62,930 nucleotides of DNA from a virus (Duplodnaviria; Caudoviricetes): the IMG/VR virus record IMGVR_UViG_3300009164_000073, positions 1 through 62,930 of that record; one strand, given 5' to 3'. The position numbers and the translations under genes were made by a program. Numbering within the stretch: position 1 is the stretch's first letter; each line of letters starts with the position of its first letter. Below, in pieces: positions 1-62,930 of this stretch. The notes beneath the pieces are model-generated. The model had not been told where the DNA came from. It saw nothing but the letters and a program-made list of their open reading frames with translations, and ran no database searches.

Positions 1-2
1 CC

Positions 3-97
3 ATATAAAAACATACTGGATCTTCTAGTAGGTAAGAAGCTGATAAAAGAAATTGGCGAACGTGGTGTTCGAATCCCACTCTAGTGTGTTTCTATAT
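3..97 (+). ncRNA. tRNA-like element with extended (~18 bp) acceptor-like stem (element E1)
   Basis: ATATAAAAACATACTGGA (3-20) pairs with TCTAGTGTGTTTCTATAT (80-97). Inside are a D-like arm CTTC/GAAG, an arm CTGAT-AAAAGAA-ATTGG and a bulged T-arm GTGGTG-TTCGAAT-CCCAC. No CCA. Preceded by CCA (1-3) and abuts the next tRNA. Confidence 0.6.
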
Positions 98-173
98 GGT
101 AATATAGCATAGTGGCTAATGCAGTTGCTTCATACGCAGCCTATCGTTGGTTCGAGTCCAACTATTACCACCA
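98..173 (+). tRNA. tRNA-Met/Ile2 (CAT)
   Basis: Acceptor GGTAATA/TATTACC, anticodon loop TT-CAT-AC, T-loop TTCGAGT, encoded CCA. Met versus lysidine-Ile cannot be resolved by eye. Confidence 0.9.
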
Positions 174-174
174 A

Positions 175-370
175 GACGTTCCGAGTGTCGTCGGATACTG
201 TGACCCGCAGGATGAGAAGTAGTTTGACAACTACGGGTGGTTCTAGTCAAACCGAACTAGCGTTAGCGACACGAGAGTCTTCCCTGGTCGGGGAGCGGGT
301 GGAAGGTGAGGTCAGACTGGGGCAACCCGGGAAAGGATGCACTAAATTACCGCCGCAGGGAAGAAGCACC
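175..370 (+). ncRNA. GC-rich multi-pseudoknot structured RNA, unknown family
   Basis: Lies between two tRNAs. Hairpins TCCGA/TCGGA, GTAGTT/AACTAC and CTGGG-GCAA-CCCGG; long-range stem TCTTCCCTG(278-286)/CAGGGAAGA(356-364); several loop-complementary segments. Confidence 0.65.
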
Positions 371-377
371 TAATTCA

Positions 378-455
378 GGTCCCATAGTTCAGCCTGGCCT
401 AGAATAACTGCCTGTCACGCAGTAGACACGGGTTCGAATCCCGTTGGGACCGCCA
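378..455 (+). tRNA. tRNA-Asp (GTC)
   Basis: Cloverleaf GGTCCCA/TGGGACC, loop CT-GTC-AC, G discriminator, CCA. Confidence 0.95.
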
Positions 456-478
456 GACATTTTTATAAGTAATACACT

Positions 479-561
479 GCCCCGATGGTGGAATTGGTAG
501 ACACGGTGGTCTTAGAAGCCACTGCTTCGGCATCCGAGTTCGAGTCTCGGTTGGGGCACCA
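479..561 (+). tRNA. tRNA-Leu (TAG)
   Basis: GCCCCGA/TTGGGGC acceptor, loop CT-TAG-AA, variable arm, CCA. Confidence 0.95.
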
Positions 562-662
562 TATATAAATGTACTTAAATCCGTTAAAAGATCAGGTTTG
601 GTATCCCAGTCTCTGCGTTGGCATAGCCCGCATACTTAATACACCTTAGTATGTTTATATAT
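561..662 (+). ncRNA. Long-stem-closed structured element (E2), closing stem related to E1/E3
   Basis: ATATATAAATGTACT (561-575) pairs with AGTATGTTTATATAT (648-662) with 2 G-U pairs. Starts at the CCA of tRNA-Leu and ends 7 nt before tRNA-Val. Confidence 0.5.
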
Positions 663-669
663 GATTTAT

Positions 670-745
670 GGGTCGTTAGCTCAGTTGGTAGAGCGTCTGC
701 CTTACACGCAGAATGTCGGCAGTTCGAGACTGTCACGACCCACCA
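670..745 (+). tRNA. tRNA-Val (TAC)
   Basis: GGGTCGT/ACGACCC, loop CT-TAC-AC, CCA. Confidence 0.95.
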
Positions 746-761
746 TCCGAGGAGAAACTGT

Positions 762-902
762 ATGTCGAGTAAAGAAACGTTAGACAAGGCATACGGTAAT
801 ATGCCTAAAGAAGTAGGCTTCAATGTTGACTGGGGATTCATTCCAAGTTGGCGAGGTGTAAAGTACTATTGGTATACATTAGTACGCAAGGTTACAAGAT
901 AA
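762..902 (+). CDS. small hypothetical protein (46 aa)
   Basis: GAGGAG RBS then ATG at 762 (MSSKETLDK...). The track's upstream extension overlaps tRNA-Val. Confidence 0.6.
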   Translation: MSSKETLDKAYGNMPKEVGFNVDWGFIPSWRGVKYYWYTLVRKVTR

Positions 903-904
903 AT

Positions 905-994
905 GGAATGGTCCCATAATGGTATTGGAGCGGATTGCTAATCCGTCGATCGGCGAAAGTCGGTTTCTGGGTTCAAGTCCCAGTCATTCCGCCA
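905..994 (+). tRNA. tRNA-Ser (GCT)
   Basis: GGAATGG/TCATTCC, loop TT-GCT-AA, long variable arm, G discriminator, CCA. Confidence 0.95.
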
Positions 995-1006
995 GTTTTA
1001 GTTTTT

Positions 1007-1082
1007 GGGGGTTTAGCTCATCTGGGAGAGCGGCAGCTTTGCAAGCTGTAGGTGATCGGTTCGAGTCCGATAACCTCCACCA
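1007..1082 (+). tRNA. tRNA-Ala (TGC)
   Basis: G3:U70 pair, loop TT-TGC-AA, CCA. Confidence 0.95.
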
Positions 1083-1088
1083 AAATAT

Positions 1089-1164
1089 TCCCTAGTAGCT
1101 CAGAGGTAGAAGCACCTGACTGTTAATCAGGGTGTCGGTGGTTCGATCCCACCCTGGGGAGCCA
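1089..1164 (+). tRNA. tRNA-Asn (GTT)
   Basis: TCCCTAG/CTGGGGA, loop CT-GTT-AA, CCA. Confidence 0.95.
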
Positions 1165-1206
1165 GTTTTTTAAATTCTAGCCTATGCTAGACATATATAC
1201 TTTTAC

Positions 1207-1280
1207 GCCCTGCTAGTTAAATGGTATAACTCCTGTTTTGTAATCAGGCGTCGGCAGTTCGATTCTGTCGCGGGGCACCA
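1207..1280 (+). tRNA. tRNA-Thr (TGT)
   Basis: GCCCTGC/GCGGGGC, loop TT-TGT-AA, CCA; U-U mismatch at the base of the anticodon stem. Confidence 0.9.
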
Positions 1281-1295
1281 TTAATTAGGAGACAT

Positions 1296-1919
1296 ATGAA
1301 ATTTGCATTTTTAAATCCAACTGTAATAGCATTAGATGATGTTCCACAGGATGTATTCGATAAACTGTATGATATGGTGCACCTAGCACACACGCATTCA
1401 GATCACGATGATTCAGGGAACCCACAGCTAAGTGTTAGAGGCGGACAGCAAATTCAATTAGTCCCTAACGAGTTTGGTCTAGATACTGATGTACTAAAAG
1501 ACTATATTGAAAAAATAGCACAAGAGTACTTAGATTCCATTCAACAACAAAATCCGTTGGTTAATCTTGCGTCAGTGAAACCTTTGTTGATCTCTGCTTG
1601 GACTATTAAACAAGGTCCAGGGGATTATCAAGCACTTCACAGTCACGAGTCGAACCTAAGCGGAAATATCTATATCGATGTACCAGTGTTGGAAAACGCT
1701 AAACCATCAGATAGTCAAATTGAATTCAAGTTACCAATGACCAAAGACATCGCTCATTTTATCTTTTCAGATAGTTGGAGATTCCACCCAGAGAAAGGCA
1801 AGATGATCGTGTTTCCAGGTCACATACCACACACCGTCTATCCGTGGAACGGACAAGGGCATAGAATTGTTTTAGCCTGGGATGTCCAATTAGTGGATAG
1901 AGCGGTTGACATTAAGTAA
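1296..1919 (+). CDS. putative 2OG-Fe(II) oxygenase (TIGR02466-like)
   Basis: HSH...LSGNIY...FPGHIPHTV...R pattern; GGAG RBS. Confidence 0.75.
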   Translation: MKFAFLNPTVIALDDVPQDVFDKLYDMVHLAHTHSDHDDSGNPQLSVRGGQQIQLVPNEFGLDTDVLKDYIEKIAQEYLDSIQQQNPLVNLASVKPLLISAWTIKQGPGDYQALHSHESNLSGNIYIDVPVLENAKPSDSQIEFKLPMTKDIAHFIFSDSWRFHPEKGKMIVFPGHIPHTVYPWNGQGHRIVLAWDVQLVDRAVDIK

Positions 1920-1934
1920 GAAATAACGTATAAT
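1906..1934 (+). promoter_or_regulatory. consensus sigma70 promoter
   Basis: TTGACA-17 nt-TATAAT, perfect consensus. Confidence 0.9.
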
Positions 1935-1940
1935 AAGTTT

Positions 1941-2200
1941 TGTTGTGTAGCAATACACAACCGGTGAAGCGAAAGGTAGAAGAGGATAGACACATAGGAA
2001 TGAGCTTCACGCTTACTCCGAAACTTACAATCCAACTTGAAACTGGATCGTGTTTATGTGTTCCGATCCCTAATAAACTGTCATTTGTTAATCGGAAATA
2101 TATGGACCTCTGTGTATTGTATTTTGCACGTTGTCAACGAAGATTATAACCCTTCATTGTATATTGTCCGGTCTATTACTTGACCTTTCGTAGATCCGTC
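1941..2200 (+). ncRNA. large pseudoknotted RNA at the 5' end of the rpoZ/DIP1984-like transcript
   Basis: Begins at the predicted TSS with GTTGTGTA-GCAA-TACACAAC. Long-range pairs GTGAAGC/GCTTCAC, CGAAAGGT/ACCTTTCG, AGAGG/CCTCT, ATAGAC/GTCTAT, ACACATAG/TTATGTGT, TTCCGAT/ATCGGAA. Confidence 0.65.
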
Positions 2201-2222
2201 ATTTTTAACACAAAGGAGCCCT

Positions 2223-2447
2223 ATGGCTAGGTATTGTTCGGACGAAGCAGCGAAAATGGTTGGCGGAAGATTTAACTTAGTCTTGGTGGCATCACAGAGA
2301 TCAAGAGAACTTAAAAATGGTTCAATGCAGAGAGTAGAAGGCAAAGATGCCACTACCAATGTAACCGCCTTGAGAGAAATCGAAGAAGGCAAATATACAT
2401 TTCAAGAATATTTAGACAAATTGCACAAGAAGGAAAGACAACTATGA
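2223..2447 (+). CDS. rpoZ: RNA polymerase omega subunit homolog
   Basis: MAR N-terminus, GRFNLVLVASQRSREL and TALREIEEGK match omega motifs; AAGGAG RBS. Confidence 0.85.
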   Translation: MARYCSDEAAKMVGGRFNLVLVASQRSRELKNGSMQRVEGKDATTNVTALREIEEGKYTFQEYLDKLHKKERQL

Positions 2448-3019
2448 ACATCTCTTTAAGAAAAGCCAGTGCGTTACAGAACGCAATCAATGATGCTATC
2501 AAAGGCATCAAGTTCAATCTGTCTGTTGAACTCAATGAGTTCCAGGACGTGGCAGAAGAACTAAAGAAAGCCAATGACGAGCTAATGACAAACGACACAC
2601 GTCGTCAGAAACTGCTGTTGGCATTGTACAACATCCGTGGATTGGTCGGCGCTGCTAATGCCAGCGCAGGTATCGATCTCAAGTTGGCAACTGCCGCATT
2701 CGTTGACAAACGTATTGCACAGTTGGAAACTATCGCTCAAGCAGAGCCACATACCGATCTTAAAGTGATCGCTGGCAAGTTGGACAAGATCCGAAATGAC
2801 AAGAGCGACACTGCTCGTAGCCGTATCTACGGTTACAGCGATACAGTATCAACCACTGTGGTTAGCAAAGAGCAGATCAGTGAAGCTAAGGCTGAGATTC
2901 AAAATCTCAAGAAGCAGAAGCAGAAGCTCAATGACGAAGTTCTTGAGTTAAACATCAAGACAGAAGTTCCTCTGACTGACGATGTGGTGGCAACACTACA
3001 AGCAGAAGGACTACTGTAA
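2444..3019 (+). CDS. coiled-coil protein, DIP1984/DUF6847-like
   Basis: All-helical pattern; motifs IR..V..AN and C-terminal KQKLNDEVLELNIKTEV resemble the DIP1984 family as recalled (not searched). Confidence 0.55.
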   Translation: MNISLRKASALQNAINDAIKGIKFNLSVELNEFQDVAEELKKANDELMTNDTRRQKLLLALYNIRGLVGAANASAGIDLKLATAAFVDKRIAQLETIAQAEPHTDLKVIAGKLDKIRNDKSDTARSRIYGYSDTVSTTVVSKEQISEAKAEIQNLKKQKQKLNDEVLELNIKTEVPLTDDVVATLQAEGLL

Positions 3020-3021
3020 TA

Positions 3022-3227
3022 GACCCCGGTTTACTCTTTTACGTTATAATAAGAGCGTCCCTGAAACGATAGAACAGGGGGTACACTAGGACCTGACCTC
3101 ACAGTCCCTCTTTAAGGGATACTGGAAACTGCCTAGGGTTAGGTTTAACACCTTCTCCAGAAGAACAAATGTTATGGACAGAGTAACCGCTCAGTCTAGG
3201 GCCTATGTGGTGTAGGTAGCTAGACAC
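3022..3227 (+). ncRNA. multi-hairpin/pseudoknot structured RNA, unknown family
   Basis: No ORF. Hairpins CTCTT/AAGAG, CCTG/CAGG, CAGT.CCCT/AGGG.ACTG, TAACA/TGTTA, GTCTAG..CCTATG/TGTAGG..CTAGAC, with complementary loops. Confidence 0.6.
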
Positions 3228-3362
3228 TTTATAAAAGCTCTTTGAAGTTTAACTACACTGGAAAAAGCGAGTAACTGCTAAGTCGACTACACAGTGAAAG
3301 TCTCCAGGAAGATACGGAGTTAGACAGTTTGGTTCGATTCCAACAGAGAGCCTCTATAAAGT
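3226..3362 (+). ncRNA. tRNA-like element with long closing stem and bulged T-arm (E3)
   Basis: ACTTTATAAAAGCTCTTT pairs with AGAGAGCCTCTATAAAGT; T-arm GTTTGG-TTCGATT-CCAAC lies immediately 5' of the closing strand; ends 3 nt before a tRNA. Confidence 0.6.
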
Positions 3363-3365
3363 TAT

Positions 3366-3440
3366 AGCGGGTTGGAGAAGAGGAATCTCGGGAGTCTCAT
3401 AAGCTCCAGATCGGCGGTTCGAATCCGTCACCCGCAACCA
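3366..3440 (+). tRNA. tRNA-Met (CAT), initiator-like
   Basis: 1:72 mismatch (A/A), purine11:pyrimidine24, loop CT-CAT-AA, CCA. Confidence 0.9.
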
Positions 3441-3443
3441 TTT

Positions 3444-3520
3444 CGGAGTGTAGCGCAGCCTGGTAGCGCACCTGGTTTGGGACCAGGGGGTCCAAGGTTC
3501 GAATCCTTGTACTCCGACCA
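3444..3520 (+). tRNA. tRNA-Pro (TGG)
   Basis: CGGAGTG/TACTCCG, loop TT-TGG-GA, CCA. Confidence 0.95.
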
Positions 3521-3538
3521 ATTACTAAAAGGACATAA

Positions 3539-3724
3539 ATGATCAACGAAGAAGATACAAGCAGTGAAGATGCACTAGCAGAGTTCTTAGCTAAGGGTGG
3601 TGTAATACAACAGTTAAAACCAAACCAAAGTGGCAGAGTCGATGGTGCAAGCTATTCTTCTTGGTCAAAGAAAAAACCTTCTGTAAGTCCTTTAGCCAGT
3701 CCTCCAGAGGATCAAGACAGTTAA
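3539..3724 (+). CDS. small hypothetical protein
   Basis: AAGGA RBS; AEFLAKGGVIQ motif typical of a small phage/bacterial protein family. Confidence 0.65.
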   Translation: MINEEDTSSEDALAEFLAKGGVIQQLKPNQSGRVDGASYSSWSKKKPSVSPLASPPEDQDS

Positions 3725-3744
3725 TTATTAAATAGAAGCACGAT

Positions 3745-3820
3745 GCGGGAATAGCTCAGCTGGTAGAGCGATACCTTGCCAAGGTATAGGTCGGGAGTTC
3801 GAACCTCCTTTCCCGCTCCA
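3745..3820 (+). tRNA. tRNA-Gly (GCC)
   Basis: GCGGGAA/TTCCCGC, loop TT-GCC-AA, U discriminator, CCA. Confidence 0.95.
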
Positions 3821-3829
3821 AAGGATAAT

Positions 3830-4396
3830 ATGAAAGTAATAGATCAAAATGATGTGTTTCGCAAATATGATTTTAGCTCAGTGATAACTGAAGCTGACAA
3901 TCAACAGGCAATGGACATTGTTCGAGATATCATAGGCAATGGCAATTACTTTCACAACAGTCCAAAATATCAAACTAAAGAAAACATATTCGCTAGACCA
4001 GAACCCGTTTGGTTAAAGTATAGAATGAGCTTTTTAATGAGTGTGTTTATGTATCTAGGCCGTGAAGTTAAAGTACACGATATGATGGCTTGGTCGTTTA
4101 TGACTAACCTAGCCACAGCAGAAGATCGTGATAAACTTTGGCATCACCATCACAAAAACGGAACCCATATGTTAAGTGGAGTCTTTTATCTACACATTCC
4201 ACCAGACGTAAAAGATCGTGACTATGCTGGAACAGAGATGGCTCCATTCGGTCCTACTCACGAAGAAAAGTTTTTTGTTCGTCCTACCGACAATGCTTGG
4301 TTGATATATCCTTCAAAGGAATGGCATCGTCCAGGCATTGTGCAAAGTGATCAATATCGCTTTATTCTTGCCGCTGACATTGTGATCGAACTATGA
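3830..4396 (+). CDS. putative 2OG-Fe(II) oxygenase
   Basis: WHHH...LSGVFY...YPSKEWHRP...R; start reassigned to the ATG after tRNA-Gly (AAGGA RBS). Confidence 0.75.
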   Translation: MKVIDQNDVFRKYDFSSVITEADNQQAMDIVRDIIGNGNYFHNSPKYQTKENIFARPEPVWLKYRMSFLMSVFMYLGREVKVHDMMAWSFMTNLATAEDRDKLWHHHHKNGTHMLSGVFYLHIPPDVKDRDYAGTEMAPFGPTHEEKFFVRPTDNAWLIYPSKEWHRPGIVQSDQYRFILAADIVIEL

Positions 4397-5100
4397 ACAT
4401 AGCGTGGACACTATATACAGACCCTAAGTATGCTGATGTCAGTCAGTGGAAAGACCTTGTCTACTTTGAACCAGAAGCTCTTTGGCCCTTGGTCATTGAA
4501 GAACGTGGGAGTGCCGATTATACAAAATGTCCGGCTGTTTCGGACTTCTTTGACAATGTATTTGTTATACGTTGCCCTTATGATGTTATAATAAGTTATC
4601 AGCAAGAAGGAGATATGTTTACTACAGATCGACTAGGACAGGATTGGTACAATCAAACGTTCTATCCAAGATTTCCAGTTGTTGATAAAAATGGTAATCT
4701 AGTCAGTTCTTGCATAACACTTCGCATCAATTATCTATTTGTTGCGGATGAGGACGTTGAAATTGAAACCTTCGATGTGCCTTTGCTCTCTAACAATTTA
4801 ACTAGAAACATAAAGATGATTCCGGGCAAGATGAATATACATCGCTGGGTACGGCCTGTGGACTTTACATTCGAAGTAGTAGACTTGACTAAGCCTATCG
4901 AACTAAAGCGTGGTGATCCAATGTTTGCTATCCGCTTTAAAACCGACAGTAAAGTCAAGTTGACTCACATAGACTACAGCGAAGATTTAAAACACGCTGC
5001 TGAAGCTTGTCTAGCTTCTAAGACCTATGTTCCACGCAAAAGCCTCAAGTACAGATACGAGATGGCCAAACGTTTTTTGAAAAATAAAAAATGGTTATGA
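4393..5100 (+). CDS. conserved phage protein (DUF6065-like beta-fold)
   Basis: CPAV...IPG...W.RP...KRGDPM pattern; ATGA overlap with the upstream gene. Confidence 0.6.
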   Translation: MNIAWTLYTDPKYADVSQWKDLVYFEPEALWPLVIEERGSADYTKCPAVSDFFDNVFVIRCPYDVIISYQQEGDMFTTDRLGQDWYNQTFYPRFPVVDKNGNLVSSCITLRINYLFVADEDVEIETFDVPLLSNNLTRNIKMIPGKMNIHRWVRPVDFTFEVVDLTKPIELKRGDPMFAIRFKTDSKVKLTHIDYSEDLKHAAEACLASKTYVPRKSLKYRYEMAKRFLKNKKWL

Positions 5101-5651
5101 AATATCGTATGGATTGTCCGTTTGTAATTGGACAGTTTGAAAAACACAGCGACTTAAAAGAACAGGTACTTTCTGCTATCAATAAAGCGGAAGCTGATCA
5201 TTTAGTTGAGCCAGAAGATAATATGGACATATCTAGGTGTGACTGGAGATTAGGTCGTTGGGATCACACTAGACCGTGGTTTCAATCACTGCAACCTCAT
5301 TGGCACGATCATATGACTGCTGTTAGCAAAGAACTCGGCTACGAGTTTTTTAGACTTAAAGAAATTTGGTTTCAACAGTATAATACAAATGCGCATCACG
5401 GGTGGCACGTACACGGTAGTAATTGGACCAATGTTTATTTTTTAGAAATGCCCGAAGACAGTCCTAAAACTCAATTTATCAATCCATTTAATCAAACAGA
5501 GATAGGAACATTTGAAATCAAAGAAGGTGACATATTAACCTTTCCTAGTTTTGTAGTTCATAGAGCACCGATCAATTTAAGCAATAATAGAAAGACTATT
5601 ATTTCTTGGAATATGGATACTGAAATTGCTCCAGGACTATATCAAGAATAA
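5091..5651 (+). CDS. putative 2OG-Fe(II) oxygenase
   Basis: WFQQY...HGWHVH...FPSFVVHRA...RKTIISWN. Confidence 0.8.
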   Translation: MVMKYRMDCPFVIGQFEKHSDLKEQVLSAINKAEADHLVEPEDNMDISRCDWRLGRWDHTRPWFQSLQPHWHDHMTAVSKELGYEFFRLKEIWFQQYNTNAHHGWHVHGSNWTNVYFLEMPEDSPKTQFINPFNQTEIGTFEIKEGDILTFPSFVVHRAPINLSNNRKTIISWNMDTEIAPGLYQE

Positions 5652-5652
5652 C

Positions 5653-5726
5653 GCGGGGTTGGCATATTGGTTGTGTCCCAGCCTTCCAAGCTGGTTAAAC
5701 GAGTTCGATTCTCGTACCCCGCTCCA
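5653..5726 (+). tRNA. tRNA-Gly (TCC)
   Basis: GCGGGGT/ACCCCGC, loop CT-TCC-AA, CCA. Confidence 0.95.
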
Positions 5727-5732
5727 AATAAT

Positions 5733-5807
5733 CTGGCGTTCGTTCAACGGATAGGACACGATTCTTCTAAAGTCGTTATAGGGGTTCGATTCCCTTACGC
5801 CGGACCA
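5733..5807 (+). tRNA. tRNA-Arg (TCT)
   Basis: CTGGCGT/ACGCCGG, loop CT-TCT-AA, CCA. Confidence 0.95.
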
Positions 5808-5818
5808 GTGTTAAAAAT

Positions 5819-5903
5819 GCGACTGTGGTGAAATAGGTAGACACAAGAGACTTAAAATCTCTCGCTTTCGGGCGTGCCGGTTCGATTCCGGCCAGTCGCA
5901 CCA
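5819..5903 (+). tRNA. tRNA-Leu (TAA)
   Basis: GCGACTG/CAGTCGC, loop CT-TAA-AA, variable arm, CCA. Confidence 0.95.
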
Positions 5904-5907
5904 TTTT

Positions 5908-5940
5908 GAAAGCCCTGCTGGTTGACAGGGCTTTCGTTTG
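5908..5940 (+). terminator. intrinsic terminator ending the tRNA cluster
   Basis: GAAAGCCCTG-loop-CAGGGCTTTC followed by GTTT. Confidence 0.7.
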
Positions 5941-5950
5941 ATTGTATAAT
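5922..5950 (+). promoter_or_regulatory. sigma70 promoter overlapping the terminator
   Basis: TTGACA-17-TATAAT. Confidence 0.85.
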
Positions 5951-5982
5951 ATATGTTAAATAAATGTTCTTAAGGAGTTGGT

Positions 5983-6234
5983 ATGATTAAAGAGTACGAA
6001 AGCATTCAAGGTGATAATTTAGAAGAAGCTGATATGGCTCAACTGCTATCAGTGACTGCTAATGCAGATGCTGTAGCACGAGTTCGAGCTGCCATTCCAA
6101 CAGGACCTAGCCAAAGCCATTGTGACGAATGCGGAGAAGAAATCCCAATGGCACGTCAAAAAGCAGTGCGTGGCTGTAAGACCTGCATTGACTGCCAAAA
6201 TCTACTAGATAGGATTAAGAAAAATTATGGTTGA
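5983..6234 (+). CDS. TraR/DksA C4 zinc-finger protein
   Basis: CDECGEEIP..RQ.AV.GC.TCIDCQ; N-terminal EEADMA acidic tip; AAGGAG RBS. Confidence 0.85.
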   Translation: MIKEYESIQGDNLEEADMAQLLSVTANADAVARVRAAIPTGPSQSHCDECGEEIPMARQKAVRGCKTCIDCQNLLDRIKKNYG

Positions 6235-6403
6235 TACTTTTTTAGCATTATGGTTAATGGCATTTGCTAATAATTCCTATAATGAAATGACAGCACTGCC
6301 TCCGGTGGTTAAAGTAGAGAAATTAACAGTACCAGCAGAATTGTATTATCCAGAGTTAACGGACAATATGTGGGATCCAAATTGGATTAACAAGAAAAGT
6401 TAA
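6227..6403 (+). CDS. small hypothetical protein (58 aa)
   Basis: ORF MVDTFLALWLMAF... overlapping the upstream stop; below the track's length cutoff. Confidence 0.5.
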   Translation: MVDTFLALWLMAFANNSYNEMTALPPVVKVEKLTVPAELYYPELTDNMWDPNWINKKS

Positions 6404-6422
6404 TCTGTGGCATCTTTACAAC

Positions 6423-6467
6423 ACCCCGTTAATTTTGGTTGACGGGGTTTTTGTTTGGCGTTATAAT
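6423..6467 (+). promoter_or_regulatory. terminator hairpin fused to a sigma70 promoter
   Basis: ACCCCGTTAA/TTGACGGGGT + TTTT; TTGACG(6439)-17-TATAAT(6462). Confidence 0.75.
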
Positions 6468-6473
6468 TATGGT

Positions 6474-6674
6474 ATGATAGAAGTAAAAAGTAAAACAAAA
6501 ACAGAAAAATTCGAAACACTAGCCCTTGCAATGACTTGGGCTAAGACTGTAGATGAGTTCGTAACCATTAATGTTAATGGTATGGAAATAGTAGGACGAT
6601 TTGGCGCTGACAGCATTGTCAACGGCAAGTGTCCAGATGGTGTAGATTACACCTGGAAAAAACGGAGAATATAA
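6474..6674 (+). CDS. hypothetical protein (probably leaderless)
   Basis: ATG 6 nt after the -10 box; MIEVKSK... Confidence 0.6.
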   Translation: MIEVKSKTKTEKFETLALAMTWAKTVDEFVTINVNGMEIVGRFGADSIVNGKCPDGVDYTWKKRRI

Positions 6675-7186
6675 TGCCTTGGATTGAAAACATACCGTTG
6701 GAAAATGTAGCAAAAGGTCAACATCACGATTGCGGGGCTAACAGTATGCTGATCCAAATTTCGGATCACGATATGGCTTTTCCTACACCAAAGCATACAT
6801 TCAAAGAAGTGCATCAGTTTACTTTTTTGGATATTGAAGAAGACGGTATGACCAATACCGGCGGTGGTATGATTGACCTCAGCGAGTTTGCTATTACAGA
6901 TGAACAGGCTGCAGAACTTGTTCGCTTGCTACAACACGCAATGGAAAATCGTATGAACGTAGTGGTTCATTGCCACGCAGGTATCTGCCGTAGTGGTGCA
7001 GTCTGTGAAGTTGGGGTTATGCTGGGTTTTGGAGACTGTGAACGATTCCGAGCACCTAACCTGCTAGTCAAGCATAAAATGATGCGGGTACTTGGTTGGA
7101 CTTACGACAGCGAAGAAAAGTCCTATGATGTACACGGTACGACAAACGAGTGGGGTTTCATCACTCCAAACAAAGCGATTGACTAA
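6674..7186 (+). CDS. protein-tyrosine-phosphatase-like (CX5R) protein
   Basis: VVHCHAGICRSGA P-loop; GGAG RBS before MPWIENIP. Confidence 0.8.
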   Translation: MPWIENIPLENVAKGQHHDCGANSMLIQISDHDMAFPTPKHTFKEVHQFTFLDIEEDGMTNTGGGMIDLSEFAITDEQAAELVRLLQHAMENRMNVVVHCHAGICRSGAVCEVGVMLGFGDCERFRAPNLLVKHKMMRVLGWTYDSEEKSYDVHGTTNEWGFITPNKAID

Positions 7187-7207
7187 TTAACTGTTTGATG
7201 CTATAAT
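7179..7207 (+). promoter_or_regulatory. sigma70 promoter
   Basis: TTGACT-17-TATAAT with extended TG. Confidence 0.8.
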
Positions 7208-7234
7208 TGTATATTAAACAGTGAAAGGCATAAA

Positions 7235-7405
7235 ATGGCTGGCAAAGCGAAATCGGTTTACCTAACAGTGACAACAATGGATCACAAATCAGTTTTCCAT
7301 CGTATGTTTTTCAATGCAAAAGAATTCAACGAGTTTGTTAAAACTGATGAGTTCAAAGCAAAGTACCCAACAACAGAATTTAAAATTGTAAAAGAAGTTT
7401 ACTAA
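7235..7405 (+). CDS. small hypothetical protein (56 aa)
   Basis: AAAGG RBS, MAGKAKSVYLTV...; not in the track. Confidence 0.6.
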   Translation: MAGKAKSVYLTVTTMDHKSVFHRMFFNAKEFNEFVKTDEFKAKYPTTEFKIVKEVY

Positions 7406-7420
7406 AGAAAGGAGGCGAGT

Positions 7421-8026
7421 ATGCCAAGTGTATTCTTAGTAAGCGATACACACTTTGGACACTCAGGTGTATGTCGCTTCACCCGCAATGACGGGTCAAA
7501 ATTGCGTCCGTGGACAGATCCAGATGAAATGGACGAAGCAATGATTTTAGCCTGGAACGAGCGAGTCAAGCCCACTGACAAGGTCTATCATTTGGGCGAT
7601 GTTGTCATTAACCGTAAGGCTATGAAAACATTGGCTCGACTGAACGGTGATAAAGTATTGATCCGCGGTAACCACGACATCTTTAGAGATGACGAATATC
7701 GCGAATACTTTAGAGAGTTGCGAGCTTATCACGTTATGAACGGTATGATCTTGAGTCATATTCCAGTACATAGCGACAGCTTGGGGCGTTTTGGAGTTAA
7801 CATTCACGGACACTTGCACAGTAATCGTGTTAAGAAACCCCGAGGAGTGGACGCTAAAACAGGAGAAATCTTGTATAGCGATCAAAACGATGTGCGTTAT
7901 CACTGCGTTTGCGTAGAGCAAACACCGGACTTTGCACCTATCTTGTTTGAAGATGTTATCAAACGCATCGAAGCAGAAGGCGGATCAGTTGGATTTAGGA
8001 ACGGAAACGGACCTACAGTGGATTAA
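7421..8026 (+). CDS. calcineurin-like metallophosphoesterase
   Basis: SDTHFGH, HLGD, GNHD, SH.P and HGHLH motifs. Confidence 0.9.
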   Translation: MPSVFLVSDTHFGHSGVCRFTRNDGSKLRPWTDPDEMDEAMILAWNERVKPTDKVYHLGDVVINRKAMKTLARLNGDKVLIRGNHDIFRDDEYREYFRELRAYHVMNGMILSHIPVHSDSLGRFGVNIHGHLHSNRVKKPRGVDAKTGEILYSDQNDVRYHCVCVEQTPDFAPILFEDVIKRIEAEGGSVGFRNGNGPTVD

Positions 8027-8040
8027 ACTGCGTAGTTTTA

Positions 8041-8066
8041 ATAGGGCCTTAGGGCCCTATTTTTTT
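8041..8066 (+). terminator. intrinsic terminator
   Basis: ATAGGGC-CTTAGG-GCCCTAT + T run; followed by a TAAATA late-type motif at 8075. Confidence 0.75.
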
Positions 8067-8112
8067 GGCTGGCATAAATATATTGAATACCTTACATCCA
8101 GGAGTTTTAGAT

Positions 8113-9741
8113 ATGCCATTACAGATTCGCAGAGGCCTTGACGCGGAAAGACTAGCCCTAACGCCAGCTACAGGCCTAGCACAAGGCGAACTAGTCTATG
8201 TTACAGACTCAAAACGTCTTTACATAGGAACCGGTTCAGCAGGCGAGCATCAAGGCGTTGCTATTACTGGTTATACCAACGAGGACGCACAGGATGCGGC
8301 CGCTGGACTTTTTACCGCTACTACAACTAGCGGTACTACAAATACTAACATTTCATTTGCCTACAACGATTCAGCAAATAAAGTAGTAGCCACAGTTGAC
8401 CTTACCGCATTAGGCACTAACATCGGTCTTAACGGTCATACAATTACAGGTAACGGTAGCATTACTATCAGCGGACTTGTTACAGCAGACCTAAAAGGTT
8501 CTGTTGCAGGTGACGACTCAGTGCTGCTAGTAAACGGTGCCGATTCAACGGTTAACCTAAGCGAAACTATTGTTGCAGATGTTAAACCAAGAATTAACTT
8601 TTCGCCAAATCTAGGAGCAACATCAAGAAGATTCAATGCTCTATTTGTTAGCGGAACAGGTGGTGTTGACGTAGGCGGTGCACTTATCACTGGTACTGGC
8701 GGCATACTTAATCTACCAGCTGGTTCATTAATTAATGGCCGTCCTATCACTCCAATAGACGGTGCGTTTACGGTACTAGATATCAAAGGCTCTGTGTTCG
8801 GTGATGATTCTACACTGCTAGTCGATTCTGTGGCAGGCACCATCAAAGGTGCTGTGGACAGTACTACAGTCAAAGCTAGTTCGTATGTGCAATCTCCATT
8901 AATAAATGCAGGTAGTCTTACACAGAATGGCGTGTTCAATGTTTATAATACTACAGACTTTTTTGGAACATTCTTTACCATAACAACATCTGGTCCCGGA
9001 GCTTTCCTAGATTTCCACGCTTCGAGAGGAACCCTTGCTTCACCTGCTGCATCACAAAATAATGATTACATCAGTGGTATTCTTTTAAAAGGACATAACG
9101 GAACTGCCTATGTACGTGCTGCGGCAGTTGTTGCTCTAGCAGACGGTAATGTCGTTAACGGTGAAGTTCCTGGAAAAGTTGTTATTTCTACTAAGAACTA
9201 TGCAGGTACTTTAGACAATTCATTCACGTTTAACAGTCGCGGAGTATTCGAAGCTCCGGTAATTAAACATACACCATTCGCAGATGCTACTGCACGTGAT
9301 GTGGGTATGAATGCTGGTGCTGGTATGATAGTATATAATACAGCACTTGGCCAATTCCAAGGTTACACATCAGGTTGGTACAGTGTATTAACTTCTGACA
9401 AGATTGGTTATACTACAGGTGTTGGTGGCGCAGTTACACAGATTAATACCAAAGCAACATCAGTTACACTAAACAAGATTTCTGGACAGATTACCTCTCA
9501 TACAGAATCCCTAGCAGGTAATGCCACTGTTATTTTTGATGTTCTAAATAGCACTGTATCACAAACAGATACTATCATTATTAATATGAAATCTTCAGGA
9601 TCAAATATTGGACAGTATCAATGCTGGATCGCTTCTATTGGTAATAACACATTTACGGTTGCTCTAAGAAATATGAGTGGAAGTCCGCTCGCAGAAGCAG
9701 TGACAATGAACTTTGCTGTAATTAAAGCTGTTGCAGCTTAA
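8113..9741 (+). CDS. tail fibre / virion structural protein
   Basis: MPLQIRRG...GELVYVTD..RLYIG N-terminus typical of phage fibres; Gly/Thr-rich beta repeats; GGAG RBS. Confidence 0.75.
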   Translation: MPLQIRRGLDAERLALTPATGLAQGELVYVTDSKRLYIGTGSAGEHQGVAITGYTNEDAQDAAAGLFTATTTSGTTNTNISFAYNDSANKVVATVDLTALGTNIGLNGHTITGNGSITISGLVTADLKGSVAGDDSVLLVNGADSTVNLSETIVADVKPRINFSPNLGATSRRFNALFVSGTGGVDVGGALITGTGGILNLPAGSLINGRPITPIDGAFTVLDIKGSVFGDDSTLLVDSVAGTIKGAVDSTTVKASSYVQSPLINAGSLTQNGVFNVYNTTDFFGTFFTITTSGPGAFLDFHASRGTLASPAASQNNDYISGILLKGHNGTAYVRAAAVVALADGNVVNGEVPGKVVISTKNYAGTLDNSFTFNSRGVFEAPVIKHTPFADATARDVGMNAGAGMIVYNTALGQFQGYTSGWYSVLTSDKIGYTTGVGGAVTQINTKATSVTLNKISGQITSHTESLAGNATVIFDVLNSTVSQTDTIIINMKSSGSNIGQYQCWIASIGNNTFTVALRNMSGSPLAEAVTMNFAVIKAVAA

Positions 9742-10289
9742 TTCCAACGAGGATAGCGATTTAAATTCTCAAGAAACCTGTCTGGATATATACGCCAGAC
9801 AGTTTGATCCGTACTGCGATAATTCATTTCGCACACACGTTCTACAATACCTAACTTAGCAAGTGTAGGAAAGTAATGTCTGTGTACAAGTCTTTGACTT
9901 GCTGCTGTGCTTTCATTACTAGTAGCATACAACTCTCCCTTGGCCCAATTGATACAGGCAGGCAGTAGGAACTGGTCTGTTAAATTCTGATGTTCGGCGA
10001 TTAGTTTTTTAGGTGTAATCAATCCACCATTCTGACGGGCTGTACCAAATGTACAAGTACGTGCTAACACACGATAAGCAGTTGGGCCCATAAGTGTAAA
10101 AGAATGAGCGGCAACACTACCGACAGCCTTGTCGTCTTGATACAATATCCACGCAGCCCATTCTGGTTCATTTCGAAAACAATCTATCATTGCCTGTTGA
10201 CTAGAGTTGTTAAAAAATCCTCGACTGGCTGCTTCTTTGTAAAACTCTGTTAGATTAAGATCTTCACTCCAGGGAATTATTTTATACAT
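9738..10289 (-). CDS. GNAT-like acyltransferase (putative)
   Basis: WILY.DDKAVGSVA beta-strands and acyl-CoA-binding-like helix order; weak. Confidence 0.45.
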   Translation of the reverse strand: MYKIIPWSEDLNLTEFYKEAASRGFFNNSSQQAMIDCFRNEPEWAAWILYQDDKAVGSVAAHSFTLMGPTAYRVLARTCTFGTARQNGGLITPKKLIAEHQNLTDQFLLPACINWAKGELYATSNESTAASQRLVHRHYFPTLAKLGIVERVCEMNYRSTDQTVWRIYPDRFLENLNRYPRWN

Positions 10290-11176
10290 TCTAAATACCT
10301 AAGCAACGGACTTAGTCCTATAACTTTATTATTTTTTGTAGCCATATGAATAGTGTCACTAGGAGTAAGACCAAAATCATTACAAATTTTAAAGTGATTA
10401 TCACCGTGGTGATTCCAAAGATAATCCGGCTCACTGTTTTCTAAAATATAATTTGCTATCACAACTGGATAAGCAGTTACCTGTAAATGATCATTCATCA
10501 GAGTGATTGAATCCTCATTTAAAATTTTAGTCCAACGCAGTCCTATACGATTCCATCCGCTAGTACCATAACCCTTGCTCATACTTACTCCTAGACTTTC
10601 GATAGCAGGATGACTAAAATCTATATTAACGTTCCTAGCTGCCGTTAACCAGGCTGCATCGATATGCACGGGGATCTTCAGTTCAGCACAGGAGTCTAAT
10701 ATTTGATTCATATCGGCACGTTGTTTTCCAATACTACTAAATGGCGCTGAAATGATCAACGGCACTTTTGGGCGTAATGTACTAGGTAGTGATCCAACAA
10801 TAAATTTCCCTAATCGATGGTGATAGCTGTATTCTTTTTCTAATACCTGTACCTCTCCTTTTAAATGCAGGTTATCTATATACTGTGTACATCCTTGGAT
10901 AATATCAACACGATGTGCTAGGTCAAGGCCTGTTATTTTGTTTAGGGTCGATCCTACAATGTGTTGAGAAAATAGTCTTCTAAACTTTTCGTATATCGGC
11001 GAGGTTCCTTCAATTTGTGCTACTGAAAATGAATCGTCTATGCAATTCCAGTCGTAGTCTTTTTTATCTATTATATTTTGTATAAGAGACTGATGATGTT
11101 TATCAACAAACGGCCGGCATTTTGTTTTTTCTAAATACTGTTCATCATACGCACTAGGTGCAACTATATTAATCAT
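10277..11176 (-). CDS. PLP-dependent fold-type I enzyme
   Basis: PVHIDAAW, SMSKGYG (PLP Lys), RIGLR; start set at MINIVAP. Confidence 0.7.
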   Translation of the reverse strand: MINIVAPSAYDEQYLEKTKCRPFVDKHHQSLIQNIIDKKDYDWNCIDDSFSVAQIEGTSPIYEKFRRLFSQHIVGSTLNKITGLDLAHRVDIIQGCTQYIDNLHLKGEVQVLEKEYSYHHRLGKFIVGSLPSTLRPKVPLIISAPFSSIGKQRADMNQILDSCAELKIPVHIDAAWLTAARNVNIDFSHPAIESLGVSMSKGYGTSGWNRIGLRWTKILNEDSITLMNDHLQVTAYPVVIANYILENSEPDYLWNHHGDNHFKICNDFGLTPSDTIHMATKNNKVIGLSPLLRYLECIK

Positions 11177-11885
11177 AGTTGAAATCCTCAGAAAACTTGC
11201 CTTCAACTTTAATAGTCAAGCTGGATTTGTTATAAGAATTGATATTACCGTGCCAGTTATAATGATTAAAAGTAGCTGTATGTCCTTCTACAGGAACTTT
11301 ATGAGTTATGTTTCCAGACTCATTTATATCATACAAAAAAAACTCTCTATCAGTATCAAATCTAAACCAAATCAAATCTTGTAATTTATCTGGTTGACAT
11401 TGTTCTCCCTTTTCATAAGGTAAGAAGTTAAAGTCTCTATGGAACTTTAACGGGCAATAATGATCATTATAAAAAAAACTAACAGAGTCGATCTTCTTAA
11501 AAGGTAAGGTGTGTATCCAGTTGTGTATCACAGGAGTTACCCAAGGTTCGATATTTTTTTGCGGTGTGTAATCTATCAAATGCAAGATTTTATAAGGATT
11601 AAAAGATCCATATTTTAATTGTAGATATACAGCCAATTGCTCTTTATTGTCAAATTCTGTAAATTTAGAATCTTGATTTTTGTGCAATGTATAATACAAA
11701 AACGGATTTTCGATTATGTATCTCCATTGACAATCTATCGGAATACTTCCAGCATTCCAACTAGATACTGCTCGATCTTTATTTTTAGCAAACAAGAAGT
11801 AAAACTCATCTTTTAAACTTAAGAAGTGTTCTATGTCTAAATAGTTGTCTAGTGTGTAAAACGGTTTTTGTTTTAATAAAAGCAT
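11169..11885 (-). CDS. non-heme Fe oxygenase-like protein (HxD...H)
   Basis: FHRD...FNHYNWH...KVEG; paralog of 19321..20103. Confidence 0.6.
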   Translation of the reverse strand: MLLLKQKPFYTLDNYLDIEHFLSLKDEFYFLFAKNKDRAVSSWNAGSIPIDCQWRYIIENPFLYYTLHKNQDSKFTEFDNKEQLAVYLQLKYGSFNPYKILHLIDYTPQKNIEPWVTPVIHNWIHTLPFKKIDSVSFFYNDHYCPLKFHRDFNFLPYEKGEQCQPDKLQDLIWFRFDTDREFFLYDINESGNITHKVPVEGHTATFNHYNWHGNINSYNKSSLTIKVEGKFSEDFNYD

Positions 11886-11913
11886 ACTATTATTTATAGG
11901 AGTAAAACAGCCA

Positions 11914-12630
11914 ATGACAATTTCTAAATTTACCTACGATAAAAAATGGTTTGGTTTAGGAATTCCTAACGCTGACTTAACAGCTCCGTGGCAAACCCCA
12001 AATCTGGAAACTGATAAGTTTTATCCAGACCTAAGCGGCAGCATAGATTATAAATTAAATTCTCAAGGGTACCGAGATGTCGATTGGACCCCAGATCAGT
12101 TGAATAACAGTATATGGTGTGTAGGGCATAGTGATGTTGCAGGAATAGGCGTGGAGCACAAAGATAGTTGGCCTGCGTTATTAGAAAAGAGCACAGGAGT
12201 AAAAACAATTAATCTAGGAGTTGTTGGCGGCAGCTGGGACACTATCTCTAGAGTACTATCTTCTGCACTTACAACGCACAAACCAAAATTTGTTTTCATT
12301 CAGGCAACAACTAGAGATCGCAGAGAATACATTACTAACGAAAGACAACAGGTTGTATTACCAAGTATGGAAGACGATCGGCAAGTTGATTTAAATTTTT
12401 GGAAATTCATTGACGAAGAGAATAGCCAATATTCTTTAGAAAAAAATATAACTATTATTGATCTAGCCTGTAAAGTAGCTGGCGTTAACTATTTAATTTT
12501 TGATTTTGCTGATAGATGGAATATTATTAGAACATATCCTGCTGCTGACGGAAAACATATAGGTGTTGTACCTCACCGTATGATTTCAGAATACCTTACT
12601 GCTGAACTAAAGAAACACCAACTTGATTAA
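11914..12630 (+). CDS. SGNH/GDSL-fold hydrolase/acyltransferase-like
   Basis: NSQGYRD, CVGHS..GIGV, NLGV.GGS, DGKH. Confidence 0.65.
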   Translation: MTISKFTYDKKWFGLGIPNADLTAPWQTPNLETDKFYPDLSGSIDYKLNSQGYRDVDWTPDQLNNSIWCVGHSDVAGIGVEHKDSWPALLEKSTGVKTINLGVVGGSWDTISRVLSSALTTHKPKFVFIQATTRDRREYITNERQQVVLPSMEDDRQVDLNFWKFIDEENSQYSLEKNITIIDLACKVAGVNYLIFDFADRWNIIRTYPAADGKHIGVVPHRMISEYLTAELKKHQLD

Positions 12631-13273
12631 GAAATATTTTATCTAGAGTTAGTATTTCATCTAAGAAGATACTGTCGATAGTAAAACTTACAACACCTTC
12701 CTCAAATTTAAAATTAGTTATTTTCCCATCCTTGTTAGCATAATTTAACCAAGGACTAACAATTTGATCAAACGCATATCGATGCTTAACTGCTCCACTA
12801 ATAATAATATTTGTTGGGTTAGCTATTTCAGTTCTGTTCAATAGATTACGAACAACTAATTGATACCGGTCGGTATTTCCAAAATTAACAGCAGAATGTA
12901 GTACACCAGCATTCATTATCATCCAGGATGTGTGAGGTAAGGTTGGGTACAATTCCTTAGTGTTTAAATCTACAAGATAAGAGTTTTCGCCTAATATAGT
13001 AATATGCCATCGATCATCGATATCTGCGTGGACGGTGTAGCAGGCCCCTTCGGTTAACTTTATAAGTCTGGCCTCACCGTGATTGGGAAGTGTAGATAAA
13101 ATTTCTTCCCATACTGTGTTTTTGTATTCGGTTTTAATAATCCAAGGGTCGTAGAAAAAATCACCAGACGGAGTGTTTAATGACAGTTTAGTCTGCTCAA
13201 CGAAATTAGGAATAGACTGTTGAGCCCTTCCTAACTGCGTTTGACTAATTTGGTATTCAGTGTTGGTTAGCAT
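12596..13273 (-). CDS. Asp/Asn beta-hydroxylase-like 2OG-Fe(II) oxygenase
   Basis: EARLIKL...HADID.RWH...HSAVNFG..DR. Confidence 0.7.
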   Translation of the reverse strand: MLTNTEYQISQTQLGRAQQSIPNFVEQTKLSLNTPSGDFFYDPWIIKTEYKNTVWEEILSTLPNHGEARLIKLTEGACYTVHADIDDRWHITILGENSYLVDLNTKELYPTLPHTSWMIMNAGVLHSAVNFGNTDRYQLVVRNLLNRTEIANPTNIIISGAVKHRYAFDQIVSPWLNYANKDGKITNFKFEEGVVSFTIDSIFLDEILTLDKIFLNQVGVSLVQQ

Positions 13274-13313
13274 TGAAATATTTATGTGCTATTATTATAG
13301 GGTAAATATTAAT

Positions 13314-14162
13314 ATGGAACGATATAAGGTAGCCCCAACATACGAAGAACACTGGTTAGAGACAGATAGACCTCAACCACTATCCGACACAAGAATAGAA
13401 ACTGTTATACAAGGTATTCTAGATGGTCGGTTAGGTATGGATATTACTGATAAAGTTTATACTGATTTTAAAAAAGAAACCAGCGATTGGATTTTTAATA
13501 CTCAACTAAACAGCCTAACCGGGTTTGATTCATTTAATCGATTAGATATTACCCAAGGCTGTACACAGTTTATTGACACTATCTATATGAAAGGTCCCGT
13601 CCAGGTGTTACAGGGTGATTATAAGTATCATCATAGATTAGGCAACTGGGGACGAACCGTTGGCAATCTATCTGCTAATATTCCACTAATCATAGCAATG
13701 CCCTTTCCTAGCACAGGATCGGTACACACTCAAATGGAGGATATATTGAATGAATGTTTGGACAAAAAGATTGAAGTACATATCGACGGCGCTTGGATCA
13801 GTTGCTGTCGTGATATTGATTTTGATTTTAGTAATGATGCTATTAGATCCGTTGGCATCAGTCTTAGCAAAGGTCTTGGTCTCGGCTGGAACCGCGTAGG
13901 ACTTAGGTGGACAAAAGACGACAAGCCAGATGCAATTACTTTAATGAATGATTTTAGAATGAACCTTAGAGCAGTATCAATGATTGGCTTACATTTTATA
14001 AGAAATTTCCCCAGTGATTACCTATGGACAACCTACGGTGATATCTACCATAAAGTCTGCAAAGATTTTAATCTGACTCCTACCAAGAGTATACATCTTG
14101 CACTTAGAAACGGTCAAGCCGTTGGCATTAGCCCATTAATAAGATATGCCTCAAACAATTAA
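13314..14162 (+). CDS. PLP-dependent fold-type I enzyme (paralog of 10277..11176)
   Basis: VHIDGAW, SLSKGLG, RVGLR; shares QGCTQ.ID with its paralog. Confidence 0.7.
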   Translation: MERYKVAPTYEEHWLETDRPQPLSDTRIETVIQGILDGRLGMDITDKVYTDFKKETSDWIFNTQLNSLTGFDSFNRLDITQGCTQFIDTIYMKGPVQVLQGDYKYHHRLGNWGRTVGNLSANIPLIIAMPFPSTGSVHTQMEDILNECLDKKIEVHIDGAWISCCRDIDFDFSNDAIRSVGISLSKGLGLGWNRVGLRWTKDDKPDAITLMNDFRMNLRAVSMIGLHFIRNFPSDYLWTTYGDIYHKVCKDFNLTPTKSIHLALRNGQAVGISPLIRYASNN

Positions 14163-15414
14163 TCCACCAACATTTTGTATGCACCCATTTACTGGGCTTG
14201 CTACTAGAGAAGACGGCGCAATACAGGTATGTTGTCGTAGCCATCCTATTGGTAATATAAAAGATAACACCCTGGAAGAGATCTGGAACGGAGACAATAT
14301 GAAACGTATCCGTAAGCAAGTGCTCACAGGGTATCGACCAAAGGAGTGTGAGCCCTGTTTTAGTTTAGAAGACCAAGGTGTTGAAAGTTTACGGCAACGA
14401 CACGTACTTGGAAAAATCCCAGAGGCACGGATTAATTTATATCCCAATGCCGTTAGTACAATGCGTAAAGATCATACAATGCCGTTTGAGATTCCTACTA
14501 TGGAACTTAAACTTAATAACTTATGTAATTTAAAATGTCGTATGTGTCATCCGGGGGATAGTACCGCTTGGAATGATTGGGCAGAAGTTAAAGAGTTTTA
14601 CAAAGGTGAAGGGCAGGTTATATTCGATATCGTTGAAGAACACAATTTAGAAAAGAAACCGTTACTAGATAAGTTTGAAGATAATCCCAATTGGTGGATT
14701 AGTTTAGAAAAGAACTTACCCTACTTCCGACGTGTGGAATTCGCAGGAGGCGAGCCTCTAATGGATCCGCAACACTTTCGAATATTAGATATGCTTGCTC
14801 CGTATGGTGATCAAATTGAAATCAAATATGCCACTAACTTAACCACGCTAGGTAAGAGCAATCGCACAGTTTGGCAATACTGGCCTAAATTTAAATCAGT
14901 AGCGGTAAATGTAAGTATTGACGGTATTGGCACTAGCTATGAATACATTCGCGGCAATGCCAGCTGGGCTGAACTTATAAACAACATTAAACAAATACAA
15001 ACTATTCCAAATATTAGTCGCATTGTGGGAGCAGTGGCTGTGCAGGTCAGTAACATTCTCATACTTGACAAAATGATAGAATATTTTTTAAACGATTTAG
15101 GTATTGTATTTTATACTAATATGGTACAATATCCCAACGTATTATCTGCACAAGTTATTCCTAACGAATTAAAATCAATAGCTATTATTCGTTTAAAAGA
15201 TGTTAGGGAATTAGTTCCGACTTTTAAATTAGTAAAAGAACATCCGATGTTAGAAGAGCTAACTTACAAACAAATCGACGGCATAATTAATTTCATCCTA
15301 GCAAAGGATAATACCCACTTGTGGAATGATTGCATAGAGTATAACCGTCGATTAGATGTCACAAGAGAACAGAGTTTCTTTGATGTAACTCCAGAGTTTA
15401 AACCCTATGTTTAA
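14146..15414 (+). CDS. radical SAM protein with N-terminal twitch/SPASM-like domain
   Basis: CNLKCRMC, AGGEP, SIDG; N-terminal FC.HP...CC...C..C. Confidence 0.9.
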   Translation: MPQTINPPTFCMHPFTGLATREDGAIQVCCRSHPIGNIKDNTLEEIWNGDNMKRIRKQVLTGYRPKECEPCFSLEDQGVESLRQRHVLGKIPEARINLYPNAVSTMRKDHTMPFEIPTMELKLNNLCNLKCRMCHPGDSTAWNDWAEVKEFYKGEGQVIFDIVEEHNLEKKPLLDKFEDNPNWWISLEKNLPYFRRVEFAGGEPLMDPQHFRILDMLAPYGDQIEIKYATNLTTLGKSNRTVWQYWPKFKSVAVNVSIDGIGTSYEYIRGNASWAELINNIKQIQTIPNISRIVGAVAVQVSNILILDKMIEYFLNDLGIVFYTNMVQYPNVLSAQVIPNELKSIAIIRLKDVRELVPTFKLVKEHPMLEELTYKQIDGIINFILAKDNTHLWNDCIEYNRRLDVTREQSFFDVTPEFKPYV

Positions 15415-16303
15415 AGTTACCAGTGCTTGGCCGCATCAGGATCAATTAAAGGTTGAATGGAATCTTGGCAAAAGGTGCAACTACGATTGTACATATTGTC
15501 CGGCAAGCATACACGATCACCATAGCCCTCATACTGACATAAATTTGTTGGAGGCAACTGTAGATAAACTGTGTGCGATTGGTAAGCCATTGCGCATTAG
15601 CCTAACAGGAGGCGAACCTTGTGTACACCCGGACATTGAAGACTTATTAGAATACTTTAGACGCAAAGATGTGTTCTGGGTAAATTTGACAACTAACGGT
15701 ACACGCCCCAGTAACTGGTACCTACAAAATGAGATGTTTTTCAACCACTTAGTGTTCAGTCTGCATTTCGAACACGATTGGGAACGGGTGCATAGAAATA
15801 TCATACAGTACCAGGCAGGGACTCAAACAGATTTCTTTGTCAATGTTATGGCACATCATAAACATATGGACAGTGTTCGCAAGGTAGTTAAAGAGTACAG
15901 CGATCGTGGAATAAAATATGCTGTTAGGCGTATTCGATGGACTGACGGCGACCACAATATATTTGATGATTTAAAATATGAAGGTAAAGATCTTGAATGG
16001 ATACTGAATCAAGATTCTACTGTAAAACCCAATTGTAGGATAGATGAGTCAGAAATAATGCACAGTAACGATGTTATTAAAAAACATTTAAATCAATTTA
16101 AAGATTGGTCTTGCAACGCCGGACTCGAAAGTCTTATGATAAATTGGGACGGTGATGTTCATCGTGCGACCTGTAGAGTCGGTGGCAGTCTAGGTAACAT
16201 TTATAAAGGTAGCTTTGTTGTTCCTAGCAACCCCATTGTATGTACTAGAGACTGGTGTACCTGTGCTGCAGATATTCCATTAACAAAAATTAAAAATGAT
16301 TAA
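15407..16303 (+). CDS. radical SAM protein, C-terminal SPASM/twitch
   Basis: CNYDCTYC, TGGEP, TTNG; C-terminal C..G...C...C.C. Confidence 0.9.
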   Translation: MFKVTSAWPHQDQLKVEWNLGKRCNYDCTYCPASIHDHHSPHTDINLLEATVDKLCAIGKPLRISLTGGEPCVHPDIEDLLEYFRRKDVFWVNLTTNGTRPSNWYLQNEMFFNHLVFSLHFEHDWERVHRNIIQYQAGTQTDFFVNVMAHHKHMDSVRKVVKEYSDRGIKYAVRRIRWTDGDHNIFDDLKYEGKDLEWILNQDSTVKPNCRIDESEIMHSNDVIKKHLNQFKDWSCNAGLESLMINWDGDVHRATCRVGGSLGNIYKGSFVVPSNPIVCTRDWCTCAADIPLTKIKND

Positions 16304-17402
16304 AACTACCGCAATTAGACTGCTAAATCCTACAGCAATGTCGGTTACCTGGGATACTGGTCGCAGATGCAACTACGATTGTACATATTGTGAATCAACA
16401 AGACACGACTTAAAAAGTTCATATCACAGTTTTGAAGAACTTAAAAATACATATCATTTTATCAAAGAGTGGACCACAGAATACAATAGCAGACGAAAAG
16501 AAAACAAAGGAGTTAACATTGTGTTCACTGGCGGTGAACCAACAATTAATCCTAATTTCTGGAACCTTGTAGAATATATTAAAAACGATAGCGACAATTT
16601 TAATTTACAATTAACTACTAACGGTACTTGGGGCCCTAGTTATAGAGAAAAAATATTAAAATATCTCGACTGTGTTACTATCAGTTGGCACGCCGAAGGA
16701 CCGGCTAATCTCAAGCAACGAGCCATAGATAACATATTACATCTAAGCAACAGTGAAATCGTATTGCAGGTTAATCTTATGCTACACGCTGATCACTGGG
16801 ATGAAGCTATGGACGTCTGCAAGTTGCTAGATGACAATAATGTAAAGTATAATCCTAGACCAATTGGAGATGGAAACATAACTCGAGTTGGGTGGTTTAT
16901 CGATGCCGATGGCACTAATCGCAGAACATCTCATACCTATAGTAAAGAACAGCAAGAATGGTTTTTTAAAAAAATGGGAAGTAGTTTGCCTGGGTCTGAA
17001 AAAGCAGAAGGTAACCAATTAGGACGTGGGTGTTGTGGAGGTCGCTGCCTCGAAGCAAAAGTAGACGACCAGTGGCAAACTGTTAAGTTAGTTAATACTG
17101 AATTTAAAGGTTGGCAATGTATGGTTGATTGGTTTTTCCTACACATCGATCAACATACAGGACTAGTCTATCATCATCAAACCTGTCAGGCATTGCATAA
17201 TCAAAAAAGAGGAGCACTAGGACATCTAGACGATAAAGGACAAATGCTAACTGATCTTAAATTAAGATTAGAAAATCCTAGTCCTATTATTTGTCCCAAT
17301 CAAAGATGCGGGTGTGGAATGTGTGTTCCTAAGGCACGGGATCCTGTAGATTTTAAAATTATGTGGCAGGCGCTAACAGATGTGCCAGCTCAGGAAATGT
17401 AG
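16296..17402 (+). CDS. radical SAM protein, Cys-rich C-terminus
   Basis: CNYDCTYC, TGGEP; GCCGGRC and CPNQRCGCGMC. Confidence 0.9.
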   Translation: MIKTTAIRLLNPTAMSVTWDTGRRCNYDCTYCESTRHDLKSSYHSFEELKNTYHFIKEWTTEYNSRRKENKGVNIVFTGGEPTINPNFWNLVEYIKNDSDNFNLQLTTNGTWGPSYREKILKYLDCVTISWHAEGPANLKQRAIDNILHLSNSEIVLQVNLMLHADHWDEAMDVCKLLDDNNVKYNPRPIGDGNITRVGWFIDADGTNRRTSHTYSKEQQEWFFKKMGSSLPGSEKAEGNQLGRGCCGGRCLEAKVDDQWQTVKLVNTEFKGWQCMVDWFFLHIDQHTGLVYHHQTCQALHNQKRGALGHLDDKGQMLTDLKLRLENPSPIICPNQRCGCGMCVPKARDPVDFKIMWQALTDVPAQEM

Positions 17403-18789
17403 ATTTAAAATCTGTGCCGCGCTGATTATCCATTACTGTAATATATTCTCTAAAATCGGGTAACAAATGAGTATGGTCTTGAGCATCCATCCAATCTAGT
17501 ATACCTTCCCAGCGTTTCCAACCATAGGGATTTTTTTCCCAAAAATCTGCATCTTGAGTATAGTTATCCCATAACCAGTCTTGCAATTCAGCAAACAGTT
17601 TACGAACTTCGAATTTATCTTCCTTAGGCAGCACACGTAAACTTAACCACGTAGGAATCCACAATAAATGAACACTGGCTAATCCGCCACCGGTAACCTG
17701 TCCTGCAACATTTAATTCAAAATTTAATTTTTTAAATCCGCTTCGGACTTTCCATTTAAGCAATTCGGGTATATGTTTTATATTCAGTATTTGCGCTGCC
17801 AATTCAATAGTGGTAGTAATATTATCAGGAGTGTTCTCTAATCTATGCAAATTTTTCTCTACAACATTAAAATCCATCGGATAGCGAATGTAATTTACAC
17901 GATCCCCAATTCCATCAAGACTTACTGCAAATTTAACTTTTCTAAAATGCTTCCATATATTAATGATAGTTTCATCTATTAAGATTCCATTAGAATTATA
18001 TCTAAGAAGTATTTTATCAGCATAGCCCCTACGAATTATTTCTTCAAGAAATATTTTGTGTTCTTTAATTAAAAGAGGCTCACCGCCAGCAAAGTATATT
18101 TGCTTTAAGTTTGGAATCTGGTTGTATATATCGTTCCAAAAAGATGGATGTTCGTACCAATAGTTGTTGAACTCTTTTTGTTCCCAGAACATTTGATTTT
18201 TTATCTGAGAACTTTGAAAAATAGGAAATACTTTTTTGTGCTCTGGAACCCACATTGAACTATCGTGCGGACTACACATAATACATTTTAGATTGCAGGT
18301 ATGACCTAATCGTAAATCTAGATACTCTAACTTATAAGGAACAGTGCCGTCTTCTTCAGTATTATTAACTAGTTCGGGAATATTAGCATTTTCAGTTTTA
18401 AACCACGTAACTGTTTCCCAAATCCTCTTACTAGCGATCTCAGACTCTTCTTCATCGAAACATTTCTTACAACTTGCAGGAATTTTTCCCTCGAGCATAG
18501 TTGTTCTAACAGACTTCATATAGTTATTATTAAATGCACCCGCCGGCGTATCTTTGCCGAAGTTAGTTGGAGTACCATCTTCTTTTTTTACAAGGCCTAC
18601 TCCGTAGTCACCGGTATCTGCTCCACTGGCGTTTGCTACACAGCACAGTCGAGCATCGCCGTTTGGCCTTGTTGCTAGGTGATTCCACGGCAGCACACAA
18701 AAAGATTTTGACCCAGACAGGTCTTCAATAACTTTTTGCCATTTACCTATTTCGGTTGTTTCAGGTTGAATCCAGTATACATCTTTCAT
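17359..18789 (-). CDS. radical SAM protein with N-terminal twitch-like domain
   Basis: CNLKCIMC, AGGEP, SLDG; start set at MKDVYW. Confidence 0.9.
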   Translation of the reverse strand: MKDVYWIQPETTEIGKWQKVIEDLSGSKSFCVLPWNHLATRPNGDARLCCVANASGADTGDYGVGLVKKEDGTPTNFGKDTPAGAFNNNYMKSVRTTMLEGKIPASCKKCFDEEESEIASKRIWETVTWFKTENANIPELVNNTEEDGTVPYKLEYLDLRLGHTCNLKCIMCSPHDSSMWVPEHKKVFPIFQSSQIKNQMFWEQKEFNNYWYEHPSFWNDIYNQIPNLKQIYFAGGEPLLIKEHKIFLEEIIRRGYADKILLRYNSNGILIDETIINIWKHFRKVKFAVSLDGIGDRVNYIRYPMDFNVVEKNLHRLENTPDNITTTIELAAQILNIKHIPELLKWKVRSGFKKLNFELNVAGQVTGGGLASVHLLWIPTWLSLRVLPKEDKFEVRKLFAELQDWLWDNYTQDADFWEKNPYGWKRWEGILDWMDAQDHTHLLPDFREYITVMDNQRGTDFKSTFPELAHLLAPAT

Positions 18790-18829
18790 AATAGTAATTA
18801 TGTCTATATAACTGCCGCTAAATATTTCT

Positions 18830-19327
18830 ATGTTATACAAAGGTAATTTTTCAAATATTTTTGAGCCCGAGGCATTGCAATTTATTCTTGCAAATCAAGG
18901 GGACCTTCGCCCGCAGACTAATATCGATAGTTACCAATTGGATAATTTCGGGAAGTGGAAATCTGCTGGGTATGATATGAACAAAATACGTTGGGAAGTA
19001 TTTTCCGGAGATACACCTAAATTTAATTTTAAAATATCTCTGCCATTCAAAGGAACGATCAAATGGTGGTTTGCAAAACTACATCCAGGCGATATGTTTC
19101 CGTTACATTTAGATACGTTTCCGGATAATACAAATGTAAGACGATATTGGATAGCCTGTCAAGATTATATACCTGGACATATTTTTGCCTACGATGATAA
19201 AATTTTAACAGGATATAAAGCTGGTGATATTTTTATGTTCGATCACAGCACTGTGTTACACGGATCTGCTAATATAGGATTTACTCCTAAGATATCTTTA
19301 CAGGTTGCTGTTACAGATGATCAGTAA
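18830..19327 (+). CDS. 2OG-Fe(II)/AspH-like oxygenase
   Basis: PG.MFPLHLD...HGSANIG..PK. Confidence 0.7.
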   Translation: MLYKGNFSNIFEPEALQFILANQGDLRPQTNIDSYQLDNFGKWKSAGYDMNKIRWEVFSGDTPKFNFKISLPFKGTIKWWFAKLHPGDMFPLHLDTFPDNTNVRRYWIACQDYIPGHIFAYDDKILTGYKAGDIFMFDHSTVLHGSANIGFTPKISLQVAVTDDQ

Positions 19328-20103
19328 TGAGTAAGATGTGCGATGCCTATCTTGGCACGAAACGCCTGGGTGAATACCCCGTCAACTCTTAGACTAAATG
19401 TCTGTTTGTTTATCTTGCCGCCTGAATGCCAATCTTGATCATTGAAGAAAGTTGCGTGACTATTAACTAGTACCTTTGTATCCGTTTCAGCATCCCATAT
19501 ATAAAAGGGCTTGTCTAAGTTAGTACGCAAATGGATGAACTCGTGTCTATGATTAAAGTAGTCGTGCTCATCAGGTAGTATTAAATCACGATGCATTGCC
19601 ATTTGACAATCGTGTTCTGCTTTAAAGAATATAATACGACCTAGATATTCGAAGACCCCATCGGTGACTAGATTTTCTAACCACTCCTTAAGTTCTGGAA
19701 ATAATTGAGAATCCTTCGTCCATTCTTTTTCTTGAAATCGTGTTTCCCATCCACCCTCTTCAGTTTTTAAAAATATAAACTGATATGGGTCATACGCACC
19801 TAATGCCAACTTAAGAAACAGCATAAATTGATCACGATTCTTGTACTCTCCTAATTCTTTACCCAAAATTCTAATTTCGTGATCTTCAGGGAGACTGTAA
19901 TATTCCTCTAATGCCTTATACGGCGGCTTAAATGATAATTCGTAGACACCTTCAAATCCTCCAGGCTTCTCCATATTACCTTCTTTCTTATGTTCAGCCA
20001 GAACAAGACCTTTGCATATCTTATAATGCAGAGATTTAAATTCTTCAATATTAAGATAAGAATCTAAATTGAGAAATGGTTTGTTGTCAATACCGCGTAT
20101 CAT
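19321..20103 (-). CDS. non-heme Fe oxygenase-like protein (HxD...H)
   Basis: MHRD...FNDQDWH...RVDG; paralog of 11169..11885. Confidence 0.6.
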   Translation of the reverse strand: MIRGIDNKPFLNLDSYLNIEEFKSLHYKICKGLVLAEHKKEGNMEKPGGFEGVYELSFKPPYKALEEYYSLPEDHEIRILGKELGEYKNRDQFMLFLKLALGAYDPYQFIFLKTEEGGWETRFQEKEWTKDSQLFPELKEWLENLVTDGVFEYLGRIIFFKAEHDCQMAMHRDLILPDEHDYFNHRHEFIHLRTNLDKPFYIWDAETDTKVLVNSHATFFNDQDWHSGGKINKQTFSLRVDGVFTQAFRAKIGIAHLTHY

Positions 20104-20132
20104 ATTGATATTTACCACATAAATATCGCACT

Positions 20133-20804
20133 ATGAATATAACCGATTGGAATCTTTATTACAACCTCGAAGACACTGAATACGTCAGAGCCAACTTAGT
20201 TTACACTCCCTATGTAAGTCCAGACAATACAACTTTCTGTATGAGCTTTAATCGAGACCGTGCTTACCACAAAAATGAAAATGAAAATATTCTATGGTCT
20301 GAAGAATTACTAACCGATAGATTTTTAAAAGAAATAAAATTTCACAAACAGGCCTCTGCCACAATTCCCACTTTACAGATCAAAGATATTGATCACAAAG
20401 AAAGAAAAATCTTTTTAGAATGGCACGGCAATGATTTTTATATGCAAGGACTAAAAGAAGGTGGGTATAATAAAGTATTACCTAATTGGCAAGAGCAATG
20501 GATTGCATTGATAGAGAAAATGCGAGCTGCGGATATATTTAAAATTAGCTTACATCCCAACAGTTGGGTGGCACATCAAGGAACACTGATTCCATTTAAC
20601 TGGTTCTTCTGCTATCGAGAGAACGATGAATCTGTTACCCTGAGATCCCTGTTGATACAAATTAGCTCTGGACGGCAAGAGAAACTAGGAACAATAGATC
20701 TAGATCAATTACAGAGTCCTAGACAACTACAGCAAATAGCATTTAATAGTTTTAGACATAACTATCCCACGGAGTTAATTGACGATGTTTTATCAAAATC
20801 TTAA
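20133..20804 (+). CDS. protein-kinase-like fold, degenerate catalytic motifs
   Basis: FLKEI helix, P..IKDID, IFLEW hinge, SLHPNS (catalytic-loop position), FNWF (DFG position). Confidence 0.45.
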   Translation: MNITDWNLYYNLEDTEYVRANLVYTPYVSPDNTTFCMSFNRDRAYHKNENENILWSEELLTDRFLKEIKFHKQASATIPTLQIKDIDHKERKIFLEWHGNDFYMQGLKEGGYNKVLPNWQEQWIALIEKMRAADIFKISLHPNSWVAHQGTLIPFNWFFCYRENDESVTLRSLLIQISSGRQEKLGTIDLDQLQSPRQLQQIAFNSFRHNYPTELIDDVLSKS

Positions 20805-21831
20805 AGAACTAGAAATAGAAACCTCATCAATATGTAATGCGGCTTGTCCGATGTGTCTTAGAGATTTAACTCCTAATGACAAAACTTGGTTTGAAGAAAC
20901 ATATCTCGATGCTGATTTTTATGAGAATAGAATTCCTAATCACGTTTGGGAGAAAATAACATCAGTACTGTTTTACGGAATACTAGGTGATCCGTGCGCT
21001 GCCCCGAATTTTTTAGAAGTTTGTGAAGTTGTAAAACGCAAAGCTCCACACGCAGCGATAAGAGTATCTACTAACGGTGGGCTTCGTTCCGAAGATTTTT
21101 GGAAAAAACTTGCGGCAATCTTTACTAAAGATGACACAGTTACTTTTGCTATAGACGGGTTACGAGATACTAACCACATCTATAGAGTTAACGTAAATTT
21201 TGACAAAGTAATGGCTAATGCAAAAACTTTTATCAACAGTGGTGGCAGGGCGTGGTGGCAATGGATTGGGTTTAAACACAATCAGCATCAGGTAGAGATT
21301 GCAAAATCGTTGGCAAAAGAAATGGGCTTTGATAGATTTTACGAAAAACCGTCTCATCGATTTGTGTTTGCTGATAACATCGGTGGGGTAAAATACGGTG
21401 GGGATAATGTGTTATTAGAATCTCCTACGGTGAACGCCCATCCTCTAGTATATACACCAAAATTTAATTTTGACGAATGGTATAAAGATACAAATTCTAG
21501 TAATATTAATTGCTATGCTCAAGATCGAGAAAGTATCTATATAGATGCAAATGGGAATTTATTTCCGTGTTGCTCGATGGCGTCTGGACAAATGTACAAT
21601 CGAGTCATTGATTTTAAAGACGGATGGAATGATATTTGGGATCGATTCGGAGGCGACAAAATTAATCTCAAACATACGCAATGGGACGACATTGTCAATG
21701 GCCCGTTCTTTACAGGAGTAATGGATCGATGGGGAGCAGATTACACCAACGGAAGATTAGCTGTTTGCGCCAGTGTATGTTCTGATAGTAAATTTAAATT
21801 CAATAATAAGGTTTACACAAAAAAAACTTAA
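20785..21831 (+). CDS. radical SAM protein with SPASM/twitch domain
   Basis: CNAACPMC, G..GDP, STNG, AIDG, PCC. Confidence 0.9.
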   Translation: MFYQNLKELEIETSSICNAACPMCLRDLTPNDKTWFEETYLDADFYENRIPNHVWEKITSVLFYGILGDPCAAPNFLEVCEVVKRKAPHAAIRVSTNGGLRSEDFWKKLAAIFTKDDTVTFAIDGLRDTNHIYRVNVNFDKVMANAKTFINSGGRAWWQWIGFKHNQHQVEIAKSLAKEMGFDRFYEKPSHRFVFADNIGGVKYGGDNVLLESPTVNAHPLVYTPKFNFDEWYKDTNSSNINCYAQDRESIYIDANGNLFPCCSMASGQMYNRVIDFKDGWNDIWDRFGGDKINLKHTQWDDIVNGPFFTGVMDRWGADYTNGRLAVCASVCSDSKFKFNNKVYTKKT

Positions 21832-22391
21832 TGGCTGCTGTAAAATTAATTGAACACGATTTAACGTTTGTCCACATACCTAAAAGTGCTGGGTCGAGTG
21901 TTGTTCGATGGTTGACTAGAATGCCATATCAAATGATTAAAGGTCATCCGTCGTTGACTATAATTAAAGAACAATGGCCAGTTACGCAAACTTTTGCTGT
22001 TGTAAGGAATCCTTGGGCACGAATGGTTAGCGCATATTTCTATCTAAAACAATACGGATTCTATTGGGAAGATAACAATATCGCTTCCGTTGAAGAATTT
22101 CCAACCTGGAATGATTTTGTTGATCGGCTAGACTATGATACTAAAAGTTGGAATACCTTAACTACCAATCAATGTGAGTGGATTACTGATGGAGTGACCT
22201 ATCTTTTTAAAGCAGAAACACTAGATCAAGAATTCAATGTAATACAAAAACTACTACGTCGCGAAGATCCGTTACCCTATATCAATACATCGGACCACGA
22301 AGACTATCGTACATACTATACCGATGCTCAGAAGGCAAAAATAGGTCGAGCCTTTGAAAAAGACATTGACCTATACAAGTACACGTTCTAG
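21831..22391 (+). CDS. sulfotransferase (family 2-like)
   Basis: HIPKSAGSS (5'-PSB), VRNPWARMVSAY (3'-PB). Confidence 0.85.
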   Translation: MAAVKLIEHDLTFVHIPKSAGSSVVRWLTRMPYQMIKGHPSLTIIKEQWPVTQTFAVVRNPWARMVSAYFYLKQYGFYWEDNNIASVEEFPTWNDFVDRLDYDTKSWNTLTTNQCEWITDGVTYLFKAETLDQEFNVIQKLLRREDPLPYINTSDHEDYRTYYTDAQKAKIGRAFEKDIDLYKYTF

Positions 22392-22564
22392 GGAATTTTA
22401 TTCCAAACTGTTTCGTGTATGTAATATAAGATAGTGTTTACTATCATCTGCGCTATTGCAATTCCTGTAGCGACTACAAGCTGTCCAGTAACAACATAAG
22501 AAATTACAAAAGTCGAAGTAGATCCAACTAGTCTCCAAGTTAAGGTCTTTATCAGTGTTCTCAT
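22388..22564 (-). CDS. DUF2061-like small membrane protein (58 aa)
   Basis: MRTLIKTLTWRLVG...LYYIHETVWNKI; not in the track. Confidence 0.75.
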   Translation of the reverse strand: MRTLIKTLTWRLVGSTSTFVISYVVTGQLVVATGIAIAQMIVNTILYYIHETVWNKIP

Positions 22565-23352
22565 TTTAATCCTAGATCCTTACGGATTTTTGTAGCACTA
22601 ATATCGGTAACTGATTCGTCAAAGGTTTCTTCGCCGCTAGTGTAACCCACTCCACGACCCCAACCAATATGTATAATGTTAGGAACTAGCATAATATCGT
22701 ATTGCCCTTGATATAGAGGATCTAGATCACGTTTAATAAAACGCACAACGTCAACGAAATTAAACGGATTACTGTCTTGCCAACCTTGTACATCGCGTAC
22801 TTGGATAATAACTTGTCCGGTCTTGGTCAGCAGCCTTTCAAACAATGCACGATGACCATCGTGCCAAGGTTGCCAACGTCCTAGCATCTGTACAGTTTCT
22901 TTACGATTATCCCAACGTGGACGTCTGCGATTGTCTACAATATGATCAGCAACGAAGTCTGACCATTTGTCGGCATTCTGTTCTGTGATGCGGAAGTCAT
23001 AGATCTCCGGTTCAATAAACATCTTGTTAGTATCTGCGTAACGCCCTTCACGGATAGTATCCATCCAGACAGTCCAATCTGCTTTAAAGTTGTGACGCAT
23101 TTCGACTAGTGGTGCAACAAAGTCACAGAGTGCATAATCAGTACCACAGGTTTCTGCTAGATCATACATACGCTTACTTTGTCGTATGCGACCTTGCTCA
23201 CTGAAATCCCAATCGTCAAACTGCTTACGTACTTCGTCAGCGTTGAACCACGTAACTGTTTTCCCAGCATCTTCTAGTAGGCGTAGGAGTTTTTCTGCTA
23301 AGGTAGTTTTACCTGATCCAGGCAATCCCATAATTAAAATTCGTTGTGTCAT
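22561..23352 (-). CDS. cysC: adenylylsulfate kinase-like domain fused to an HxGH nucleotidyltransferase domain
   Basis: GLPGSGKTT P-loop, NADEVR, DFS..GR; C-terminal GRWQPWHDGH. Confidence 0.75.
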   Translation of the reverse strand: MTQRILIMGLPGSGKTTLAEKLLRLLEDAGKTVTWFNADEVRKQFDDWDFSEQGRIRQSKRMYDLAETCGTDYALCDFVAPLVEMRHNFKADWTVWMDTIREGRYADTNKMFIEPEIYDFRITEQNADKWSDFVADHIVDNRRRPRWDNRKETVQMLGRWQPWHDGHRALFERLLTKTGQVIIQVRDVQGWQDSNPFNFVDVVRFIKRDLDPLYQGQYDIMLVPNIIHIGWGRGVGYTSGEETFDESVTDISATKIRKDLGLK

Positions 23353-23942
23353 TTTTTCTTTCCTATAATCATATATCTATTGTAGAGAGGCAGCGACAGT
23401 TCGCCTTTCCAAAGTACATTTAAATTACTCTGATCTACAAATTCTCCCAAGCCTTGAACTATTCTTATATGCTCTGGTATATCGTAGTTATTACTCTGTA
23501 ATACAATTAGACTGTCTTTAGATATTCCGTTCAGCCACTGATCGTATTGCTCTTGTGTAATATGTTCACAGCTTGTGTTAATTATCACATCTGCCATAGT
23601 TGGGATCGTACACATATCGTGTGTAACCGCATTGAATTTTCCGGAAATTTCTTCTAGCTTGTTAATAGTGTTTGCTATCGTTTCACAGGAAGGATCGAGG
23701 TCCACACTGCGAATATGGCTTACGTATATGTCTGATTGGAATAGTAAACTGGCTAGCACCCCATTCCAACCGCCGTGTATATCTATGCTGACAACTTTAT
23801 TAACGTGTTTTCTTAAATTTGTTATCAACCAAATTTTAGACTTGATCTGCCCTTTCCAGAAACTTTCAAGTGTACGTTTAGGATCATCGCTGTCACGAAT
23901 AGCATCCATCCAAAATAAAACGTGATTTATATCAACCTGCAT
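23349..23942 (-). CDS. class I SAM-dependent methyltransferase-like
   Basis: IHGGWNG, SVDLD, INTSCEH. Confidence 0.7.
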   Translation of the reverse strand: MQVDINHVLFWMDAIRDSDDPKRTLESFWKGQIKSKIWLITNLRKHVNKVVSIDIHGGWNGVLASLLFQSDIYVSHIRSVDLDPSCETIANTINKLEEISGKFNAVTHDMCTIPTMADVIINTSCEHITQEQYDQWLNGISKDSLIVLQSNNYDIPEHIRIVQGLGEFVDQSNLNVLWKGELSLPLYNRYMIIGKKK

Positions 23943-24520
23943 AATTCCTCCGCATACACTTTATGACATTCTAGTCCTGGATGATTATCATCAAGAGCCA
24001 ATGGATATTTACTCGCATAATCTCTAATATACACAGGTAAGTGTGGTACTGTTATTCCAGCCATTGTTAACAGATGAGTATGTTTAATTCCTGGAACGAG
24101 ATTATGTATTCCTTTTCTAATTAAATTCGAATGGCTAATGTACAGTTTAGTCTGCATCGTTGCATCATACTCTGAATGATATTTCTTATAATAGTCTTCG
24201 TTATCCATCCAGGGTCCAATATCTTTAATCGTATTCTGATCTGTTAGCACACAGTTTCTATCAGGGCTCGCCCATAGGACAAATACAATATCCGATTCAC
24301 GAAAGCTGAAATTGATCAAAGTATGCCAGATGCGTTTGTTGCTTGATCCTGGCTCGGAAAGATTAACACACTCTCTTCCCAGCTTTTCGGCAAGTAGCTG
24401 AGGCCAGGCAAAGTAACTGGGTTCTAATCCAGGTTCGGTTGGTGGCACGTGACAGTCCGGTAACCCGTGACCGTAAGTTAGTGAACACCCAAATGCTATC
24501 AGTCTAGAGGAATTGCTCAT
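23927..24520 (-). CDS. SGNH-fold hydrolase/acyltransferase-like
   Basis: FGCSLTYG, NLS.PGSSN, DDNHPG. Confidence 0.7.
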   Translation of the reverse strand: MSNSSRLIAFGCSLTYGHGLPDCHVPPTEPGLEPSYFAWPQLLAEKLGRECVNLSEPGSSNKRIWHTLINFSFRESDIVFVLWASPDRNCVLTDQNTIKDIGPWMDNEDYYKKYHSEYDATMQTKLYISHSNLIRKGIHNLVPGIKHTHLLTMAGITVPHLPVYIRDYASKYPLALDDNHPGLECHKVYAEELCRLI

Positions 24521-25487
24521 TTAATCTGTCAAATGATCCGCAGTTCTTTGAACACTCGATCAGTCCTGTGGTATTCCAACAACCGGATATTTTATTAAAA
24601 AATCCCGATGTAAAAATTTCTTTCAGTGTCTGTTCTTTGAGGCTGGGGAATTCACCTACCTTAGACATATATTCAATCCTGCTGTCCTGCTTAGGAACAG
24701 TCCATTCCATATCTAGCCAGCAGCAGGGAGATACGATGCCAGACGCACTAACATAAATTTGTTCTGCTCGCTGTGCTTTACAAGTTATGATAGGTGTAAC
24801 TTCTTCAATGGCTGATTTTATACGAGGTACCATTTCGATACTTTTTGAAGTTGGCTTTAATGTATAAAGCTGTTTACCATTATCATCTAGCACAGGAAAT
24901 TCAGGATCTCGAAATCTACTTGTATGCTTACTAGAAAAATCTGCAAAACCTAATTGGTCACTTAACGCTCTACATTCTTTAACCTGATGTTCATTGTGTT
25001 CGAATATTAACATATCCCAACGAGCCCATCCACCGGCATTGATAAATGCTGCGGCATTTTCGATAATCTTATGCCAATCTGTACCAATGCGATATAAGTG
25101 ATGAGTGTCTTCTAATCCATCAATGCCGAATATAACTTTAACTTCTAATTCTGCTAGTCGCTCCCACCAAGCTAAATCTCTTGCGCTGCCGTTGGTGTGC
25201 ATATGAAGTATGATATCAGGGCTAATTGATCTTAAATATTCAAATATTTTTAAAGTATCTTTGGCAATGATCGGGTCGCCTAGATTACCACACATATTCA
25301 CGTGTTCTAGTCGTGAACAAAAATCAGCATCGAACCAACTCTTAAATTGTGCCAGTGTTATTTCGTCTAAGGTAATAAACGGGTTCATTGGTCCGCCGTT
25401 GAATCGACGAGGACACATTGGACACCGTGCTTGGCACTTAGAAGTAACTTCTAGATGTATTGATTTTATATCTTCATAATTATACAT
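24504..25487 (-). CDS. radical SAM protein (paralog of 20785..21831)
   Basis: CQARCPMC, G..GDP, HTNG, GIDG, PCC. Confidence 0.9.
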   Translation of the reverse strand: MYNYEDIKSIHLEVTSKCQARCPMCPRRFNGGPMNPFITLDEITLAQFKSWFDADFCSRLEHVNMCGNLGDPIIAKDTLKIFEYLRSISPDIILHMHTNGSARDLAWWERLAELEVKVIFGIDGLEDTHHLYRIGTDWHKIIENAAAFINAGGWARWDMLIFEHNEHQVKECRALSDQLGFADFSSKHTSRFRDPEFPVLDDNGKQLYTLKPTSKSIEMVPRIKSAIEEVTPIITCKAQRAEQIYVSASGIVSPCCWLDMEWTVPKQDSRIEYMSKVGEFPSLKEQTLKEIFTSGFFNKISGCWNTTGLIECSKNCGSFDRLNEQFL

Positions 25488-26463
25488 TTTTTATCTTTGG
25501 TATTTTTGAGTCTGCCGAGCTCACACAGCTAGGAGTGATACAGAGCTGCGGGGCCTTGAATAACTCAAAGTTTTCCAAAGTTCCTAATGGTTGGTCGTGA
25601 CAGCTATATGACCGTTTAACTTCGTTACCTCTTATTATAACACTTTGAAAGCCACTATTGCAACTCCAATCTTTAAACTTATTAAATCCAAAAGCATTAA
25701 ATCTTTCTGCCTGGTCAAACAGATGTTCTTGGTTATCTATATCATATAACGCAATCTGATAAACTTCCTCACCGTTAGAACGTTGTGGAAACCCAGTCTG
25801 CATCTTGTTGATCATATCTTCAGTATACCCATCGACTACCGTGCTGGCGGTAGGATCACTCTGTGGTTTGAGTGTTACATTAATTCCACGCTGATGGAAC
25901 CTTTCCATACGAGCATACAGCTCGTCAAACTTCTCAGGCACCATTACTTGATTGATTGTAACGTGTACTAGCTCGTACTGTAACTGTAAACACTTGTCGC
26001 CAAACTCTTGCTCCCTAGCAAACTCATCGTGAAAGCTGGCTGTGATACTTCTTCGCTGTAACAGAGCTGTGGCATCACACCACGATTTCCACCATTTTGA
26101 GCCCGGGGATAAATTGGTAGTCATATGAATACTTTGATACCTAGATTCTTTTTCATCTAGGTGCCTAATTAATTCAATTAAATCTTTGTAGGCTGTAGGT
26201 TCGCCACCACTGAAGCTCCAATGGAATTCTGTAAATCCGTTTTCACGAGCCTGTCTTTTGATTTGATCTACTGTTCTTTTGTAGACCACTAACGACTGGT
26301 GGTCAACTTTGTCACTGCGAGCATAGGGCCAACAGTAGGAGCAGTTGTAGTTACAGAAGCGACCTAATATCCAACTTATAGAAAAACGAGGATTGTCTAG
26401 CATAGTACGTTGACCAAAACGCACAATATGTTCAAATGGTATTGTTTGAAAATTGGTTATCAT
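25480..26463 (-). CDS. radical SAM protein
   Basis: CNYNCSYC, SGGEP, TTN; C-terminal C..G...C...C...C. Confidence 0.9.
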   Translation of the reverse strand: MITNFQTIPFEHIVRFGQRTMLDNPRFSISWILGRFCNYNCSYCWPYARSDKVDHQSLVVYKRTVDQIKRQARENGFTEFHWSFSGGEPTAYKDLIELIRHLDEKESRYQSIHMTTNLSPGSKWWKSWCDATALLQRRSITASFHDEFAREQEFGDKCLQLQYELVHVTINQVMVPEKFDELYARMERFHQRGINVTLKPQSDPTASTVVDGYTEDMINKMQTGFPQRSNGEEVYQIALYDIDNQEHLFDQAERFNAFGFNKFKDWSCNSGFQSVIIRGNEVKRSYSCHDQPLGTLENFELFKAPQLCITPSCVSSADSKIPKIKNV

Positions 26464-26491
26464 AAAGTGCTAATATTTAACCTATATGGGG

Positions 26492-26520
26492 TTGTATTCC
26501 TACAAACAAGAGTATATACT
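26492..26520 (+). promoter_or_regulatory. sigma70-type promoter for the tRNA-like RNA
   Basis: TTGTAT-17-TATACT, 6 nt upstream of the RNA 5' end. Confidence 0.6.
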
Positions 26521-26526
26521 ATACTT

Positions 26527-26638
26527 GTGGTCGTTAGTGGAATACGGTAGACCTCCGGCTCGTTGGGAAACGATGCTTGGGAATTGGGCAACGTCCTAGA
26601 CAACGCCTTTGCAGGTTCGAATCCTGCCGACCACACCA
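26527..26638 (+). ncRNA. tRNA-like RNA (112 nt) lacking a canonical anticodon arm
   Basis: Perfect acceptor GTGGTCG/CGACCAC + A + CCA; Leu-type D-loop GGAATACGGTAGAC; perfect T-arm GCAGG-TTCGAAT-CCTGC; centre has two hairpins and no 7-nt U33 loop. Confidence 0.75.
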
Positions 26639-26681
26639 ATTACTATCATAAGTAAAGACACATAACCTAAGGAAAACAATT

Positions 26682-26870
26682 ATGTCAACAGTAGAACAAT
26701 TAAAAGCAGACTTCGAAACATTCTTATCAGAGGACGCAAAATTCACAGCAGGTAATGGTGCCGCTGGTACCCGTGCTCGTAAGGCATTGCAAGAAGTTGC
26801 CAAAGGTGTTAAGGCTCGCCGCAATGAAATTACAGAAGAAAAGAACGCTCGTAAAGAAGCCAAGGCCTAA
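26682..26870 (+). CDS. histone H1-like (Hc1 family) protein
   Basis: GN.AAGTRARKAL.E.AK..K..R pattern; AAGGA RBS. Confidence 0.75.
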   Translation: MSTVEQLKADFETFLSEDAKFTAGNGAAGTRARKALQEVAKGVKARRNEITEEKNARKEAKA

Positions 26871-26871
26871 C

Positions 26872-27276
26872 GTGTCATACACTACTACCGGCAATGTAAC
26901 AATCCCTATGGGAGGTACAATAGGTAGCGGTTCTGGTACCACATACACCATCAACACCGGAGCAGGAATCGGTGGAGGTGGTGGCGGTGCCGGTCAAGTT
27001 TTTACTACTACTGGCACAGGATATCAATGGGCACAACCACTCATTAATAATAACGGTTCTAGTATACAGGTAAAAGGTGATGCAGAATTTGACGGCAATG
27101 TTAAAATCAAAGGCCACGATATTGTTAAGCTATTAGAAAAAATGGAAGACCGGTTAGCCATACTAATGGAACCAGATCCGAAGAAGTTAGAAAAATTTCA
27201 GGCACTTAAAAAGGCCTACGACAACTATAAGTTAATGGAGAAACTCTGCATTGACGAAAACGAAGGTAGTAAATAA
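26872..27276 (+). CDS. hypothetical protein, Gly/Thr-rich N-terminus
   Basis: GTG start right after the Hc1 stop; C-terminal EDRLAIL.PD..KLEKF.ALKKAY. Confidence 0.6.
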   Translation: MSYTTTGNVTIPMGGTIGSGSGTTYTINTGAGIGGGGGGAGQVFTTTGTGYQWAQPLINNNGSSIQVKGDAEFDGNVKIKGHDIVKLLEKMEDRLAILMEPDPKKLEKFQALKKAYDNYKLMEKLCIDENEGSK

Positions 27277-27965
27277 TGAATGTTAAATTGTTATCGTACT
27301 CAAAGCCGTCCGATGAATTCTCAGATATGGGTATTGGAGACGCACAGGAACTCATTGCCTATTGCGCCCGTGTCAGCAATCCAAGCAACCAACTCAACAC
27401 AGAGACGTCTGACAAACTCATCCGATACTTGGTCAAACACCAACACTGGTCACCACTTGAAATGGTCTCCGCCTGTATCGAAATTACCACAACAAGAGAT
27501 ATTGCACGACAGATCCTTAGACATCGCAGTTTCAGCTTCCAAGAATTCAGTCAGCGATATGCTGACCCTACTCAAGACCTGTCGTTTGTACTGCGAGAAG
27601 CACGACTCCAAGACCCAAAAAACAGACAAAACTCAGTCTCTTTGGAACCAACGATTGGCAATGCAATGCTACAAGACCAATGGAGAGACAAACAGCTTGA
27701 ACTCATCAAGCTCGCAAAAGAAACATACGAATGGGCTGTCGGTAAAGGCATAGCTAAGGAACAGGCCCGAGCTGTTTTACCAGAAGGTAATACAGTTAGT
27801 AAACTTTATATGAATGGTACACTACGCTCTTGGGTACACTTCATACAACTGCGTTCAGCCAATGGCACACAACTTGAACATCAAGAAGTTGCCAAGGCCT
27901 GTGCAACTGTCATTGCAACTGTGTTTCCAATGACAACAGAATTTATTTCAGATCAAGGAGAATAA
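27276..27965 (+). CDS. thyX: flavin-dependent thymidylate synthase
   Basis: H.SPLE, RQILRHRSFSFQEFSQRY, EQARAVLP. Confidence 0.95.
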   Translation: MNVKLLSYSKPSDEFSDMGIGDAQELIAYCARVSNPSNQLNTETSDKLIRYLVKHQHWSPLEMVSACIEITTTRDIARQILRHRSFSFQEFSQRYADPTQDLSFVLREARLQDPKNRQNSVSLEPTIGNAMLQDQWRDKQLELIKLAKETYEWAVGKGIAKEQARAVLPEGNTVSKLYMNGTLRSWVHFIQLRSANGTQLEHQEVAKACATVIATVFPMTTEFISDQGE

Positions 27966-27966
27966 T

Positions 27967-28662
27967 ATGTTTGGTGCAAATTATACAGATGGCGGAATTC
28001 TAAGCTATCGTTCAGCAGAAGAAATTAACAGTGCTATGGGCCGTGTCTACGGACATATGAGTCTTGCTGTTATTGTTTCAATGTTAGTTAGTTACTTTGT
28101 AGGCACAAGTCCAGAGCTACTACAATTCTTTTTTACAGGTGTACTAAAGTGGATTGTGATCTTTGCTCCGCTCGCGGCAATCTTCGGTGTCAGTTATGTG
28201 CTAGGCAACAATCCTAGTAAGGGTGTTGCTCAATTATGCTTACACGGATTTGCGGCTCTAATGGGATTGAGCTTTGCCACAATCTTTGCCATATTCACTA
28301 TGGGATCAATTGTGTCAGCCTTTATGGGTGCAGCAATCTTGTTCGGTACTATGAGCTTCTATGGTTACTTTACTAAACGCAGTCTAGAAAGCCTAGGACA
28401 GTTTATGTTCATTGGATTGATTGCCATTGTTATTGCCAGTATTGTTAATATCTTTATTGGATCTAGTGTAATGGCTATGGTTATTTCAGCGTTGGCTATC
28501 ATTATCTTCCTAGGACTGACTGCCTATGACACACAACAGATCCGTGAAATGGTCAGTGTAGATACCAGTGATGCTGCAGAAGTATCGGGTGCATTAACAT
28601 TGTATATGGACTTTATTAACCTATTCATTAATCTACTGCAACTGTTTGGGGATCGCAAGTAA
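27967..28662 (+). CDS. Bax inhibitor-1/YccA family membrane protein
   Basis: About 7 TM segments; TAYDTQ.I and ALTLYMDFINLF. Confidence 0.9.
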   Translation: MFGANYTDGGILSYRSAEEINSAMGRVYGHMSLAVIVSMLVSYFVGTSPELLQFFFTGVLKWIVIFAPLAAIFGVSYVLGNNPSKGVAQLCLHGFAALMGLSFATIFAIFTMGSIVSAFMGAAILFGTMSFYGYFTKRSLESLGQFMFIGLIAIVIASIVNIFIGSSVMAMVISALAIIIFLGLTAYDTQQIREMVSVDTSDAAEVSGALTLYMDFINLFINLLQLFGDRK

Positions 28663-29045
28663 TGTCCGAAGGTCTTGAAAAATTTTGCAAGAACTACGAA
28701 GTTCGGGTACTGAATGATCAAAAACGTAGAGCACGATACCATCCTGCAAGGTTCTTCACAGACCCGTTCCGTGCAGATATTATTCGTAACGATGTAGTTG
28801 AGTACGAAACCGAAAAGGTCTATACAGTAGAAATACCCGAAGGCAGACTACGGACATTGGTAGAAATGGAACGCAAGTTCTTCAATTATGTTTCTCATCA
28901 CGATCAACCAGTAGACCTATTCCAAACCCTGATGGAAAAAGAGCGAGAAGAAGCTCACTATAGAAATACCAATCAGGCAGTCCAAAAAGCCTATGAGCAG
29001 TACAGCATTATGCTTAATTTGGCAGGGTACCAAAGAAAATTTTAA
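28662..29045 (+). CDS. hypothetical protein
   Basis: Translationally coupled ORF (TAATG). Confidence 0.7.
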   Translation: MSEGLEKFCKNYEVRVLNDQKRRARYHPARFFTDPFRADIIRNDVVEYETEKVYTVEIPEGRLRTLVEMERKFFNYVSHHDQPVDLFQTLMEKEREEAHYRNTNQAVQKAYEQYSIMLNLAGYQRKF

Positions 29046-29066
29046 ACGATTCAAAAAAGAATCATA

Positions 29067-29095
29067 TTGACAGGTTTCTAGAAAGATAGTATAAT
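29067..29095 (+). promoter_or_regulatory. sigma70 promoter
   Basis: TTGACA-17-TATAAT. Confidence 0.85.
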
Positions 29096-29130
29096 TAAAT
29101 TGTTCAGCAGAATAATCTTAAGGAATAAAA

Positions 29131-29961
29131 ATGCGCAGTCATTATTGGACTTGTTCGAAATTTGCAGATTGGCTACGTGGTACCACGAAGCTGAAGTGCG
29201 GCACCAGCGAAGAATGGCACGAATGGGAAGATCGAGCCAAGGCCTCCCACCCTGTTCGTTGGTGGATTGCCGAAGAAGGTTTAGATCACCTTCAAAAATT
29301 TGTTTATTATATTCCGGACAAACTAAATGACATACGCTATTATATTAATAATCGTTGGGTTTCTCGCAGTCATAGTCTTACCGCACATCCTCGAGACATC
29401 AAACCTGGTGATTGGAGTGATGTCGGCAATCGCTTTTTGCCTTGCTTGTTCAATGAGCTTGTGGATTTTGTTGAAATAGAGCAGGCCTGGCACCACTGTA
29501 TGTGGAGTGACGAAGCCAAGACTGAATTCGAAGTGCCTTGGTGGCGCAGTGGTTGGCTACGTTTACGCACTTGGCGAAGTCCAGAAGCAGGTATGCAATA
29601 CCTCAAATGGGCAAGTGGTCTGACTAATGCAGAATTCTTAGACGAGGATAAGAAGCACGAAGCAGTACCAACTTATCAAGCTAAAGCTGCTAAAGAAATT
29701 ATCGAGCTTTATACTTGGTGGACTGTTACCTATCGTAATCGCCCAGACCCATACGAAGCAAGTGGTTGGAGTGCGGCCTGCGAAGCAAGTCGTATTGCCA
29801 ACGGTGGCCGACTAAGTTTCAGCGGTGAGAAAGATCCAGTGCTTAAAAAGGCCAGCGACAAGGCGCATAAGCTACTTCAGAAGATGGAAAAAGATTATGC
29901 AGACGAAGAAGAAAAGATGATGATTCGTCTTATTAAGATCCGTGAGAGCCTATGGACCTAA
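29131..29961 (+). CDS. hypothetical Trp-rich phage protein
   Basis: 276-aa ORF with AAGGA RBS. Confidence 0.75.
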   Translation: MRSHYWTCSKFADWLRGTTKLKCGTSEEWHEWEDRAKASHPVRWWIAEEGLDHLQKFVYYIPDKLNDIRYYINNRWVSRSHSLTAHPRDIKPGDWSDVGNRFLPCLFNELVDFVEIEQAWHHCMWSDEAKTEFEVPWWRSGWLRLRTWRSPEAGMQYLKWASGLTNAEFLDEDKKHEAVPTYQAKAAKEIIELYTWWTVTYRNRPDPYEASGWSAACEASRIANGGRLSFSGEKDPVLKKASDKAHKLLQKMEKDYADEEEKMMIRLIKIRESLWT

Positions 29962-30131
29962 CTCCAGAAAAGCAGTCCGAATTCCGCTTGTGGGTGCATC
30001 AACTTTGGATAGAAAATATCGAAGAGCACTTGACATACGGCGAAGAACCGTATAAAATAAACGAATACTGGAACAAATATAAGTACTGGCTTAAAAGAGA
30101 ATATAAACATCAAAAGGCAAATAATGACTGA
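29952..30131 (+). CDS. small hypothetical protein (59 aa)
   Basis: MDLTPEKQSEFRLWV... fills the gap between neighbours; contains an internal TTGACA-17-TAAAAT promoter (30030-30058). Confidence 0.55.
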   Translation: MDLTPEKQSEFRLWVHQLWIENIEEHLTYGEEPYKINEYWNKYKYWLKREYKHQKANND

Positions 30132-30345
30132 CGACAAACTTCAAAGGTTGTACAATAACTATCTAGAATTTACAGACCATATGTGTGTAGAGCATTCACC
30201 GATGGAAGTTGCAGCCATTATGATGACACAGGCGTTGAGCCTTTATCGTTCTTCTTTAAACGAAGATGAATACAACAATATGGTCGATATGATCTCTGCG
30301 AGCCGTTCCCAAGTTAAAACTTTTGACAAGCCAGTAATACAATGA
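30124..30345 (+). CDS. hypothetical protein
   Basis: ORF in tightly packed operon. Confidence 0.65.
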   Translation: MTDDKLQRLYNNYLEFTDHMCVEHSPMEVAAIMMTQALSLYRSSLNEDEYNNMVDMISASRSQVKTFDKPVIQ

Positions 30346-30719
30346 AAACACAAATTCCAGCAGAAGGTATTATGAAAACAAACGACTGGGGAGACAGTAG
30401 AGTCTACCGAATCGCTTGTAACTGCGGCGACGAAAATCACAACCATAATATGTGGGTGGAGGCAGATGACCACGACATTCAGGTAACCATTTATACTACA
30501 GGCAAAACAAATTGGTGGAGTAAAACACGTTGGCATCATATTTGGACATTGTTAACTAAAGGTTATATTGATACCGAATCAAGTGTACACTTGACTAAAC
30601 AACAAGCACTCAATTATGCAGACACGTTAAAGTCTGCTATAAAAGATGTTGAAACATTCCGCAGACCAAAAGAGAATTCTGCGATTATTAGAGAAGCAAA
30701 CGAACAAGACTGTGTATGA
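30342..30719 (+). CDS. hypothetical protein
   Basis: ATGA-coupled; CNC...H.H motif. Confidence 0.7.
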   Translation: MKTQIPAEGIMKTNDWGDSRVYRIACNCGDENHNHNMWVEADDHDIQVTIYTTGKTNWWSKTRWHHIWTLLTKGYIDTESSVHLTKQQALNYADTLKSAIKDVETFRRPKENSAIIREANEQDCV

Positions 30720-31252
30720 CCATTGTAAGTAAAAGTCCCCAACGACATTCCTTTCAGCTTGATGCTGCTAAGGAACGTGCAGTAGAAGATGGCCGGACTG
30801 AAATCCCAGAAATCTACGAACAACTGTTTAAGTCTGCCAAAGAGCAAGACGAAGCCAATCTCATAGATCCAGAGTGGCAGAAAGATAATATGGAATACGA
30901 TCTTCGCAGTAGCGAATGGATGTGTGCCAAAGTTCGAAGATCTGACACCTATGCACAAAATCTATATGCGGCTATGTGTAATATGCAGTTCCAAAAACTA
31001 GATGTTCTTCCTATTCTTAAAAATCAACGATGGAGTGCTAGTTGGCGACACGCCGGGGGCATTGTGGCAGATATGCAACAGAAGGGAGACTATATAGATT
31101 GGTACTGCTCTGGGATCGGAAACGAAGGATTAGGTAACGGAGATGTTAATGGAGATAAAGGATATGTTCCTGAAGGCCAGGTTACAGAAGAAATCCAAAT
31201 GGATCTAAAAGCATTGGGCTGGTTGCCTGTGGAGTGGGACGAAGAAGAATGA
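30716..31252 (+). CDS. hypothetical phage protein
   Basis: ATGA-coupled; YAQNLYAAMCN...SWR.AGG..AD...DY.DWYCSG. Confidence 0.75.
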   Translation: MTIVSKSPQRHSFQLDAAKERAVEDGRTEIPEIYEQLFKSAKEQDEANLIDPEWQKDNMEYDLRSSEWMCAKVRRSDTYAQNLYAAMCNMQFQKLDVLPILKNQRWSASWRHAGGIVADMQQKGDYIDWYCSGIGNEGLGNGDVNGDKGYVPEGQVTEEIQMDLKALGWLPVEWDEEE

Positions 31253-31449
31253 GCTATATGCTTTTTGAAGTTTGGTTGCTTGATGGTATTGGCCATCAAG
31301 AACTAGTAGATACTACGGCTAGCCAAAAAGAAGCCTTTGAATTAGCCCAAACTAGTCTAACTGAAGATTGGATTGAAGCTATCGTTTATCAAGAAAACGA
31401 GGAAGGCGACAGCATTGTTATCAAACGATTCCAAAATACAGCCACTTGA
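31249..31449 (+). CDS. hypothetical protein
   Basis: ATGA-coupled small ORF. Confidence 0.55.
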   Translation: MSYMLFEVWLLDGIGHQELVDTTASQKEAFELAQTSLTEDWIEAIVYQENEEGDSIVIKRFQNTAT

Positions 31450-31474
31450 CATCTGTCGAAAACGATGCTATAAT
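31446..31474 (+). promoter_or_regulatory. sigma70 promoter
   Basis: TTGACA-17-TATAAT with extended TG. Confidence 0.85.
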
Positions 31475-31507
31475 ATAAGTATTGTTTAATTAAGTATAGG
31501 AGCAACA

Positions 31508-32707
31508 ATGGCTACAAAGACAGCAACCAAAACTCGTGTAACTAAAAAGCAAGTTACAGCCCATCGTACTCGTGCAGTTAAAGATCACAGTCCTGTTTGG
31601 GAAGGTTGCGAAACTTGGGATGACAACACATTCCATCGCCACTTCAAACGCTCAATGGACTATTATCGTCTAGAATCTGAAATCAAAACTTATAAGCCAG
31701 TCGTAGTTCGTTGGATGGAGTCAGTTGGCTGTACCAAAGAAGACATTGCGGCTTTTAAGAAAGTCAAAGACAATCGTATTAGTACCACAATGGGTGCTGT
31801 TGCTGCCTGTTTGAATCGTGGTATGACTTCACAACGTCCTGGATTTAATAGTGGACGAGACACAGCAGCCTGGATGCGAACAGAGATCGTTAAAGTTCTT
31901 GCCGAAGGCAAAAACGATATTGACGAAGATGAAGCTAAAGCAATTGAAGCTGCAAAGCCAGCAGTTTACACTCCGTCAATTCAAGAGCGTGTTCGCGAAG
32001 CAAGTTTTAAAATGACAGAGGAGATTGAAGATGCCCTTGAATCGTTTGCACAAGATCCAGAGGCGTTTGATGCCAAACAGTTCAAACTGGTAAATCTACT
32101 TCGCGGCAAACAGGCCAAAGCCGCACACGCCCGTATTATTAAAGACCTTTATGTACGACAATATGACGAGTATCTTGAAGTTGCAGAAGGAAAAGACGAG
32201 CAACTAAAAGAAGGATACAGTCATTTAAGCAAAGCACAGTTAAAAAAGATCACGGCATTTTACAGTGAAATACTGTCAGCTTGCGATATGCTGGCACAAG
32301 AAGCTAAAATTAATCGTGCGCCACGTGCTAAGAAAGCAGTGCCAGCAGACAAGATTGTTAGCAAACTGAAATATCTAAAGAGCAATGAACAGTTGAAACT
32401 GGTATCTATCAATCCGACAGATATCGTTGGTGCTAAAGAGTTGTGGGTGTTTAACGTCAAGACCCGTAAAATTGGCAAGTATGTTGCTGACGAATACAAA
32501 GACCTCAGCGTTAAAGGTACTACGATCATTGGGTTTAACGAAACACTCAGTGTCCAAAAGACCCTGCGTAAGCCTGAAGAACAGCTTAAAGAGTTCAAAG
32601 CTGCTGGCAAGGTACAGTTACGTAAGTTCTTAGATGATATTAAAGCAGTAGATATCAAGCTCAACGGTCGTGTAAACGAAGAAACGATATTACTTAAAGT
32701 ACAATAA
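31508..32707 (+). CDS. conserved hypothetical protein (basic, helical)
   Basis: 399-aa ORF with GGAG RBS and its own early promoter. Confidence 0.8.
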   Translation: MATKTATKTRVTKKQVTAHRTRAVKDHSPVWEGCETWDDNTFHRHFKRSMDYYRLESEIKTYKPVVVRWMESVGCTKEDIAAFKKVKDNRISTTMGAVAACLNRGMTSQRPGFNSGRDTAAWMRTEIVKVLAEGKNDIDEDEAKAIEAAKPAVYTPSIQERVREASFKMTEEIEDALESFAQDPEAFDAKQFKLVNLLRGKQAKAAHARIIKDLYVRQYDEYLEVAEGKDEQLKEGYSHLSKAQLKKITAFYSEILSACDMLAQEAKINRAPRAKKAVPADKIVSKLKYLKSNEQLKLVSINPTDIVGAKELWVFNVKTRKIGKYVADEYKDLSVKGTTIIGFNETLSVQKTLRKPEEQLKEFKAAGKVQLRKFLDDIKAVDIKLNGRVNEETILLKVQ

Positions 32708-32725
32708 CATAGTAAATACTCAGTA

Positions 32726-32752
32726 GAAAAGCGGGCCTTGAGCCCGCTTTTC
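32726..32752. terminator. bidirectional intrinsic terminator
   Basis: GAAAAGCGGGC-CTTGA-GCCCGCTTTTC. Confidence 0.8.
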
Positions 32753-32793
32753 ATTTATTGATAAATACCTTACTAAGAGAGTATGGTAAAACT

Positions 32794-33618
32794 ATGACCA
32801 CTAAAGATAAAATCGATTCAATAACTAAAAATCTAAAAGAACTCCTGTCCAACAACGTAGGAACTACCGTTTCTAGCATTCAATTTGACGACGAGATCGT
32901 AGGCAAGGGGTTGAAATGGACTGGTAGCGGACACATCAAACAAATTGTGTATGTTGATAATCCTTCCAGATTTAGCTTTTCAGAAAGCATCGATATCGCT
33001 AAAAACAATAACCTAATGATCAACGGTGATATAGTATTATCTAGCACCGCTCTAGGCGACAATGTAAAACACAGTAATCTAACACAGCTGGGTATTTTAG
33101 AAGGACTGTTAATTGAAGGTTCAGTATCGATCAATCAACACGTTTATTTTAATGCTGAAACAAACAATCTAGGATTTGGAACAGACAATCCACGTGCTCA
33201 AATCAGCATCGTGAATAGCAGTCGTGAGACTGGTCTCGACGACAGCAAAGTAGGTACCTTTTCCAAGGACAGCTTTGATATTGTCACTGATAACATCTCA
33301 AGAATAACAGTCACTGACATAGGTGATATACAGTTTGGTAACATTAAACAGCCGTTATCGAAAGTGTCAATTCACGGGCAAGTGGCTATTAAAGTTACTA
33401 ACCCAGACCCAACTGTTGATCTACACGTTAACGGCGCTGTAAAATTCAGCGGACACTTACAGAAATATGCAGCACATCCGCCAACTTCTGGATACCATAA
33501 TGTTGGCGATATCACTTGGAACGAACAGCCAAGAATCGATTCCTATGTGGGGTGGATATGTATTACCGCAGGCGATCCCGGACGCTGGGAACCATTCGGT
33601 AAAATTGGAAATCAATAA
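32794..33618 (+). CDS. virion/tail-fibre-related protein
   Basis: LG.GT..P beta repeats; C-terminal GDI.WN..P....GW.C...G.PG.W; preceded by TAAATA. Confidence 0.65.
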   Translation: MTTKDKIDSITKNLKELLSNNVGTTVSSIQFDDEIVGKGLKWTGSGHIKQIVYVDNPSRFSFSESIDIAKNNNLMINGDIVLSSTALGDNVKHSNLTQLGILEGLLIEGSVSINQHVYFNAETNNLGFGTDNPRAQISIVNSSRETGLDDSKVGTFSKDSFDIVTDNISRITVTDIGDIQFGNIKQPLSKVSIHGQVAIKVTNPDPTVDLHVNGAVKFSGHLQKYAAHPPTSGYHNVGDITWNEQPRIDSYVGWICITAGDPGRWEPFGKIGNQ

Positions 33619-33620
33619 TT

Positions 33621-34436
33621 ATGACCAGTAAAGATAAAATAGATTCACTAGTTGAAGATCTCAAATCAGTTCTAGTACAGGGCTCAAATACGTTTGACGG
33701 TGACGTTGATGGTCAGGGACTACTATGGATACAACAAGATTATAACAAACAGTTTGTGTTTCATCGAAGTCCGGACAGATTCTTTTCATCAGAGAGCATA
33801 GACCTAGCCCGCGGCAAGGGTATTACTGTCGACGGAGTTCCGTTAATCAACGAGAAAGAACTAGGAACAACTATCACAAAAAGCAACCTAAAAGAGATTG
33901 GTAGATTACGAAAACTAGACGTTGATGGTCCTTTTAGTGTCAATCAATTTTTATTCTATGACCCTAACAGCGACCGATTAGGACTAGGAACAGATACTCC
34001 AAATGCAGCCTTTAGCATTTTCGATGAGGGTGTTGAGCTTGTATTAGGATCTAGAGAATACAACAAAGGTGGCATTGGTACTTTCAATCATACTCCACTT
34101 GAACTAGTTACTGATAACACTACAAGAATTACTATCACTGCTGGTGGTGACATCGAACTTGGTAATAAGAATTTTGATCAAATTAAAGTTTTAGTACGTG
34201 GATCAGTAAGCATCAACAATACCACCGTCGACCCTAGAGCAGATCTAGATGTTCAAGGTCCTGCAAAAATTAACGGAATATTACATCTTAAGAGTAACGA
34301 AGTACCTAAAACAGGTAACTTTAATCAAGGCGACATAGTCTGGAATAGTCAACCACGTTCGGGATCTAATATTGGTTGGGTCTGCACTAAATCTGGAGCG
34401 CCGGGCGTGTGGAACGCATTCGGTGACATCAAATAA
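33621..34436 (+). CDS. virion/tail-fibre-related protein (tandem paralog)
   Basis: Shares MT.KDKIDS N-terminus and GDIVWN...GWVC C-terminus with the upstream gene. Confidence 0.65.
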   Translation: MTSKDKIDSLVEDLKSVLVQGSNTFDGDVDGQGLLWIQQDYNKQFVFHRSPDRFFSSESIDLARGKGITVDGVPLINEKELGTTITKSNLKEIGRLRKLDVDGPFSVNQFLFYDPNSDRLGLGTDTPNAAFSIFDEGVELVLGSREYNKGGIGTFNHTPLELVTDNTTRITITAGGDIELGNKNFDQIKVLVRGSVSINNTTVDPRADLDVQGPAKINGILHLKSNEVPKTGNFNQGDIVWNSQPRSGSNIGWVCTKSGAPGVWNAFGDIK

Positions 34437-35040
34437 AGCACTAGTCATTGGCAACGGTGAGAGCCGTAGCTCGATCGACCTAGAAAACTATCGCAACGAT
34501 TACGTTCTTGTTGGCTGTAATGCCGTGCATAGAGATCTTGATGTCGATCATCTTATCTGTTGCGATAAGAGAATGGCTGAAGAAGCTGCCAACGCTACTA
34601 GCTATCCAACTATCTATACACGAACTGATTGGATCACATACTTTAAATCAACGTACCCTAATGTAGAACAATTACCAGAACTACCATATTCTGGCACTCT
34701 CAAACAGGACCTTCCTATCAACTGGGGCAGTGGCGTTTATGCGTTACTGTTAGCGACTACATTGCCGGTCAGCACTATCACAGTTATCGGATTTGATCTT
34801 TATCCGACAAACGATACTGTTAATAACATATACAAAGACACTGTAAATTATGCTAAGTCTAGCAGTAGACCAGTTGATTATTCTTATTGGGTGTACCAAA
34901 CTGCTAAACTTATAGAACTAAATCCTAACAAGACCTTTCAATTTGTCAACAATGAAGAATGGTCTATCCCATCAGAATGGAAAAAATTTAACGTACAGAG
35001 CTTGACAATAAATAGTTTTACTAGTATACTAGTTCAATAG
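34423..35040 (+). CDS. DUF115/glycosyltransferase-like Rossmann protein
   Basis: VIGNGESR, GCNA, SG..A, IGFD; GTG start assumed. Confidence 0.6.
   Translation: MTSNKALVIGNGESRSSIDLENYRNDYVLVGCNAVHRDLDVDHLICCDKRMAEEAANATSYPTIYTRTDWITYFKSTYPNVEQLPELPYSGTLKQDLPINWGSGVYALLLATTLPVSTITVIGFDLYPTNDTVNNIYKDTVNYAKSSSRPVDYSYWVYQTAKLIELNPNKTFQFVNNEEWSIPSEWKKFNVQSLTINSFTSILVQ
35002..35030 (+). promoter_or_regulatory. sigma70 promoter (with embedded TAAATA) for queD
   Basis: TTGACA-17-TATACT. Confidence 0.8.
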
Positions 35041-35049
35041 ACACACACA

Positions 35050-35096
35050 TAGAGGACTCTATGGCATCATCCCTCTTTAAACATTCTGCAGTCATC
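35050..35096 (+). promoter_or_regulatory. preQ1-I-like H-type pseudoknot (riboswitch candidate)
   Basis: P1 AGAGG/CCTCT; loop ATGGC pairs with downstream GTCAT; A-rich tail TTAAACA; in the queD 5' UTR. Confidence 0.5.
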
Positions 35097-35127
35097 AAAC
35101 TTGCTACCTATATAAAGGAGACTAGAG

Positions 35128-35613
35128 ATGGCAAAATTTTTCTCAACAAAAACGTACGGCAATGACAGAGGTCTTAGTTGCTGCTTTAGACAATGGCGTG
35201 CCACACACAGTCATTGTTCAACACTACACGGTTATTCAATCGGTATCAAACTTGTATTTGAGTGCGATACGCTAGATGACAAAAACTGGTGTATGGACTT
35301 TGGTGGACTCAAGGAATTCAAAGCCTGGGCCGATCATATGTTCGATCACACTTTGGTGATCGCTGAAGATGATCCTCATTTAGAAGTATTCAAACAACTA
35401 AATGAAATCAAAGGTGGCTTTAACGAAAGTGGAGTATGTGACCTACGCATCGTTCCAGGAGTAGGATGTGAAATGTTTGCTAAACTTGCCTATGACAAGA
35501 TGGCTGAACTATTAGCATCAGGAGATATGCGTTACCCAATTAATCCAAGTGTTCGTATTAAAACTGTAGAAGTTTTTGAACACAATGCTAATTCGGCAAC
35601 ATACGAAGGCTAA
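35128..35613 (+). CDS. queD: 6-pyruvoyl-tetrahydropterin / 6-carboxytetrahydropterin synthase
   Basis: HSHC..LHGY, DFG, FDH, GCE.FA, EVFEH. Confidence 0.85.
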   Translation: MAKFFSTKTYGNDRGLSCCFRQWRATHSHCSTLHGYSIGIKLVFECDTLDDKNWCMDFGGLKEFKAWADHMFDHTLVIAEDDPHLEVFKQLNEIKGGFNESGVCDLRIVPGVGCEMFAKLAYDKMAELLASGDMRYPINPSVRIKTVEVFEHNANSATYEG

Positions 35614-35771
35614 TGAAAAGAGTATGGCGCCTTTGGGCTAAAGCCCTAGGAGAAAAGACAGGTGCTACAGACAGCGAAGCTGATCGAATAGCACTTGTCC
35701 GGACCGTCATAGTTCTAACCTATCTTATTACAAATCTGTTTATTATCGCTGGAGTTATTAGACATTGGTAA
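35613..35771 (+). CDS. small membrane protein (52 aa)
   Basis: MKRVWRLWAKALGEK...ITNLFIIAGVIRHW; TAATG-coupled. Confidence 0.65.
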   Translation: MKRVWRLWAKALGEKTGATDSEADRIALVRTVIVLTYLITNLFIIAGVIRHW

Positions 35772-36454
35772 CTATTTTATGCGTTCGCTTCGGCAAGAAG
35801 TACGGTAAAGAATATGTAGAACGACTGCGTAATATGGTCGCTAGACATTGCACCGTTCCTTACGAGTTTGTCTGCCTAACAGACGATGATCGCCCAATCG
35901 ATGGTGTTAGATTAATTGTAGAATCAAATGCTGGCTATCAACGAGGGTGGTGGCATAAGGTTCATATGTTTAAACCTGATCTCGATGTGTCAGAAAGAGT
36001 TTTATATTTTGATCTCGACACTGTTATTATTGAAAACATTGATAAACTAGTCGACTATACCACAGAGTTCGTTGGCATCCGTGACTTCAATAGACAGTTT
36101 CATCCTAATTGGAACATACTAAACAGTTCTATTATGACCTGGTTACATCAATCCGAAAGCGATATTTGGGAAAAATTTGCGGCCAATCCACAGGCAGCGC
36201 AGACACTTGCTGGAGATCAGGATTGGATATATCGTGTGGCCAAGGATAGAATTATATATTACCCGAGAGATTGGGTTATGAGTTATAAATGGGAAATACG
36301 ATCCAAAGAAGAACTTGTGTTCATCGATGGCGTTCGTAAGTTCAAAGAGCCAAAAAATCCCGAAATCCCTAAAGACTGTAGTGTACTGGTCTTTCACGGT
36401 GATCCAAAACCAGAGGATGTAACGGATCCAGTAGTTGTTGACAACTGGCGATAA
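35765..36454 (+). CDS. GT-A (GT8-like) glycosyltransferase
   Basis: WW.K, YFDLD (DxD), NSS, GDQ, FHG.PKP. Confidence 0.8.
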   Translation: MVTILCVRFGKKYGKEYVERLRNMVARHCTVPYEFVCLTDDDRPIDGVRLIVESNAGYQRGWWHKVHMFKPDLDVSERVLYFDLDTVIIENIDKLVDYTTEFVGIRDFNRQFHPNWNILNSSIMTWLHQSESDIWEKFAANPQAAQTLAGDQDWIYRVAKDRIIYYPRDWVMSYKWEIRSKEELVFIDGVRKFKEPKNPEIPKDCSVLVFHGDPKPEDVTDPVVVDNWR

Positions 36455-36466
36455 AGGTGTTATACT
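36438..36466 (+). promoter_or_regulatory. sigma70 promoter
   Basis: TTGACA-17-TATACT; ATG 6 nt downstream. Confidence 0.8.
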
Positions 36467-36472
36467 AGTAGT

Positions 36473-36703
36473 ATGCAAATTACTACTCACCACAGTCAAA
36501 TTCGTACAATCAAACAAGACGATTCACGATTTCGCATCGTTGATAAATTTACAACCTGCGGTAGAGCGGGGTTTGAAATTTCAAAACAATGCCCGCGTGA
36601 GTACGGATTGATATTAGCCGAATGTATTGATCGGGGCTGGATCAAACCTGTGGCCTATATGACAGAACGTGAACTTCTTATTTCAGGATTATCTAATGGT
36701 TAA
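36473..36703 (+). CDS. hypothetical protein
   Basis: ORF at the predicted TSS. Confidence 0.6.
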   Translation: MQITTHHSQIRTIKQDDSRFRIVDKFTTCGRAGFEISKQCPREYGLILAECIDRGWIKPVAYMTERELLISGLSNG

Positions 36704-37721
36704 ACGCATAGGCTTTGCCTGCAAATGGATCGATGGCCCGTCACAGATCGATGGTATCAAACAAAAAGACGACTGCAAACAGTATAATACAGGCAGTACT
36801 ACCGTTGCCTGGTTAAATAGACAGACAACAGAAGTTGCAGAACAAAAGCTCTGGGACCTAATGGTAGGTAACATCGAAAGTGTTCGCAAACTTGTTGAAA
36901 AGGTAGGAACACTTGATGAAAATCTTAGAATGGTACGACTCAGTAGCGATATCCTTCCTGTCTACACTGAGCCTACTTGGGGCCGGTTTTGGCGGGATTC
37001 CGATGTACGAGCCTATTGCGAGAGAGCATTTCTCACCGTCGGCGATTTGGCTCGCCAGAATAATGTTCGGCTTAGTATGCACCCTGGGCAGTTTACTGTG
37101 CTGGCATCTGATTCAGATGATATTGTAAATAGATCAATTGAAGAATTTGAATACCACGTGGATATGGCTCGCTGGATGGGCTATGGTAAAACGTTTCAAG
37201 ACTTTAAAATCAATGTGCATATCGCAGGCCGAAGAGGCCCAATGGGAATACGTGCTGCATTGGGCAGGATGACACCCGAAGCTCGAAATACTCTTACAAT
37301 CGAAAACGATGAAATGACTTGGGGTATCGAAGACAGTATCGAATTAGTTAATGATTGTGCGTTAGTTCTTGACATCCACCACCATTGGGTTAAGACTGGA
37401 GAATATATTGAAGCAAATGACGACCGTGTTAAAAAGGTTATTGATAGTTGGCGTGGTGTTCGCCCTGTGCTACATTATAGTGTCAGTAGGGAGGACATAC
37501 TTGTTGGACACCCCACAGATAGCGCACCCGTTCTTGAGACATTACTTCTAGAAGGATACAAAAAGCAAAAGCTCAGAGCACATTCAAACTTTTACTGGAA
37601 TCCAGTAGTGAATGAATGGGCACTGAGCTTTAGAGATTCACACGATATAATGTGCGAAAGCAAGGCTAAGAATTTAGCCAGCTTTGCTCTCTACCAACAA
37701 TCTTTAAGCCTGGGGCTTTGA
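36696..37721 (+). CDS. uvsE: UV damage endonuclease
   Basis: RIGFAC, RLSSD, RLSMHPGQF, IENDE, LDIHHH, RAHS, IMCESKAK. Confidence 0.9.
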   Translation: MVKRIGFACKWIDGPSQIDGIKQKDDCKQYNTGSTTVAWLNRQTTEVAEQKLWDLMVGNIESVRKLVEKVGTLDENLRMVRLSSDILPVYTEPTWGRFWRDSDVRAYCERAFLTVGDLARQNNVRLSMHPGQFTVLASDSDDIVNRSIEEFEYHVDMARWMGYGKTFQDFKINVHIAGRRGPMGIRAALGRMTPEARNTLTIENDEMTWGIEDSIELVNDCALVLDIHHHWVKTGEYIEANDDRVKKVIDSWRGVRPVLHYSVSREDILVGHPTDSAPVLETLLLEGYKKQKLRAHSNFYWNPVVNEWALSFRDSHDIMCESKAKNLASFALYQQSLSLGL

Positions 37722-37946
37722 TTTTGGTTTGCGTGGCGCTTTTTTAGGTGCAGCTGGCTTTTGACCTGCTGGCTTTTTAGGCGCTGGCTTCTTTGCAGGT
37801 TTAGCAATTGATGTAACAACAGCTTCAGAAGCTTTTTCCGCTACAGGAGTAGGTGCAACTGGTGCTTCTACTTTGTATGGAACTTCTGGTGCTGTAGTAG
37901 CTTCTGCTGGCTTAGAACCAAATAGTTTTTTAATAAATCCGATCAT
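37704..37946 (-). CDS. Pro/Ala/Lys-rich small protein
   Basis: MIGFIKKLFG amphipathic start, KKPA repeats; AAGGAG RBS and TAAATA upstream. Confidence 0.7.
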   Translation of the reverse strand: MIGFIKKLFGSKPAEATTAPEVPYKVEAPVAPTPVAEKASEAVVTSIAKPAKKPAPKKPAGQKPAAPKKAPRKPKSKPQA

Positions 37947-38001
37947 ATCGAAATCTCCTTAGGAGTTTTATTTACTTCAATTTGCAGGCTTAAATACAAA
38001 T

Positions 38002-38385
38002 ATGGCATATTCAGACAAAGTTATCGATCATTACGAAAACCCGAGAAACGTTGGATCTTTTCCAAAAGACGATCCTAGTGTTGGCACGGGTATGGTTGGC
38101 GCTCCTGCTTGTGGCGATGTAATGAAACTACAAATAAAGGTGAACGACAATGGCATTATTGAGGACGCAAAATTTAAAACTTACGGTTGCGGTTCAGCGA
38201 TTGCTTCGTCGTCATTGGTTACGGAATGGCTTAAAGGGAAGACGCTGGACGAGGCAGGAACAATTAAGAATGCTGAAATCGCTACAGAATTGGCGTTGCC
38301 CCCAGTTAAAATACATTGTTCCATCCTTGCAGAAGATGCTATCAAGGCGGCTGTAAATGATTACCGTAACCGACACAGCATATAA
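38002..38385 (+). CDS. iscU: Fe-S cluster scaffold
   Basis: DHYENPRNVG, GAPACGD, GCGSAIAS, LPPVKIHC. Confidence 0.95.
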   Translation: MAYSDKVIDHYENPRNVGSFPKDDPSVGTGMVGAPACGDVMKLQIKVNDNGIIEDAKFKTYGCGSAIASSSLVTEWLKGKTLDEAGTIKNAEIATELALPPVKIHCSILAEDAIKAAVNDYRNRHSI

Positions 38386-38683
38386 AAAGATCAAACAGAA
38401 TTTAGAAAAGCGCGGCAAAGGTGTCGGAATTCGGTTAGGTGTAAAAACCACAGGCTGTAGTGGATTGGCATACACTATAGAATATGTAGATGCGTACACA
38501 GCAGAACCAGGTGTAACCAATTATGCCCAACGAGATTTTGTTGTGTTAGTAGATGCAAAGAGTTTAGCCTATCTAAACGGGCTAACAGTAGATTGGGTTC
38601 GCAACGGACTCAACGAAGGGTTTGACTTTGTCAATCCAAATGAACGTGATCGCTGTGGGTGTGGCGAATCGTTTAGAGTCTAG
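38357..38683 (+). CDS. iscA: A-type Fe-S carrier
   Basis: GCSG, NPN...CGCGESF. Confidence 0.95.
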   Translation: MITVTDTAYKKIKQNLEKRGKGVGIRLGVKTTGCSGLAYTIEYVDAYTAEPGVTNYAQRDFVVLVDAKSLAYLNGLTVDWVRNGLNEGFDFVNPNERDRCGCGESFRV

Positions 38684-38967
38684 TACTTACCTACGGGTAA
38701 CGTAGTACTAGCTGGCATATCCCAAATTTGTTTACGTTCGACGCCTTTGCGTTGTGCAAATCTCTTATGATCACAATTCGAACAGCAATGGAAATAGTTA
38801 TTGCTCAATCTCTTTCTCGCAATTTTCTTTAGATCACGATGAAACATCTCATCACAATTGTCACAACGAAACTCAGCAACTGTTTTGAGTTTTGAATAAC
38901 AATGCTCTTTACCTAGCTTGCTGACCCTTATATATTCGGTTATCTGTTGTCGTGTACGAAGGAACAT
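38680..38967 (-). CDS. putative zinc-binding protein
   Basis: CDNC and CSNC pairs; basic. Confidence 0.65.
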   Translation of the reverse strand: MFLRTRQQITEYIRVSKLGKEHCYSKLKTVAEFRCDNCDEMFHRDLKKIARKRLSNNYFHCCSNCDHKRFAQRKGVERKQIWDMPASTTLPVGKY

Positions 38968-39038
38968 ATTGTATTTACATTAGGCTTTTAAAAATTTGGG
39001 CTAAATACTCCAGTAAGCATTAAATCTTGGGATGAGCT

Positions 39039-42000
39039 ATGGCAAGAAAAATAATTGATATTGGTACAGTTGGTAATGACGGTACAGGCGATAGTATTCG
39101 CGATTCGTTTAATAAAGTTAACGACAACTTCTTAGAACTATACAGTTCCTTAGGATTAGGTGATAGACTTAAATTCACAGGACTTTCAGATGTTCCGACA
39201 TCTTATATAGGACAAGAAGGCGCAGTACTTACAGTTAATCAAACTACAACCGGACTTAAATTTAAACAAATTACCCCTGGTGTAGGTATAACGATTGATA
39301 CAACTACTAACGCTAATGAGATCAAGCTCAACGCAGTATTCTCACGTATCTCGGCAGACAAATCACCGCAACTAGGCGGAGATCTTAGCGCCACAAGTGG
39401 CGGTATTAATTATCGAATTAAAGATCTTTCAACACCGATTTTTGTTAATGAAGCGGCAAACAAAGGCTACGTTGACACTAAAATATCTAGAGCAGGGGTA
39501 TACACTATAGATCCTGCTACAAATACTACCAATTCCGCAGCAGGACGTATGACTGGGCCATTGATCCTAAGTCGAAACCCAGAACCAGAAGATGACACAG
39601 TCTATGACGGATTAATTGCTGCTACTAAATCATATGTTGATAATGCAGCGTTTGGATCGATCGCTAACTTATACGTTGCTACGTCAGGACAGGATGCTCG
39701 AGTTGGAGTATCCGACGAACTTCAAGGTCGTGCGTTAGCCTACGCTTATCGCACGGTTGAAGCAGCACTAAGACGTGCTGAAGAATTAATGTTAGAGTCC
39801 CGAGTTGAAATCGGCCCTTACAAAAAGACACTGACTTACAGTAACGGAGCTGGTGTCTGTACACTAAGCAACATTGGAGTATCTAACGAGTCAGGCACAG
39901 GATTTTCTGCTGCTGCGTTAATGAGTGTAGACGTTGCTATATTAAGTTCTCCCGGTGCTAACTATCAAGTAAACGATATCATAACTATTTCCGGTGGAAC
40001 TGTTGCAACCAGCGGACAACGAGCAACCATTAAAGTATTGAGCACTACTGCAAGTCCTGGTGCTATTGTTACATTTTCTATTATTTCAACCGGTGTATAC
40101 TCAGCTGTTCCGGGCAACCTAGCAATATCAACTACCAGCAACAGCGCCTTTGGATCTGGTGCAAAGTTTGATCTGACCTATAAAGTCAACAATATAAAGA
40201 TCAATAACCCAGGTACGGGATACGGATTGGTATCTGTTCGAATTACCGGCGGTGGCGGAAGTGGTGCGTTTGGTGTTGCCAACGTTGTCGGTGGAACAAT
40301 TAACAGTGTTAGTATTACCGATCCAGGTACTGGATTTACCAGTGTTCCAACAGTGGTTGCCAACCTTCCAACATTCGCTATCTACACAGCAGGTTTAAAA
40401 ACTGACTTCACCGGTAACTATGCTTCAAACACATTAACTGCGGCAGCGACTAGAGATATTCGTCCAGGCCTGTATCTACGAGGCGAAACATCTGGTGCGT
40501 TAGCGCAGATTCTAACACATACCGGAGACCTTGACGGACAAGGTAACGAACTATTTGACGTTGATATTGTCTACGGTAACTTTGTTATCGGCGAAGCTAT
40601 CTCATACGGTGACATAACTAAAAACAAACAGATTACTGTGTTTATTGAAAGTGGTACATATGAAGAAAACTATCCGTTAAAAGTACCTCAAAACGTTTCG
40701 ATCATCGGGGATGAATTTAGACGTGTTATTATTAGACCAAGACCGGGTTCTAGTTCAAGTCCGTGGTCATTTCAAAATTTTAGAAGAGATCTAACTGTTG
40801 ACGGTATCACTACTGCATCAACACTTTTCGGTAATCATTACTTAACAAACCCAGCTCAACCAGTCTATCCGATCGTTGTTAACGCAGGAAAGTATAAAGC
40901 GGCTGCTCAATTACTGTATCTTAATAAATTTTTCATCCAAGAAGAACTGATCGGTTGGATTGATTATCAAGTAACAAATCGAATCGAACCATTCGATGGC
41001 GGATACGTTTTTAATTCTGCAAAATGTTCTAGAGACGTAGGACTAATTATCGAAGCAGTATTAGCTGATACAGTTCTAGGAAGCACATACCTTTCTACTG
41101 CTGCCGGTATTTCATACCTACGTTCTTATAGCAGTGTTGTAACTACATCACAGAAAGCACAGACAATCGCTGGTATTAACAAAGCCAGAGATTTAGTACT
41201 AACTACAATCTATGGTTCATCGACTTATGTAAGTTCATCAACTAAGATTACGGCACTGTTTAAAATTGTCACTGATATTATTCAATCGTTATCATATCCA
41301 ACAGCCACATTAACGTATGAAAACCCGTCAAGCATCACTACTGACGGAACTCGCGCTAAAAATATTTTAGTTGCTAACAGATCATTTATAAGAGATGAGG
41401 TAATTGGCTATCTTGCCGACTCTGGTATCGCTGCAGGTATTACCAGCTATGATGCAGTAAAATTTAGTCGCAATATTGGCTATCTTGTTGATGCAGTTGT
41501 ATTCGATCTAACATACAGCAGTACAAGTCAGTCTATTTTGTATGGTCAATCTTTTTACAATGCAGCTGGAGCAATTGCATTTGTATGGGAAAGAAATACA
41601 TTTGCTTCGGCTCTTACACAACTTAAAGTTATTATTCCACAGGTTATATCAAACAGCACTAGCTGGGCAAATAAATCTAGTTCAAACACAACCAGTCAAG
41701 TTATAAATTTAACCGCAGCCTCGAGCAGCGGCGCATCTGCAACAAAACTAAATGCAGCAGTTGACATTATTAAAGATATTGTGGCTAACGGTATTAATGC
41801 ACCATCCTCAATTACTCCAGTACCACCAACTTATACCGATGGCGTTAATGCTCCAGCAAATGCCAATCGACTTACAGTTATCGCTGCTAAGACAACTATA
41901 CAGGCGCAGACGATTGCGTTCCTAAATGCTGAATACAACTCAGGAATATTCAGTTACAATGCTAGATTATGTAAAAGAGATGCTGGACTAATTGTCGATG

Positions 42001-45000
42001 CATTGGTATTTGATCTACGCTATGGTGGATATAATCGTACAATATCTGCGGCGCTGAAGTATTTTCAAAGTGTTAGCGCATTAATCGCAATTACCACACA
42101 GTTAGAACAAACTGTGGCAGCAATGTTAAAAATTGCCAGCTTGGCAAGAAGTGTTATCCAAAATACATCAGCAGCAGTGGCAGGACCGTTCAGTGGTTAC
42201 TATCAAGAAGCAGCGGCCCAAATTATTGATCAGGCCTATATCTATGAAGTAGGAACTCCGGCGATTCTCACTAACTTGATAAATGCTGTTATTGATATCA
42301 TTAGCGGATCTACTGCTTTAAATCTTCCAAAAGACAATAATAAACTAGACGTATTCTTGTGCAACGATGCAGTGATGATTAGAAAGGTCAGCGCACAAGG
42401 CCAAGGTGGCTTTATGATGGTGCTAGATCCGCAAGGTCAGATTCTTGCTAAATCGCCGTACTGTCAGGAATCAGCGTCCTTCATCGGATCCACTGGCCGT
42501 AAACAATTTGCAGGCGGTATGTTCGTTGATGGATTTGCAGGTAACTTAGAATTTAGAATGTCAGCAGCAGCCAGTACTACTAAGATTTCTATTACTGGTC
42601 TAGATCGATTCCCTAATTTGCCAGCTTCGGTTATTGTTACTGATAGTGTATATAGATTAAACTATGTTAGAGATTTTGTATACGGCCCAGCCGGTACATT
42701 TAGTTATGATCAAACAGCATTTTCAACCAACATTGGTAGAATCGTTAATGCGGCATTAGACGATTTAATATTTTCAACAAACTATCGTTCAATTACTGTG
42801 GGGCTATCTTATCTACAGAGTTCTACGATACAGCAACAGCGGGTTCAAACAATAGCAGGTATCAACAAAGCTAAAGAATATGTATTAGCATTGATATCAG
42901 ACCCTACTGAGAAGGCAGCAATTACTGCATCAATTGGTATTGTTACAACTATTATTAATAGCAGTGCCGCAAGCAGTGCTCCGGCGCTAACATATACCAA
43001 TCCTCTTAATACAGCGTCCGGCGTTATCAATGGTGCTAGAGAGTTAATTGCCAACAGAGATTTCTTGATCGATGAAGTTATTTCATATATCAATGCTAAC
43101 CTAAGTCCAGAAGTTGTCTCAGGATATAATGAAGCTACACGACGAATTTCAGTTGGAGTACTTGTCGATGCACTGGCTTTCGACTTGTTCTATGGCGGTA
43201 ATAGTGCGTCTGTGGCTGCTGGTAAGTTATACTACGACGATGCCGGAGTTAGTATTCTTGGACTGCAAACTAGCCTAGTGGTATCAGCAAAAACTCGATT
43301 AAAGAATATCATTGGATTTGTAATCCAAGGTAATACCGGATGGACGAAGAATACCTCGTTAGTACAAAGTACTGCGCAAGGCGCTGGCTCTGCCGGAGCT
43401 GCTACAACCGTTAGTAACCTTATACAGGTTGTTATTGATATCATCAATACTGGTTTGTCTGCTGCACCGTCAGTGGTTAATCCAACTTATGTCAACGGGG
43501 CGAACTATGCATCTTACAGTACCGATAGAGCAACCATTGTTGCTGGTCTAAGTACTGTTCAATCAAACGTTATTAAATTTATAAATTCAACCTATGGTGC
43601 AGGCGGAAGTTCAGCAACTATTGTTTTAGATCCATCAACACCATATATATTTGACGTTGGTCCACAAAACTGTACAATCAGTAATGCAAGTCCGGCAGTT
43701 ATCACAAAAGTAAGTCATAATTTACAAGCTGGCGCTACATTGGTATTTTCGTCAACAGGTACATTACCAAGCGGACTTGTTGCAGGTCAACGATATTATG
43801 TTCTTCTTGATGGGCTAGGTGCAAACTTCTTCCGAGTTACAGACACATTAGGAAGCATTACTCCAGTAGCAACTACATCGGCAGGATCAGGTACACACAT
43901 TTACGATCGTATCTATGAAATCTTGATGCCTGGTAACAGATCTATGTTGTCAAACGACTTTACACAGATCGCAGACTTAGGCTATGGAGTTATTGCAACC
44001 AACGGAGGTTTAACAGAAGCAGTATCGATGTTTACATACTACTGTCAGATCAGTTACTACTCGATCAATGGTGGTCAGATTCGAAGCATCGCTGGATCAT
44101 CAGCACACGGTAGATTCGCCCTAGTCGCTGAAGGCAGCGATCCATTAGAAGTTCCAACGCCAACTGATCTATATTATAACCTATCACAAGCAGTTAGCTG
44201 TTACTACCCAACCGGTAATTATTCAAACTCTGTACAAGGCGTAGTTATCTATATTAACAATTACAGCTATGTTCCGTTGCCTAACTCAGAACTTGAAGTT
44301 GATCACGGAAACGGTATCTTATATCGATATCCTGTAAACTCTGCATATATTGGCAGCGACTTGCCTGCAGGTGTTGCTCGACTAACACTCGGTTCATCAA
44401 CTGGTGCTACTGGATTATCGGGACTGTATGCATCAGTTCCAGACGGTACAATTATGACTGTAAGACAAAGTCAGTCATTGATGTTGTCTGGCAATTTAGC
44501 TGGTGTAACCGTTAGACCATCAACTGGTTTAGTGTTTACAGAATCATCAACAAACGTATATCGTGTATTACAATTTACAGATTATACAGATCCATTGGGT
44601 CCATTTACCTGTACAATAAGCACAGCCACTCCTGCAGTTATTACTAAAGCCGATCACGGTCTACTGGTAAATTATCCGGTCGTGTTTTCAACGTCAGGTG
44701 CATTGCCTGCAGGAATTACAGCTGGCCAAACCTATTATGTTCTAGGAACTAATTTAACTCAAAATACATTTACAATATCAACATTGAAAGGTGGTGGAGC
44801 TGTTGCTACAACTGCTAACGGGTCTGGCGTACACAAATACACTCCAACAGGTATTACAACTACCCTGTTGAGAGAAAACTATAGCTATATCTATCTAACA
44901 GTATATCAACCGAACGATTACTCTGCAATAGCAACTACTGCTACTGCTACTGCTACAACAACTGCGTCGATGACTGGTTCAAGTATCAGCGGCACTACAT

Positions 45001-48000
45001 TAACCGTAGGCACACTAGCATCCGGCACAATCGTATCAGGTATGGTATTAACTGGTGGAAGTATTGTCGCCGGAACATATATTGTTTCTAATATTCCAGG
45101 TGTTATAACTGGTACAACGACTTATATTTCATTAAGTGGTACTAGCGTTACTGCTGCCGCAACATACACCGCAGTATCACAATTATCAACTAGTGGCTCG
45201 GGTACCGGTGCAACATTCACTATTGTTAAAACTGGTGCTGGAACATCTTATAACGGTGTCACAACTGTTACCGTAGTAAATGGTGGCACTGGATATACTG
45301 TTGGCGATACTATTACAATCAGTGGTGCAGTACTAGGCGGAGTTGTAACAACCAACAACTTCACATTTACACTAGCGACTAGTGTAAACAGTACAACATA
45401 CTGGACTGTGAGTGCAAGTCAAACACAGACCTCAACTACTATCACTGGTACAAGTAATCAATTTACAGTAGGTGCTTCGACCGGAGCTGTGGTCAACCAA
45501 CCAATTAAGTTTGGTATTAGCACACAGGCTTCTGTTTCAGATGGGCCAACAGCATATATTACCGTGGGTACTACTGACGGAATGATCCTCAATATGCCTT
45601 TAGTATTCACAGTTACCAGTGGATCGGCATTTGGCGGATTGGTTAGTGGAACAACTTACTATGTTAAATCAATTATCAGTGGAACACAACTCACACTGAG
45701 TGCATCATCGGGTGGTACCACACTGTCAGTAACTTCAGGATCGGGCTCAATGAATGTTGTTACTGGTGGAACTATTCCAGGTGGAGTATCTGCTGGCACC
45801 CAATATTATATTTCTGCAATCCCTAGTTCGACCACTGTATCGATTAGCCCATATCAGCGTGTTGATTCAACAACTACAGCAACCACAGTAACCTCGGCAA
45901 CATTGCCAGGTTGTACAATCGTTGGCACAACACTTACAGTTGGTAGTGGTGTAACTGGTACTATCACAGCAGGTATGCTATTATCTGGTGGTACTGTTAC
46001 TGCCGGTACATATATTATTTCTAATATCAGTGGGGTCAGTGATGGCAGTACTTGGTTGATCAGCACAAGCCAAACAGTGTCATCACCGACAAGCATTACT
46101 GCTACAGGCTATAATGTTAACATTGGTAGCACTACTGGAATACAAAGAGGTCAACCGATCTCAATTACAGGTACTACGTTTGGCAACATTGTAAGTGGAA
46201 CTGAATACTACATCGCTGCTATTTCGTCATCATCAACTGTGGTCTTAAGTTCAACCGCAGCAATGACTGCCGTGTTTGTTGTTACCGCAGCGACCGGTAC
46301 TGCATCAACAGTTGCTAAATTTAAGCAGTATGCAGTTTCAACAACTTCAGGATCTATATCAACTGTTATCAGCGGCGGAATTACTGCGACTGTAACTGCT
46401 AATAGTGGTACTGGAGTATTCACTACTCCCTACGCACACGGATTTGTAGCAGGTGATGTTATTAAAGTTAGTTCGTCAGGAACACTGGCAACTGGCCTAG
46501 TTACCAATGCACATTACTTTGTTCTAGCTGCTGGATTAACTACAACATCATTTACTCTATCACTATCTCCAGGTGGTACTGCTATATTGACATCAGGTAC
46601 TCCTACCGGAACAATGTATGTTGGAAAAGTACAAGGACGTGCTGGTGATAACTATGTTGCCGTAGTTGCACTAGGGCCATACGACAGAGCGAGAGCAGTT
46701 GGATCAGTATTCAACTTCAAAGGTGTTGATTATATTATCACTCGTTACGATCCAGAAACTGTAACTAACACAGCGTTCGGTCGTGTCTATGTCGAAAGAA
46801 TCAATCTCACAACTGGCGTACAAACTGCTACAGGTTTTGCAGACAGCGTGGTTTCATATGTATCAGCAGTAACACTAAAAGCTTCTGTGCGCAGAGGCAG
46901 TTCAAATGCCAACGGTACACTAACAATTCGTATTGCGTTGACTCGTGTTACAGGACACGACTTACTAGATATCGGTACTGGATCATATGCAGATACAAAC
47001 TATCCAAACGAAATCTACGGGCCAGCTGTTAATGCTCGTAACCCCGCAGGCGAAACTGTCGAACGATCAGTGGGTCGTGTGTTCTATGTAACCACTGACC
47101 AATACGGTAACTTTAGAGTAGGCCCGTACTTCAGCGTTGATCAAGGTACTGGTAAGGTATCGTTCTCTGCAGCGATTGCGTTGAGTAACTTGGACGGTCT
47201 AGGATTTAAACGTGGTGTTCCGATCAGTGAATTCTCAACAGACTCGTCATTCGCTAATAATGCAACTGACACAGTACCGACACAGAATGCTACACGTATC
47301 TACATTGAACGTAGACTAGGCCTAACACACTCTGGTGCTGCTGTTGATCCTGGACAATTAATTCCAATCAACACTGGTGGTTTCTTAGCATTGAACGGTT
47401 CCTTGAAGATGAAGGGCAATGCAGACTTTAATAATAATAAGATTATTAATTTAACAAACCCAACAGATCCTCAAGATGCAGTTAACCTAAGAAGTTTAAC
47501 ACTGGCTAACATTACTGGTTTTACATTTACTAGCCCGTCAAATAGTCAACTTGCCACATTCAATAGCAGTGGTTTTGTTGTTAACTCATCAATGGCTGGT
47601 GATGCTACAGTAGTCTTAAGTGGAAATACGCTAACACTTACAATATCAGCAGGTGCCATTGTAAACAGCAAGATTAGTGCTTCGGCAGCTATTGACCAAA
47701 GTAAATTGGCAATGACCGCTGCAGGTACGAGAACAAATGCCACAGGTATCACACAGGCAGAAAGAGGACTTGCAAGTTTTGATGATACTCAATTTACAGT
47801 AACCAATGGCTGGGTAACTGTCAAGGATAATGGCCTAACACTACCTAAGATTGCACAGATTTCAGCATACAGTGTGTTAGGTAATAATACCAATAGTACA
47901 GCTAATATAACTGCTGTCGGATATTCATCGGTCGTCGACACTGGCGGTGGTATTAAAAAATCACAGTACGGATCAACTGGTTTCTTGAGAAGAACTAACT

Positions 48001-48827
48001 CATCAGTCAGTGGTGGAACACTCGATACCGATTATTCAATTGTTGAAATGTCGGCAAATGCAGACGCCAGCAAATTAGTTGTTCGTGACAGTAACGGTGA
48101 TTTTGCTGCTAGAGTCATTAGCGTTGATCAAATTAAAGTTGACACTAACTTAGCTATTGATACTTCTACTGCGGCTAGTGGTGGATATGTTAGATTCTAC
48201 GGTTGGAACACAGTCGGTGGTGTGTTAATACAATCCGGATCAACAGCCAGTGATAACAAAACATTGTACTGGAATGACACTCATCAATTCAAGTCCAAAG
48301 ATGGTGCAACTGATGCACCAATTACAGCGTCTTCGATACAGGTAACTGCGATCACAACAGGCGGCAATACTGCAACTGGTACGATAACTGGACGATGGAC
48401 ATTAACTGGAACTTCGCCGAGCGAATCAAGATTACAATCGACATACTCCGCTGACTTAGCCGAGTACTATGAAGGTGACAAAGAGTATGAAGTTGGTACT
48501 GTCTTAGTATTTGGTGGGGATAAAGAAGTCACAGTCGACGGTAAACTTGGCAGTACAAGAGTTGCAGGTGTTGTTTCTAACACAGCGGCCTTTGTGATGT
48601 ATGATGCTTGCCCAGGACTTAAGAACTTAGTAGCCTTGCAAGGTCGTGTACCAGTTAAGGTTGTTGGTAAAATACAAAAAGGAGATCTGCTAGTGACATC
48701 CAAAATTCCAGGTGTTGCTGTATCAGCTGGCGAAGATGCTAAGACCGGTACAGTAATCGGTAAAGCATTAGAAACATATGATTCGGATCATATAGGTACA
48801 ATTGAAGTAGCGGTAGGGAGATCATAA
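39039..48827 (+). CDS. giant virion structural protein (baseplate/tail fibre, 3262 aa)
   Basis: T4 gp9/gp10-like N-terminus IDIG...NDGTGD.IRD.F.KVN.NF; helical and beta repeats; C-terminal ADLAEYY...GRVPVKV chaperone-like domain; TAAATA at 39002. Confidence 0.85.
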   Translation: MARKIIDIGTVGNDGTGDSIRDSFNKVNDNFLELYSSLGLGDRLKFTGLSDVPTSYIGQEGAVLTVNQTTTGLKFKQITPGVGITIDTTTNANEIKLNAVFSRISADKSPQLGGDLSATSGGINYRIKDLSTPIFVNEAANKGYVDTKISRAGVYTIDPATNTTNSAAGRMTGPLILSRNPEPEDDTVYDGLIAATKSYVDNAAFGSIANLYVATSGQDARVGVSDELQGRALAYAYRTVEAALRRAEELMLESRVEIGPYKKTLTYSNGAGVCTLSNIGVSNESGTGFSAAALMSVDVAILSSPGANYQVNDIITISGGTVATSGQRATIKVLSTTASPGAIVTFSIISTGVYSAVPGNLAISTTSNSAFGSGAKFDLTYKVNNIKINNPGTGYGLVSVRITGGGGSGAFGVANVVGGTINSVSITDPGTGFTSVPTVVANLPTFAIYTAGLKTDFTGNYASNTLTAAATRDIRPGLYLRGETSGALAQILTHTGDLDGQGNELFDVDIVYGNFVIGEAISYGDITKNKQITVFIESGTYEENYPLKVPQNVSIIGDEFRRVIIRPRPGSSSSPWSFQNFRRDLTVDGITTASTLFGNHYLTNPAQPVYPIVVNAGKYKAAAQLLYLNKFFIQEELIGWIDYQVTNRIEPFDGGYVFNSAKCSRDVGLIIEAVLADTVLGSTYLSTAAGISYLRSYSSVVTTSQKAQTIAGINKARDLVLTTIYGSSTYVSSSTKITALFKIVTDIIQSLSYPTATLTYENPSSITTDGTRAKNILVANRSFIRDEVIGYLADSGIAAGITSYDAVKFSRNIGYLVDAVVFDLTYSSTSQSILYGQSFYNAAGAIAFVWERNTFASALTQLKVIIPQVISNSTSWANKSSSNTTSQVINLTAASSSGASATKLNAAVDIIKDIVANGINAPSSITPVPPTYTDGVNAPANANRLTVIAAKTTIQAQTIAFLNAEYNSGIFSYNARLCKRDAGLIVDALVFDLRYGGYNRTISAALKYFQSVSALIAITTQLEQTVAAMLKIASLARSVIQNTSAAVAGPFSGYYQEAAAQIIDQAYIYEVGTPAILTNLINAVIDIISGSTALNLPKDNNKLDVFLCNDAVMIRKVSAQGQGGFMMVLDPQGQILAKSPYCQESASFIGSTGRKQFAGGMFVDGFAGNLEFRMSAAASTTKISITGLDRFPNLPASVIVTDSVYRLNYVRDFVYGPAGTFSYDQTAFSTNIGRIVNAALDDLIFSTNYRSITVGLSYLQSSTIQQQRVQTIAGINKAKEYVLALISDPTEKAAITASIGIVTTIINSSAASSAPALTYTNPLNTASGVINGARELIANRDFLIDEVISYINANLSPEVVSGYNEATRRISVGVLVDALAFDLFYGGNSASVAAGKLYYDDAGVSILGLQTSLVVSAKTRLKNIIGFVIQGNTGWTKNTSLVQSTAQGAGSAGAATTVSNLIQVVIDIINTGLSAAPSVVNPTYVNGANYASYSTDRATIVAGLSTVQSNVIKFINSTYGAGGSSATIVLDPSTPYIFDVGPQNCTISNASPAVITKVSHNLQAGATLVFSSTGTLPSGLVAGQRYYVLLDGLGANFFRVTDTLGSITPVATTSAGSGTHIYDRIYEILMPGNRSMLSNDFTQIADLGYGVIATNGGLTEAVSMFTYYCQISYYSINGGQIRSIAGSSAHGRFALVAEGSDPLEVPTPTDLYYNLSQAVSCYYPTGNYSNSVQGVVIYINNYSYVPLPNSELEVDHGNGILYRYPVNSAYIGSDLPAGVARLTLGSSTGATGLSGLYASVPDGTIMTVRQSQSLMLSGNLAGVTVRPSTGLVFTESSTNVYRVLQFTDYTDPLGPFTCTISTATPAVITKADHGLLVNYPVVFSTSGALPAGITAGQTYYVLGTNLTQNTFTISTLKGGGAVATTANGSGVHKYTPTGITTTLLRENYSYIYLTVYQPNDYSAIATTATATATTTASMTGSSISGTTLTVGTLASGTIVSGMVLTGGSIVAGTYIVSNIPGVITGTTTYISLSGTSVTAAATYTAVSQLSTSGSGTGATFTIVKTGAGTSYNGVTTVTVVNGGTGYTVGDTITISGAVLGGVVTTNNFTFTLATSVNSTTYWTVSASQTQTSTTITGTSNQFTVGASTGAVVNQPIKFGISTQASVSDGPTAYITVGTTDGMILNMPLVFTVTSGSAFGGLVSGTTYYVKSIISGTQLTLSASSGGTTLSVTSGSGSMNVVTGGTIPGGVSAGTQYYISAIPSSTTVSISPYQRVDSTTTATTVTSATLPGCTIVGTTLTVGSGVTGTITAGMLLSGGTVTAGTYIISNISGVSDGSTWLISTSQTVSSPTSITATGYNVNIGSTTGIQRGQPISITGTTFGNIVSGTEYYIAAISSSSTVVLSSTAAMTAVFVVTAATGTASTVAKFKQYAVSTTSGSISTVISGGITATVTANSGTGVFTTPYAHGFVAGDVIKVSSSGTLATGLVTNAHYFVLAAGLTTTSFTLSLSPGGTAILTSGTPTGTMYVGKVQGRAGDNYVAVVALGPYDRARAVGSVFNFKGVDYIITRYDPETVTNTAFGRVYVERINLTTGVQTATGFADSVVSYVSAVTLKASVRRGSSNANGTLTIRIALTRVTGHDLLDIGTGSYADTNYPNEIYGPAVNARNPAGETVERSVGRVFYVTTDQYGNFRVGPYFSVDQGTGKVSFSAAIALSNLDGLGFKRGVPISEFSTDSSFANNATDTVPTQNATRIYIERRLGLTHSGAAVDPGQLIPINTGGFLALNGSLKMKGNADFNNNKIINLTNPTDPQDAVNLRSLTLANITGFTFTSPSNSQLATFNSSGFVVNSSMAGDATVVLSGNTLTLTISAGAIVNSKISASAAIDQSKLAMTAAGTRTNATGITQAERGLASFDDTQFTVTNGWVTVKDNGLTLPKIAQISAYSVLGNNTNSTANITAVGYSSVVDTGGGIKKSQYGSTGFLRRTNSSVSGGTLDTDYSIVEMSANADASKLVVRDSNGDFAARVISVDQIKVDTNLAIDTSTAASGGYVRFYGWNTVGGVLIQSGSTASDNKTLYWNDTHQFKSKDGATDAPITASSIQVTAITTGGNTATGTITGRWTLTGTSPSESRLQSTYSADLAEYYEGDKEYEVGTVLVFGGDKEVTVDGKLGSTRVAGVVSNTAAFVMYDACPGLKNLVALQGRVPVKVVGKIQKGDLLVTSKIPGVAVSAGEDAKTGTVIGKALETYDSDHIGTIEVAVGRS

Positions 48828-50785
48828 TGGCTATCAATCAAAATATCAAACTCGGTCCTGCTCCTCTACTATGGAGTAACCTCGACAGTGCCTTTAAATT
48901 AATTAATCAAAACTTTGATGTTATTGCTGCAAACATCGGCGGCTCGGCTGCTGATTTTTCTAGTTTAAATTCCTCTGTAACTCCGGCAACCACTAACTCA
49001 TTTGTACTAGGCACTGATACAAAACAGTGGAAGGAATTGCGTCTAGCTGATGCTTCAGCGATACCAGGTTCGGAATTTAACGGACTGTGGTTAGGTGCTG
49101 CACAGATTAAGAGCGCAAGTGGCATTGTAGATCTACCTGCAGGTACTACAGTTGCAGGTGCTCAAATTTTCGATACTAATAGAACTGCATTTAAAACAAT
49201 TTCTGTTAGCGGACAATCAGACGTAGTTGCAGATAGTTATACCGATACACTAACATTAGCAGCTGGTACTGCTATGACAGTGACTACCAATGCAGCCACT
49301 GATACAATCACATTTACCAACACTGGTGTTACTAGCCTAACAGGTAGTGCTGCTATCAGTGTGTCTAATTCAACTGGCGCTATTACAATTACTAATACAG
49401 GTGTTACAAGAATTACCGCTGGCGCTGGTATGACCATTGATCAGAACACTGGGAATGTCACAATCACTAACAGTGGTATTAGAGGTATAGCTGTTGTTAC
49501 CGGTCTTAGTTTGTCAATCGATGCCACCACAAAAATTGCAACATTAAACAATACTTCCCCAGCATCGGCACTGTTTACATTTAGAAACTTATCTGTACCG
49601 GGAGCAAGTTTGATTACTGCTTCAAGTAGTACTGATACGCTGACAATGATCAAAGGATATGGTATTGGTATCACGACCGTCCCATTAACTAAGACAATGA
49701 CCATCAGTGTAGATCCAAAGATCGACATCACTGGATCTGTATTCTCTGATAACTCCTCATTGCTGGTTGATGGTACTGGCGCAAGAATTGTAGGTGATGT
49801 TTATACGTCTGTATTGAGAACCAGTGAAACAAAAATAACACTTGGATATAGTGCGGGTGCTACATCACAAGGCAACGCTACTGTTGCAATTGGTGCGTTT
49901 GCCGGACAAACTACACAAGGTGCCAATGCAGTAGCTGTCGGATTTAATGCCGGCCAAACTACACAAGGTGCCAATGCAGTAGCTATCGGTCAGACTGCTG
50001 GATATAATGGTCAAGGTCTCGATGCAGTAGCTGTCGGAATAGGGGCTGGATATACTGGTCAAGGTGCGCAGGCCATTGCAATCGGTAAACTAGCAGGTCA
50101 AACCAATCAACACGCAAACTCAATAATTCTAAATGCTAGTGGTAGTGCATTACAAAGCGATGGTACAAGTAGATTCTACGTGAACCCTGTGCGCAGTGGT
50201 GCTAACACTGGAAACATCCTACAGTACAATACATCAACAAAAGAAATTTCATATGGCTCAACTGTTACTGCAACAGTTGTTGGTAATGTCACAGGTAACG
50301 TAGTTGGCGACTTAAAAGGTACCGTAGTTGCAGATGATTCAACAATACTAGTAGATGCTGTAGCAGGCAAAGTAGTTGGACCTATTGATACAACCACAAT
50401 CAATGCTACTGGAGCAACGCAGCTCTATGCTGTTAAGAAAACCTATGCATCGATCGCTGGTGCGACAGGTACAGTTATACACGACATCAACAACGGTGAT
50501 GTGTTTGTACACACTGGGCTACAAGGTAACTTCAACGTTGACCTGTACAACCTAAATCTAGCCAATGGTCAGTTTATGGAAATCAAAATGATACTGATAC
50601 AAGGAGCAACAGCTCGTGTTCCAAACGCTATTTTGATTAACGGCAGTAACACTGGCATTACATTAAACTGGGAAAATAATGTTGTTATTACCGGTAACAA
50701 TAACAAGAAAGACATAGTAACATTTAGTTTATATAGAAACGGATCTGCTTACAGCGTATTTGGTATGCTGAGAACATTCGGATAA
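48827..50785 (+). CDS. tail fibre / structural protein
   Basis: NTGVT repeats, 16-aa AG..QG.NAVA.G repeats, D.KG.V..DDS modules. Confidence 0.75.
   Translation: MAINQNIKLGPAPLLWSNLDSAFKLINQNFDVIAANIGGSAADFSSLNSSVTPATTNSFVLGTDTKQWKELRLADASAIPGSEFNGLWLGAAQIKSASGIVDLPAGTTVAGAQIFDTNRTAFKTISVSGQSDVVADSYTDTLTLAAGTAMTVTTNAATDTITFTNTGVTSLTGSAAISVSNSTGAITITNTGVTRITAGAGMTIDQNTGNVTITNSGIRGIAVVTGLSLSIDATTKIATLNNTSPASALFTFRNLSVPGASLITASSSTDTLTMIKGYGIGITTVPLTKTMTISVDPKIDITGSVFSDNSSLLVDGTGARIVGDVYTSVLRTSETKITLGYSAGATSQGNATVAIGAFAGQTTQGANAVAVGFNAGQTTQGANAVAIGQTAGYNGQGLDAVAVGIGAGYTGQGAQAIAIGKLAGQTNQHANSIILNASGSALQSDGTSRFYVNPVRSGANTGNILQYNTSTKEISYGSTVTATVVGNVTGNVVGDLKGTVVADDSTILVDAVAGKVVGPIDTTTINATGATQLYAVKKTYASIAGATGTVIHDINNGDVFVHTGLQGNFNVDLYNLNLANGQFMEIKMILIQGATARVPNAILINGSNTGITLNWENNVVITGNNNKKDIVTFSLYRNGSAYSVFGMLRTFG
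49850..50110 (+). repeat. 48-nt coding tandem repeats (YadA-head-like 16-aa units)
   Basis: GCCGG.CAAACTACACAAGGTGCCAATGCAGTAGCT at 49901 and 49949, plus degenerate copies. Confidence 0.75.
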
Positions 50786-50815
50786 TAGGGTAAATATTAA
50801 AAGAGAGCGTAGACA

Positions 50816-51373
50816 ATGACCATACAAACAATAAACATAGGTAATGTAGTTAATGACGGGTTAGGTGATGACCTGCGAACTGCATTCCAAAAAGTAAACG
50901 CAAACTTTACAGGGCTATCCGCAGAACTAACAATTACCGGTCGAAATCTCGGAGCCAGTGGTGCTGCTGTGTTTAAACAGAAACTTGGTACAGAATTAGA
51001 ATTTAGAAATCTAGTTGCTGGCACTAAGATGCAGTTTAACGAAACCAGTGATTCTATCATTGTTAATAGTACGGCTCCTGATTCGTTTACGCGGATCGAT
51101 ACTAATGCTGGATATGTAACGGCCAATCCTAGTAATGCAGGACATATTACTTTGCAGGGCGGGCGTGATATTGATGTTACAACATTAGGTAATACGATCA
51201 CAGTTAATACTATTTTGCCAGTTACAAAAATTTTAACCACATTCGACTTTGGTCCGATAGGCAGAAACTTCACAACGTCCACGCAACTTTCCCTAGCATT
51301 TGCCAACATAGATTTTGGAACTATAACTACCCCGAGCCTGATAAATGTTGACAGTGGCTTGTTAACAATCTAA
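50816..51373 (+). CDS. baseplate-related structural protein
   Basis: INIGNVVNDGLGDDLRTAFQKVNANF gp9/gp10-like N-terminus. Confidence 0.75.
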   Translation: MTIQTINIGNVVNDGLGDDLRTAFQKVNANFTGLSAELTITGRNLGASGAAVFKQKLGTELEFRNLVAGTKMQFNETSDSIIVNSTAPDSFTRIDTNAGYVTANPSNAGHITLQGGRDIDVTTLGNTITVNTILPVTKILTTFDFGPIGRNFTTSTQLSLAFANIDFGTITTPSLINVDSGLLTI

Positions 51374-51384
51374 GGAATTAACCG

Positions 51385-54039
51385 ATGGCATTAGCTTGGT
51401 CAACAGCCGCAGGAAGCCTAGGAATTATAACTGAACGTATTACAGTTGATATTCCATTAACAGTTACCACGACAACTTCACATCCAATAGTATATACAGT
51501 AATCTCAGGTGATTTACCTAGAGGATTAAGACTGTACAATAATAGAATTGTAGGAAGTCCGGTTGAAGTTATTAGATTCACTACCAGTAGATTTGTTATA
51601 AGAGCAACAGATACAGTCGACGTAGAAGATCGAACATTTAGTTTATCTGTAGATGGCTCTGATGTTCCGCAGTGGCTTACGCAAGATGGATTCCTTAATG
51701 TAGGACCACAAGAAGCATATTATGTTCTAGACAACGCCTATGTAGATTTTCAACTAGAAGTCTATGATCCAGATGTTATTGCTGGTGATGTATTAAGCTT
51801 CTATCTCATACCCACTGGTGGTCAACTACCGCCTGGACTGTCATTAACAAAAGATGGTAGAATTTTTGGATTCACTGATCCTATATTTTCTGTAGAATAT
51901 AATTATTTTACATCCGGCTCGTACGACACATTTCCATATGATAATATTCCGTTAGATTTTGTCGATGCAAAAAGTAACGGTTACGATTCTTTCTTCTACG
52001 ATGATACTACCTATGACTTCAGTTTAGTCAGTCGTGTCCCGCGACATCTGAGTCGGATCTATACATTTGCTGTGGCAGTCACAGACGGCGCTAATACAGT
52101 TAATAGAGCATTTAAAATTTATGTCGTAACAGAAGAATTCTTAAAATCAGATAACAGTCTGCTACAGGTAGATACCAATTTATTCCAGGCAGATGCCGAC
52201 AGTCGAAGAATTCCATTATGGATTACCGAAAGTTATTTAGGGAGATATAGGGCTAATAACTATCTAACGATTTTCTTAGAAGTATATCACCCAACATCAC
52301 TTAACGGATATTTGAGCTATTTCTTAGTGCAGGTATCAAAGACCTGGCAACCAATAACTAGTTATGCAGTTGATGATGTAGTTCATTATGTGTATACTGT
52401 CGACGGATTACCCCGAGATGGTGGAAATTGGATCTGTATCGCTAATCACACATCGATCACTGGAGTCACCCCAGATATTGATCCCACTCATTGGACTGAA
52501 TACGGACTCCCTCCAGGAATGACTTTAGATCAACTTACTGGCGAGGTTGCTGGTCGAATTCCATATCAAACTCGCATCAGTAAGACCTATACCTTTAGAA
52601 TACAAGCTGTGAATTTTGATGTCACAGAACTTTCTTCTAACTATAATCTTAGAGGAGAGTGGAATTCAATAACTATATACTATCCAAATGATGCTGTTCG
52701 TTATGACGGATTTGTCTACATCTGTCTAGTTACCAATAAAAATGTTAGCCCACTTGAAATATTATACTGGAAAAGCAGTATTTCAGAAACAACAAAAACA
52801 TTTACCATTGACCTAATTGGTGAAATTGAAAGTGGTATCACTTGGAACACTGACAGCGATCTAGGCTCCATTAAACCTAATCAGCCTAGCACTGTCAGTG
52901 TTAGTGCCACCAGTTTACTGTATGGCGGCAGAGTAGCCTACGAACTTGTAAAGGGATCATTACCACCTGGCTTAGGATTCTTGCCTTCTAATGGGATTAT
53001 CGAAGGTAAAGTAAAACAATTTGCAGATGCAGATGGTCCAGGGTTGACTAGATTTTATGAAGTTATAAACAGCGAAAATAACTTTTCGTCATTCTGGGAT
53101 GGTGGTACAACGACTTTTGATAAGAAATTTACATTTACCATTAAAGCCAGAGACAGTGTTAATTTTTCAGAAGTATTGAAATCGTTCTCACTAACTGTGA
53201 TAGCAGACAATGCCAAGACATTTGCCAACCTGTTTGTCAAAGCATTTCAATCCAAAGAAAAACGTTTAGAGTGGTATAATTTTATTACAGACGCAAACAC
53301 GTTTGTGCCAACAGAATTATATCGGTACGGCGATTTAAATTTTAGCGTACAAACAGAAATTAAAATGCTTGTATATGCAGGCATTGAAAGTACAACCGCG
53401 GTCAAATATGTGCAGGCAATGAGCAGAAATCATTACAGAAAACGTTTGAAATTTGGTGGACTGAAATCTGCACAGGCGAAAGATCCAATTACACAAAAAA
53501 CAATTTACGAAGTCGTCTATGTAGAGATAATAGACGATCTAGAAAAAGACATATCTTCAAATAATAATCCTGGATCAACATTGTCTATCAGTAATACTGT
53601 TCAGTTAAGTAACACTATCAATAGTCCAGTGCTAGTTAGTTACGATGCTATAAGAATCGACAGCGATATTCCATTGGCTAGCGATCGTGATCACCAGCGA
53701 GTTTTTCCAAACTCAATAAAGAATATGAGAAAAAGAATACAGGGTGTGGGTAATAGAGATCGAGAATTTTTACCGCTTTGGATGCGTAGTATACAAGACA
53801 AGGACAGCAGAGAAACAGGATTTGTTAAAGCATTGGTGCTGTGCTATGTAAATCCAGCATCGGGTAGTATTTCTTATTCAGAAAATATAATAAACAGAAT
53901 TAAGGCTAAAATCCGAGATGAGAATTTTGATTTTAGAGTGTTTGACTTTGAAATTGATCGATATCTAATCGACATCATCAACGGGGAAATACAGGATAAA
54001 TATCTTGCGTTTCCACAACGTAAGGAAAAATTACCGTGA
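51385..54039 (+). CDS. structural protein with Ig-like (He_PIG) repeats and CBM5/12-like modules
   Basis: G.LP.GL.L repeats; W.....Y..D.V.Y....W/Y.C modules. Confidence 0.75.
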   Translation: MALAWSTAAGSLGIITERITVDIPLTVTTTTSHPIVYTVISGDLPRGLRLYNNRIVGSPVEVIRFTTSRFVIRATDTVDVEDRTFSLSVDGSDVPQWLTQDGFLNVGPQEAYYVLDNAYVDFQLEVYDPDVIAGDVLSFYLIPTGGQLPPGLSLTKDGRIFGFTDPIFSVEYNYFTSGSYDTFPYDNIPLDFVDAKSNGYDSFFYDDTTYDFSLVSRVPRHLSRIYTFAVAVTDGANTVNRAFKIYVVTEEFLKSDNSLLQVDTNLFQADADSRRIPLWITESYLGRYRANNYLTIFLEVYHPTSLNGYLSYFLVQVSKTWQPITSYAVDDVVHYVYTVDGLPRDGGNWICIANHTSITGVTPDIDPTHWTEYGLPPGMTLDQLTGEVAGRIPYQTRISKTYTFRIQAVNFDVTELSSNYNLRGEWNSITIYYPNDAVRYDGFVYICLVTNKNVSPLEILYWKSSISETTKTFTIDLIGEIESGITWNTDSDLGSIKPNQPSTVSVSATSLLYGGRVAYELVKGSLPPGLGFLPSNGIIEGKVKQFADADGPGLTRFYEVINSENNFSSFWDGGTTTFDKKFTFTIKARDSVNFSEVLKSFSLTVIADNAKTFANLFVKAFQSKEKRLEWYNFITDANTFVPTELYRYGDLNFSVQTEIKMLVYAGIESTTAVKYVQAMSRNHYRKRLKFGGLKSAQAKDPITQKTIYEVVYVEIIDDLEKDISSNNNPGSTLSISNTVQLSNTINSPVLVSYDAIRIDSDIPLASDRDHQRVFPNSIKNMRKRIQGVGNRDREFLPLWMRSIQDKDSRETGFVKALVLCYVNPASGSISYSENIINRIKAKIRDENFDFRVFDFEIDRYLIDIINGEIQDKYLAFPQRKEKLP

Positions 54040-54629
54040 CCAGTGCAATTAACTACAATATAATAAACGAAAACTTTCCTGTTCCAGGACAGGACAACGA
54101 TACTCAGACCTTTAGAGATAACTTCAACTCGATTAAAAATAACTTTAGAGAAGCACAAGGCGAAATAACAGCCTTGCAGACAAATTCAGCTAAAACTAAT
54201 ACATCAAATGATTTTAAATATAACACAGTATCTAAGGCAAAATTCCAAAATAACATAGAAGCTGTATTTGATTTTGGTGGACCAATGACTGCTGCACCGG
54301 TCGCACAAGAAGTAAATTTTGAAAACGGTCCATACCAAGTTATACGATTAGCCACTAACTTTGTTTTAAACTTTAAAGGATTCCCAGGGGATCCGACAAA
54401 TATTGAAACTACTAAAGTGGGTGTCGGTCGTGTGACATTAGAAATTTATAGCGATAGCACAACTCCTAGAACTGTAACATTTAGCACTTCGGGTGGTACT
54501 GTTATTAAAAAGAGTGCAAACTGGCCTGTTGATTTAACTGCTGATTCAACTTCCAATCCTACCATAATTGAAATTTGGAGACGCAGTCAAAACACAATTT
54601 TCATTAACTATCTAGGAAAATTTAGTTAA
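54036..54629 (+). CDS. virion structural protein
   Basis: FPV.GQDND.Q.FRDNF..IK N-terminal motif. Confidence 0.7.
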   Translation: MTSAINYNIINENFPVPGQDNDTQTFRDNFNSIKNNFREAQGEITALQTNSAKTNTSNDFKYNTVSKAKFQNNIEAVFDFGGPMTAAPVAQEVNFENGPYQVIRLATNFVLNFKGFPGDPTNIETTKVGVGRVTLEIYSDSTTPRTVTFSTSGGTVIKKSANWPVDLTADSTSNPTIIEIWRRSQNTIFINYLGKFS

Positions 54630-54862
54630 TGTTCCATCCATTTGAAGGCGATCTAAGCCAACTCAAAGACAACGAAGTAGAAGAAAAGCTCTTCGAACTC
54701 AATCGTAAATATTTTGCTGCCGCACGTTTAGGTAAACCTGACCTCTTGACACAGCTCGCTACTTTTGTTACAATATATAAAAATGAACTTTCTCGTAGAT
54801 ATATGTTGAGATCGAAACAAAACTTAGATGGCGATATGGATCAATTGATTAATGTGGACTGA
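54629..54862 (+). CDS. hypothetical protein
   Basis: TAATG-coupled; contains an internal TTGACA-17-TACAAT promoter (54746-54774). Confidence 0.65.
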   Translation: MFHPFEGDLSQLKDNEVEEKLFELNRKYFAAARLGKPDLLTQLATFVTIYKNELSRRYMLRSKQNLDGDMDQLINVD

Positions 54863-55322
54863 AAATAATACTGAAGCAGAACTAATAGAAGGCATACTAC
54901 GACACGGTCCAGATATTTTGGAACATTGTCAAACTTCTGATGATCTAACAAAATACATCAATCGATTATCCGAAGAACATCTGCATTACCCAACTCCTAA
55001 AAATACTGTCGATATGACAAACTGGTTTATACCATACGAGTATAAAACAATGGATATTTTAGATTGGCTCTATCAGCGATGTCCAACTCCGGAAATACGA
55101 GAGAGGGTAGTTGAAGAACTTCGACTATTTGCCAAACACGATATGATTCCAGTACTTAAAGCAATGAAATATATCGTTGATACCCTGCGAGCTAATAACA
55201 TAGTTTGGGGAGTAGGGCGTGGATCTAGTGTAGCCAGCTATGTGCTTCACATTATAGGCGTCCACAAGATAGACAGCATTAAATACAATATACCAATAAC
55301 AGAGTTCTTTAAAGGAGAATAA
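54852..55322 (+). CDS. dnaE: DNA polymerase III alpha fragment (palm N-part only)
   Basis: R..EEL, GVGRGSSVAS.V...IGV..ID..KY; ends before the PDxDxD motif. Confidence 0.75.
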   Translation: MWTENNTEAELIEGILRHGPDILEHCQTSDDLTKYINRLSEEHLHYPTPKNTVDMTNWFIPYEYKTMDILDWLYQRCPTPEIRERVVEELRLFAKHDMIPVLKAMKYIVDTLRANNIVWGVGRGSSVASYVLHIIGVHKIDSIKYNIPITEFFKGE

Positions 55323-55323
55323 A

Positions 55324-55548
55324 ATGGGTAAAACTTATACAAGTATGCAGGGTAAAGAGATTGATATGGAAAAGCTCTCTTTGCAAAATGAAACAACACC
55401 GGCAGTAGGCAATGCTAAAGTTAATGCTCGCGGTGACGAACTAGGCCCAGGCGGAAAAATTGTTCGCACACGTGAACAGATTCTACAAGACTACTATGCT
55501 CAAAACTCTAGATCAGTGGACGAAAAAGCACTAAGTCGCAAAGCCTAA
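55324..55548 (+). CDS. hypothetical protein
   Basis: GGAG RBS; AVGNAKVNARGDELGPGG. Confidence 0.7.
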   Translation: MGKTYTSMQGKEIDMEKLSLQNETTPAVGNAKVNARGDELGPGGKIVRTREQILQDYYAQNSRSVDEKALSRKA

Positions 55549-55557
55549 GGAATCAAA

Positions 55558-55977
55558 ATGTCATTTGCATTTGAAGCAAAAAAGGTTAAAGTACGAGCGT
55601 TGTCTAAAGATGTCCTAGTGATCAATATGGATATGGGCGAGATGGTCACAGCAGGTGGCATCGTAGTTGCCAGCGATAACGGTAAAGCACACGGTGTCAA
55701 ACCACGCTGGGCCAAAGTTTATAAGGTTGGCAGTGAAGTTGACTTTGTTAAAGAAGGCCAATGGATTTTAATCGAACACGGCCGATGGACCCGCAAGATC
55801 AAGATCGATGACGGCGAAGGCGAGAAAGAGTTTCAGAAGGTAGAAACCAAATCAATATTACTGGTATCCGACGAACAACCTGATACTGCATATTGGGGAC
55901 AGGAATTTTCAAATGGCGACAGTATGAACATCCGTCCAGACGACTTTATGCCAGGCAATCTACAAAATTTCCAATAA
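55558..55977 (+). CDS. groES: co-chaperonin GroES-like
   Basis: TAGGIV mobile loop, V..VG, VK.G..IL. Confidence 0.75.
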   Translation: MSFAFEAKKVKVRALSKDVLVINMDMGEMVTAGGIVVASDNGKAHGVKPRWAKVYKVGSEVDFVKEGQWILIEHGRWTRKIKIDDGEGEKEFQKVETKSILLVSDEQPDTAYWGQEFSNGDSMNIRPDDFMPGNLQNFQ

Positions 55978-56213
55978 TGGGCTTTAGAAAAAATTGGGAT
56001 ATTGGTGAAGTATCACGCCAGGTACACACCATAGCCCGTGAATGTTCCAGCCCATACAATGACGGCTTTACTGCATTCGAACTTAAAAAAGATCTATACC
56101 AAATTAAGTTTATGGTTGAAGCTGCATTATCCAATTCTCCAAAATTCGAAGGCGAAGAAAACTGGTTGACAGAACAAGAAAAAAAGCGTATAATAAACAT
56201 ATTAAAATCATAA
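55977..56213 (+). CDS. hypothetical protein
   Basis: TAATG-coupled MGFRKNW...; contains an internal TTGACA-17-TATAAT (56166-56194). Confidence 0.65.
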   Translation: MGFRKNWDIGEVSRQVHTIARECSSPYNDGFTAFELKKDLYQIKFMVEAALSNSPKFEGEENWLTEQEKKRIINILKS

Positions 56214-56228
56214 TAAGAAAGTAGTGTA

Positions 56229-57020
56229 ATGAAAATTGGATTGATAGGTTGTGGATTTGTAGGCAACGCTATTGCCTGGGCGCATAGAGCAGACGAAATT
56301 ATTATACGTGATCCTAAGCTCAAAGATTCTGCTAGTTTAGATCAATTTAATAGCTGTGATGCAATCTACGTATGCGTACCCACTCCGTCGACTGAAGACG
56401 GCCACTGCGATACTTCTATTTTGGAAAGTGTTCTTAAAGAACTATTGTTTGTTAACATCAATAAACGTATTCCAATTATTTCAAAAGTAACTGCACCGCC
56501 TAGCGTTTACGAACGACTAGGCAAAGAATACCCAAATCTCGTACATTGCCCAGAGTTCTTAACTGCGGCCAATGCTATGACCGATTATCAAAACTCAGAC
56601 TACTTTGTGTTAGGCGGCGATAAAGAATACTGTGAGATGGCAAAAGAAGTTATCGAATGTGGTGTTCCGTTAGTACACGAAAAATTCCTGATGACTGATA
56701 TTAAAACTGCGTCATTATACAAATATATGATGAACAGCTATCTTGCTATGAAGGTTACATTTATGAACGACTTCAAAGCACTTGCAGATGTTCACAATAT
56801 TGAATTTGACAAACTAACAGAATTGTCTGTCTTTGATGACCGCATTGGGCACACACATATGAAGGTTCCTGGTCCTGACGGCCAATACGGTTGGGGCGGC
56901 GCCTGCTTTCCTAAAGACGTTGCTGCCATAATAATGGAAGCTATCGATCAAGGTGTTGACTTTGAGCTAATGGATCGAGTAGAATCAATTAATAAAAAAC
57001 AAAGGAAAAACAATGACTAA
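56229..57020 (+). CDS. ugd: UDP-glucose/GDP-mannose 6-dehydrogenase family (short form)
   Basis: GxGxVG, CVPTP, PEFL, D.RIG, GGACFPKD. Confidence 0.85.
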   Translation: MKIGLIGCGFVGNAIAWAHRADEIIIRDPKLKDSASLDQFNSCDAIYVCVPTPSTEDGHCDTSILESVLKELLFVNINKRIPIISKVTAPPSVYERLGKEYPNLVHCPEFLTAANAMTDYQNSDYFVLGGDKEYCEMAKEVIECGVPLVHEKFLMTDIKTASLYKYMMNSYLAMKVTFMNDFKALADVHNIEFDKLTELSVFDDRIGHTHMKVPGPDGQYGWGGACFPKDVAAIIMEAIDQGVDFELMDRVESINKKQRKNND

Positions 57021-57375
57021 CGCATTTAGAGATCAAGAGAAGTTTATGAAGGCCTGTGATCAAACAGTCGACGGCTTTAATCAAGATCAGTTTAAGCTGT
57101 ACGTGAGTTTGATCGAAGAAGAATCTGACGAACTTAAAGTTGCTATTGATAATAATGATCAAGTAGAAACACTGGATGCACTAGTTGATATTCTTGTTGT
57201 GACCATTGGTGCTATCCATTCGATGGGTGCAGATGCAGAAGGTGCTTGGAAAGAAGTTATGAGTACTAATTTTGCCAAGATTGATAAAGAAACTGGTAAG
57301 GTTCGTAAGCGTGAAGATGGCAAAGTATTAAAGCCTACAGGATGGGTTCCTCCGAATCTCAAACCATTTGTTTAA
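57013..57375 (+). CDS. MazG-like/PRA-PH NTP pyrophosphohydrolase
   Basis: LIEEE..EL, DALVD, EV...N..K, KREDGKVLKP. Confidence 0.85.
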   Translation: MTNAFRDQEKFMKACDQTVDGFNQDQFKLYVSLIEEESDELKVAIDNNDQVETLDALVDILVVTIGAIHSMGADAEGAWKEVMSTNFAKIDKETGKVRKREDGKVLKPTGWVPPNLKPFV

Positions 57376-57393
57376 ATTTTGGTTAAAAAAATC

Positions 57394-57423
57394 TAGACAT
57401 TTAAACAATGTCTATGTTATAAT
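57394..57423 (+). promoter_or_regulatory. promoter with overlapping palindrome
   Basis: TAGACA-18-TATAAT; TAGACATT-N5-AATGTCTA inverted repeat. Confidence 0.55.
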
Positions 57424-57457
57424 ACAAGAAGCAGATTTTTAAATAAAAGGACATCAA

Positions 57458-57700
57458 ATGAGTAATCATTCAGAAGCAGTAGAAGATATTAAAAAAGCTA
57501 AGGAAGCACTAAATTCTCTTAATTACCACGATCTTAAGAAGACAGCTCATCCGGATCCAGTCAAGCACAAGTATATCAGTTTTATCAAAAGTGGATTTAG
57601 GATTGCTGCCGGCTTTACTCTAGCATTTGGATTTTTACAAGGCGCTGGCTTGTTGTTAGTACTGGCTGAAATTCTAGGTATTGCCGAGGAAGTGGTGTGA
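57458..57700 (+). CDS. small membrane protein
   Basis: S..KS.FRI...AE.LGI.EE; AAGGA RBS. Confidence 0.7.
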   Translation: MSNHSEAVEDIKKAKEALNSLNYHDLKKTAHPDPVKHKYISFIKSGFRIAAGFTLAFGFLQGAGLLLVLAEILGIAEEVV

Positions 57701-57930
57701 ATATAGATGTAGAAAATGCCGCTAGTTTTTTAGCGGGCAGTATTTTAATCAGCCTCGGTATCATTATATTTGTTATTTGCTGTGTTGTTATTAATAACAT
57801 CATACACAAATATTGGAAACCTATTAACCTGTTCACACCAGACAGTTGGAAGGGATTCTTTCCTCCAGCCGAAATAAGATACATTGAACCAGAAACGAAT
57901 ACGACGACTACGTCAAAGGAAATTAAATGA
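57697..57930 (+). CDS. small membrane protein
   Basis: One TM helix; GAGGA RBS. Confidence 0.6.
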   Translation: MNIDVENAASFLAGSILISLGIIIFVICCVVINNIIHKYWKPINLFTPDSWKGFFPPAEIRYIEPETNTTTTSKEIK

Positions 57931-58847
57931 AAGAATTATGGGTAGAGAAATATCGTCCTAAGACAATAGACGGTTATGTGTTTCGAGATGAGCATCAAAA
58001 GAAACAAATACAAACCTGGATCAAAGATCAATCTATCCCGCATTTAATTTTTAGTGGTACTGCTGGTATCGGTAAAACTACAATGGCAAAGATCCTAGTT
58101 GAAGAACTAGGTATTGAGGATTACGATGTTCTAGAGATTAACGCATCACGTACAAACTCTGTGGACGATGTTCGCGATAAGATTGTTAACTTTGTACAGA
58201 CAATTCCGTTTGGTCCGTTTAAGGTCGTACTACTTGACGAGGCCGATTATCTGTCACCAAACGCACAGGCAGCACTACGTGGTGTGATGGAAGAGTATCA
58301 TCAGACTGCTCGTTTTATTCTAACCTGTAACTATCCTAATCGTATTATTCCAGCATTACATAGTCGTTGTCAAGGCTTCCACGTTGAGAAAGTAGACCAG
58401 ACTGAATTCATTGCTCGTGTTGCCACTATACTTGTTGAAGAAAACATTGACTTTGATCTTGATACATTGGATCTCTACGTTAAAGTAGCCTATCCCGATC
58501 TACGTAAATGTATTAATCTCGTACAACAAAACTGCCAAGAAGGTAAACTGATATCACCAAATCAAAGTGATGCTGGTGAGCAAGACTGGAAGTTTGATAT
58601 GGTTACTCTGTTTAAGGCGGGAAAGATCTCAGAAGCACGTAAACTACTCTGTGGTAAAATACGTTCTGAAGAAATGGAAGAAGTCTATGTGTGGTTGTAT
58701 AACAATCTAGATGTATTTGGCGATGAGCAGAAACAAGATAGTGCTGTTCTCATTATTAAACAAGGTCTAGTAGATCACGGACTTGTAATTGATACTGAAA
58801 TTAACCTTGCGGCCACAATGATTAAACTGGCAAGACTAAACGGGTAA
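57927..58847 (+). CDS. clamp loader AAA+ subunit (RFC/gp44-like)
   Basis: WVEKYRP, G.AG.GKT, LDEAD, SRC. Confidence 0.95.
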   Translation: MKELWVEKYRPKTIDGYVFRDEHQKKQIQTWIKDQSIPHLIFSGTAGIGKTTMAKILVEELGIEDYDVLEINASRTNSVDDVRDKIVNFVQTIPFGPFKVVLLDEADYLSPNAQAALRGVMEEYHQTARFILTCNYPNRIIPALHSRCQGFHVEKVDQTEFIARVATILVEENIDFDLDTLDLYVKVAYPDLRKCINLVQQNCQEGKLISPNQSDAGEQDWKFDMVTLFKAGKISEARKLLCGKIRSEEMEEVYVWLYNNLDVFGDEQKQDSAVLIIKQGLVDHGLVIDTEINLAATMIKLARLNG

Positions 58848-58850
58848 TCT

Positions 58851-59087
58851 ATGGCTGATCGTTATATGATTGTCTACTATCATCAACAGCCCGATGGTAA
58901 GTTCCTTGAATTGACAGAATTCAAAGACAATCTAAAAAGTAAAACAAAAGCAAAAGCTTCTGTAGTTCTAGATTTTAAGAAACGTAAAGTTATAAAGAAC
59001 AGCATCAATCCTGATGCTGACTTTATCTCCATTCTTGAAATGTACAAAAAACTGCTAGGGGATCAGTTGACCCCCTACCTTAACTAA
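58851..59087 (+). CDS. hypothetical protein
   Basis: ORF after the clamp loader. Confidence 0.6.
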   Translation: MADRYMIVYYHQQPDGKFLELTEFKDNLKSKTKAKASVVLDFKKRKVIKNSINPDADFISILEMYKKLLGDQLTPYLN

Positions 59088-59803
59088 GCATCTCCGTAAA
59101 TCGCTAGAACCTCCTTAACTGCTTCGTGGCGTTCCACATCTTCTGCTGTGAAGCTGCACAGATCTACGTATCTGTGATTATGGAAATTATTAAACAACCC
59201 AAGGAATTCTAGTAGGCCATTGTTGCTAGGACGATCTGCTTGTTGCAGGTCTCCAGTAACTACCATTCTAGATCCTATCCCTAACCTAGTTAACAGCATT
59301 TTCATCTGACTAGGTGTCGCATTTTGCATTTCGTCTGCAATGATTACCGCATTTTTAAATGTACGGCCTCGCATATAAGCTAGAGGACTGGTTTCAATCA
59401 CCCCTTCTGATACAAAGTTTTCAATTTCTTTAACTGAGTAATTTTCTGCGAAGACATCCATAATTGGTCTAGTCCAAGGTTCCATTTTTTCTTGCAACGT
59501 ACCTGGAAGAAACCCGTGGTCTTCATCTACCGACACTGCTGGTCTTGTAATGATAATCTTATCACAGTGACCGTATTTCAATTGATCTATCGCCCACTGA
59601 ACGGCCAGCATAGTTTTGCCTGTACCGGCTGGGCCGATGGCAAAGACTATCATTTTCTGGGGATCGTTAAGTTTGAGTAAGTAAGTTTCCTGACTTAGGT
59701 TTTTGGGATAAATTTGAACTCTACGGCGTTTGTCATCTAGACGTTGATTGATATTTATTACATTTGCCTGCAGATGCACTGCTTGCGCTCTTTTTCGCTT
59801 CAT
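59084..59803 (-). CDS. phoH: PhoH family ATPase
   Basis: GPAGTGKT, GFLPG, MRGRTF, DEMQN, TRLG, GD..Q.D. Confidence 0.95.
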   Translation of the reverse strand: MKRKRAQAVHLQANVININQRLDDKRRRVQIYPKNLSQETYLLKLNDPQKMIVFAIGPAGTGKTMLAVQWAIDQLKYGHCDKIIITRPAVSVDEDHGFLPGTLQEKMEPWTRPIMDVFAENYSVKEIENFVSEGVIETSPLAYMRGRTFKNAVIIADEMQNATPSQMKMLLTRLGIGSRMVVTGDLQQADRPSNNGLLEFLGLFNNFHNHRYVDLCSFTAEDVERHEAVKEVLAIYGDA

Positions 59804-59950
59804 ATAAGGTTAGCCCTCCTTTAAATGTGTAAGGCACGGACCTTTTAAACCGTCGTGTCCGTGTCCGAACACAAACTTATTTAACGATCTAGTCAGAATA
59901 TAATAAGTTATGTTAAATTTTTAGCTGGAATAAATACAAAGGGAGATACT

Positions 59951-60490
59951 ATGGCGAATATTAAAGACGTACTTAAAAACATAGAACAGGTCTACGGGTC
60001 TAACAACAGCTTGAATATGCTTAAAGATTTCGAGCGAGTTATTGACGAACTCGACACTTATGTATACGATAACTGGATCGACGGGGAACTTGTAGAAGGA
60101 CCTAAAGAAGGTCGATATTTTGTAGAATGCACATTTATGTGGCCTAAGGACAAAATGCCAGAACCGGTGGGCGGAATGCGTCTATTAGAGTACGGCTGTA
60201 AAGTTCAATTCAAAGAAACACAAATTGCCAAAGTCCGCAAAATTAAAAAGCCAGACGATATTCGTCCAGGTACAAAGAAAGGCAAAATTGATCACGAAGA
60301 TGTATGGATGGTCAAAATTATGATGCCTAAGAAATTAATGAACGACATCGATCGCGGTTACACTGAATTAGATAAGAATAAAGTTGAAGATGCGATCACA
60401 CAGAATGGCGGTGTTAACGCACACATCGACCCAGCAGAACAACAGGCACAGGAGATGGCTAATGCACCAGCAGAACAACCAGCAGCTTAA
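59951..60490 (+). CDS. conserved hypothetical phage protein
   Basis: GGGAG RBS, TAAATA upstream; DFERV.D..D.Y...NW..GE. Confidence 0.75.
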   Translation: MANIKDVLKNIEQVYGSNNSLNMLKDFERVIDELDTYVYDNWIDGELVEGPKEGRYFVECTFMWPKDKMPEPVGGMRLLEYGCKVQFKETQIAKVRKIKKPDDIRPGTKKGKIDHEDVWMVKIMMPKKLMNDIDRGYTELDKNKVEDAITQNGGVNAHIDPAEQQAQEMANAPAEQPAA

Positions 60491-61211
60491 CGAAGGCCTT
60501 CGTCCGCTGGACTTGAAAGAAATGATCTATCCTACCTTTAAGGTAGACACCTATCGTTCAAAGATGGGCGAGGACAAAGATATTTGTGTTCTTACATTTG
60601 AAGTTAAAGATCGTCAACCTGCTAAAGACCTAATGGAGTTTTTAGAAAAAGGCTATGACTATGTGTTAGATGCAGATGTTAGTTCGGGCGAAAATGAAGA
60701 TGGTGAATATTTTGTATTCGTTGAACTTCCAAGATCGTCTCGCCTTGCAGAACACATTAGAGAAATCACCTACGGTGTACATAAACTAACAGGTATCGAC
60801 GATTTTAAATTTAAGTACTATAAAGACGATCGTGAACACGAAGTTTCTGAAGAAACACTGAGAAATATTATTCCCGAGTCAGCATCAACATATGAAAATA
60901 TGATGACTAAGGTTAGGACAGAAGAAGTTAAAAGATTCTTTACAAAAACGCTAATGGACGATTTTACATTAGAGGGTGATGTAATTACTATACACAAACC
61001 GTTTAATCAAAAAATACAATTAAGAATGGTCAAAGAAGGGGCTGTTGATTCTATCCTAGAAGGAGTCACAGATCCGATCACTATGGATCAAGATGCTATG
61101 AGTGAAATATTTTGGCTGACTAAAGTGCTAGGTGACTACAACATCAACAAAGTTGGTGACAGTTTTATGTTTGACAACAAAGGTCAAGCAATCTTACTAC
61201 AAAGGATATAA
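60462..61211 (+). CDS. conserved hypothetical phage protein
   Basis: LNEGL...SKMG.D...DADVS.GE; start uncertain. Confidence 0.7.
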   Translation: MHQQNNQQLNEGLRPLDLKEMIYPTFKVDTYRSKMGEDKDICVLTFEVKDRQPAKDLMEFLEKGYDYVLDADVSSGENEDGEYFVFVELPRSSRLAEHIREITYGVHKLTGIDDFKFKYYKDDREHEVSEETLRNIIPESASTYENMMTKVRTEEVKRFFTKTLMDDFTLEGDVITIHKPFNQKIQLRMVKEGAVDSILEGVTDPITMDQDAMSEIFWLTKVLGDYNINKVGDSFMFDNKGQAILLQRI

Positions 61212-61213
61212 CA

Positions 61214-61840
61214 ATGGCTTTTACATTTGATTTTACTAAAGAACAACTTTCTCAATTAATTCCAGGTAATCCGTATATTGATCATTGGTACGAAGCATTT
61301 TGTACTCTGTTACCTGACTACGAAATTGATACTCCTCAACGTGTTGCAGCTTTCCTAGCACAATGCGCTCACGAGAGTGGTGGCTTTAGAGCACTAAAAG
61401 AAAACTTAAATTACAAAGCAGAAAGTCTTTGCAGAGTATTTCCAAAGTACTTTCCTAATATGGACATAGCAAATCAGTATGCTCATAACCAAGAAAAAAT
61501 TGCAAACAGAGTTTATGGCGGACGTATGGGCAATGGCCCAGAAGATTCCGGCGATGGATTTAAATACTGCGGTAGAGGCCTTATACAACTCACAGGTAAA
61601 CAGAACTATACAAAATTCGCAGAAAGCATTGATACACCAGTTGAAGACATTCCAGAATTTCTAGCAACATTCGAAGGTGCTATCCAATCAGCCTGCTGGT
61701 TCTGGGAAACAAACAACCTAAATCAATATGCAGACAAAGGTGACATACTAACAATGACCAAACGTATTAACGGTGGCACCATTGGATTAGAAGATCGTCA
61801 GAAGCATTATAATCACGCACTACACGTATTTGGAGCTTAA
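61214..61840 (+). CDS. GH19 endolysin
   Basis: FLAQCAHESGGF, GRGLIQLTG..NY, SACWFW, INGG. Confidence 0.9.
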   Translation: MAFTFDFTKEQLSQLIPGNPYIDHWYEAFCTLLPDYEIDTPQRVAAFLAQCAHESGGFRALKENLNYKAESLCRVFPKYFPNMDIANQYAHNQEKIANRVYGGRMGNGPEDSGDGFKYCGRGLIQLTGKQNYTKFAESIDTPVEDIPEFLATFEGAIQSACWFWETNNLNQYADKGDILTMTKRINGGTIGLEDRQKHYNHALHVFGA

Positions 61841-61842
61841 TA

Positions 61843-62316
61843 ATGTGGCAATTTGGTTGGATGGTTAATCTAATTCCAGATAGCATTTTAATTTGGGTTT
61901 ACTACATAATACTAGGTCTAGGTGTGGCCTGTTACGTTGCCAGCAAACTGGTTTCGTGGATCCCAATGATGGGACAATACAAATTCCCCGTAGAAGTTGT
62001 TGGAGTGATACTATTAGTCATAGGATCTTATTTCTACGGCGGCTACGGTACTGAGATGTCTTGGCGTGAAAGAGTTAAAGAATTAGAAGGTAAGGTCACA
62101 GCAGCCGAAAAGAAATCAGATGAGGCAACTGCCAAAGTCGAAATTAAAGTAGTAGAGCGCATCAAAGTTGTAGAAAAGAAAGTTGAAGTTGTAAAATTAC
62201 AGATAGAAAAAGATAAAGAAATTATCAATGCAGACTGTAAAGTTAACGAAACAGCAATAAAAGATTACAATGCTGCGATCGCTGATCCGGACGATGCTGT
62301 AAAGGAGAAAAAATGA
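61843..62316 (+). CDS. i-spanin (Rz-like)
   Basis: N-terminal TM helices plus periplasmic coiled coil with Cys; follows the endolysin. Confidence 0.7.
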   Translation: MWQFGWMVNLIPDSILIWVYYIILGLGVACYVASKLVSWIPMMGQYKFPVEVVGVILLVIGSYFYGGYGTEMSWRERVKELEGKVTAAEKKSDEATAKVEIKVVERIKVVEKKVEVVKLQIEKDKEIINADCKVNETAIKDYNAAIADPDDAVKEKK

Positions 62317-62582
62317 GAAAACTAGCATTAGTATTCTTATTGGCAGTTTTAACAGGCTGTAGCACTACTGCTCCTGTCATTATGAAGTTTCCGGAAGCGC
62401 CTCCCTCATTAATGGAACCGGGTGATAAACTAACACCGTTAACCAAGGAAAAGCCCGAACTTAGCGATCTAATAGATAATGCTAACGAGAACGCCGGAAA
62501 GTACTATCAACTGAGAGAGAAGTACAGAGCCTGGCAGGAATGGTATACACAGCAGAAACAGATATTTGATAGTATCAAATAA
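62313..62582 (+). CDS. o-spanin lipoprotein (Rz1-like)
   Basis: Signal peptide with LTGC lipobox; Pro-rich. Confidence 0.75.
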   Translation: MRKLALVFLLAVLTGCSTTAPVIMKFPEAPPSLMEPGDKLTPLTKEKPELSDLIDNANENAGKYYQLREKYRAWQEWYTQQKQIFDSIK

Positions 62583-62608
62583 ATACAGTTATAATAGGAG
62601 CGGAGTAA

Positions 62609-62930
62609 ATGACAGAACAAAGCGCAAGCGAACAAAAGAAAGAAGATTGGATGAACAGCAAATGGCGTCCAATGATGGGTTGGATGTATATGTTAGTATG
62701 TATGTTCGATATGATTTTATTTCCAATCCTGTGGAGTTTGCTACAAACAGTAACGCATACTCCGATTACCCAATGGAACCCCCTAACATTACAAGGTGCT
62801 GGATTATTCCACATCGCAATGGGTGCAGTCCTTGGAATTGCGGCATTCGGTCGTACACAAGAAAAACTAAATGGAGCAAACAATGGCGGAGCAACAGTAC
62901 CATCAAGCAACTTTACAGCACCTAGCACAC
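62609..62930 (+). CDS. 3TM holin-like protein (partial, runs off the window)
   Basis: Read by hand: MTEQ...KWRPMMGW...GAVLGIAAFGRTQEK; GGAG RBS. Confidence 0.7.
   Translation, partial: MTEQSASEQKKEDWMNSKWRPMMGWMYMLVCMFDMILFPILWSLLQTVTHTPITQWNPLTLQGAGLFHIAMGAVLGIAAFGRTQEKLNGANNGGATVPSSNFTAPST

Follow-up and report, generated by a model that had tools for sequence, protein, structure and literature searches.

For fifty years it has been known that the tRNA clusters of phages contain small stable RNAs with no assigned role, among them RNAC and RNAD of T4. The tRNA array at the start of the viral DNA IMGVR_UViG_3300009164_000073 (62,930 nucleotides, the whole of which is called the window here) raises the question once more: what are the three spacers, E1, E2 and E3, that lie between its tRNA genes, each closed by a long helix? 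As set out below, E1, E2 and E3 are members of one large family of small RNAs that had not been catalogued before.

Three helix-closed spacers in a tRNA array

The first-pass annotation had described three spacers closed by long stems, with ends flush against the tRNAs, and the tRNA positions called by ARAGORN agree with it (Table 1). The inverted repeats are 85% (E1), 88% (E2) and 84% (E3) complementary and rank first, sixth and third among the 32 such pairs in positions 1-6200. Their terminal helices contain 19, 18 and 17 paired positions, respectively; dinucleotide shuffles gave means of 7.1-7.6 and maxima of 14-16, and for each element none of 1000 matched the observed value. This terminal-helix test was used in place of whole-molecule minimum free energy z-scores because the latter are weak (-2.71 for E1, -2.42 for E2, -1.83 for E3). 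The closing helices of E1, E2 and E3 are real. On the 5' side E1 and E2 start within CCA tails, and on the 3' side the gaps to the next tRNA are 0, 6 and 3 nt. The A.C mismatch that had been placed at the same position in E1 and E3 is there as well: read by eye, A8.C92 and A3234.C3354 each directly follow an 8-position outer stem and fall in the column that is a non-pair family-wide, where E2 has a U-A pair instead.

Table 1. Features of E1, E2 and E3 and of the neighbouring tRNA genes, in window coordinates
Feature	Position	Strand	Remarks
tRNA-Met(cat)	98-173	+	ARAGORN; directly 3' of E1
tRNA-Leu(tag)	479-561	+	ARAGORN; tail runs into E2 helix
tRNA-Val(tac)	670-745		ARAGORN
Second tRNA-Met(cat)	3366-3440	+	ARAGORN; after E3
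E1	1-99		spacer
E1 5' arm	1-20	+	1-3 are the CCA of an upstream tRNA truncated by the contig end; A8 is the conserved non-pair
E1 cargo, degenerate cloverleaf	13-88	+	by eye: D arm 23-38, anticodon arm 40-56 (loop 45-51), T arm 62-79 with bulged T
E1 3' arm	80-99	+	98-99 are G1 and G2 of tRNA-Met
E2	560-663		spacer
E2 5' arm	560-575	+	begins within the CA of the tRNA-Leu(tag) CCA
E2 interior hairpin	615-631	+	cap C-AUA-G (620-628), a motif recurring in family interiors
E2 3' arm	648-663	+	6 nt upstream of tRNA-Val(tac)
E3	3226-3362		spacer
E3 5' arm	3226-3244	+	outer 8 positions 3226-3233; non-pairs A3234.C3354 and A3236.C3352; acceptor-like 3237-3243
E3 T-arm-like hairpin	3328-3344	+	abuts 3' arm; 4 of 5 stem pairs; compensatory G-C to C-G in relative L004
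E3 3' arm	3344-3362	+	3 nt upstream of second tRNA-Met(cat)

The interiors of the three elements

The cargo of E1 is a decayed tRNA cloverleaf. Its anticodon loop, read from the sequence, lacks U33, and ARAGORN at the 85% threshold calls it a pseudo-tRNA-Leu(aag) with a score of 87.1, the real tRNAs scoring 108.5-123.5. At default settings ARAGORN makes no tRNA call on E1, E2 or E3, and the Rfam tRNA model (RF00005) returns no row on any of them at E<=10. No close parent of the E1 cloverleaf was found among 574 tRNAs, and searches for a parent tRNA of E1 and of E3 gave scores within background. Like the T4 species 1 RNA, E3 has as its cargo the top half of a tRNA (acceptor and T arm), together with about 85 more nucleotides; the helices predicted within its interior are not kept in relative L004. 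A T arm with a UUCRANY loop adjoins the acceptor 3' strand in both E1 and E3, as had been noted from the sequence. E2 has none, and its cargo is unrelated hairpins, neither cloverleaf nor tRNA top half; the C-AUA-G 5-mer that caps one of them is found in 17 of 52 small family interiors, against 2.75 expected. In blastn against 80 related loci E1 and E2 gave no match, the near-identical relatives L002 and L003 stopping short of both, and on this comparison their interiors appear to have no known homologue.

A family in the tRNA arrays of lake jumbo phages

The family is set in the tRNA arrays of freshwater (lake) jumbo phages, some of which carry a GOLLD RNA, and is present at 64 or more places in loci that bear tRNAs, with elements of 60-170 nt and helices of 17-22 pairs. 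No Rfam family matches the elements, and at the Rfam gathering threshold the whole window yields 14 tRNAs only. Elements of this kind are not described in the literature searched; a related motif might be among those listed in the supplement of PMC5737381. Scanning IMG/VR with a 15-mer arm motif returned mostly chance matches and was set aside, family members occurring at 4 of the 80 loci listed.

Across 46 aligned elements, which were ascertained by their helix, 94.9% of cells in the closing helix pair, against 80.2% after shuffling (0 of 500 shuffles as high) and 30-54% in slid controls, and 15 of 20 pairs have changed on both sides. The closing stems are thus conserved with covariation in related phages, as the proposal of a single family had anticipated. 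At the same time, covariation alone does not distinguish a stem formed in RNA from terminal inverted repeats that co-evolve. In a sister class, whose members are about 169 nt long, 33 of 50 pairs show compensatory changes, which marks this class as a bona fide structured RNA. Conservation within the stem extends to its sequence, to the non-pair and to a U.G wobble eight pairs further inward; the non-pair column is unpaired in 30 of the 46 elements, as A.C in 24, and paired in the other 16, as in E2. Counted without bias over 80 tRNA-flush helices, G.U and A.C number 81 and 66 (p=0.25), and the strand asymmetry typical of RNA is absent; the elements behind the 17:2 excess obtained once two conserved columns are removed had been detected with a scan favouring G.U.

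The interiors are variable. Among the distinct Lys(ttt)-to-Met(cat) spacers of relatives 16 of 17 hold an element, the interiors being unrelated, and E1-type arms are present in 12 of the 14 such elements listed; one empty case of this slot is known among the relatives. The slot of E3 is empty in 4 cases and otherwise holds 15 distinct sequences in six length classes (80, 88, 120, 138, 148-152 and 171 nt), the 138-nt class, in L002-L004, being E3's own. Of 83 cargos 36 are singletons, and a T-arm-like hairpin is found in 8 of the 83 elements. ARAGORN at the 80% threshold makes a low-score call in 4 of 83, one without an assignable anticodon, and at lowered thresholds it calls pseudo-tRNAs on two relatives' elements (98.1 and 99.9). 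The same cargo recurs in different slots, and the outer stem is slot-specific yet always paired, which argues for selection on helix length over a fixed terminal repeat.

Orientation, register and placement

All 45 single-strand pattern matches share the strand of the tRNAs, with 0 opposite. R1, the class A covariance model built here with E1 and E2 in its training alignment, scores E1 at 46.8 bits on the plus strand versus 33.8 on the minus strand and E2 at 37.5 versus 27.1; among elements outside the training set the tRNA strand scores higher in 10 of 11. E1 and E2 are the only R1 matches in the window at E<0.01. E3 is not matched by R1 but shares the class A layout of outer 8 positions, a non-pair and then an inner helix, as does E1 (and E2, with its U-A pair there).

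The register is equally strict. The closing helix begins inside the NCCA tail of the preceding tRNA, with its start 2-5 nt within the tail in 34 of 45 elements and exactly 4 nt from tRNA end to core in 42 of 44, and the 12 elements that have no downstream tRNA still terminate in the complement of NCCA. The tRNA upstream is most often tRNA-Lys(UUU), in 27 of 44. In near-complete relatives of 353 kb and 364 kb, R1 matches lie in the tRNA array only. In these arrays most neighbouring tRNAs are separated by 1-12 nt and some slots hold no element, so the elements are not required for tRNA processing.

RNA-library contigs and candidate protein partners

Contigs from RNA libraries, uninformative about transcript ends and possibly derived in part from DNA, cover 26-340, 3230-3363 and 3362-3440. 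For the discrete RNAs of about 95, 100 and 135 nt that the first-pass annotation predicted, the only counterpart is the contig of 134 nt (3230-3363), which coincides with E3. The lack of contig cover at 763-889, 2287-2413 and 3557-3683 is uninformative, and contig depth cannot rank expression.

The first-pass annotation had pointed to Ro60 and RtcB as genes to look for. Neither TROVE/Ro60, for which controls were detected, nor RtcB is encoded in any of 5 phage records, two of them 98-100% complete; a host-encoded Ro60 lies outside this search. RNase III (PF14622) and the CCA-adding enzyme (PF01743) are likewise absent from 5 of 5 records of phage relatives. As a comparison of length only, 17-22 pairs fits an RNase III-type stem of about two turns.

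Comparison with known systems

Among the closest known systems is that of T4, where species 1 (rnaC) and species 2 (rnaD) RNAs are co-transcribed with tRNAs (PMC2330249) and have roles described as still unknown (PMC3014915). rnaC is 139 nt long, and both lie 1-6 nt from their neighbours in the T4 tRNA cluster. The predicted fold of rnaC, a terminal stem, a T arm abutting the 3' strand and two interior hairpins, is the architecture of E3, so the early comparison with species 1 was apt; the broader layout of a phage tRNA cluster, a terminal stem and a T arm on the 3' strand takes in E3 and E1 but not E2. Unlike in the elements, the terminal stem of rnaC is short (3 + 5 pairs in the predicted fold) and has no 8-pair outer helix, and rnaD has no such fold (z -0.83). 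The T4 region gave 0 R1 matches and, in blastn, T-loop 11-mers only, which indicates no sequence homology to rnaC.

YrlA (RF02553) has a stem formed by both ends and a tRNA-like module with a T arm. E1 and E3 resemble it in their end stem and T arm; however, its Rfam model matches no element, the sole row (17.7 bits, cutoff 69) lying at 3411-3469 within the tRNA-Met and tRNA-Pro genes, and most family members lack a tRNA-like module. The intervening sequences that RNase III cuts out of 23S rRNA and the RNAs derived from tRNA-operon spacers are, like the elements, sporadic stem-closed inserts with variable interiors in stable-RNA transcripts, removed by processing as the elements presumably are. 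Unlike them, the elements lie between tRNAs, in a fixed CCA register and with a conserved non-pair. GOLLD and ROOL are large phage RNAs, often beside tRNA islands (PMC5737381; bioRxiv 10.1101/2024.12.08.627333). Of 12 related loci that were scanned, 5 contain GOLLD with a family member directly after it, and the family also occurs in arrays without GOLLD within the stretch examined; the elements show no similarity to GOLLD (RF02032), which has no match in the window at the gathering threshold. Finally, leader-trailer pairing is reported to lengthen the tRNA-like acceptor stem of the mascRNA of MALAT1 (PMC8457004), an extended acceptor stem on a tRNA-like fold that recalls E1 and E3, although mascRNA comes from eukaryotes and shares neither sequence nor context with them.

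Discussion

Overall, we believe, with some reserve, that the elements are probably co-transcribed RNA cassettes with interchangeable cargo, whose stem is a putative end-defining or processing module. E1, E2 and E3 would be transcribed together with the tRNA array. In each cassette an outer helix (about 8 pairs) is separated by a single conserved non-pair, mostly A.C, from an inner helix (9-12 pairs) that surrounds a variable cargo. Where a tRNA precedes, the outer helix is made from that tRNA's discriminator, its CCA and four more nucleotides; the 3' arm reaches to 0-7 nt from the next tRNA. Acting at the RNA level, the helix would define ends and guide processing: a single duplex would hold the 3' tail of the upstream tRNA and the leader of the downstream one, a duplex endonuclease and RNase P could then free both tRNAs, and the cargo would be released as a hairpin-closed RNA shielded from exonucleases.

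The same structures might instead be selfish or recombinogenic DNA hairpin cassettes, akin to MITEs or intervening sequences, that insert or exchange at tRNA gene borders and are tolerated since tRNA processing excises them, the stem serving as terminal inverted repeat or recombination site. Such cassettes would account for the clean presence and absence at the E3 and Lys-Met slots, for relatives' contigs that skip 566-669 and 3213-3361, for cargos shared between slots or seen once, and for the symmetric G.U and A.C counts. We nonetheless consider them unlikely, given the one-sided orientation, the fixed CCA register, the confinement to tRNA arrays and an outer stem that differs by slot while pairing throughout; no target-site duplication was seen by eye between occupied and empty sites, and neither that nor the dispersed copies in both orientations that characterise MITEs describes these elements. 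Decaying tRNA genes with chance leader-trailer pairing, forming no family and having no selected stem, are an extremely improbable source: lowered ARAGORN thresholds do bring out pseudo-tRNAs in E1 and in two relatives' elements, but the 80% threshold calls very few, the E1 cloverleaf has no close parent, and a conserved, covarying stem surrounds unrelated interiors, quite apart from orientation and register, which already disfavour this origin.

There remains the first-pass reading of a dedicated RNP family of tRNA mimics, in which a protein-binding stem would carry a tRNA-like body, in the manner of Ro60 and YrlA, or would serve as a decoy that diverts anticodon nucleases or further defences that sense tRNAs. 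Parts of it stood, namely the one covarying family, the flush ends and the likeness to T4; the tRNA mimicry proposed as family hallmark, the YrlA kinship and the search for Ro60 and RtcB gave it no support. Stem sequence, non-pair and inward U.G wobble are conserved as a protein site would be, a T arm is stacked on the stem in E1 and E3, and the commonest upstream partner, tRNA-Lys(UUU), is a known anticodon nuclease target. Against this, few elements have a T-arm-like hairpin and E2 has none, the E1 loop lacks U33 and E1 falls below the ARAGORN threshold, YrlA matches no element, and TROVE and RtcB are missing from all records searched; we judge the reading as a whole very unlikely.

Returning to co-transcribed cassettes, a bolder version, which we hold to be quite unlikely, would make the helix a docking and processing module with cargos plugged in behind particular tRNAs, chiefly tRNA-Lys(UUU). 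The CCA end would be sequestered until a putative nuclease, set by the A.C non-pair, cuts exactly after A76, and the result might be timed or conditional tRNA release, together with cargo decoys against tRNA-targeting defences.

The family provides many natural variants, with a sharply defined helix, a fixed CCA register and exchangeable cargos, and so makes the question of such RNAs testable. It sets small RNAs beside the large GOLLD RNAs known from the same phages, and suggests that the maturation or control of giant-phage tRNAs includes a step not yet explored.

A conserved family of helix-closed RNA elements

E1 (1-99), E2 (560-663) and E3 (3226-3362), the three stem-closed spacers between the window's tRNA genes, belong to a real and conserved family of RNA elements that is so far uncatalogued. 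The first-pass annotation, which had described three spacers closed by long stems and grouped them as one family, was right on both counts. Long closing stems appear in the folds of all three. With the helix required to be anchored no more than 12 nt from either end, the best one has 19, 18 and 17 paired positions in E1, E2 and E3. Shuffles average 7.1-7.6 and peak at 14-16; for each element, 0 of 1000 matched the observed value. Other details of the description also held: the sequence, ARAGORN and a T-arm scan bore out where the spacers sit with respect to the tRNAs, the A.C mismatches, and the T arms in E1 and E3.

The stems recur and covary in relatives. In an alignment of 46 elements of class A, the group that contains E1 and E2, columns 4-11 and 13-24 pair with 171-182 and 184-191; 94.9% of cells pair, against 80.2% in shuffles (0/500 reaching it) and 30-54% in slid controls, with the reservation that these elements were selected for having a helix. 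Two-sided changes occur in 15 of the 20 pairs (132 cells versus 39.4 in shuffles), and the covariation score is 0.446 versus 0.172. Between outer and inner helix, column 12/183 is a conserved non-pair in 30/46 elements (A.C in 24, C.A in 3, U.U in 2, C.U in 1), and column 20/175 is U.G in 27/46.

Register and orientation within tRNA arrays

Two tests are independent of choosing elements by their helix: searches with R1, the covariance model built from the class A alignment, and a two-arm core pattern run over IMG/VR. At E<0.01, R1 finds E1 and E2 alone in the window, and in relatives of 353 and 364 kb every match lies within the tRNA array. Across 80 unrelated-looking loci (689 kb), strong matches are confined to four, all of them tRNA arrays of 15-28 genes in a different gene order, where all 11 elements are flush with tRNAs. 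The two-arm scan matched at least 119 stretches; 80 loci with 84 places were examined, and the counts that follow hold among the matches listed: 64 of the 84 places lie in tRNA-bearing loci, single-strand matches fall on the tRNA strand in 45/45 cases, and a tRNA ends within 30 nt upstream in 44 places, with exactly 4 nt from tRNA end to core in 42 of these and with Lys(UUU) as that tRNA in 27. The helix takes in the tail of the tRNA before it: of the 45 elements preceded by a tRNA, 34 have a helix whose first position falls 2-5 nt within that tRNA. Even where the next 14 nt downstream hold no tRNA (12 elements), the end of the 3' arm complements NCCA. Architecture, conservation, register, orientation and context are matters of direct observation.

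The other 20 of the listed places fall in loci that lack tRNAs, and almost all of them are copies of a single perfect palindrome of 71 nt that seems to have no connection with the tRNA-array elements. It matches the pattern on both strands (L220, L223, L229 and 16 other loci), its contigs lack tRNAs, and many of their record names look isolate-derived.

Slots, classes and interiors

Of 94 relatives, 80 were taken as related loci through a neighbouring 191-aa ORF. By blastn, E3 recurs among them in L002-L004 and partly in L041, and E1 and E2 in none; the stems, by contrast, recur. Among the 17 distinct spacers from Lys(ttt) to Met(cat), 16 contain a long-stem element and one is empty (5 nt); most of these elements (12 of 14 shown) have E1-type arms around unrelated interiors of 27-59 nt. 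The E3 slot, flanked by the second tRNA-Met and, upstream, by a conserved RNA, holds no element in 4 distinct sequences; in 15 it is occupied, in six length classes (80, 88, 120, 138, 148-152 and 171 nt). Scanning 723,944 bases by seed-and-extend yielded 462 helices, of which 145 adjoin a tRNA end and represent 92 distinct elements, 82 without an internal tRNA. They form several classes: class A (60-125 nt), and others of 167-170, ~113, 145-150, 206-233 and 238-240 nt. The 167-170 nt class occupies two different slots (for example L047 796-964 and L028 5781-5949), contains an internal T-loop-like hairpin and has no Rfam match.

The interiors, or cargos, vary widely. Fourteen cargo clusters have more than one member, and 6 of these are found in different slots, where the outer stems match the slot with pairing kept; 36 of 83 cargos are singletons. 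E1 encloses a complete but degenerate cloverleaf, scored by ARAGORN at its 85% threshold as a pseudo-tRNA-Leu(aag) at 13-88 (87.1, compared with 108.5-123.5 for real tRNAs and 82.6 for the runner-up among sub-threshold calls in 6.2 kb); it has no row from the Rfam tRNA model at E<=10 and no close parent among the clade's 574 distinct tRNAs. E3 has an acceptor-like stem of 7 pairs and a T arm; in the L004 copy (85% identical), C-G replaces G-C at one T-stem pair and U.G at one acceptor pair, and the helices predicted inside the window copy are not retained. E2 lacks tRNA features and carries a hairpin with a C-AUA-G cap, a motif present in 17/52 small interiors versus 2.75 expected. The reading of these RNAs as tRNA mimics in a dedicated RNP fits at most a minority of members: T-arm-like hairpins occur in 8/83 elements (mean 1.6, maximum 6 in 300 shuffles), adjoining the 3' arm in 4 of the 8, including E1 and E3, and E2 has none.

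Relation to known RNAs

E1-E3 match no Rfam family at E<=10, nor do the stem-closed elements of the related locus L006 at E<=1. In none of five records was TROVE, RtcB, RNase III or the family of CCA-adding enzymes found. A literature search of main texts brought up no description of such tRNA-array elements. T4 rnaC resembles E3 in fold, but the two share no sequence; the T4 literature gives the roles of RNAC and RNAD as unknown (PMC3014915) and has them co-transcribed with tRNAs (PMC2330249).

Five of 12 related loci scanned carry GOLLD RNA, inside tRNA arrays and with an embedded tRNA, and in all five a class A element lies 2-6 nt 3' of it. In L007 a 169-nt stem-closed RNA precedes GOLLD, lying ~430 nt upstream and behind tRNA-Leu(tag); in L034 and L062 a shorter element, of class A, takes that place. 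No GOLLD RNA was found in the window or in four more distant arrays.

The tRNA region and its surroundings

The window is an entire IMG/VR virus contig of 62,930 bases, estimated to be 17% complete; as its relatives reach 353-364 kb, it represents part of a jumbo phage genome. ARAGORN places 14 tRNAs, every one on the + strand, within the window's first 6 kb, and these are its only Rfam matches overall at the gathering threshold. The tRNA region also encodes an omega-like RNA polymerase subunit of the phage's own, and three oxygenase genes, scattered among the tRNA genes, whose products may be RNA- or tRNA-modifying enzymes. Mtd_N is the N-terminus of the major tropism determinant, a type of diversity-generating retroelement target.

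Features of the window and GOLLD RNAs of related loci
Feature	Position	Detail
E1 inverted repeat	1-20/80-99	1st of 32 inverted pairs in 1-6200
E2 inverted repeat	560-575/648-663	6th of 32
E3 inverted repeat	3226-3244/3344-3362	3rd of 32
Sigma-70 consensus promoter	1906-1934	perfect, 12/12
74-aa ORF	2223-2447	Rpb6/omega of RNA polymerase, PF01192, E 5.7e-10
Three paralogous putative 2OG-Fe(II) oxygenases	1296-1919, 3830-4396, 5091-5651	PF13759
Terminator-like hairpin	5907-5936	directly 3' of the array's last tRNA
Second sigma-70 consensus promoter	5922-5950	perfect; overlaps the terminator-like hairpin
Mtd_N-domain protein and two radical SAM proteins	8065-9741, 14146-15414, 17359-18840	one radical SAM protein with SPASM
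GOLLD RNA (201-221 bits across the five loci)	L006 982-1447	
GOLLD RNA	L007 3188-3649	
GOLLD RNA	L034 2990-3452	
GOLLD RNA	L062 3747-4211	
GOLLD RNA	L070 418-880	

Three further intergenic stretches are conserved. A ~280-nt RNA within 1906-2222, after the first promoter and just upstream of the omega-like ORF, has counterparts in almost all of the 80 related loci, with DNA identity reaching 90%; its RNAalifold structure has 54 pairs, 21 of which show compensatory changes, and RNA-library contigs of ~195-200 nt span 1994-2190, their depth being no measure of expression. The RNA-like region 3020-3225, whose end is the exact start of E3, is kept in many relatives and is covered by RNA-library contigs at 3054-3200 and 3070-3190. 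Neither has an Rfam match. The tRNA-Met/tRNA-Asp spacer (174-377) is ~81% conserved in 8 relatives, with a 63-nt part at 79% in a ninth (L070); an RNA-library contig covers 176-303, and the spacer's folding energy is ordinary (z +0.52).

Proposed RNA-level role and possible origin

We favour a role at the RNA level, because orientation and CCA register are fixed, the elements are confined to arrays, slot-specific outer stems still pair, and the 169-nt sister class has compensatory changes in 33 of 50 pairs. Mismatch counts do not add to this case: the unbiased count (G.U 81 versus A.C 66) is against an RNA role or neutral, and a 17:2 excess in another count is biased by how its elements were found. 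Contigs from four freshwater or lake RNA libraries cover 26-340 with zero differences, a 134-nt contig spans 3230-3363 with 9 differences and a 79-nt contig spans 3362-3440; others skip 566-669 and 3213-3361, as expected of relatives without E2 or E3. These contigs hint weakly at transcription of the elements, since contigs do not resolve transcript ends and DNA may be present in libraries of this kind. An origin as selfish cassettes is possible, and may coexist with an RNA-level role.

A strict need for the elements in processing is argued against by the spacing of most array tRNAs, 1-12 nt apart, and by the empty slots. In the proposed mechanism, the closing helix would act on the transcript, keeping the tail of the upstream tRNA and the downstream leader in a single duplex, and a duplex-directed cut together with RNase P would then release the tRNAs, with the cargo left behind as a hairpin-closed RNA.

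Follow-up and report, generated by a model that had tools for sequence, protein, structure and literature searches.

The window, which is our name for the whole stretch of DNA analysed, is a complete IMG/VR virus record of 62,930 bases; its completeness as a genome was estimated at 17%, which makes it a fragment of a very large phage. Its tRNA array comprises 14 genes (the same number by ARAGORN and by the Rfam tRNA model), every one on the + strand, and the spacer between one tRNA and the next is ordinarily 3–11 nt (ARAGORN). Between tRNA-Met (anticodon CAT, 98–173, + strand, Rfam score 65.1 bits) and tRNA-Asp (anticodon GTC, 378–455, + strand, 65.9 bits), both also called by ARAGORN, lies a structured RNA that runs on the same strand from its first conserved base at 174 to an AGCA tail ending at 368. 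The encoded CCA of tRNA-Met ends at 173, leaving a gap of 0 nt to the element, and tRNA-Asp starts 9 nt past the tail. An identical copy occurs on a second contig (L016), which extends the array upstream by 13 more tRNAs. The phages considered here have long ORFs under the standard bacterial code.

A first-pass annotation of this DNA had proposed, from the letters alone, a compact pseudoknotted RNA between these two tRNAs, richer in GC than the coding DNA, and it listed the complementary segments that might hold the RNA together. The placement between tRNA-Met and tRNA-Asp is exact by ARAGORN, every listed segment is present where that annotation put it, and the GC fraction is indeed 0.555 for 201–400 as against ~0.33–0.45 in most later 200-base windows. 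Folded as a single sequence, the element has a minimum free energy of −61.6 kcal/mol (z = +0.52, with 134 of 200 shuffles folding as well), and the minus strand gives z = +0.44; on neither strand, that is, does single-sequence folding reveal any excess stability over shuffles. The first-pass annotation is therefore confirmed only in part: coordinates and composition stand, whereas two of its three pseudoknots (discussed below) are not conserved as drawn.

Two other long spacers of the array, at 1–97 and 562–669, also have long closing stems, and nhmmer returned only 1 and 2 matches to them among the fetched loci. Recurring modules are found downstream of the element in other loci.

The family and its boundaries

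How widespread is such an RNA? A pattern taken from the conserved 5′ domain matched at least 120 viral contigs, a second pattern, taken from the 3′ domain, added at least 54 further loci whose 5′ domains are more divergent, and two additional pattern scans recovered a second clade. A covariance model, R1, was built from 92 sequences. In the window it has a single match, at 175–372 (151.8 bits, E 7.6e-50), and elsewhere it matches at least 193 fetched IMG/VR loci at 62.6–234 bits. Four weaker matches, at 15–26 bits, each fall in a locus that also holds a strong one, and R1 matched none of the fetched loci that lack the element, including seven that had matched a pattern by chance. The family is thus sharply delimited, with every full-length match at or above 62.6 bits, and it is diverse: a regular-expression count gives at least 136 distinct 220-base versions in 181 loci. 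Members are 186–268 nt long and differ in length by steps that are not multiples of three, which shows the region to be non-coding.

The contigs that carry the element reach 524,565 bases, and many exceed 300 kb. A pattern scan of one genome from each of 185,579 prokaryotic species gave 0 matches, the pattern being strict enough that divergent cellular copies could exist, and blastn against 50,697 GenBank phage records found no match to the window copy or to a main-type member. So far the family is known only from the tRNA gene arrays of uncultivated, mostly very large phages.

Within such phages the element comes and goes. With the conserved D-arm of the orthologous tRNA-Met as anchor, a scan reached 71 loci; 14 of them have a homologue (72–85% identity), which as a rule occupies another place in the array. 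No copy turned up in loci reached through the neighbouring 2OG-Fe(II) oxygenase, and two near-identical contigs among them start too late to cover the site; taken together, only 14 of 84 loci anchored on either gene have the element. In one relative (~52% protein identity) the place between the orthologous tRNA-Met and tRNA-Asp is taken by a tRNA-Ala. None of five related large phage records, two of them estimated to be 100% complete, has the element, which is therefore accessory and not essential.

Does the family already have a name? At gathering thresholds, Rfam 15 finds only the 14 tRNAs in the window. With the threshold relaxed to E ≤ 10, positions 150–400 give only two minus-strand chance matches, to eukaryotic families, and a main-type member (L177) gives none. 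An insertion-type member (L100) gives one, to the beginning of the RNase P class A model, scoring 7.6 bits (E = 2.2) against a gathering score of 100. Kinship with RNase P was rejected: only one of the three members shows the match, and we judge it coincidental because the matched letters fall in helix P6, whose sequence is free to covary elsewhere in the family. GOLLD, ROOL, HDV-like, hatchet, twister, glmS, T-box, tmRNA, RNase P, Y RNA-like and group I intron models all failed to match anywhere near their gathering scores. We also discarded tmRNA (ARAGORN calls none in the window, and Rfam has no tmRNA match) and a tRNA or pseudo-tRNA, as neither ARAGORN nor Rfam calls a tRNA in 174–377, where there are six helices and pseudoknots instead. 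With no match accepted for any of the three members at E ≤ 10, the unnamed class suggested by the first-pass annotation stands. A search of the published literature found no description of the element in the text available; the 2023 catalogue PMC10690425, which predicted 8,495 candidate structured RNAs from IMG/VR, might list the motif in its supplementary tables. Window positions 174–368 are a real structured non-coding RNA, a member of a large family unnamed in Rfam 15.

The fold and its pseudoknots

The case for the fold comes from comparison of relatives. We evaluated a structure of 55 pairs on 91 distinct sequences (4972 cells) and set it against controls in which the partners were slid by 1–3 columns. 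Standard pairs fill 97.1% of the cells, as opposed to 38.2–46.1% in the slid controls; the covariation score is 0.392, as opposed to 0.041–0.081; and none of 500 shuffles reached the observed percentage paired. The compensatory changes that the first-pass annotation had proposed to seek in an alignment of homologs are present, for 29 of the 55 pairs have changed on both sides (9–21 in the slid controls). RNAalifold independently gave most of the same helices, with 24 of its 44 pairs compensated. The + strand is the RNA strand, because many of the pairs are G-U pairs that the other strand would render as C-A mismatches (86 of 91 rows at pair 198–289, for example). About 60 of the ~200 columns are invariant and 40 more nearly so, some of them forced by the search pattern, and this holds across phages whose helices have diverged.

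The RNA has a compact, two-domain fold: a 5′ domain of five hairpins and a long, irregular 3′ arm. It begins with the leader AGACGU (174–179, + strand, as are all features below), whose CGU is invariant in 92 of 92 aligned rows (columns C3 G4 T5). In the main subtype this CGU pairs with a downstream ACG to make helix P1 (columns 4-169, 5-168 and 6-167); the first pair, 4-169, is formed in 82 of 91 rows and unpaired in nine, the window among them. The window copy belongs to a minority subtype in which P1 is largely lost and P6 is longer instead, at nine pairs.

Hairpin H1 follows (180–184 with 191–195, loop 185–190), all five of its pairs two-sided and 99.6% of its cells paired. H2 (198–202 with 206–210, loop ACC at 203–205) is paired in 100% of cells, and its closing pair is C-G in 51 rows and G-C in 39. 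The joining strand GAUGAGAA (211–218) is invariant in the alignment but was part of the first search pattern, and where the search left it free, variants such as GAAGGAGAAG and GAUAAGAAG appear. Beyond it stands H3 (219–223 with 230–234), with three of five pairs two-sided, and then a second joining strand, GGGUGGUU (235–242), whose bases 235–238 pair with 203–206 and whose bases 239–241 probably pair with 251–253. H4 (243–247 with 256–260, loop CAAACCGA) has four two-sided pairs; its stem is CUAGU/ACUAG in the window as against GUCUU/AAGGC in most relatives. The last hairpin of the domain, H5 (261–263 with 271–273), carries a near-invariant 7-base loop that, by our reading, may be a T-loop; its third pair is C-G in 80 rows and U-A in 11.

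The 3′ arm spans 278–364. Its closing helix, P6, is the pairing of TCTTCCCTG (278–286) with CAGGGAAGA (356–364) that the first-pass annotation had seen: all eight core pairs form in each of the 16 parsed loci of the window subtype, through 13 different pairs of strands (e.g., CCACGGTG/CACCGTGG). Two pairs, 289–290 with 354–355, lead to P7, the pairing of GCGG (295–298) with CCGC (350–353) that was likewise foreseen and whose second pair is C-G in 75 of 91 rows, U-A in 9 and A-U in 7. A conserved internal loop (299–304/344–349) separates P7 from P8 (305–308 with 340–343), which covaries as P6 and P7 do and gives way to a purine-rich internal loop and a distal hairpin (317–321 with 326–330). The GCAA loop noticed at first pass is there, at 322–325, yet its hairpin lies in the most variable part of the family, where the distal arm is replaced in some members; both the distal arm and the site after 242 take extra modules in some members. 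Internal loops of a tandem G-A type are seen in the arm, and two GGGUGG strands of the RNA are invariant and unpaired. The arm is followed by the single-stranded tail AGCA (365–368): G188–A194 of the first alignment row are at least 90% conserved, and the sequences diverge after AGCA. The 5′ end and this conserved 3′ tail leave the fold next to each other, at the junction of the two domains (P1/P6).

The first of the three pseudoknots in the first-pass annotation paired ACCC (203–206) with GGGT (235–238). These letters are kept in 91 of 91 alignment rows, but the first search pattern had fixed them, so their invariance in the main clade is uninformative. An independent scan, with a GGAC-type partner strand fixed and H2 left free, returned 19 stretches, of which 3 were chance and 16 family members; in the H2 loop of those members GUCC stands in 16 of 16 and ACCC in 0 of 16, so that this proposed pairing survives in the second clade with other letters. 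Among 131 distinct 5′ domains the combinations are ACCC:GGGU (122), GUCC:GGAC (7) and AUCC:GGGU (1, with a wobble), one partial copy being unparsed. Pseudoknot 1 (203–206 with 235–238) therefore covaries between clades, two of its four pairs having changed on both sides. The evidence is good but not overwhelming, because the change between clades was probably one evolutionary event.

The other two pairings fared less well. GTGTCG (185–190) with CGACAC (267–272) is not supported, for its inner two pairs form in 8 and 11 of 91 rows and the whole in at most 8. TTGAC (224–228) with GTCAA (246–250) loses its outer pairs (6 and 14 of 91 rows) and keeps a wobble-compatible center (82, 90 and 89 of 91), whose pairs compete with H4, which claims two of those columns. 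A different second pseudoknot is plausible, and we think it probably exists: GGU (239–241) is complementary to ACC (251–253) in the H4 loop. The two are invariant in the main clade, and clade 2 has complementary letters of opposite polarity instead, in an ambiguous register.

The tRNA arrays and the possible roles of the RNA

What might such a molecule be doing among tRNAs? We surveyed 97 distinct copies over 2.5 kb on either side. At least one tRNA lies within that distance in 93 of them, and all 1006 of the nearby tRNAs are on the strand of the element. In 52 copies an upstream tRNA ends no more than 5 nt before the first conserved base: the gap is exactly 0 in 37 (the element starting with the base right after CCA) and 1 nt in 8, and in 4 there is a 1-nt overlap. 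Nine tRNA species are found in this immediately upstream place, and the remaining 45 copies have no tRNA within 5 nt upstream. On the other side, a tRNA starts within 15 nt of the tail in 31 copies (within 5 nt in 23), and 21 copies have abutting tRNAs on both sides; about a fifth, judged by eye without a formal count, are followed by an ORF and not by a tRNA.

When 2729 neighbouring ORFs were clustered, no protein family was present in most element-bearing loci, the commonest reaching 36 of 125. The commonest families (a phosphoesterase, a phosphatase, an RNase H-like protein and an HNH endonuclease) also flank arrays without the element, and we rejected a fixed protein partner, as judged by neighbourhood, on both counts.

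Assembled RNA-seq contigs from three metatranscriptome libraries of three studies match the window without a difference at 26–340, 96–221 and 176–303. They fit transcription of the element, weakly, as DNA can be present in such libraries. In four RNA runs several bins of 309–440 are without cover, a gap that the caution attached to the data makes uninformative; these are assembled contigs, whose ends and strand are not readable.

The reading that we prefer, at a probability of roughly one in two, is that the element is a stable RNA cut from a phage tRNA precursor and acting in trans. It draws on the genomic context and on the invariant unpaired motifs. The element would be transcribed within a polycistronic tRNA precursor, and the endonucleases that mature the tRNAs on either side would release it by the same cuts: on its 5′ side through one cut right after the upstream CCA, and on its 3′ side through RNase P acting at the 5′ end of the next tRNA. 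Once freed, it would persist in the infected cell and act on its tRNA or translation machinery. The numerous bases that are invariant and unpaired (the GGGUGG strands, the T-loop-like loop and the tandem G-A loops) suggest a specific partner, and our best guess is that these strands may dock onto tRNA or a tRNA-handling factor. Two observations temper this proposal. Release by tRNA maturation cannot by itself account for every 5′ end, since 45 of 97 copies lack a tRNA in the 5 nt before them; and the flush abutment to CCA in 37 of 97 copies would equally fit an RNA that cleaves itself.

A bolder prospect is that the element is a new catalytic or tRNA-end-recognising RNA, either a ribozyme cutting after CCA or a trap for NCCA ends built from its two UGG-containing strands. 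We hold this only tentatively, at odds well short of even. Its catalytic half is the main rival to excision by processing enzymes and seems to us somewhat less likely again: a cis-acting ribozyme with a new, larger fold, which would cleave where the upstream CCA ends and the element begins and thereby release the tRNA 3′ end, a role proposed for theta ribozymes. Several observations fit such an RNA. The upstream gap is 0 in 37 copies and at most 5 nt in 52, behind nine different tRNA species; the 5′ end meets the unpaired 3′ tail at the P1/P6 junction, beside other invariant unpaired bases; and for its length the RNA has a high density of invariant nucleotides. There is precedent, too, in the theta ribozymes, which the available part of the published account describes as adjacent to viral tRNAs. 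Against it stand the 45 copies without a close upstream tRNA, the lack of a match to any Rfam ribozyme family at E ≤ 10 and, weakly, the RNA-library contigs that cross the tRNA/element junction.

Chemistry adds a further difficulty. Self-cleaving RNAs leave a 2′,3′-cyclic phosphate, which on A76 would block charging until it was healed, and the tRNAs here encode their CCA. Calcineurin-like phosphoesterases and dual-specificity phosphatases are types of enzyme that can heal RNA ends, and both are encoded in the tRNA region, which speaks for the ribozyme; the two families, however, turn up just as often beside arrays that lack the element (with and without it, 31 and 15 for one family, 18 and 13 for the other).

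If the element neither cleaves nor acts at a distance, it might simply help its neighbours to mature, as a rigid spacer that aids tRNA folding or presents sites for RNase P, RNase E or RNase Z. We find this doubtful, more so than the ribozyme. Its context is strictly that of tRNA arrays, the window array has other long-stem spacers (1–97 and 562–669), and modules recur downstream of the element elsewhere, all as a processing module might have it; the T-loop-like H5 is directly followed by the pairing partner of the 5′ end, an order that may even echo that of T-arm and acceptor in a tRNA. But ~60 invariant and 40 near-invariant columns of ~200 (some pattern-forced), in a pseudoknotted fold kept between clades, imply constraint far beyond what a spacer needs, and related phages manage the same arrays without the element.

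A cis-regulatory sensor, of the riboswitch or T-box-like kind, would control read-through into the downstream genes of the array, and for this we see little chance. The thought arises since each of the two invariant GGGUGG strands places UGG plus one base beside a helix, recalling the four-base T-box motif that pairs with the NCCA end of tRNA; the arm, moreover, has tandem G-A-type internal loops, and some copies lie upstream of ORFs. Yet neither the T-box nor the riboswitch models of Rfam match, the base after UGG does not follow the discriminator base of the tRNA next to it, and no alternative terminator/antiterminator pairing is seen in the alignment. A riboswitch-like role is unlikely because an expression platform would not fit in the 31 of 97 copies whose tail is followed by a tRNA within 15 nt (in 23, within 5 nt).

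Slimmer still are the prospects of a small self-assembling scaffold, a miniature counterpart of the RNA-only cages of ROOL and GOLLD. The element shares their genomic niche, so far as the available descriptions go, and has no conserved protein neighbour, and the first eight bases of the main subtype are palindromic in consensus. It is three to four times smaller than either, however, and the 5′ palindrome is not kept in the window copy or in several clades, for which reason we rejected it as a dimerisation site. As for the notion that nothing functional is here, only segments complementary by accident or what is left of one or two decayed tRNA genes, the single sequence that folds no better than shuffles and the tRNA-Ala between the orthologous tRNAs of the ~52%-identity relative might lend it color, but it is refuted by covariation across 91 distinct sequences, by a family that R1 delimits sharply (full-length matches at ≥62.6 bits), by the pseudoknot that covaries between clades, and by the absence of any ARAGORN or Rfam tRNA call in 174–377.

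Significance and comparison with known RNAs

Giant phages carry dozens of tRNA genes each, for reasons that are still debated. An RNA with at least ~200 examples, invariant bases, a pseudoknot and a place at the junction with tRNA 3′ ends means that selection in these arrays reaches beyond the tRNAs themselves. If the element proves to be a ribozyme or a binder of tRNA ends, it would add to the known RNA folds a new one whose biochemical activity is defined, and giant phages would have their own RNA-based control over the maturation or availability of tRNA. Its size suits crystallography, cryo-EM and in-vitro cleavage or binding assays, and the alignment supplies a tested secondary structure on which experiments can be designed.

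Which known RNAs does it resemble? T-box leader RNAs, by our reading, share with it a length of ~200 nt, T-loop-like hairpins, an internal loop of the G-A type and a strand of UGG plus one base next to a helix; the element differs in having no Rfam T-box match, no specifier loop and no terminator/antiterminator switch, and its place is inside tRNA arrays instead of ahead of aminoacyl-tRNA synthetase or amino-acid genes. Bacterial RNase P RNA is, like the element, a structured RNA related to tRNA, and one member of our family has the faint class A match noted above.

The theta and other HDV-like ribozymes are a closer likeness in position. A theta ribozyme is a compact, nested double pseudoknot of well under 100 nt, whereas the element is a fold of six helices and a long arm and matches no HDV family at E ≤ 10. 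What they have in common is a site immediately 3′ of a tRNA gene (gap 0 in 37 of 97 copies of the element, and 0 in the window). The available text of the published description also links theta ribozymes to tRNA maturation.

ROOL and GOLLD share the niche more broadly. The portions of their published descriptions available to us portray phage- or prophage-encoded RNAs, “often near tRNA islands,” with multiple pseudoknots, no known protein partner and no assigned function, and many GOLLD members exceed 800 nt. The first-pass annotation had invoked ROOL, GOLLD and the theta ribozymes as RNAs found near phage tRNAs, in agreement with those descriptions, but its word “ornate” overstates the size of an RNA of ~195 nt, far below that of ROOL or GOLLD. 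Our element has the tRNA-island niche (93 of 97 copies with tRNAs within 2.5 kb); it differs in its length of 186–268 nt and in having no Rfam match.

By position the closest analogues are rnaC (species 1) and rnaD (species 2) of phage T4, small stable RNAs of no assigned role, encoded where the T4 tRNA cluster ends and on the same strand as its tRNAs. In the annotation rnaD starts 1 nt after tRNA-Arg, much as the element abuts its tRNA at 0 nt. There is no similarity of sequence or structure to go with this: the best R1 score on the T4 tRNA cluster, with filters off, is 3.7 bits, and the T4 RNAs, of 139 and 119 nt, have by our reading a tRNA-like T-arm in one case and a CCA end in the other, neither of which is found in our family. 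The element thus belongs to none of these—not T4 rnaC/rnaD, ROOL, GOLLD or the theta ribozymes. The first-pass proposal, that this phage tRNA cluster contains an unnamed class of RNA with a compact tertiary fold, is upheld by strong covariation, by pseudoknot 1 and by the comparison with Rfam, and we rate the element a new class among the function-unassigned structured RNAs of phage tRNA islands, a third kind, unrelated to T4 species 1/2 and to ROOL/GOLLD before it.

Modular variation and second copies

In roughly one-tenth of the members of the element family, an extra module of 25–70 nt separates the conserved GGGUGGU strand from H4 (window 243–260); it follows directly on the strand equivalent to window 235–242, and the loci that carry it are L100, L112, L119, L131, L152, L155, L186, L089, L091 and L173. 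A few others (L117, L174, L175 and L159) have exchanged the distal arm, the outer part of the 3' arm at 278–364, for another module that they share with one another.

Parts of the RNA can also recur within a single locus. Beside its full copy, L240 holds a second, partial copy (L240:972–1224, minus strand; 25.7 bits under R1, our covariance model of the family), in which the 5' leader, H1 and H2 (174–179, 180–195 and 198–210 in the window) are kept nearly letter for letter and everything thereafter diverges. This partial copy is a duplicate in decay or else a distinct RNA that has reused the 5' module. Two further loci, L262 and L228, each gave one weak second match of 15–17 bits. What lies before the element varies as well: one contig from the metatranscriptome run X17, aligned to window 176–303, matches the element at every base, but the tRNA 3' end in front of it is another one, and close strains thus differ in the sequence that precedes the RNA.

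Other spacers and genes of the tRNA array

Might the same array hold more structured RNAs? Two other long spacers in it, at 1–97 and 562–669, are each closed by a long AU-rich stem, in which CAUAU...AACA on the start side pairs with UGUGUUUC.AUAUG on the end side, and the first of them also contains a T-arm-like hairpin at about 68–85. In many other loci, modules with a closing stem of the same kind lie directly 3' of the element, and we suggest that these spacers and modules may be additional RNA classes. Between tRNA-Val and tRNA-Ser, the stretch 746–904, which nhmmer matched in six other fetched loci, holds a small ORF (762–902, about 46 codons) with a ribosome-binding site.

Across 1296–8026, the tRNAs are interspersed with protein genes: three paralogous 2OG-Fe(II) oxygenases (1296–1919, 3776–4396 and 5091–5651), a dual-specificity-phosphatase-like gene (6629–7186) and a calcineurin-like phosphoesterase (7421–8026). 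In related phages, both phosphatase families turn up again close to tRNA arrays, whether or not the element RNA is present, and they could be RNA end-healing enzymes.

Host and remaining genes

Among cultivated phages, clear matches to the protein encoded at 31508–32707 are confined to the PA5oct group of Pseudomonas jumbo phages, where 61% of the query aligns at 41% identity, and to phages that infect other Proteobacteria. At most, these protein matches hint at a Gram-negative bacterial host. The stretch 14146–25487 carries a cluster of five radical-SAM genes, of which two have SPASM domains; for a phage, so many are unusual. One ORF (39039–48827) runs to 3262 codons. Finally, the ORF at 8065–9741 encodes, at its N terminus, an Mtd_N-type major-tropism-determinant domain, a kind found in the targets of diversity-generating retroelements.

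Follow-up and report, generated by a model that had tools for sequence, protein, structure and literature searches.

What is made from the roughly 260 nt that separate a consensus promoter from an rpoZ-like gene in a large uncultured phage? The window analyzed here is a 62,930-nt stretch of viral DNA (IMG/VR record IMGVR_UViG_3300009164_000073), and a preliminary description of it had placed the +1 of a perfect sigma70 promoter at an 8-bp hairpin with a GCAA loop. The promoter was borne out in full, both in its match to the consensus and in its spacing (Table 1). The start also agreed with the prediction: the expected +1 falls at ≈1941, at the foot of the hairpin 1942-1949/1954-1961, which carries the GCAA loop at 1950-1953. 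Among 76 distinct full-length homologues, 69 had a promoter that matched at least 10 of the 12 consensus positions and ended 0-1 nt before the element. With the promoter kept in this way and a fold that covaries, the locus encodes a genuine structured RNA of ≈260 nt behind a strong early promoter, as had been proposed. This RNA is referred to in the following as RNA1.

Homologues of RNA1 were identified with an nhmmer profile, which was also used to filter an 18-nt pattern search of viral contigs that had returned a mixture of true and chance matches. There were 98 distinct sequences, with 67-97% nucleotide identity to the window, and all of them came from T4-like phages of ≈350 kb, an abundant, uncultured freshwater group that forms one phage lineage. 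A 25-nt pattern also hit 17 loci that had no profile match; these were unrelated sequence, mostly one conserved stretch of another phage group. In species-representative genomes the same pattern gave six matches, only one of which was RNA1, located on a 7.5-kb contig of a metagenome-assembled genome. A blastn search of positions 1296-3100 against 50,697 phage records yielded no match, and thus no cultured relative in that set. When the whole window was compared with Rfam 15 at gathering thresholds, 14 tRNAs and nothing corresponding to RNA1 were found, and a search restricted to 1850-2300, with E values of up to 10 allowed, added only two chance microRNA matches of 14-15 bits. The families covered in this way include 6S, tmRNA, RNase P, SRP, GOLLD, ROOL and riboswitches. 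No published description of RNA1 was found in a literature search. A survey that screened IMG/VR for candidate structured RNAs (PMC10690425) reports 8,495 motifs of 29-151 nt, and parts of RNA1 could be among them. That RNA1 represents a new class of structured RNA, absent from Rfam 15, is well supported.

Table 1. Features of RNA1 and the operon that follows it, in window coordinates. "Both sides" denotes base pairs changed on both strands among homologues; "cells" are alignment cells.
Feature	Position	Strand	Evidence and remarks
Sigma-70 type early promoter	1906..1934	+	TTGACA 1906-1911, 17-nt spacer, TATAAT 1929-1934; consensus match 12/12
RNA1, structured non-coding RNA, ≈260 nt	1941..2200	+	Predicted ends; conservation, covariation, ORF not conserved
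P0, 5′-terminal 8-bp hairpin, GNRA loop (GCAA 1950-1953)	1942..1961	+	7/8 pairs changed both sides; 98.4% of cells paired
Closing stem, 5′ strand (P1 1962-1964, P2 1969-1977, P2b/P3 1981-1991)	1962..1991	+	Partner 2171-2198
P4, variable hairpin (inner helix 2001-2005/2011-2015)	1997..2019	+	5/5 inner pairs changed both sides; 92.7% of cells paired
P5 hairpin (2031-2035/2043-2047)	2031..2047	+	5/5 pairs changed both sides; 96.8% of cells paired
P6 (2052-2060/2099-2107) and P6b (2063-2066/2092-2095)	2052..2107	+	Both sides: 4 pairs in P6, 1 in P6b; 99.5-100% of cells paired
Single-stranded track, four YUG(Y) heptads (TG 2111, 2118, 2125, 2132)	2110..2136	+	TG invariant, spacers vary
P7, optional variable hairpin between heptads 4 and 5	2139..2155	+	Absent from 6/47 sequences; 63.9% of cells paired
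Two further YUG(Y) heptads (TG 2158, 2165)	2157..2168	+	TG invariant, 7-nt spacing
Closing stem, 3′ strand	2171..2198	+	Invariant CTTGACCTTT, doubling as -35-like TTGACC; pairing with 1962-1991
A/U-rich tail and Shine-Dalgarno AAGGAG (2213-2218) of first gene	2199..2222	+	Sequence
Phage rpoZ-like gene, RNA polymerase omega, 74 aa	2223..2447	+	PF01192 (E 5.7e-10) and TIGR00690 (E 1.8e-9), both above cut-off
p191, 191-aa all-helical protein	2444..3019	+	Start overlaps rpoZ stop; AlphaFold2 pLDDT 95.7

An open reading frame for 69 aa (1940-2149) overlaps RNA1 in the window, and the region might accordingly be a small protein-coding gene, or its fold might be the product of chance. The frame, however, was open in only 1 of 62 homologues, which was the window itself. 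Aligned lengths across the frame fell into all three classes modulo 3, showing that the indels are not multiples of three, and codon-position bias was absent. The preliminary description had taken the frame to be non-coding, and the lack of conservation among the 62 homologues confirms this; on these comparative grounds, RNA1 was shown to be non-coding. As the covariation is also strong, a coding gene or a chance fold is almost certainly the wrong explanation.

The folding energy of the window RNA was -75.9 kcal/mol (z = -3.62), and it was more stable than all of 200 shuffled sequences. Structural conservation in homologues had been set as a test of the proposed RNA, and the alignment revealed a conserved nested fold of 62 pairs that was 95.1% paired, compared with 82.3% for shuffles and 30-44% after sliding the partners against each other. 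In this fold, 33 pairs were changed on both sides, a number matched by none of 500 shuffles. The loop of the 5′-terminal hairpin P0 was GCAA, or contained GAAA, in 45 of 47 sequences. The 5′ strand of the closing stem is purine-rich and is the most conserved block of RNA1; three pairs of P2 and one of P3 were changed on both sides, with 99-100% of cells paired. Junction and internal-loop nucleotides were highly conserved, while the peripheral hairpins P4 and P7 were variable or optional, P4 differing in both length and sequence among clades. The small share of paired cells in P7 is caused by its varying length.

According to the preliminary description, the purine-rich 5′ segment paired piecewise with five distant partners in a heavily pseudoknotted topology. 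Two of these partners, 2171-2176 and 2183-2190, were supported by covariation, as parts of the long-range helices 1985-1991/2171-2177 and 1969-1977/2183-2191. The other three were not: 2004-2010 sits in a local hairpin instead, and 2054-2061 pairs with 2099-2107, in a helix of which 2107-2111 forms the end. With only two of the five partners supported, RNA1 is not knotted, and the covarying fold is a nested multi-branch structure. A search of covarying column pairs for additional helices or pseudoknots was swamped by clade structure. A 4-bp helix, 2026-2029/2113-2116, is a tentative candidate; one of its pairs was UA 21 times and GC 20 times, and the others were 75-77% paired, with shifts in register among clades. 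The local hairpin 2112-2129, present in the minimum-energy fold of the window, was not conserved in the alignment.

Stretches of RNA1 that have no conserved pairing contain eight invariant YUG(Y) motifs, arranged in three groups with 7-nt steps within each group and variable spacers. The first group, with TG at 2079 and 2086, lies in the large loop within P6/P6b (2078-2088); the second and third follow P6 (Table 1). Runs of at least four TG at exactly 7 nt were present in 62 of 62 elements, as against 11 of 2000 sequences obtained by shuffling the window element with dinucleotides preserved, and runs at the alternative spacings of 5, 6, 8 and 9 nt were never longer than three. Where P7 is inserted, it loops out without disturbing the 7-nt phase, and where it is absent the phase runs on through six to seven repeats. 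The heptads were still present in the most divergent members. The repeated (A)TTGT units previously noted in the 3′ half are thus real, and stronger than had been described. The accompanying suggestion that they look like sites for an oligomeric protein also fared well, the motifs being invariant, single-stranded and regularly spaced. To our knowledge, few natural RNAs present an invariant motif that recurs at exactly 7 nt on a folded scaffold, and this repeat offers a concrete starting point in the search for a binding partner.

Regularly spaced short single-stranded motifs, upstream of a gene and next to a structured nucleation element, are bound by HutP on hut mRNA and by TRAP on the trp leader, and are also found in the autoregulatory leader of T4 gene 32. 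RNA1 resembles these leaders in having conserved short motifs that are regularly spaced and single-stranded, and by analogy it may work in the same way. It differs from them in its YUG motif, its 7-nt period, the eight copies in three groups, the large folded scaffold and the lack of a recognized terminator or antiterminator. The reading we prefer, with a probability of roughly 0.4, is that RNA1 acts as a leader to which a protein binds and, in addition, builds up as a stable RNA. The invariant TG at a 7-nt period, the variable spacers and the phase kept despite P7 argue for a protein track. The heptads would offer several docking sites at once to a single-strand RNA-binding protein that is oligomeric or binds cooperatively; it might be encoded by the phage, possibly in the operon itself, or by the host. 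How the attached operon mRNA is translated, how stable it is or whether it is cleaved would then depend on how the track is occupied. The part that is compactly folded would persist as an abundant stable RNA, shielded by the 5′-terminal hairpin and the closing stem.

The leader part of this reading is suggested by what lies downstream. The preliminary description had put the emphasis on rpoZ, but the constant partner of RNA1 is p191, which was found downstream of 96 of 97 elements, in three gene orders. In contrast, rpoZ lay between RNA1 and p191 in only 50 cases, came after p191 in 15, and was absent within 1.7 kb in 31. In 84 of 96 homologues the first start codon was 11-22 nt past the element model, no intrinsic terminator was called between RNA1 and the next gene, and contigs from RNA libraries bridged the 3′ part of RNA1 and the downstream start region, with loose ends at 2203 (X3) and 2205 (X4). 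All of these observations argue for a leader. Against it, inspection of the alignments showed no competing helix, conserved among homologues, that could mask the ribosome-binding site. Because all homologues come from one phage lineage, the linkage between RNA1 and p191 may in part be simple inherited gene order.

The label "DIP1984-like" that had been given to p191 stands only as a weak fold match: the best structural match in the PDB was 3kdq (Foldseek E 0.078; VIA Z 9.7 over 141 residues), and there was no sequence match in Pfam, NCBIfam, PHROG or PDB. A protein-atlas search returned unnamed viral clusters only. The p191 family is near neutral (median pI 6.0) and has a predicted helical-bundle fold, in which structure comparison identified no recognizable RNA-binding fold; p191 is therefore a poor candidate for the protein that binds the track. 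A p191 homologue in the Caulobacter phage CcrColossus (28% identity) has only ≈60 nt upstream and therefore no RNA1-like leader.

RNA1 was present in freshwater RNA libraries. Contigs were taken from four runs, X1-X4, and ten other runs with small shares were left out. Contigs confined to 1994-2190 were found in the RNA libraries of all four runs; one of these entered the sequencing adapter 4 nt past 2191 (near 2195), although contigs cannot map RNA ends. In X1, contig depths were 780 and 1685 for 1994-2190 versus 42 for the upstream gene and 11-19 for p191, and in X2 they were 21-147 versus 6.5 for p191; these values are a hint only of an abundant stable RNA and cannot rank the parts of a transcript, because there is one figure per contig and a conserved RNA recruits more strains than its flanks. 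No contig in X1-X4 had at least 90% likeness over 2232-2414 in rpoZ, which has no bearing on its expression.

Contigs confined to the element would also be expected if RNA1 were a free, trans-acting stable RNA of the tRNA island, made or processed like a tRNA. Such an RNA might act alone or as part of an RNP; it might, for instance, be a sponge that soaks up an RNA-binding protein of the host, or it might form an RNA-only assembly. Its position before p191 would then reflect gene order without regulation. The window has 14 tRNA genes around RNA1, and a second conserved structured RNA lies 3′ of p191, followed by further tRNAs. Sequence reaching 400 nt upstream was available for 66 elements; in 31 of these, a same-strand tRNA ended 44-47 nt upstream, with only the promoter between, and in another 5 RNA1 abutted the 3′ end of a tRNA directly, without a promoter. 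This setting fits a free stable RNA equally well and counts against the leader, as does a promoter-like site in the 3′ end of RNA1 in 21 of 76 homologues, consisting of TTGACC and, after 16-18 nt, a TATAAT-like hexamer (perfect in 12 homologues, a 5/6 match in 9), which could express the operon without RNA1. The corresponding hexamer in the window itself matches at only 3 of 6 positions. The 5′-terminal GNRA hairpin, the long closing stem, the contig with adapter near 2195 and the second structured RNA ahead of further tRNAs are likewise consistent with a free RNA. Both alternatives of the preliminary description, an abundant non-coding RNA and a very large cis-regulatory leader, were thus still compatible with the results. 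We nevertheless consider a free RNA rather unlikely: there is no terminator before a ribosome-binding site that lies within 11-22 nt in 84 of 96 cases, contigs bridge RNA1 and the downstream start region, and in 21 of the 66 elements the 400 nt upstream contain no tRNA on the same strand. Furthermore, the link to p191 persists over three gene orders and one tandem duplication, a 6.9-kb contig with two RNA1-p191 units.

Known phage RNAs in similar places lend this alternative some weight. The small RNAs species 1 (rnaC) and species 2 (rnaD) of phage T4 are stable RNAs of unknown function that end the T4-type tRNA cluster. By annotation they directly follow tRNA-Arg, to the end of which they are fused, as RNA1 directly follows a tRNA in 5 of 66 relatives. 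They differ from RNA1 in being 119 and 139 nt long with tRNA-like arm ends, whereas RNA1 is not tRNA-like and is usually driven by a promoter; nhmmer with the RNA1 profile did not match them, and blastn found only words of 7-10 nt in common. A preprint (bioRxiv 10.1101/2024.12.08.627333) describes GOLLD and ROOL as phage RNAs that are often encoded near tRNA islands, GOLLD often being longer than 800 nt, compared with ≈260 nt for RNA1. Like these large ornate RNAs, which prophages carry as well, RNA1 is phage-borne, highly structured, of unknown function and located within a tRNA island or at its margin. Unlike them, it carries heptads and is followed by a constant protein gene, and the Rfam 15 search, even with a limit of E 10, assigned it to neither family. 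RNA1 is a further case in the question of why phages put large structured RNAs beside tRNA genes.

The leader might also respond to a small molecule rather than a protein. RNA1 shares with riboswitches and other large cis-acting leaders an aptamer-like covarying core, variable or optional peripheral hairpins (P4 and P7) and a constant position upstream of the same operon, and its junctions and internal loops are conserved as those of a binding site might be. The genes near RNA1 encode omega, a SutA-like peptide and a DksA/TraR zinc finger, and since these are related to RNA polymerase, a nucleotide or alarmone would be a plausible ligand. By closing beside the U-rich tail, the stem would then govern whether the omega-p191 operon is read through or translated, and a run of at least four T did occur within 10 nt after the closing stem in 23 of 47 sequences. 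In 11 of the 47, however, the tail contained TATAA(T) rather than a U tract. No canonical terminator was called, no conserved sequestering hairpin was seen on inspection of the alignment, and there was neither a match to a riboswitch family in Rfam nor a recognized expression platform. The repeats and the tRNA fusions are atypical of such leaders; we know of no riboswitch with an exact heptad repeat, and RNA1 is larger than nearly all aptamers known to us. A riboswitch is therefore distinctly unlikely.

A simpler role would be that of a passive 5′ stabilizer against 5′-end-dependent decay, or of an entry or exit site for an RNase, without any specific ligand. The hairpin that starts at the predicted +1 and the co-transcription of the operon with RNA1 are in keeping with this, yet neither 260 nt nor single-stranded motifs kept invariant at exactly 7 nt over 98 distinct sequences would be needed for such a function, which makes it highly improbable.

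A bolder reading, and one that we consider very unlikely, is that RNA1 is the RNA part of a new system with which the phage reprograms the RNA polymerase of its host or the synthesis of stable RNA. This is suggested by the presence of the omega-p191 operon, the SutA-like RNA-polymerase-binding peptide and the DksA/TraR zinc finger in a tRNA island. The role of the YUG track and the rigid scaffold would be to draw in or titrate a factor associated with the polymerase, p191 being one possibility. If so, RNA1 would be a phage counterpart of 6S-like polymerase-regulating RNAs, with an entirely different architecture. The coupling to RNA1 and the neighborhood of polymerase-binding genes also provide a first functional lead for the p191 family, which is widespread in large phages and comprises 884 clusters at 50% identity.

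RNA1, a structured RNA encoded on the plus strand from position 1941 to about 2200 of the window, precedes a 74-aa rpoZ-like gene (2223–2447) and a gene for a 191-aa protein, p191 (2444–3019). Viral contigs were searched with these two downstream proteins, yielding 29 and 80 loci respectively, almost all of which had kept the region 1929–2209 at 67–97% identity by blastn. When 48 unique sequences were aligned, the promoter hexamers, the hairpin and long invariant blocks were all visible. Further loci came from two scans with short DNA patterns, independent of the proteins, and an nhmmer profile gave 212 matches at E ≤ 1e-10 among 313 loci, representing 98 distinct sequences, of which 76 are full length. 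Because all homologues stem from a single phage lineage, these counts do not represent independent events. A scan of one genome per prokaryotic species found a single true RNA1, on a 7.5-kb contig of a metagenome-assembled genome; five other pattern matches in these genomes were unrelated sequence. An unrelated phage group (loci L151, L166, L188, L210, L250, L258, L272, L278, L282, L306 and L312) also has 25 nt identical to the RNA1 3′ motif; this match lies within an apparent conserved coding stretch of the opposite strand and was dismissed as chance, amplified by the family. No Rfam 15 family matched RNA1 when the whole window was scanned at gathering thresholds, nor when 1850–2300 was scanned at E up to 10, and full-text literature searches found no account of it. 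The motifs of a 2023 IMG/VR survey, 29–151 nt in size (PMC10690425), may include fragments of RNA1.

RNA1 is non-coding. The stretch aligned to a 69-aa ORF has an open frame in one of 62 full-length homologues, namely the window itself; its length falls into all three classes modulo 3 (29, 23 and 10 sequences), and variability is equal at the three codon positions (0.197, 0.208 and 0.225). With the frame so rarely open, no codon-position bias and strong covariation, a coding or chance reading of the region has a negligible probability.

The RNA of the window was more stable than all 200 shuffled versions (z −3.62). RNAalifold, run on 47 sequences after one with a foreign 5′ part and a remainder identical to another row had been left out, returned a nested fold of 49 pairs, with compensatory changes in 22. 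Addition of an inner P4 helix, an optional hairpin P7 and one tentative 4-bp helix gave a 62-pair model that was 95.1% paired, compared to 82.3% for column shuffles and 30–44% when the partners were slid by 1–3 columns. Changes on both sides were seen in 33 pairs, the covariation score was 0.392 versus 0.164, and the observed values were not attained in any of 500 shuffles. A 5′-terminal GNRA hairpin, P0 (GCAA or GAAA in 45/47 sequences), is followed by a long, interrupted closing stem, P1–P3 (1962–1991 with 2171–2198), inside which sit the P4 and P5 hairpins, the P6/P6b arm and P7. This covariation-supported fold is branched, not heavily pseudoknotted as originally thought. Two of the five distant partners assigned to the purine-rich 5′ segment were correct, both being 3′ strands of the closing stem, and the other three were not recovered.

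The (A)TTGT units noticed in the preliminary description are real and constitute the most striking feature of RNA1. Invariant TG dinucleotides occur at 2079 and 2086 in the P6b loop, at 2111, 2118, 2125 and 2132, and at 2158 and 2165, spaced by 7 nt within each group, with the repeat consensus (U/C)UG(U/C) plus three variable bases. At least four TGs in a run at exactly 7 nt were found in 62/62 full-length elements; runs at 5, 6, 8 or 9 nt reached a maximum of three, and shuffling the window element produced a four-TG run in 11 of 2000 cases. P7 falls between repeats 4 and 5; in the 6/47 sequences that miss it, the 7-nt phase is unbroken through 6–7 repeats, and the repeats are kept even in the most divergent members. 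The heptad stretches are probably single-stranded, since the spacers vary without compensating changes. Coding cannot be the source of a 7-nt period, which would be the pattern expected of a protein touching the same short motif several times.

RNA1 is, then, a structured non-coding RNA of about 260 nt, whose ends we infer, with invariant heptads, driven by an early promoter or fused to a tRNA, and joined to a p191 operon with or without omega. Our preferred reading, to which we give a probability of roughly 0.4, is that a putative oligomeric or cooperative protein binds the heptad track and thereby would control the attached mRNA, while the folded part would persist as a stable RNA. We also considered that RNA1 might be a riboswitch, which seems improbable, or a passive stabiliser, which seems more improbable still.

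The sigma-70 promoter at 1906–1934 (TTGACA, 17-nt spacer, TATAAT) matches the consensus at 12/12 positions, and the expected start, around 1941, is at the foot of the 8-bp P0 hairpin (1942–1961, loop GCAA), just as had been proposed. A promoter with at least 10/12 matches ends 0–1 nt ahead of the element in 69/76 full-length homologues; 5/76 are promoterless, each starting directly after a tRNA. Upstream sequence of 400 nt was available for 66 elements. A tRNA 3′ end adjoins the element in five of these; in 31, a same-strand tRNA ends 44–47 nt upstream, so that nothing but the promoter lies in between. The gap is 36 nt in one case and >50 nt in eight, and 21 elements have no same-strand tRNA within 400 nt, including that of the window, where a 2OG-Fe(II) oxygenase gene is inserted at this point. 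The tRNA fusions would suit the main rival explanation, that the tRNA island yields RNA1 as a free stable RNA. In many relatives (e.g., L006, L036 and L046 in the alignment A1), the −35 box lies in the loop of a short stem, with the CCA end of the preceding tRNA just before it and a T run after it, and this appears from its sequence to be a combined terminator–promoter stem-loop. Such stem-loops have been reported for T4-type early promoters.

p191 lies downstream in 96 of 97 distinct elements with a 3′ end, the exception having just 33 nt of sequence remaining. The gene orders were RNA–rpoZ–p191 (50), RNA–p191 (31) and RNA–p191–...–rpoZ (15), with the first start codon 11–22 nt past the element model in 84/96; in the window, no terminator was called between RNA1 and the gene that follows it. 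Three observations speak against a free stable RNA: no terminator is present, the ribosome-binding site is close by, and p191 is never separated from RNA1. Promoter-like sites inside RNA1 and the presence of another structured RNA beyond p191 speak for it, and we give this rival a probability only somewhat below that of our preferred reading. The closing stem has an invariant CTTGACCTTT in its 3′ strand; this sequence doubles as a −35 box, and TATAAT follows 16–18 nt beyond it in 12/76 homologues, with a 5/6 match in another 9/76; because of these −35-like and −10-like hexamers, the operon may be expressed from inside the RNA gene in some members. One 6.9-kb IMG/VR contig (L046/L256) has two diverged RNA1–p191 units in tandem, about 2.5 kb apart, which may reflect either true duplication or chimeric assembly.

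Parts of 1890–3030 were present in fourteen RNA sequencing runs, and all four runs examined (X1–X4, labelled freshwater or lake water) had contigs on RNA1. Word depths in X1 were 780 and 1685 for two contigs within 1994–2190, 42 for the upstream gene and 11–19 for p191 contigs, and in X2 were 21–147 for RNA1 versus 6.5 for p191, but contig depth is no basis for ranking transcript parts, and the conserved RNA also draws more strains than its flanks. One X2 contig enters Illumina adapter 4 nt past 2191, and contigs from X3 and X4 continue from the 3′ part of RNA1 into a downstream start region. Given the limits on depth, we conclude that RNA1 is present in RNA libraries and is probably co-transcribed with the next gene, with a hint that it accumulates.

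RNA1 resembles GOLLD and ROOL in context, these being phage RNAs often located near tRNA islands according to a preprint (bioRxiv 10.1101/2024.12.08.627333), but matches neither by sequence or model (Rfam 15). The T4 species 1 and 2 RNAs are likewise similar in context, lying after tRNA-Arg, with no match to RNA1 by sequence or profile. The HutP, TRAP and T4 gene 32 leaders are bound at regularly spaced triplets, a logic that RNA1 may share by analogy. RNA1 is assigned to none of these groups.

The 74-aa gene encodes a clear omega-subunit homologue. p191 matched no family in Pfam, NCBIfam or PHROG, yet its relatives among environmental phage proteins form a very large family, with 2,148 clusters at 90% identity and 884 at 50%. 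Its AlphaFold2 model is all-helical and confident (pLDDT 95.7). The best solved-structure match was 3kdq, an uncharacterised Corynebacterium diphtheriae protein (Foldseek E 0.078; VIA Z 9.7 over 141 residues), and predicted viral look-alikes were unnamed proteins of CcrColossus, Vibrio phage Vp_R1, Erwinia phage pEa_SNUABM_47 and two giant viruses. With a median pI of 6.0, members of the p191 family are close to neutral, which does not favour RNA binding.

The 62,930 bases of the window are 17% complete by CheckV. Two near-complete relatives with RNA1, of 353 kb (98%) and 364 kb (100%), have one copy each. Since each also has a gene for a T4 Gp23-type major capsid protein (PF07068, E 2.6e-96 and 9.5e-82), RNA1 is an element of a T4-like jumbo phage lineage. 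The tRNA island, the first 6 kb of the window, has 14 tRNA genes with small protein genes in between; omega, a SutA-like ORF and a DksA/TraR protein make three putative RNA-polymerase-binding proteins.

Features of the tRNA island and the wider window
Feature	Position	Strand	Basis or remark
SutA-like 61-aa ORF between tRNA genes	3539–3724	+	PF20661 (SutA RNA-polymerase-binding domain), E 1.5e-5, 24.6 bits, below the 29.3-bit cut-off
Second 12/12 promoter	5922–5950	+	−35 box in loop of terminator-like stem 5907–5936
83-aa DksA/TraR C4 zinc-finger protein	within 5907–6234	+	PF01258 above cut-off; driven by the 5922–5950 promoter
Three paralogous putative 2OG-Fe(II) oxygenase genes, scattered in tRNA island	1296–1919, 3776–4396, 5091–5651	+	PF13759
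Radical-SAM-like gene cluster, at least 5 genes	14146–25487		PHROG matches
558-aa protein	8065–9741	+	PF18454, major-tropism-determinant N-terminal domain
Single ORF, 3,262 aa	39039–48827	+	

Directly after p191 and before tRNA-Met is a second conserved structured RNA, at 3078–3235 (core about 3112–3232), with 39 distinct homologous segments, compensatory changes in at least two hairpins of a 14-sequence alignment, and no Rfam match. RNA-library contigs on 3034–3200 meet adapter directly before 3044 (X4) and directly after 3190 (X2). ARAGORN called no tRNA in the following 3236–3355, whose 3′ end is T-arm-like (GGTTCGATTCC), with possible acceptor-like pairing, and recalls the tRNA-like 3′ end of T4 rnaC.
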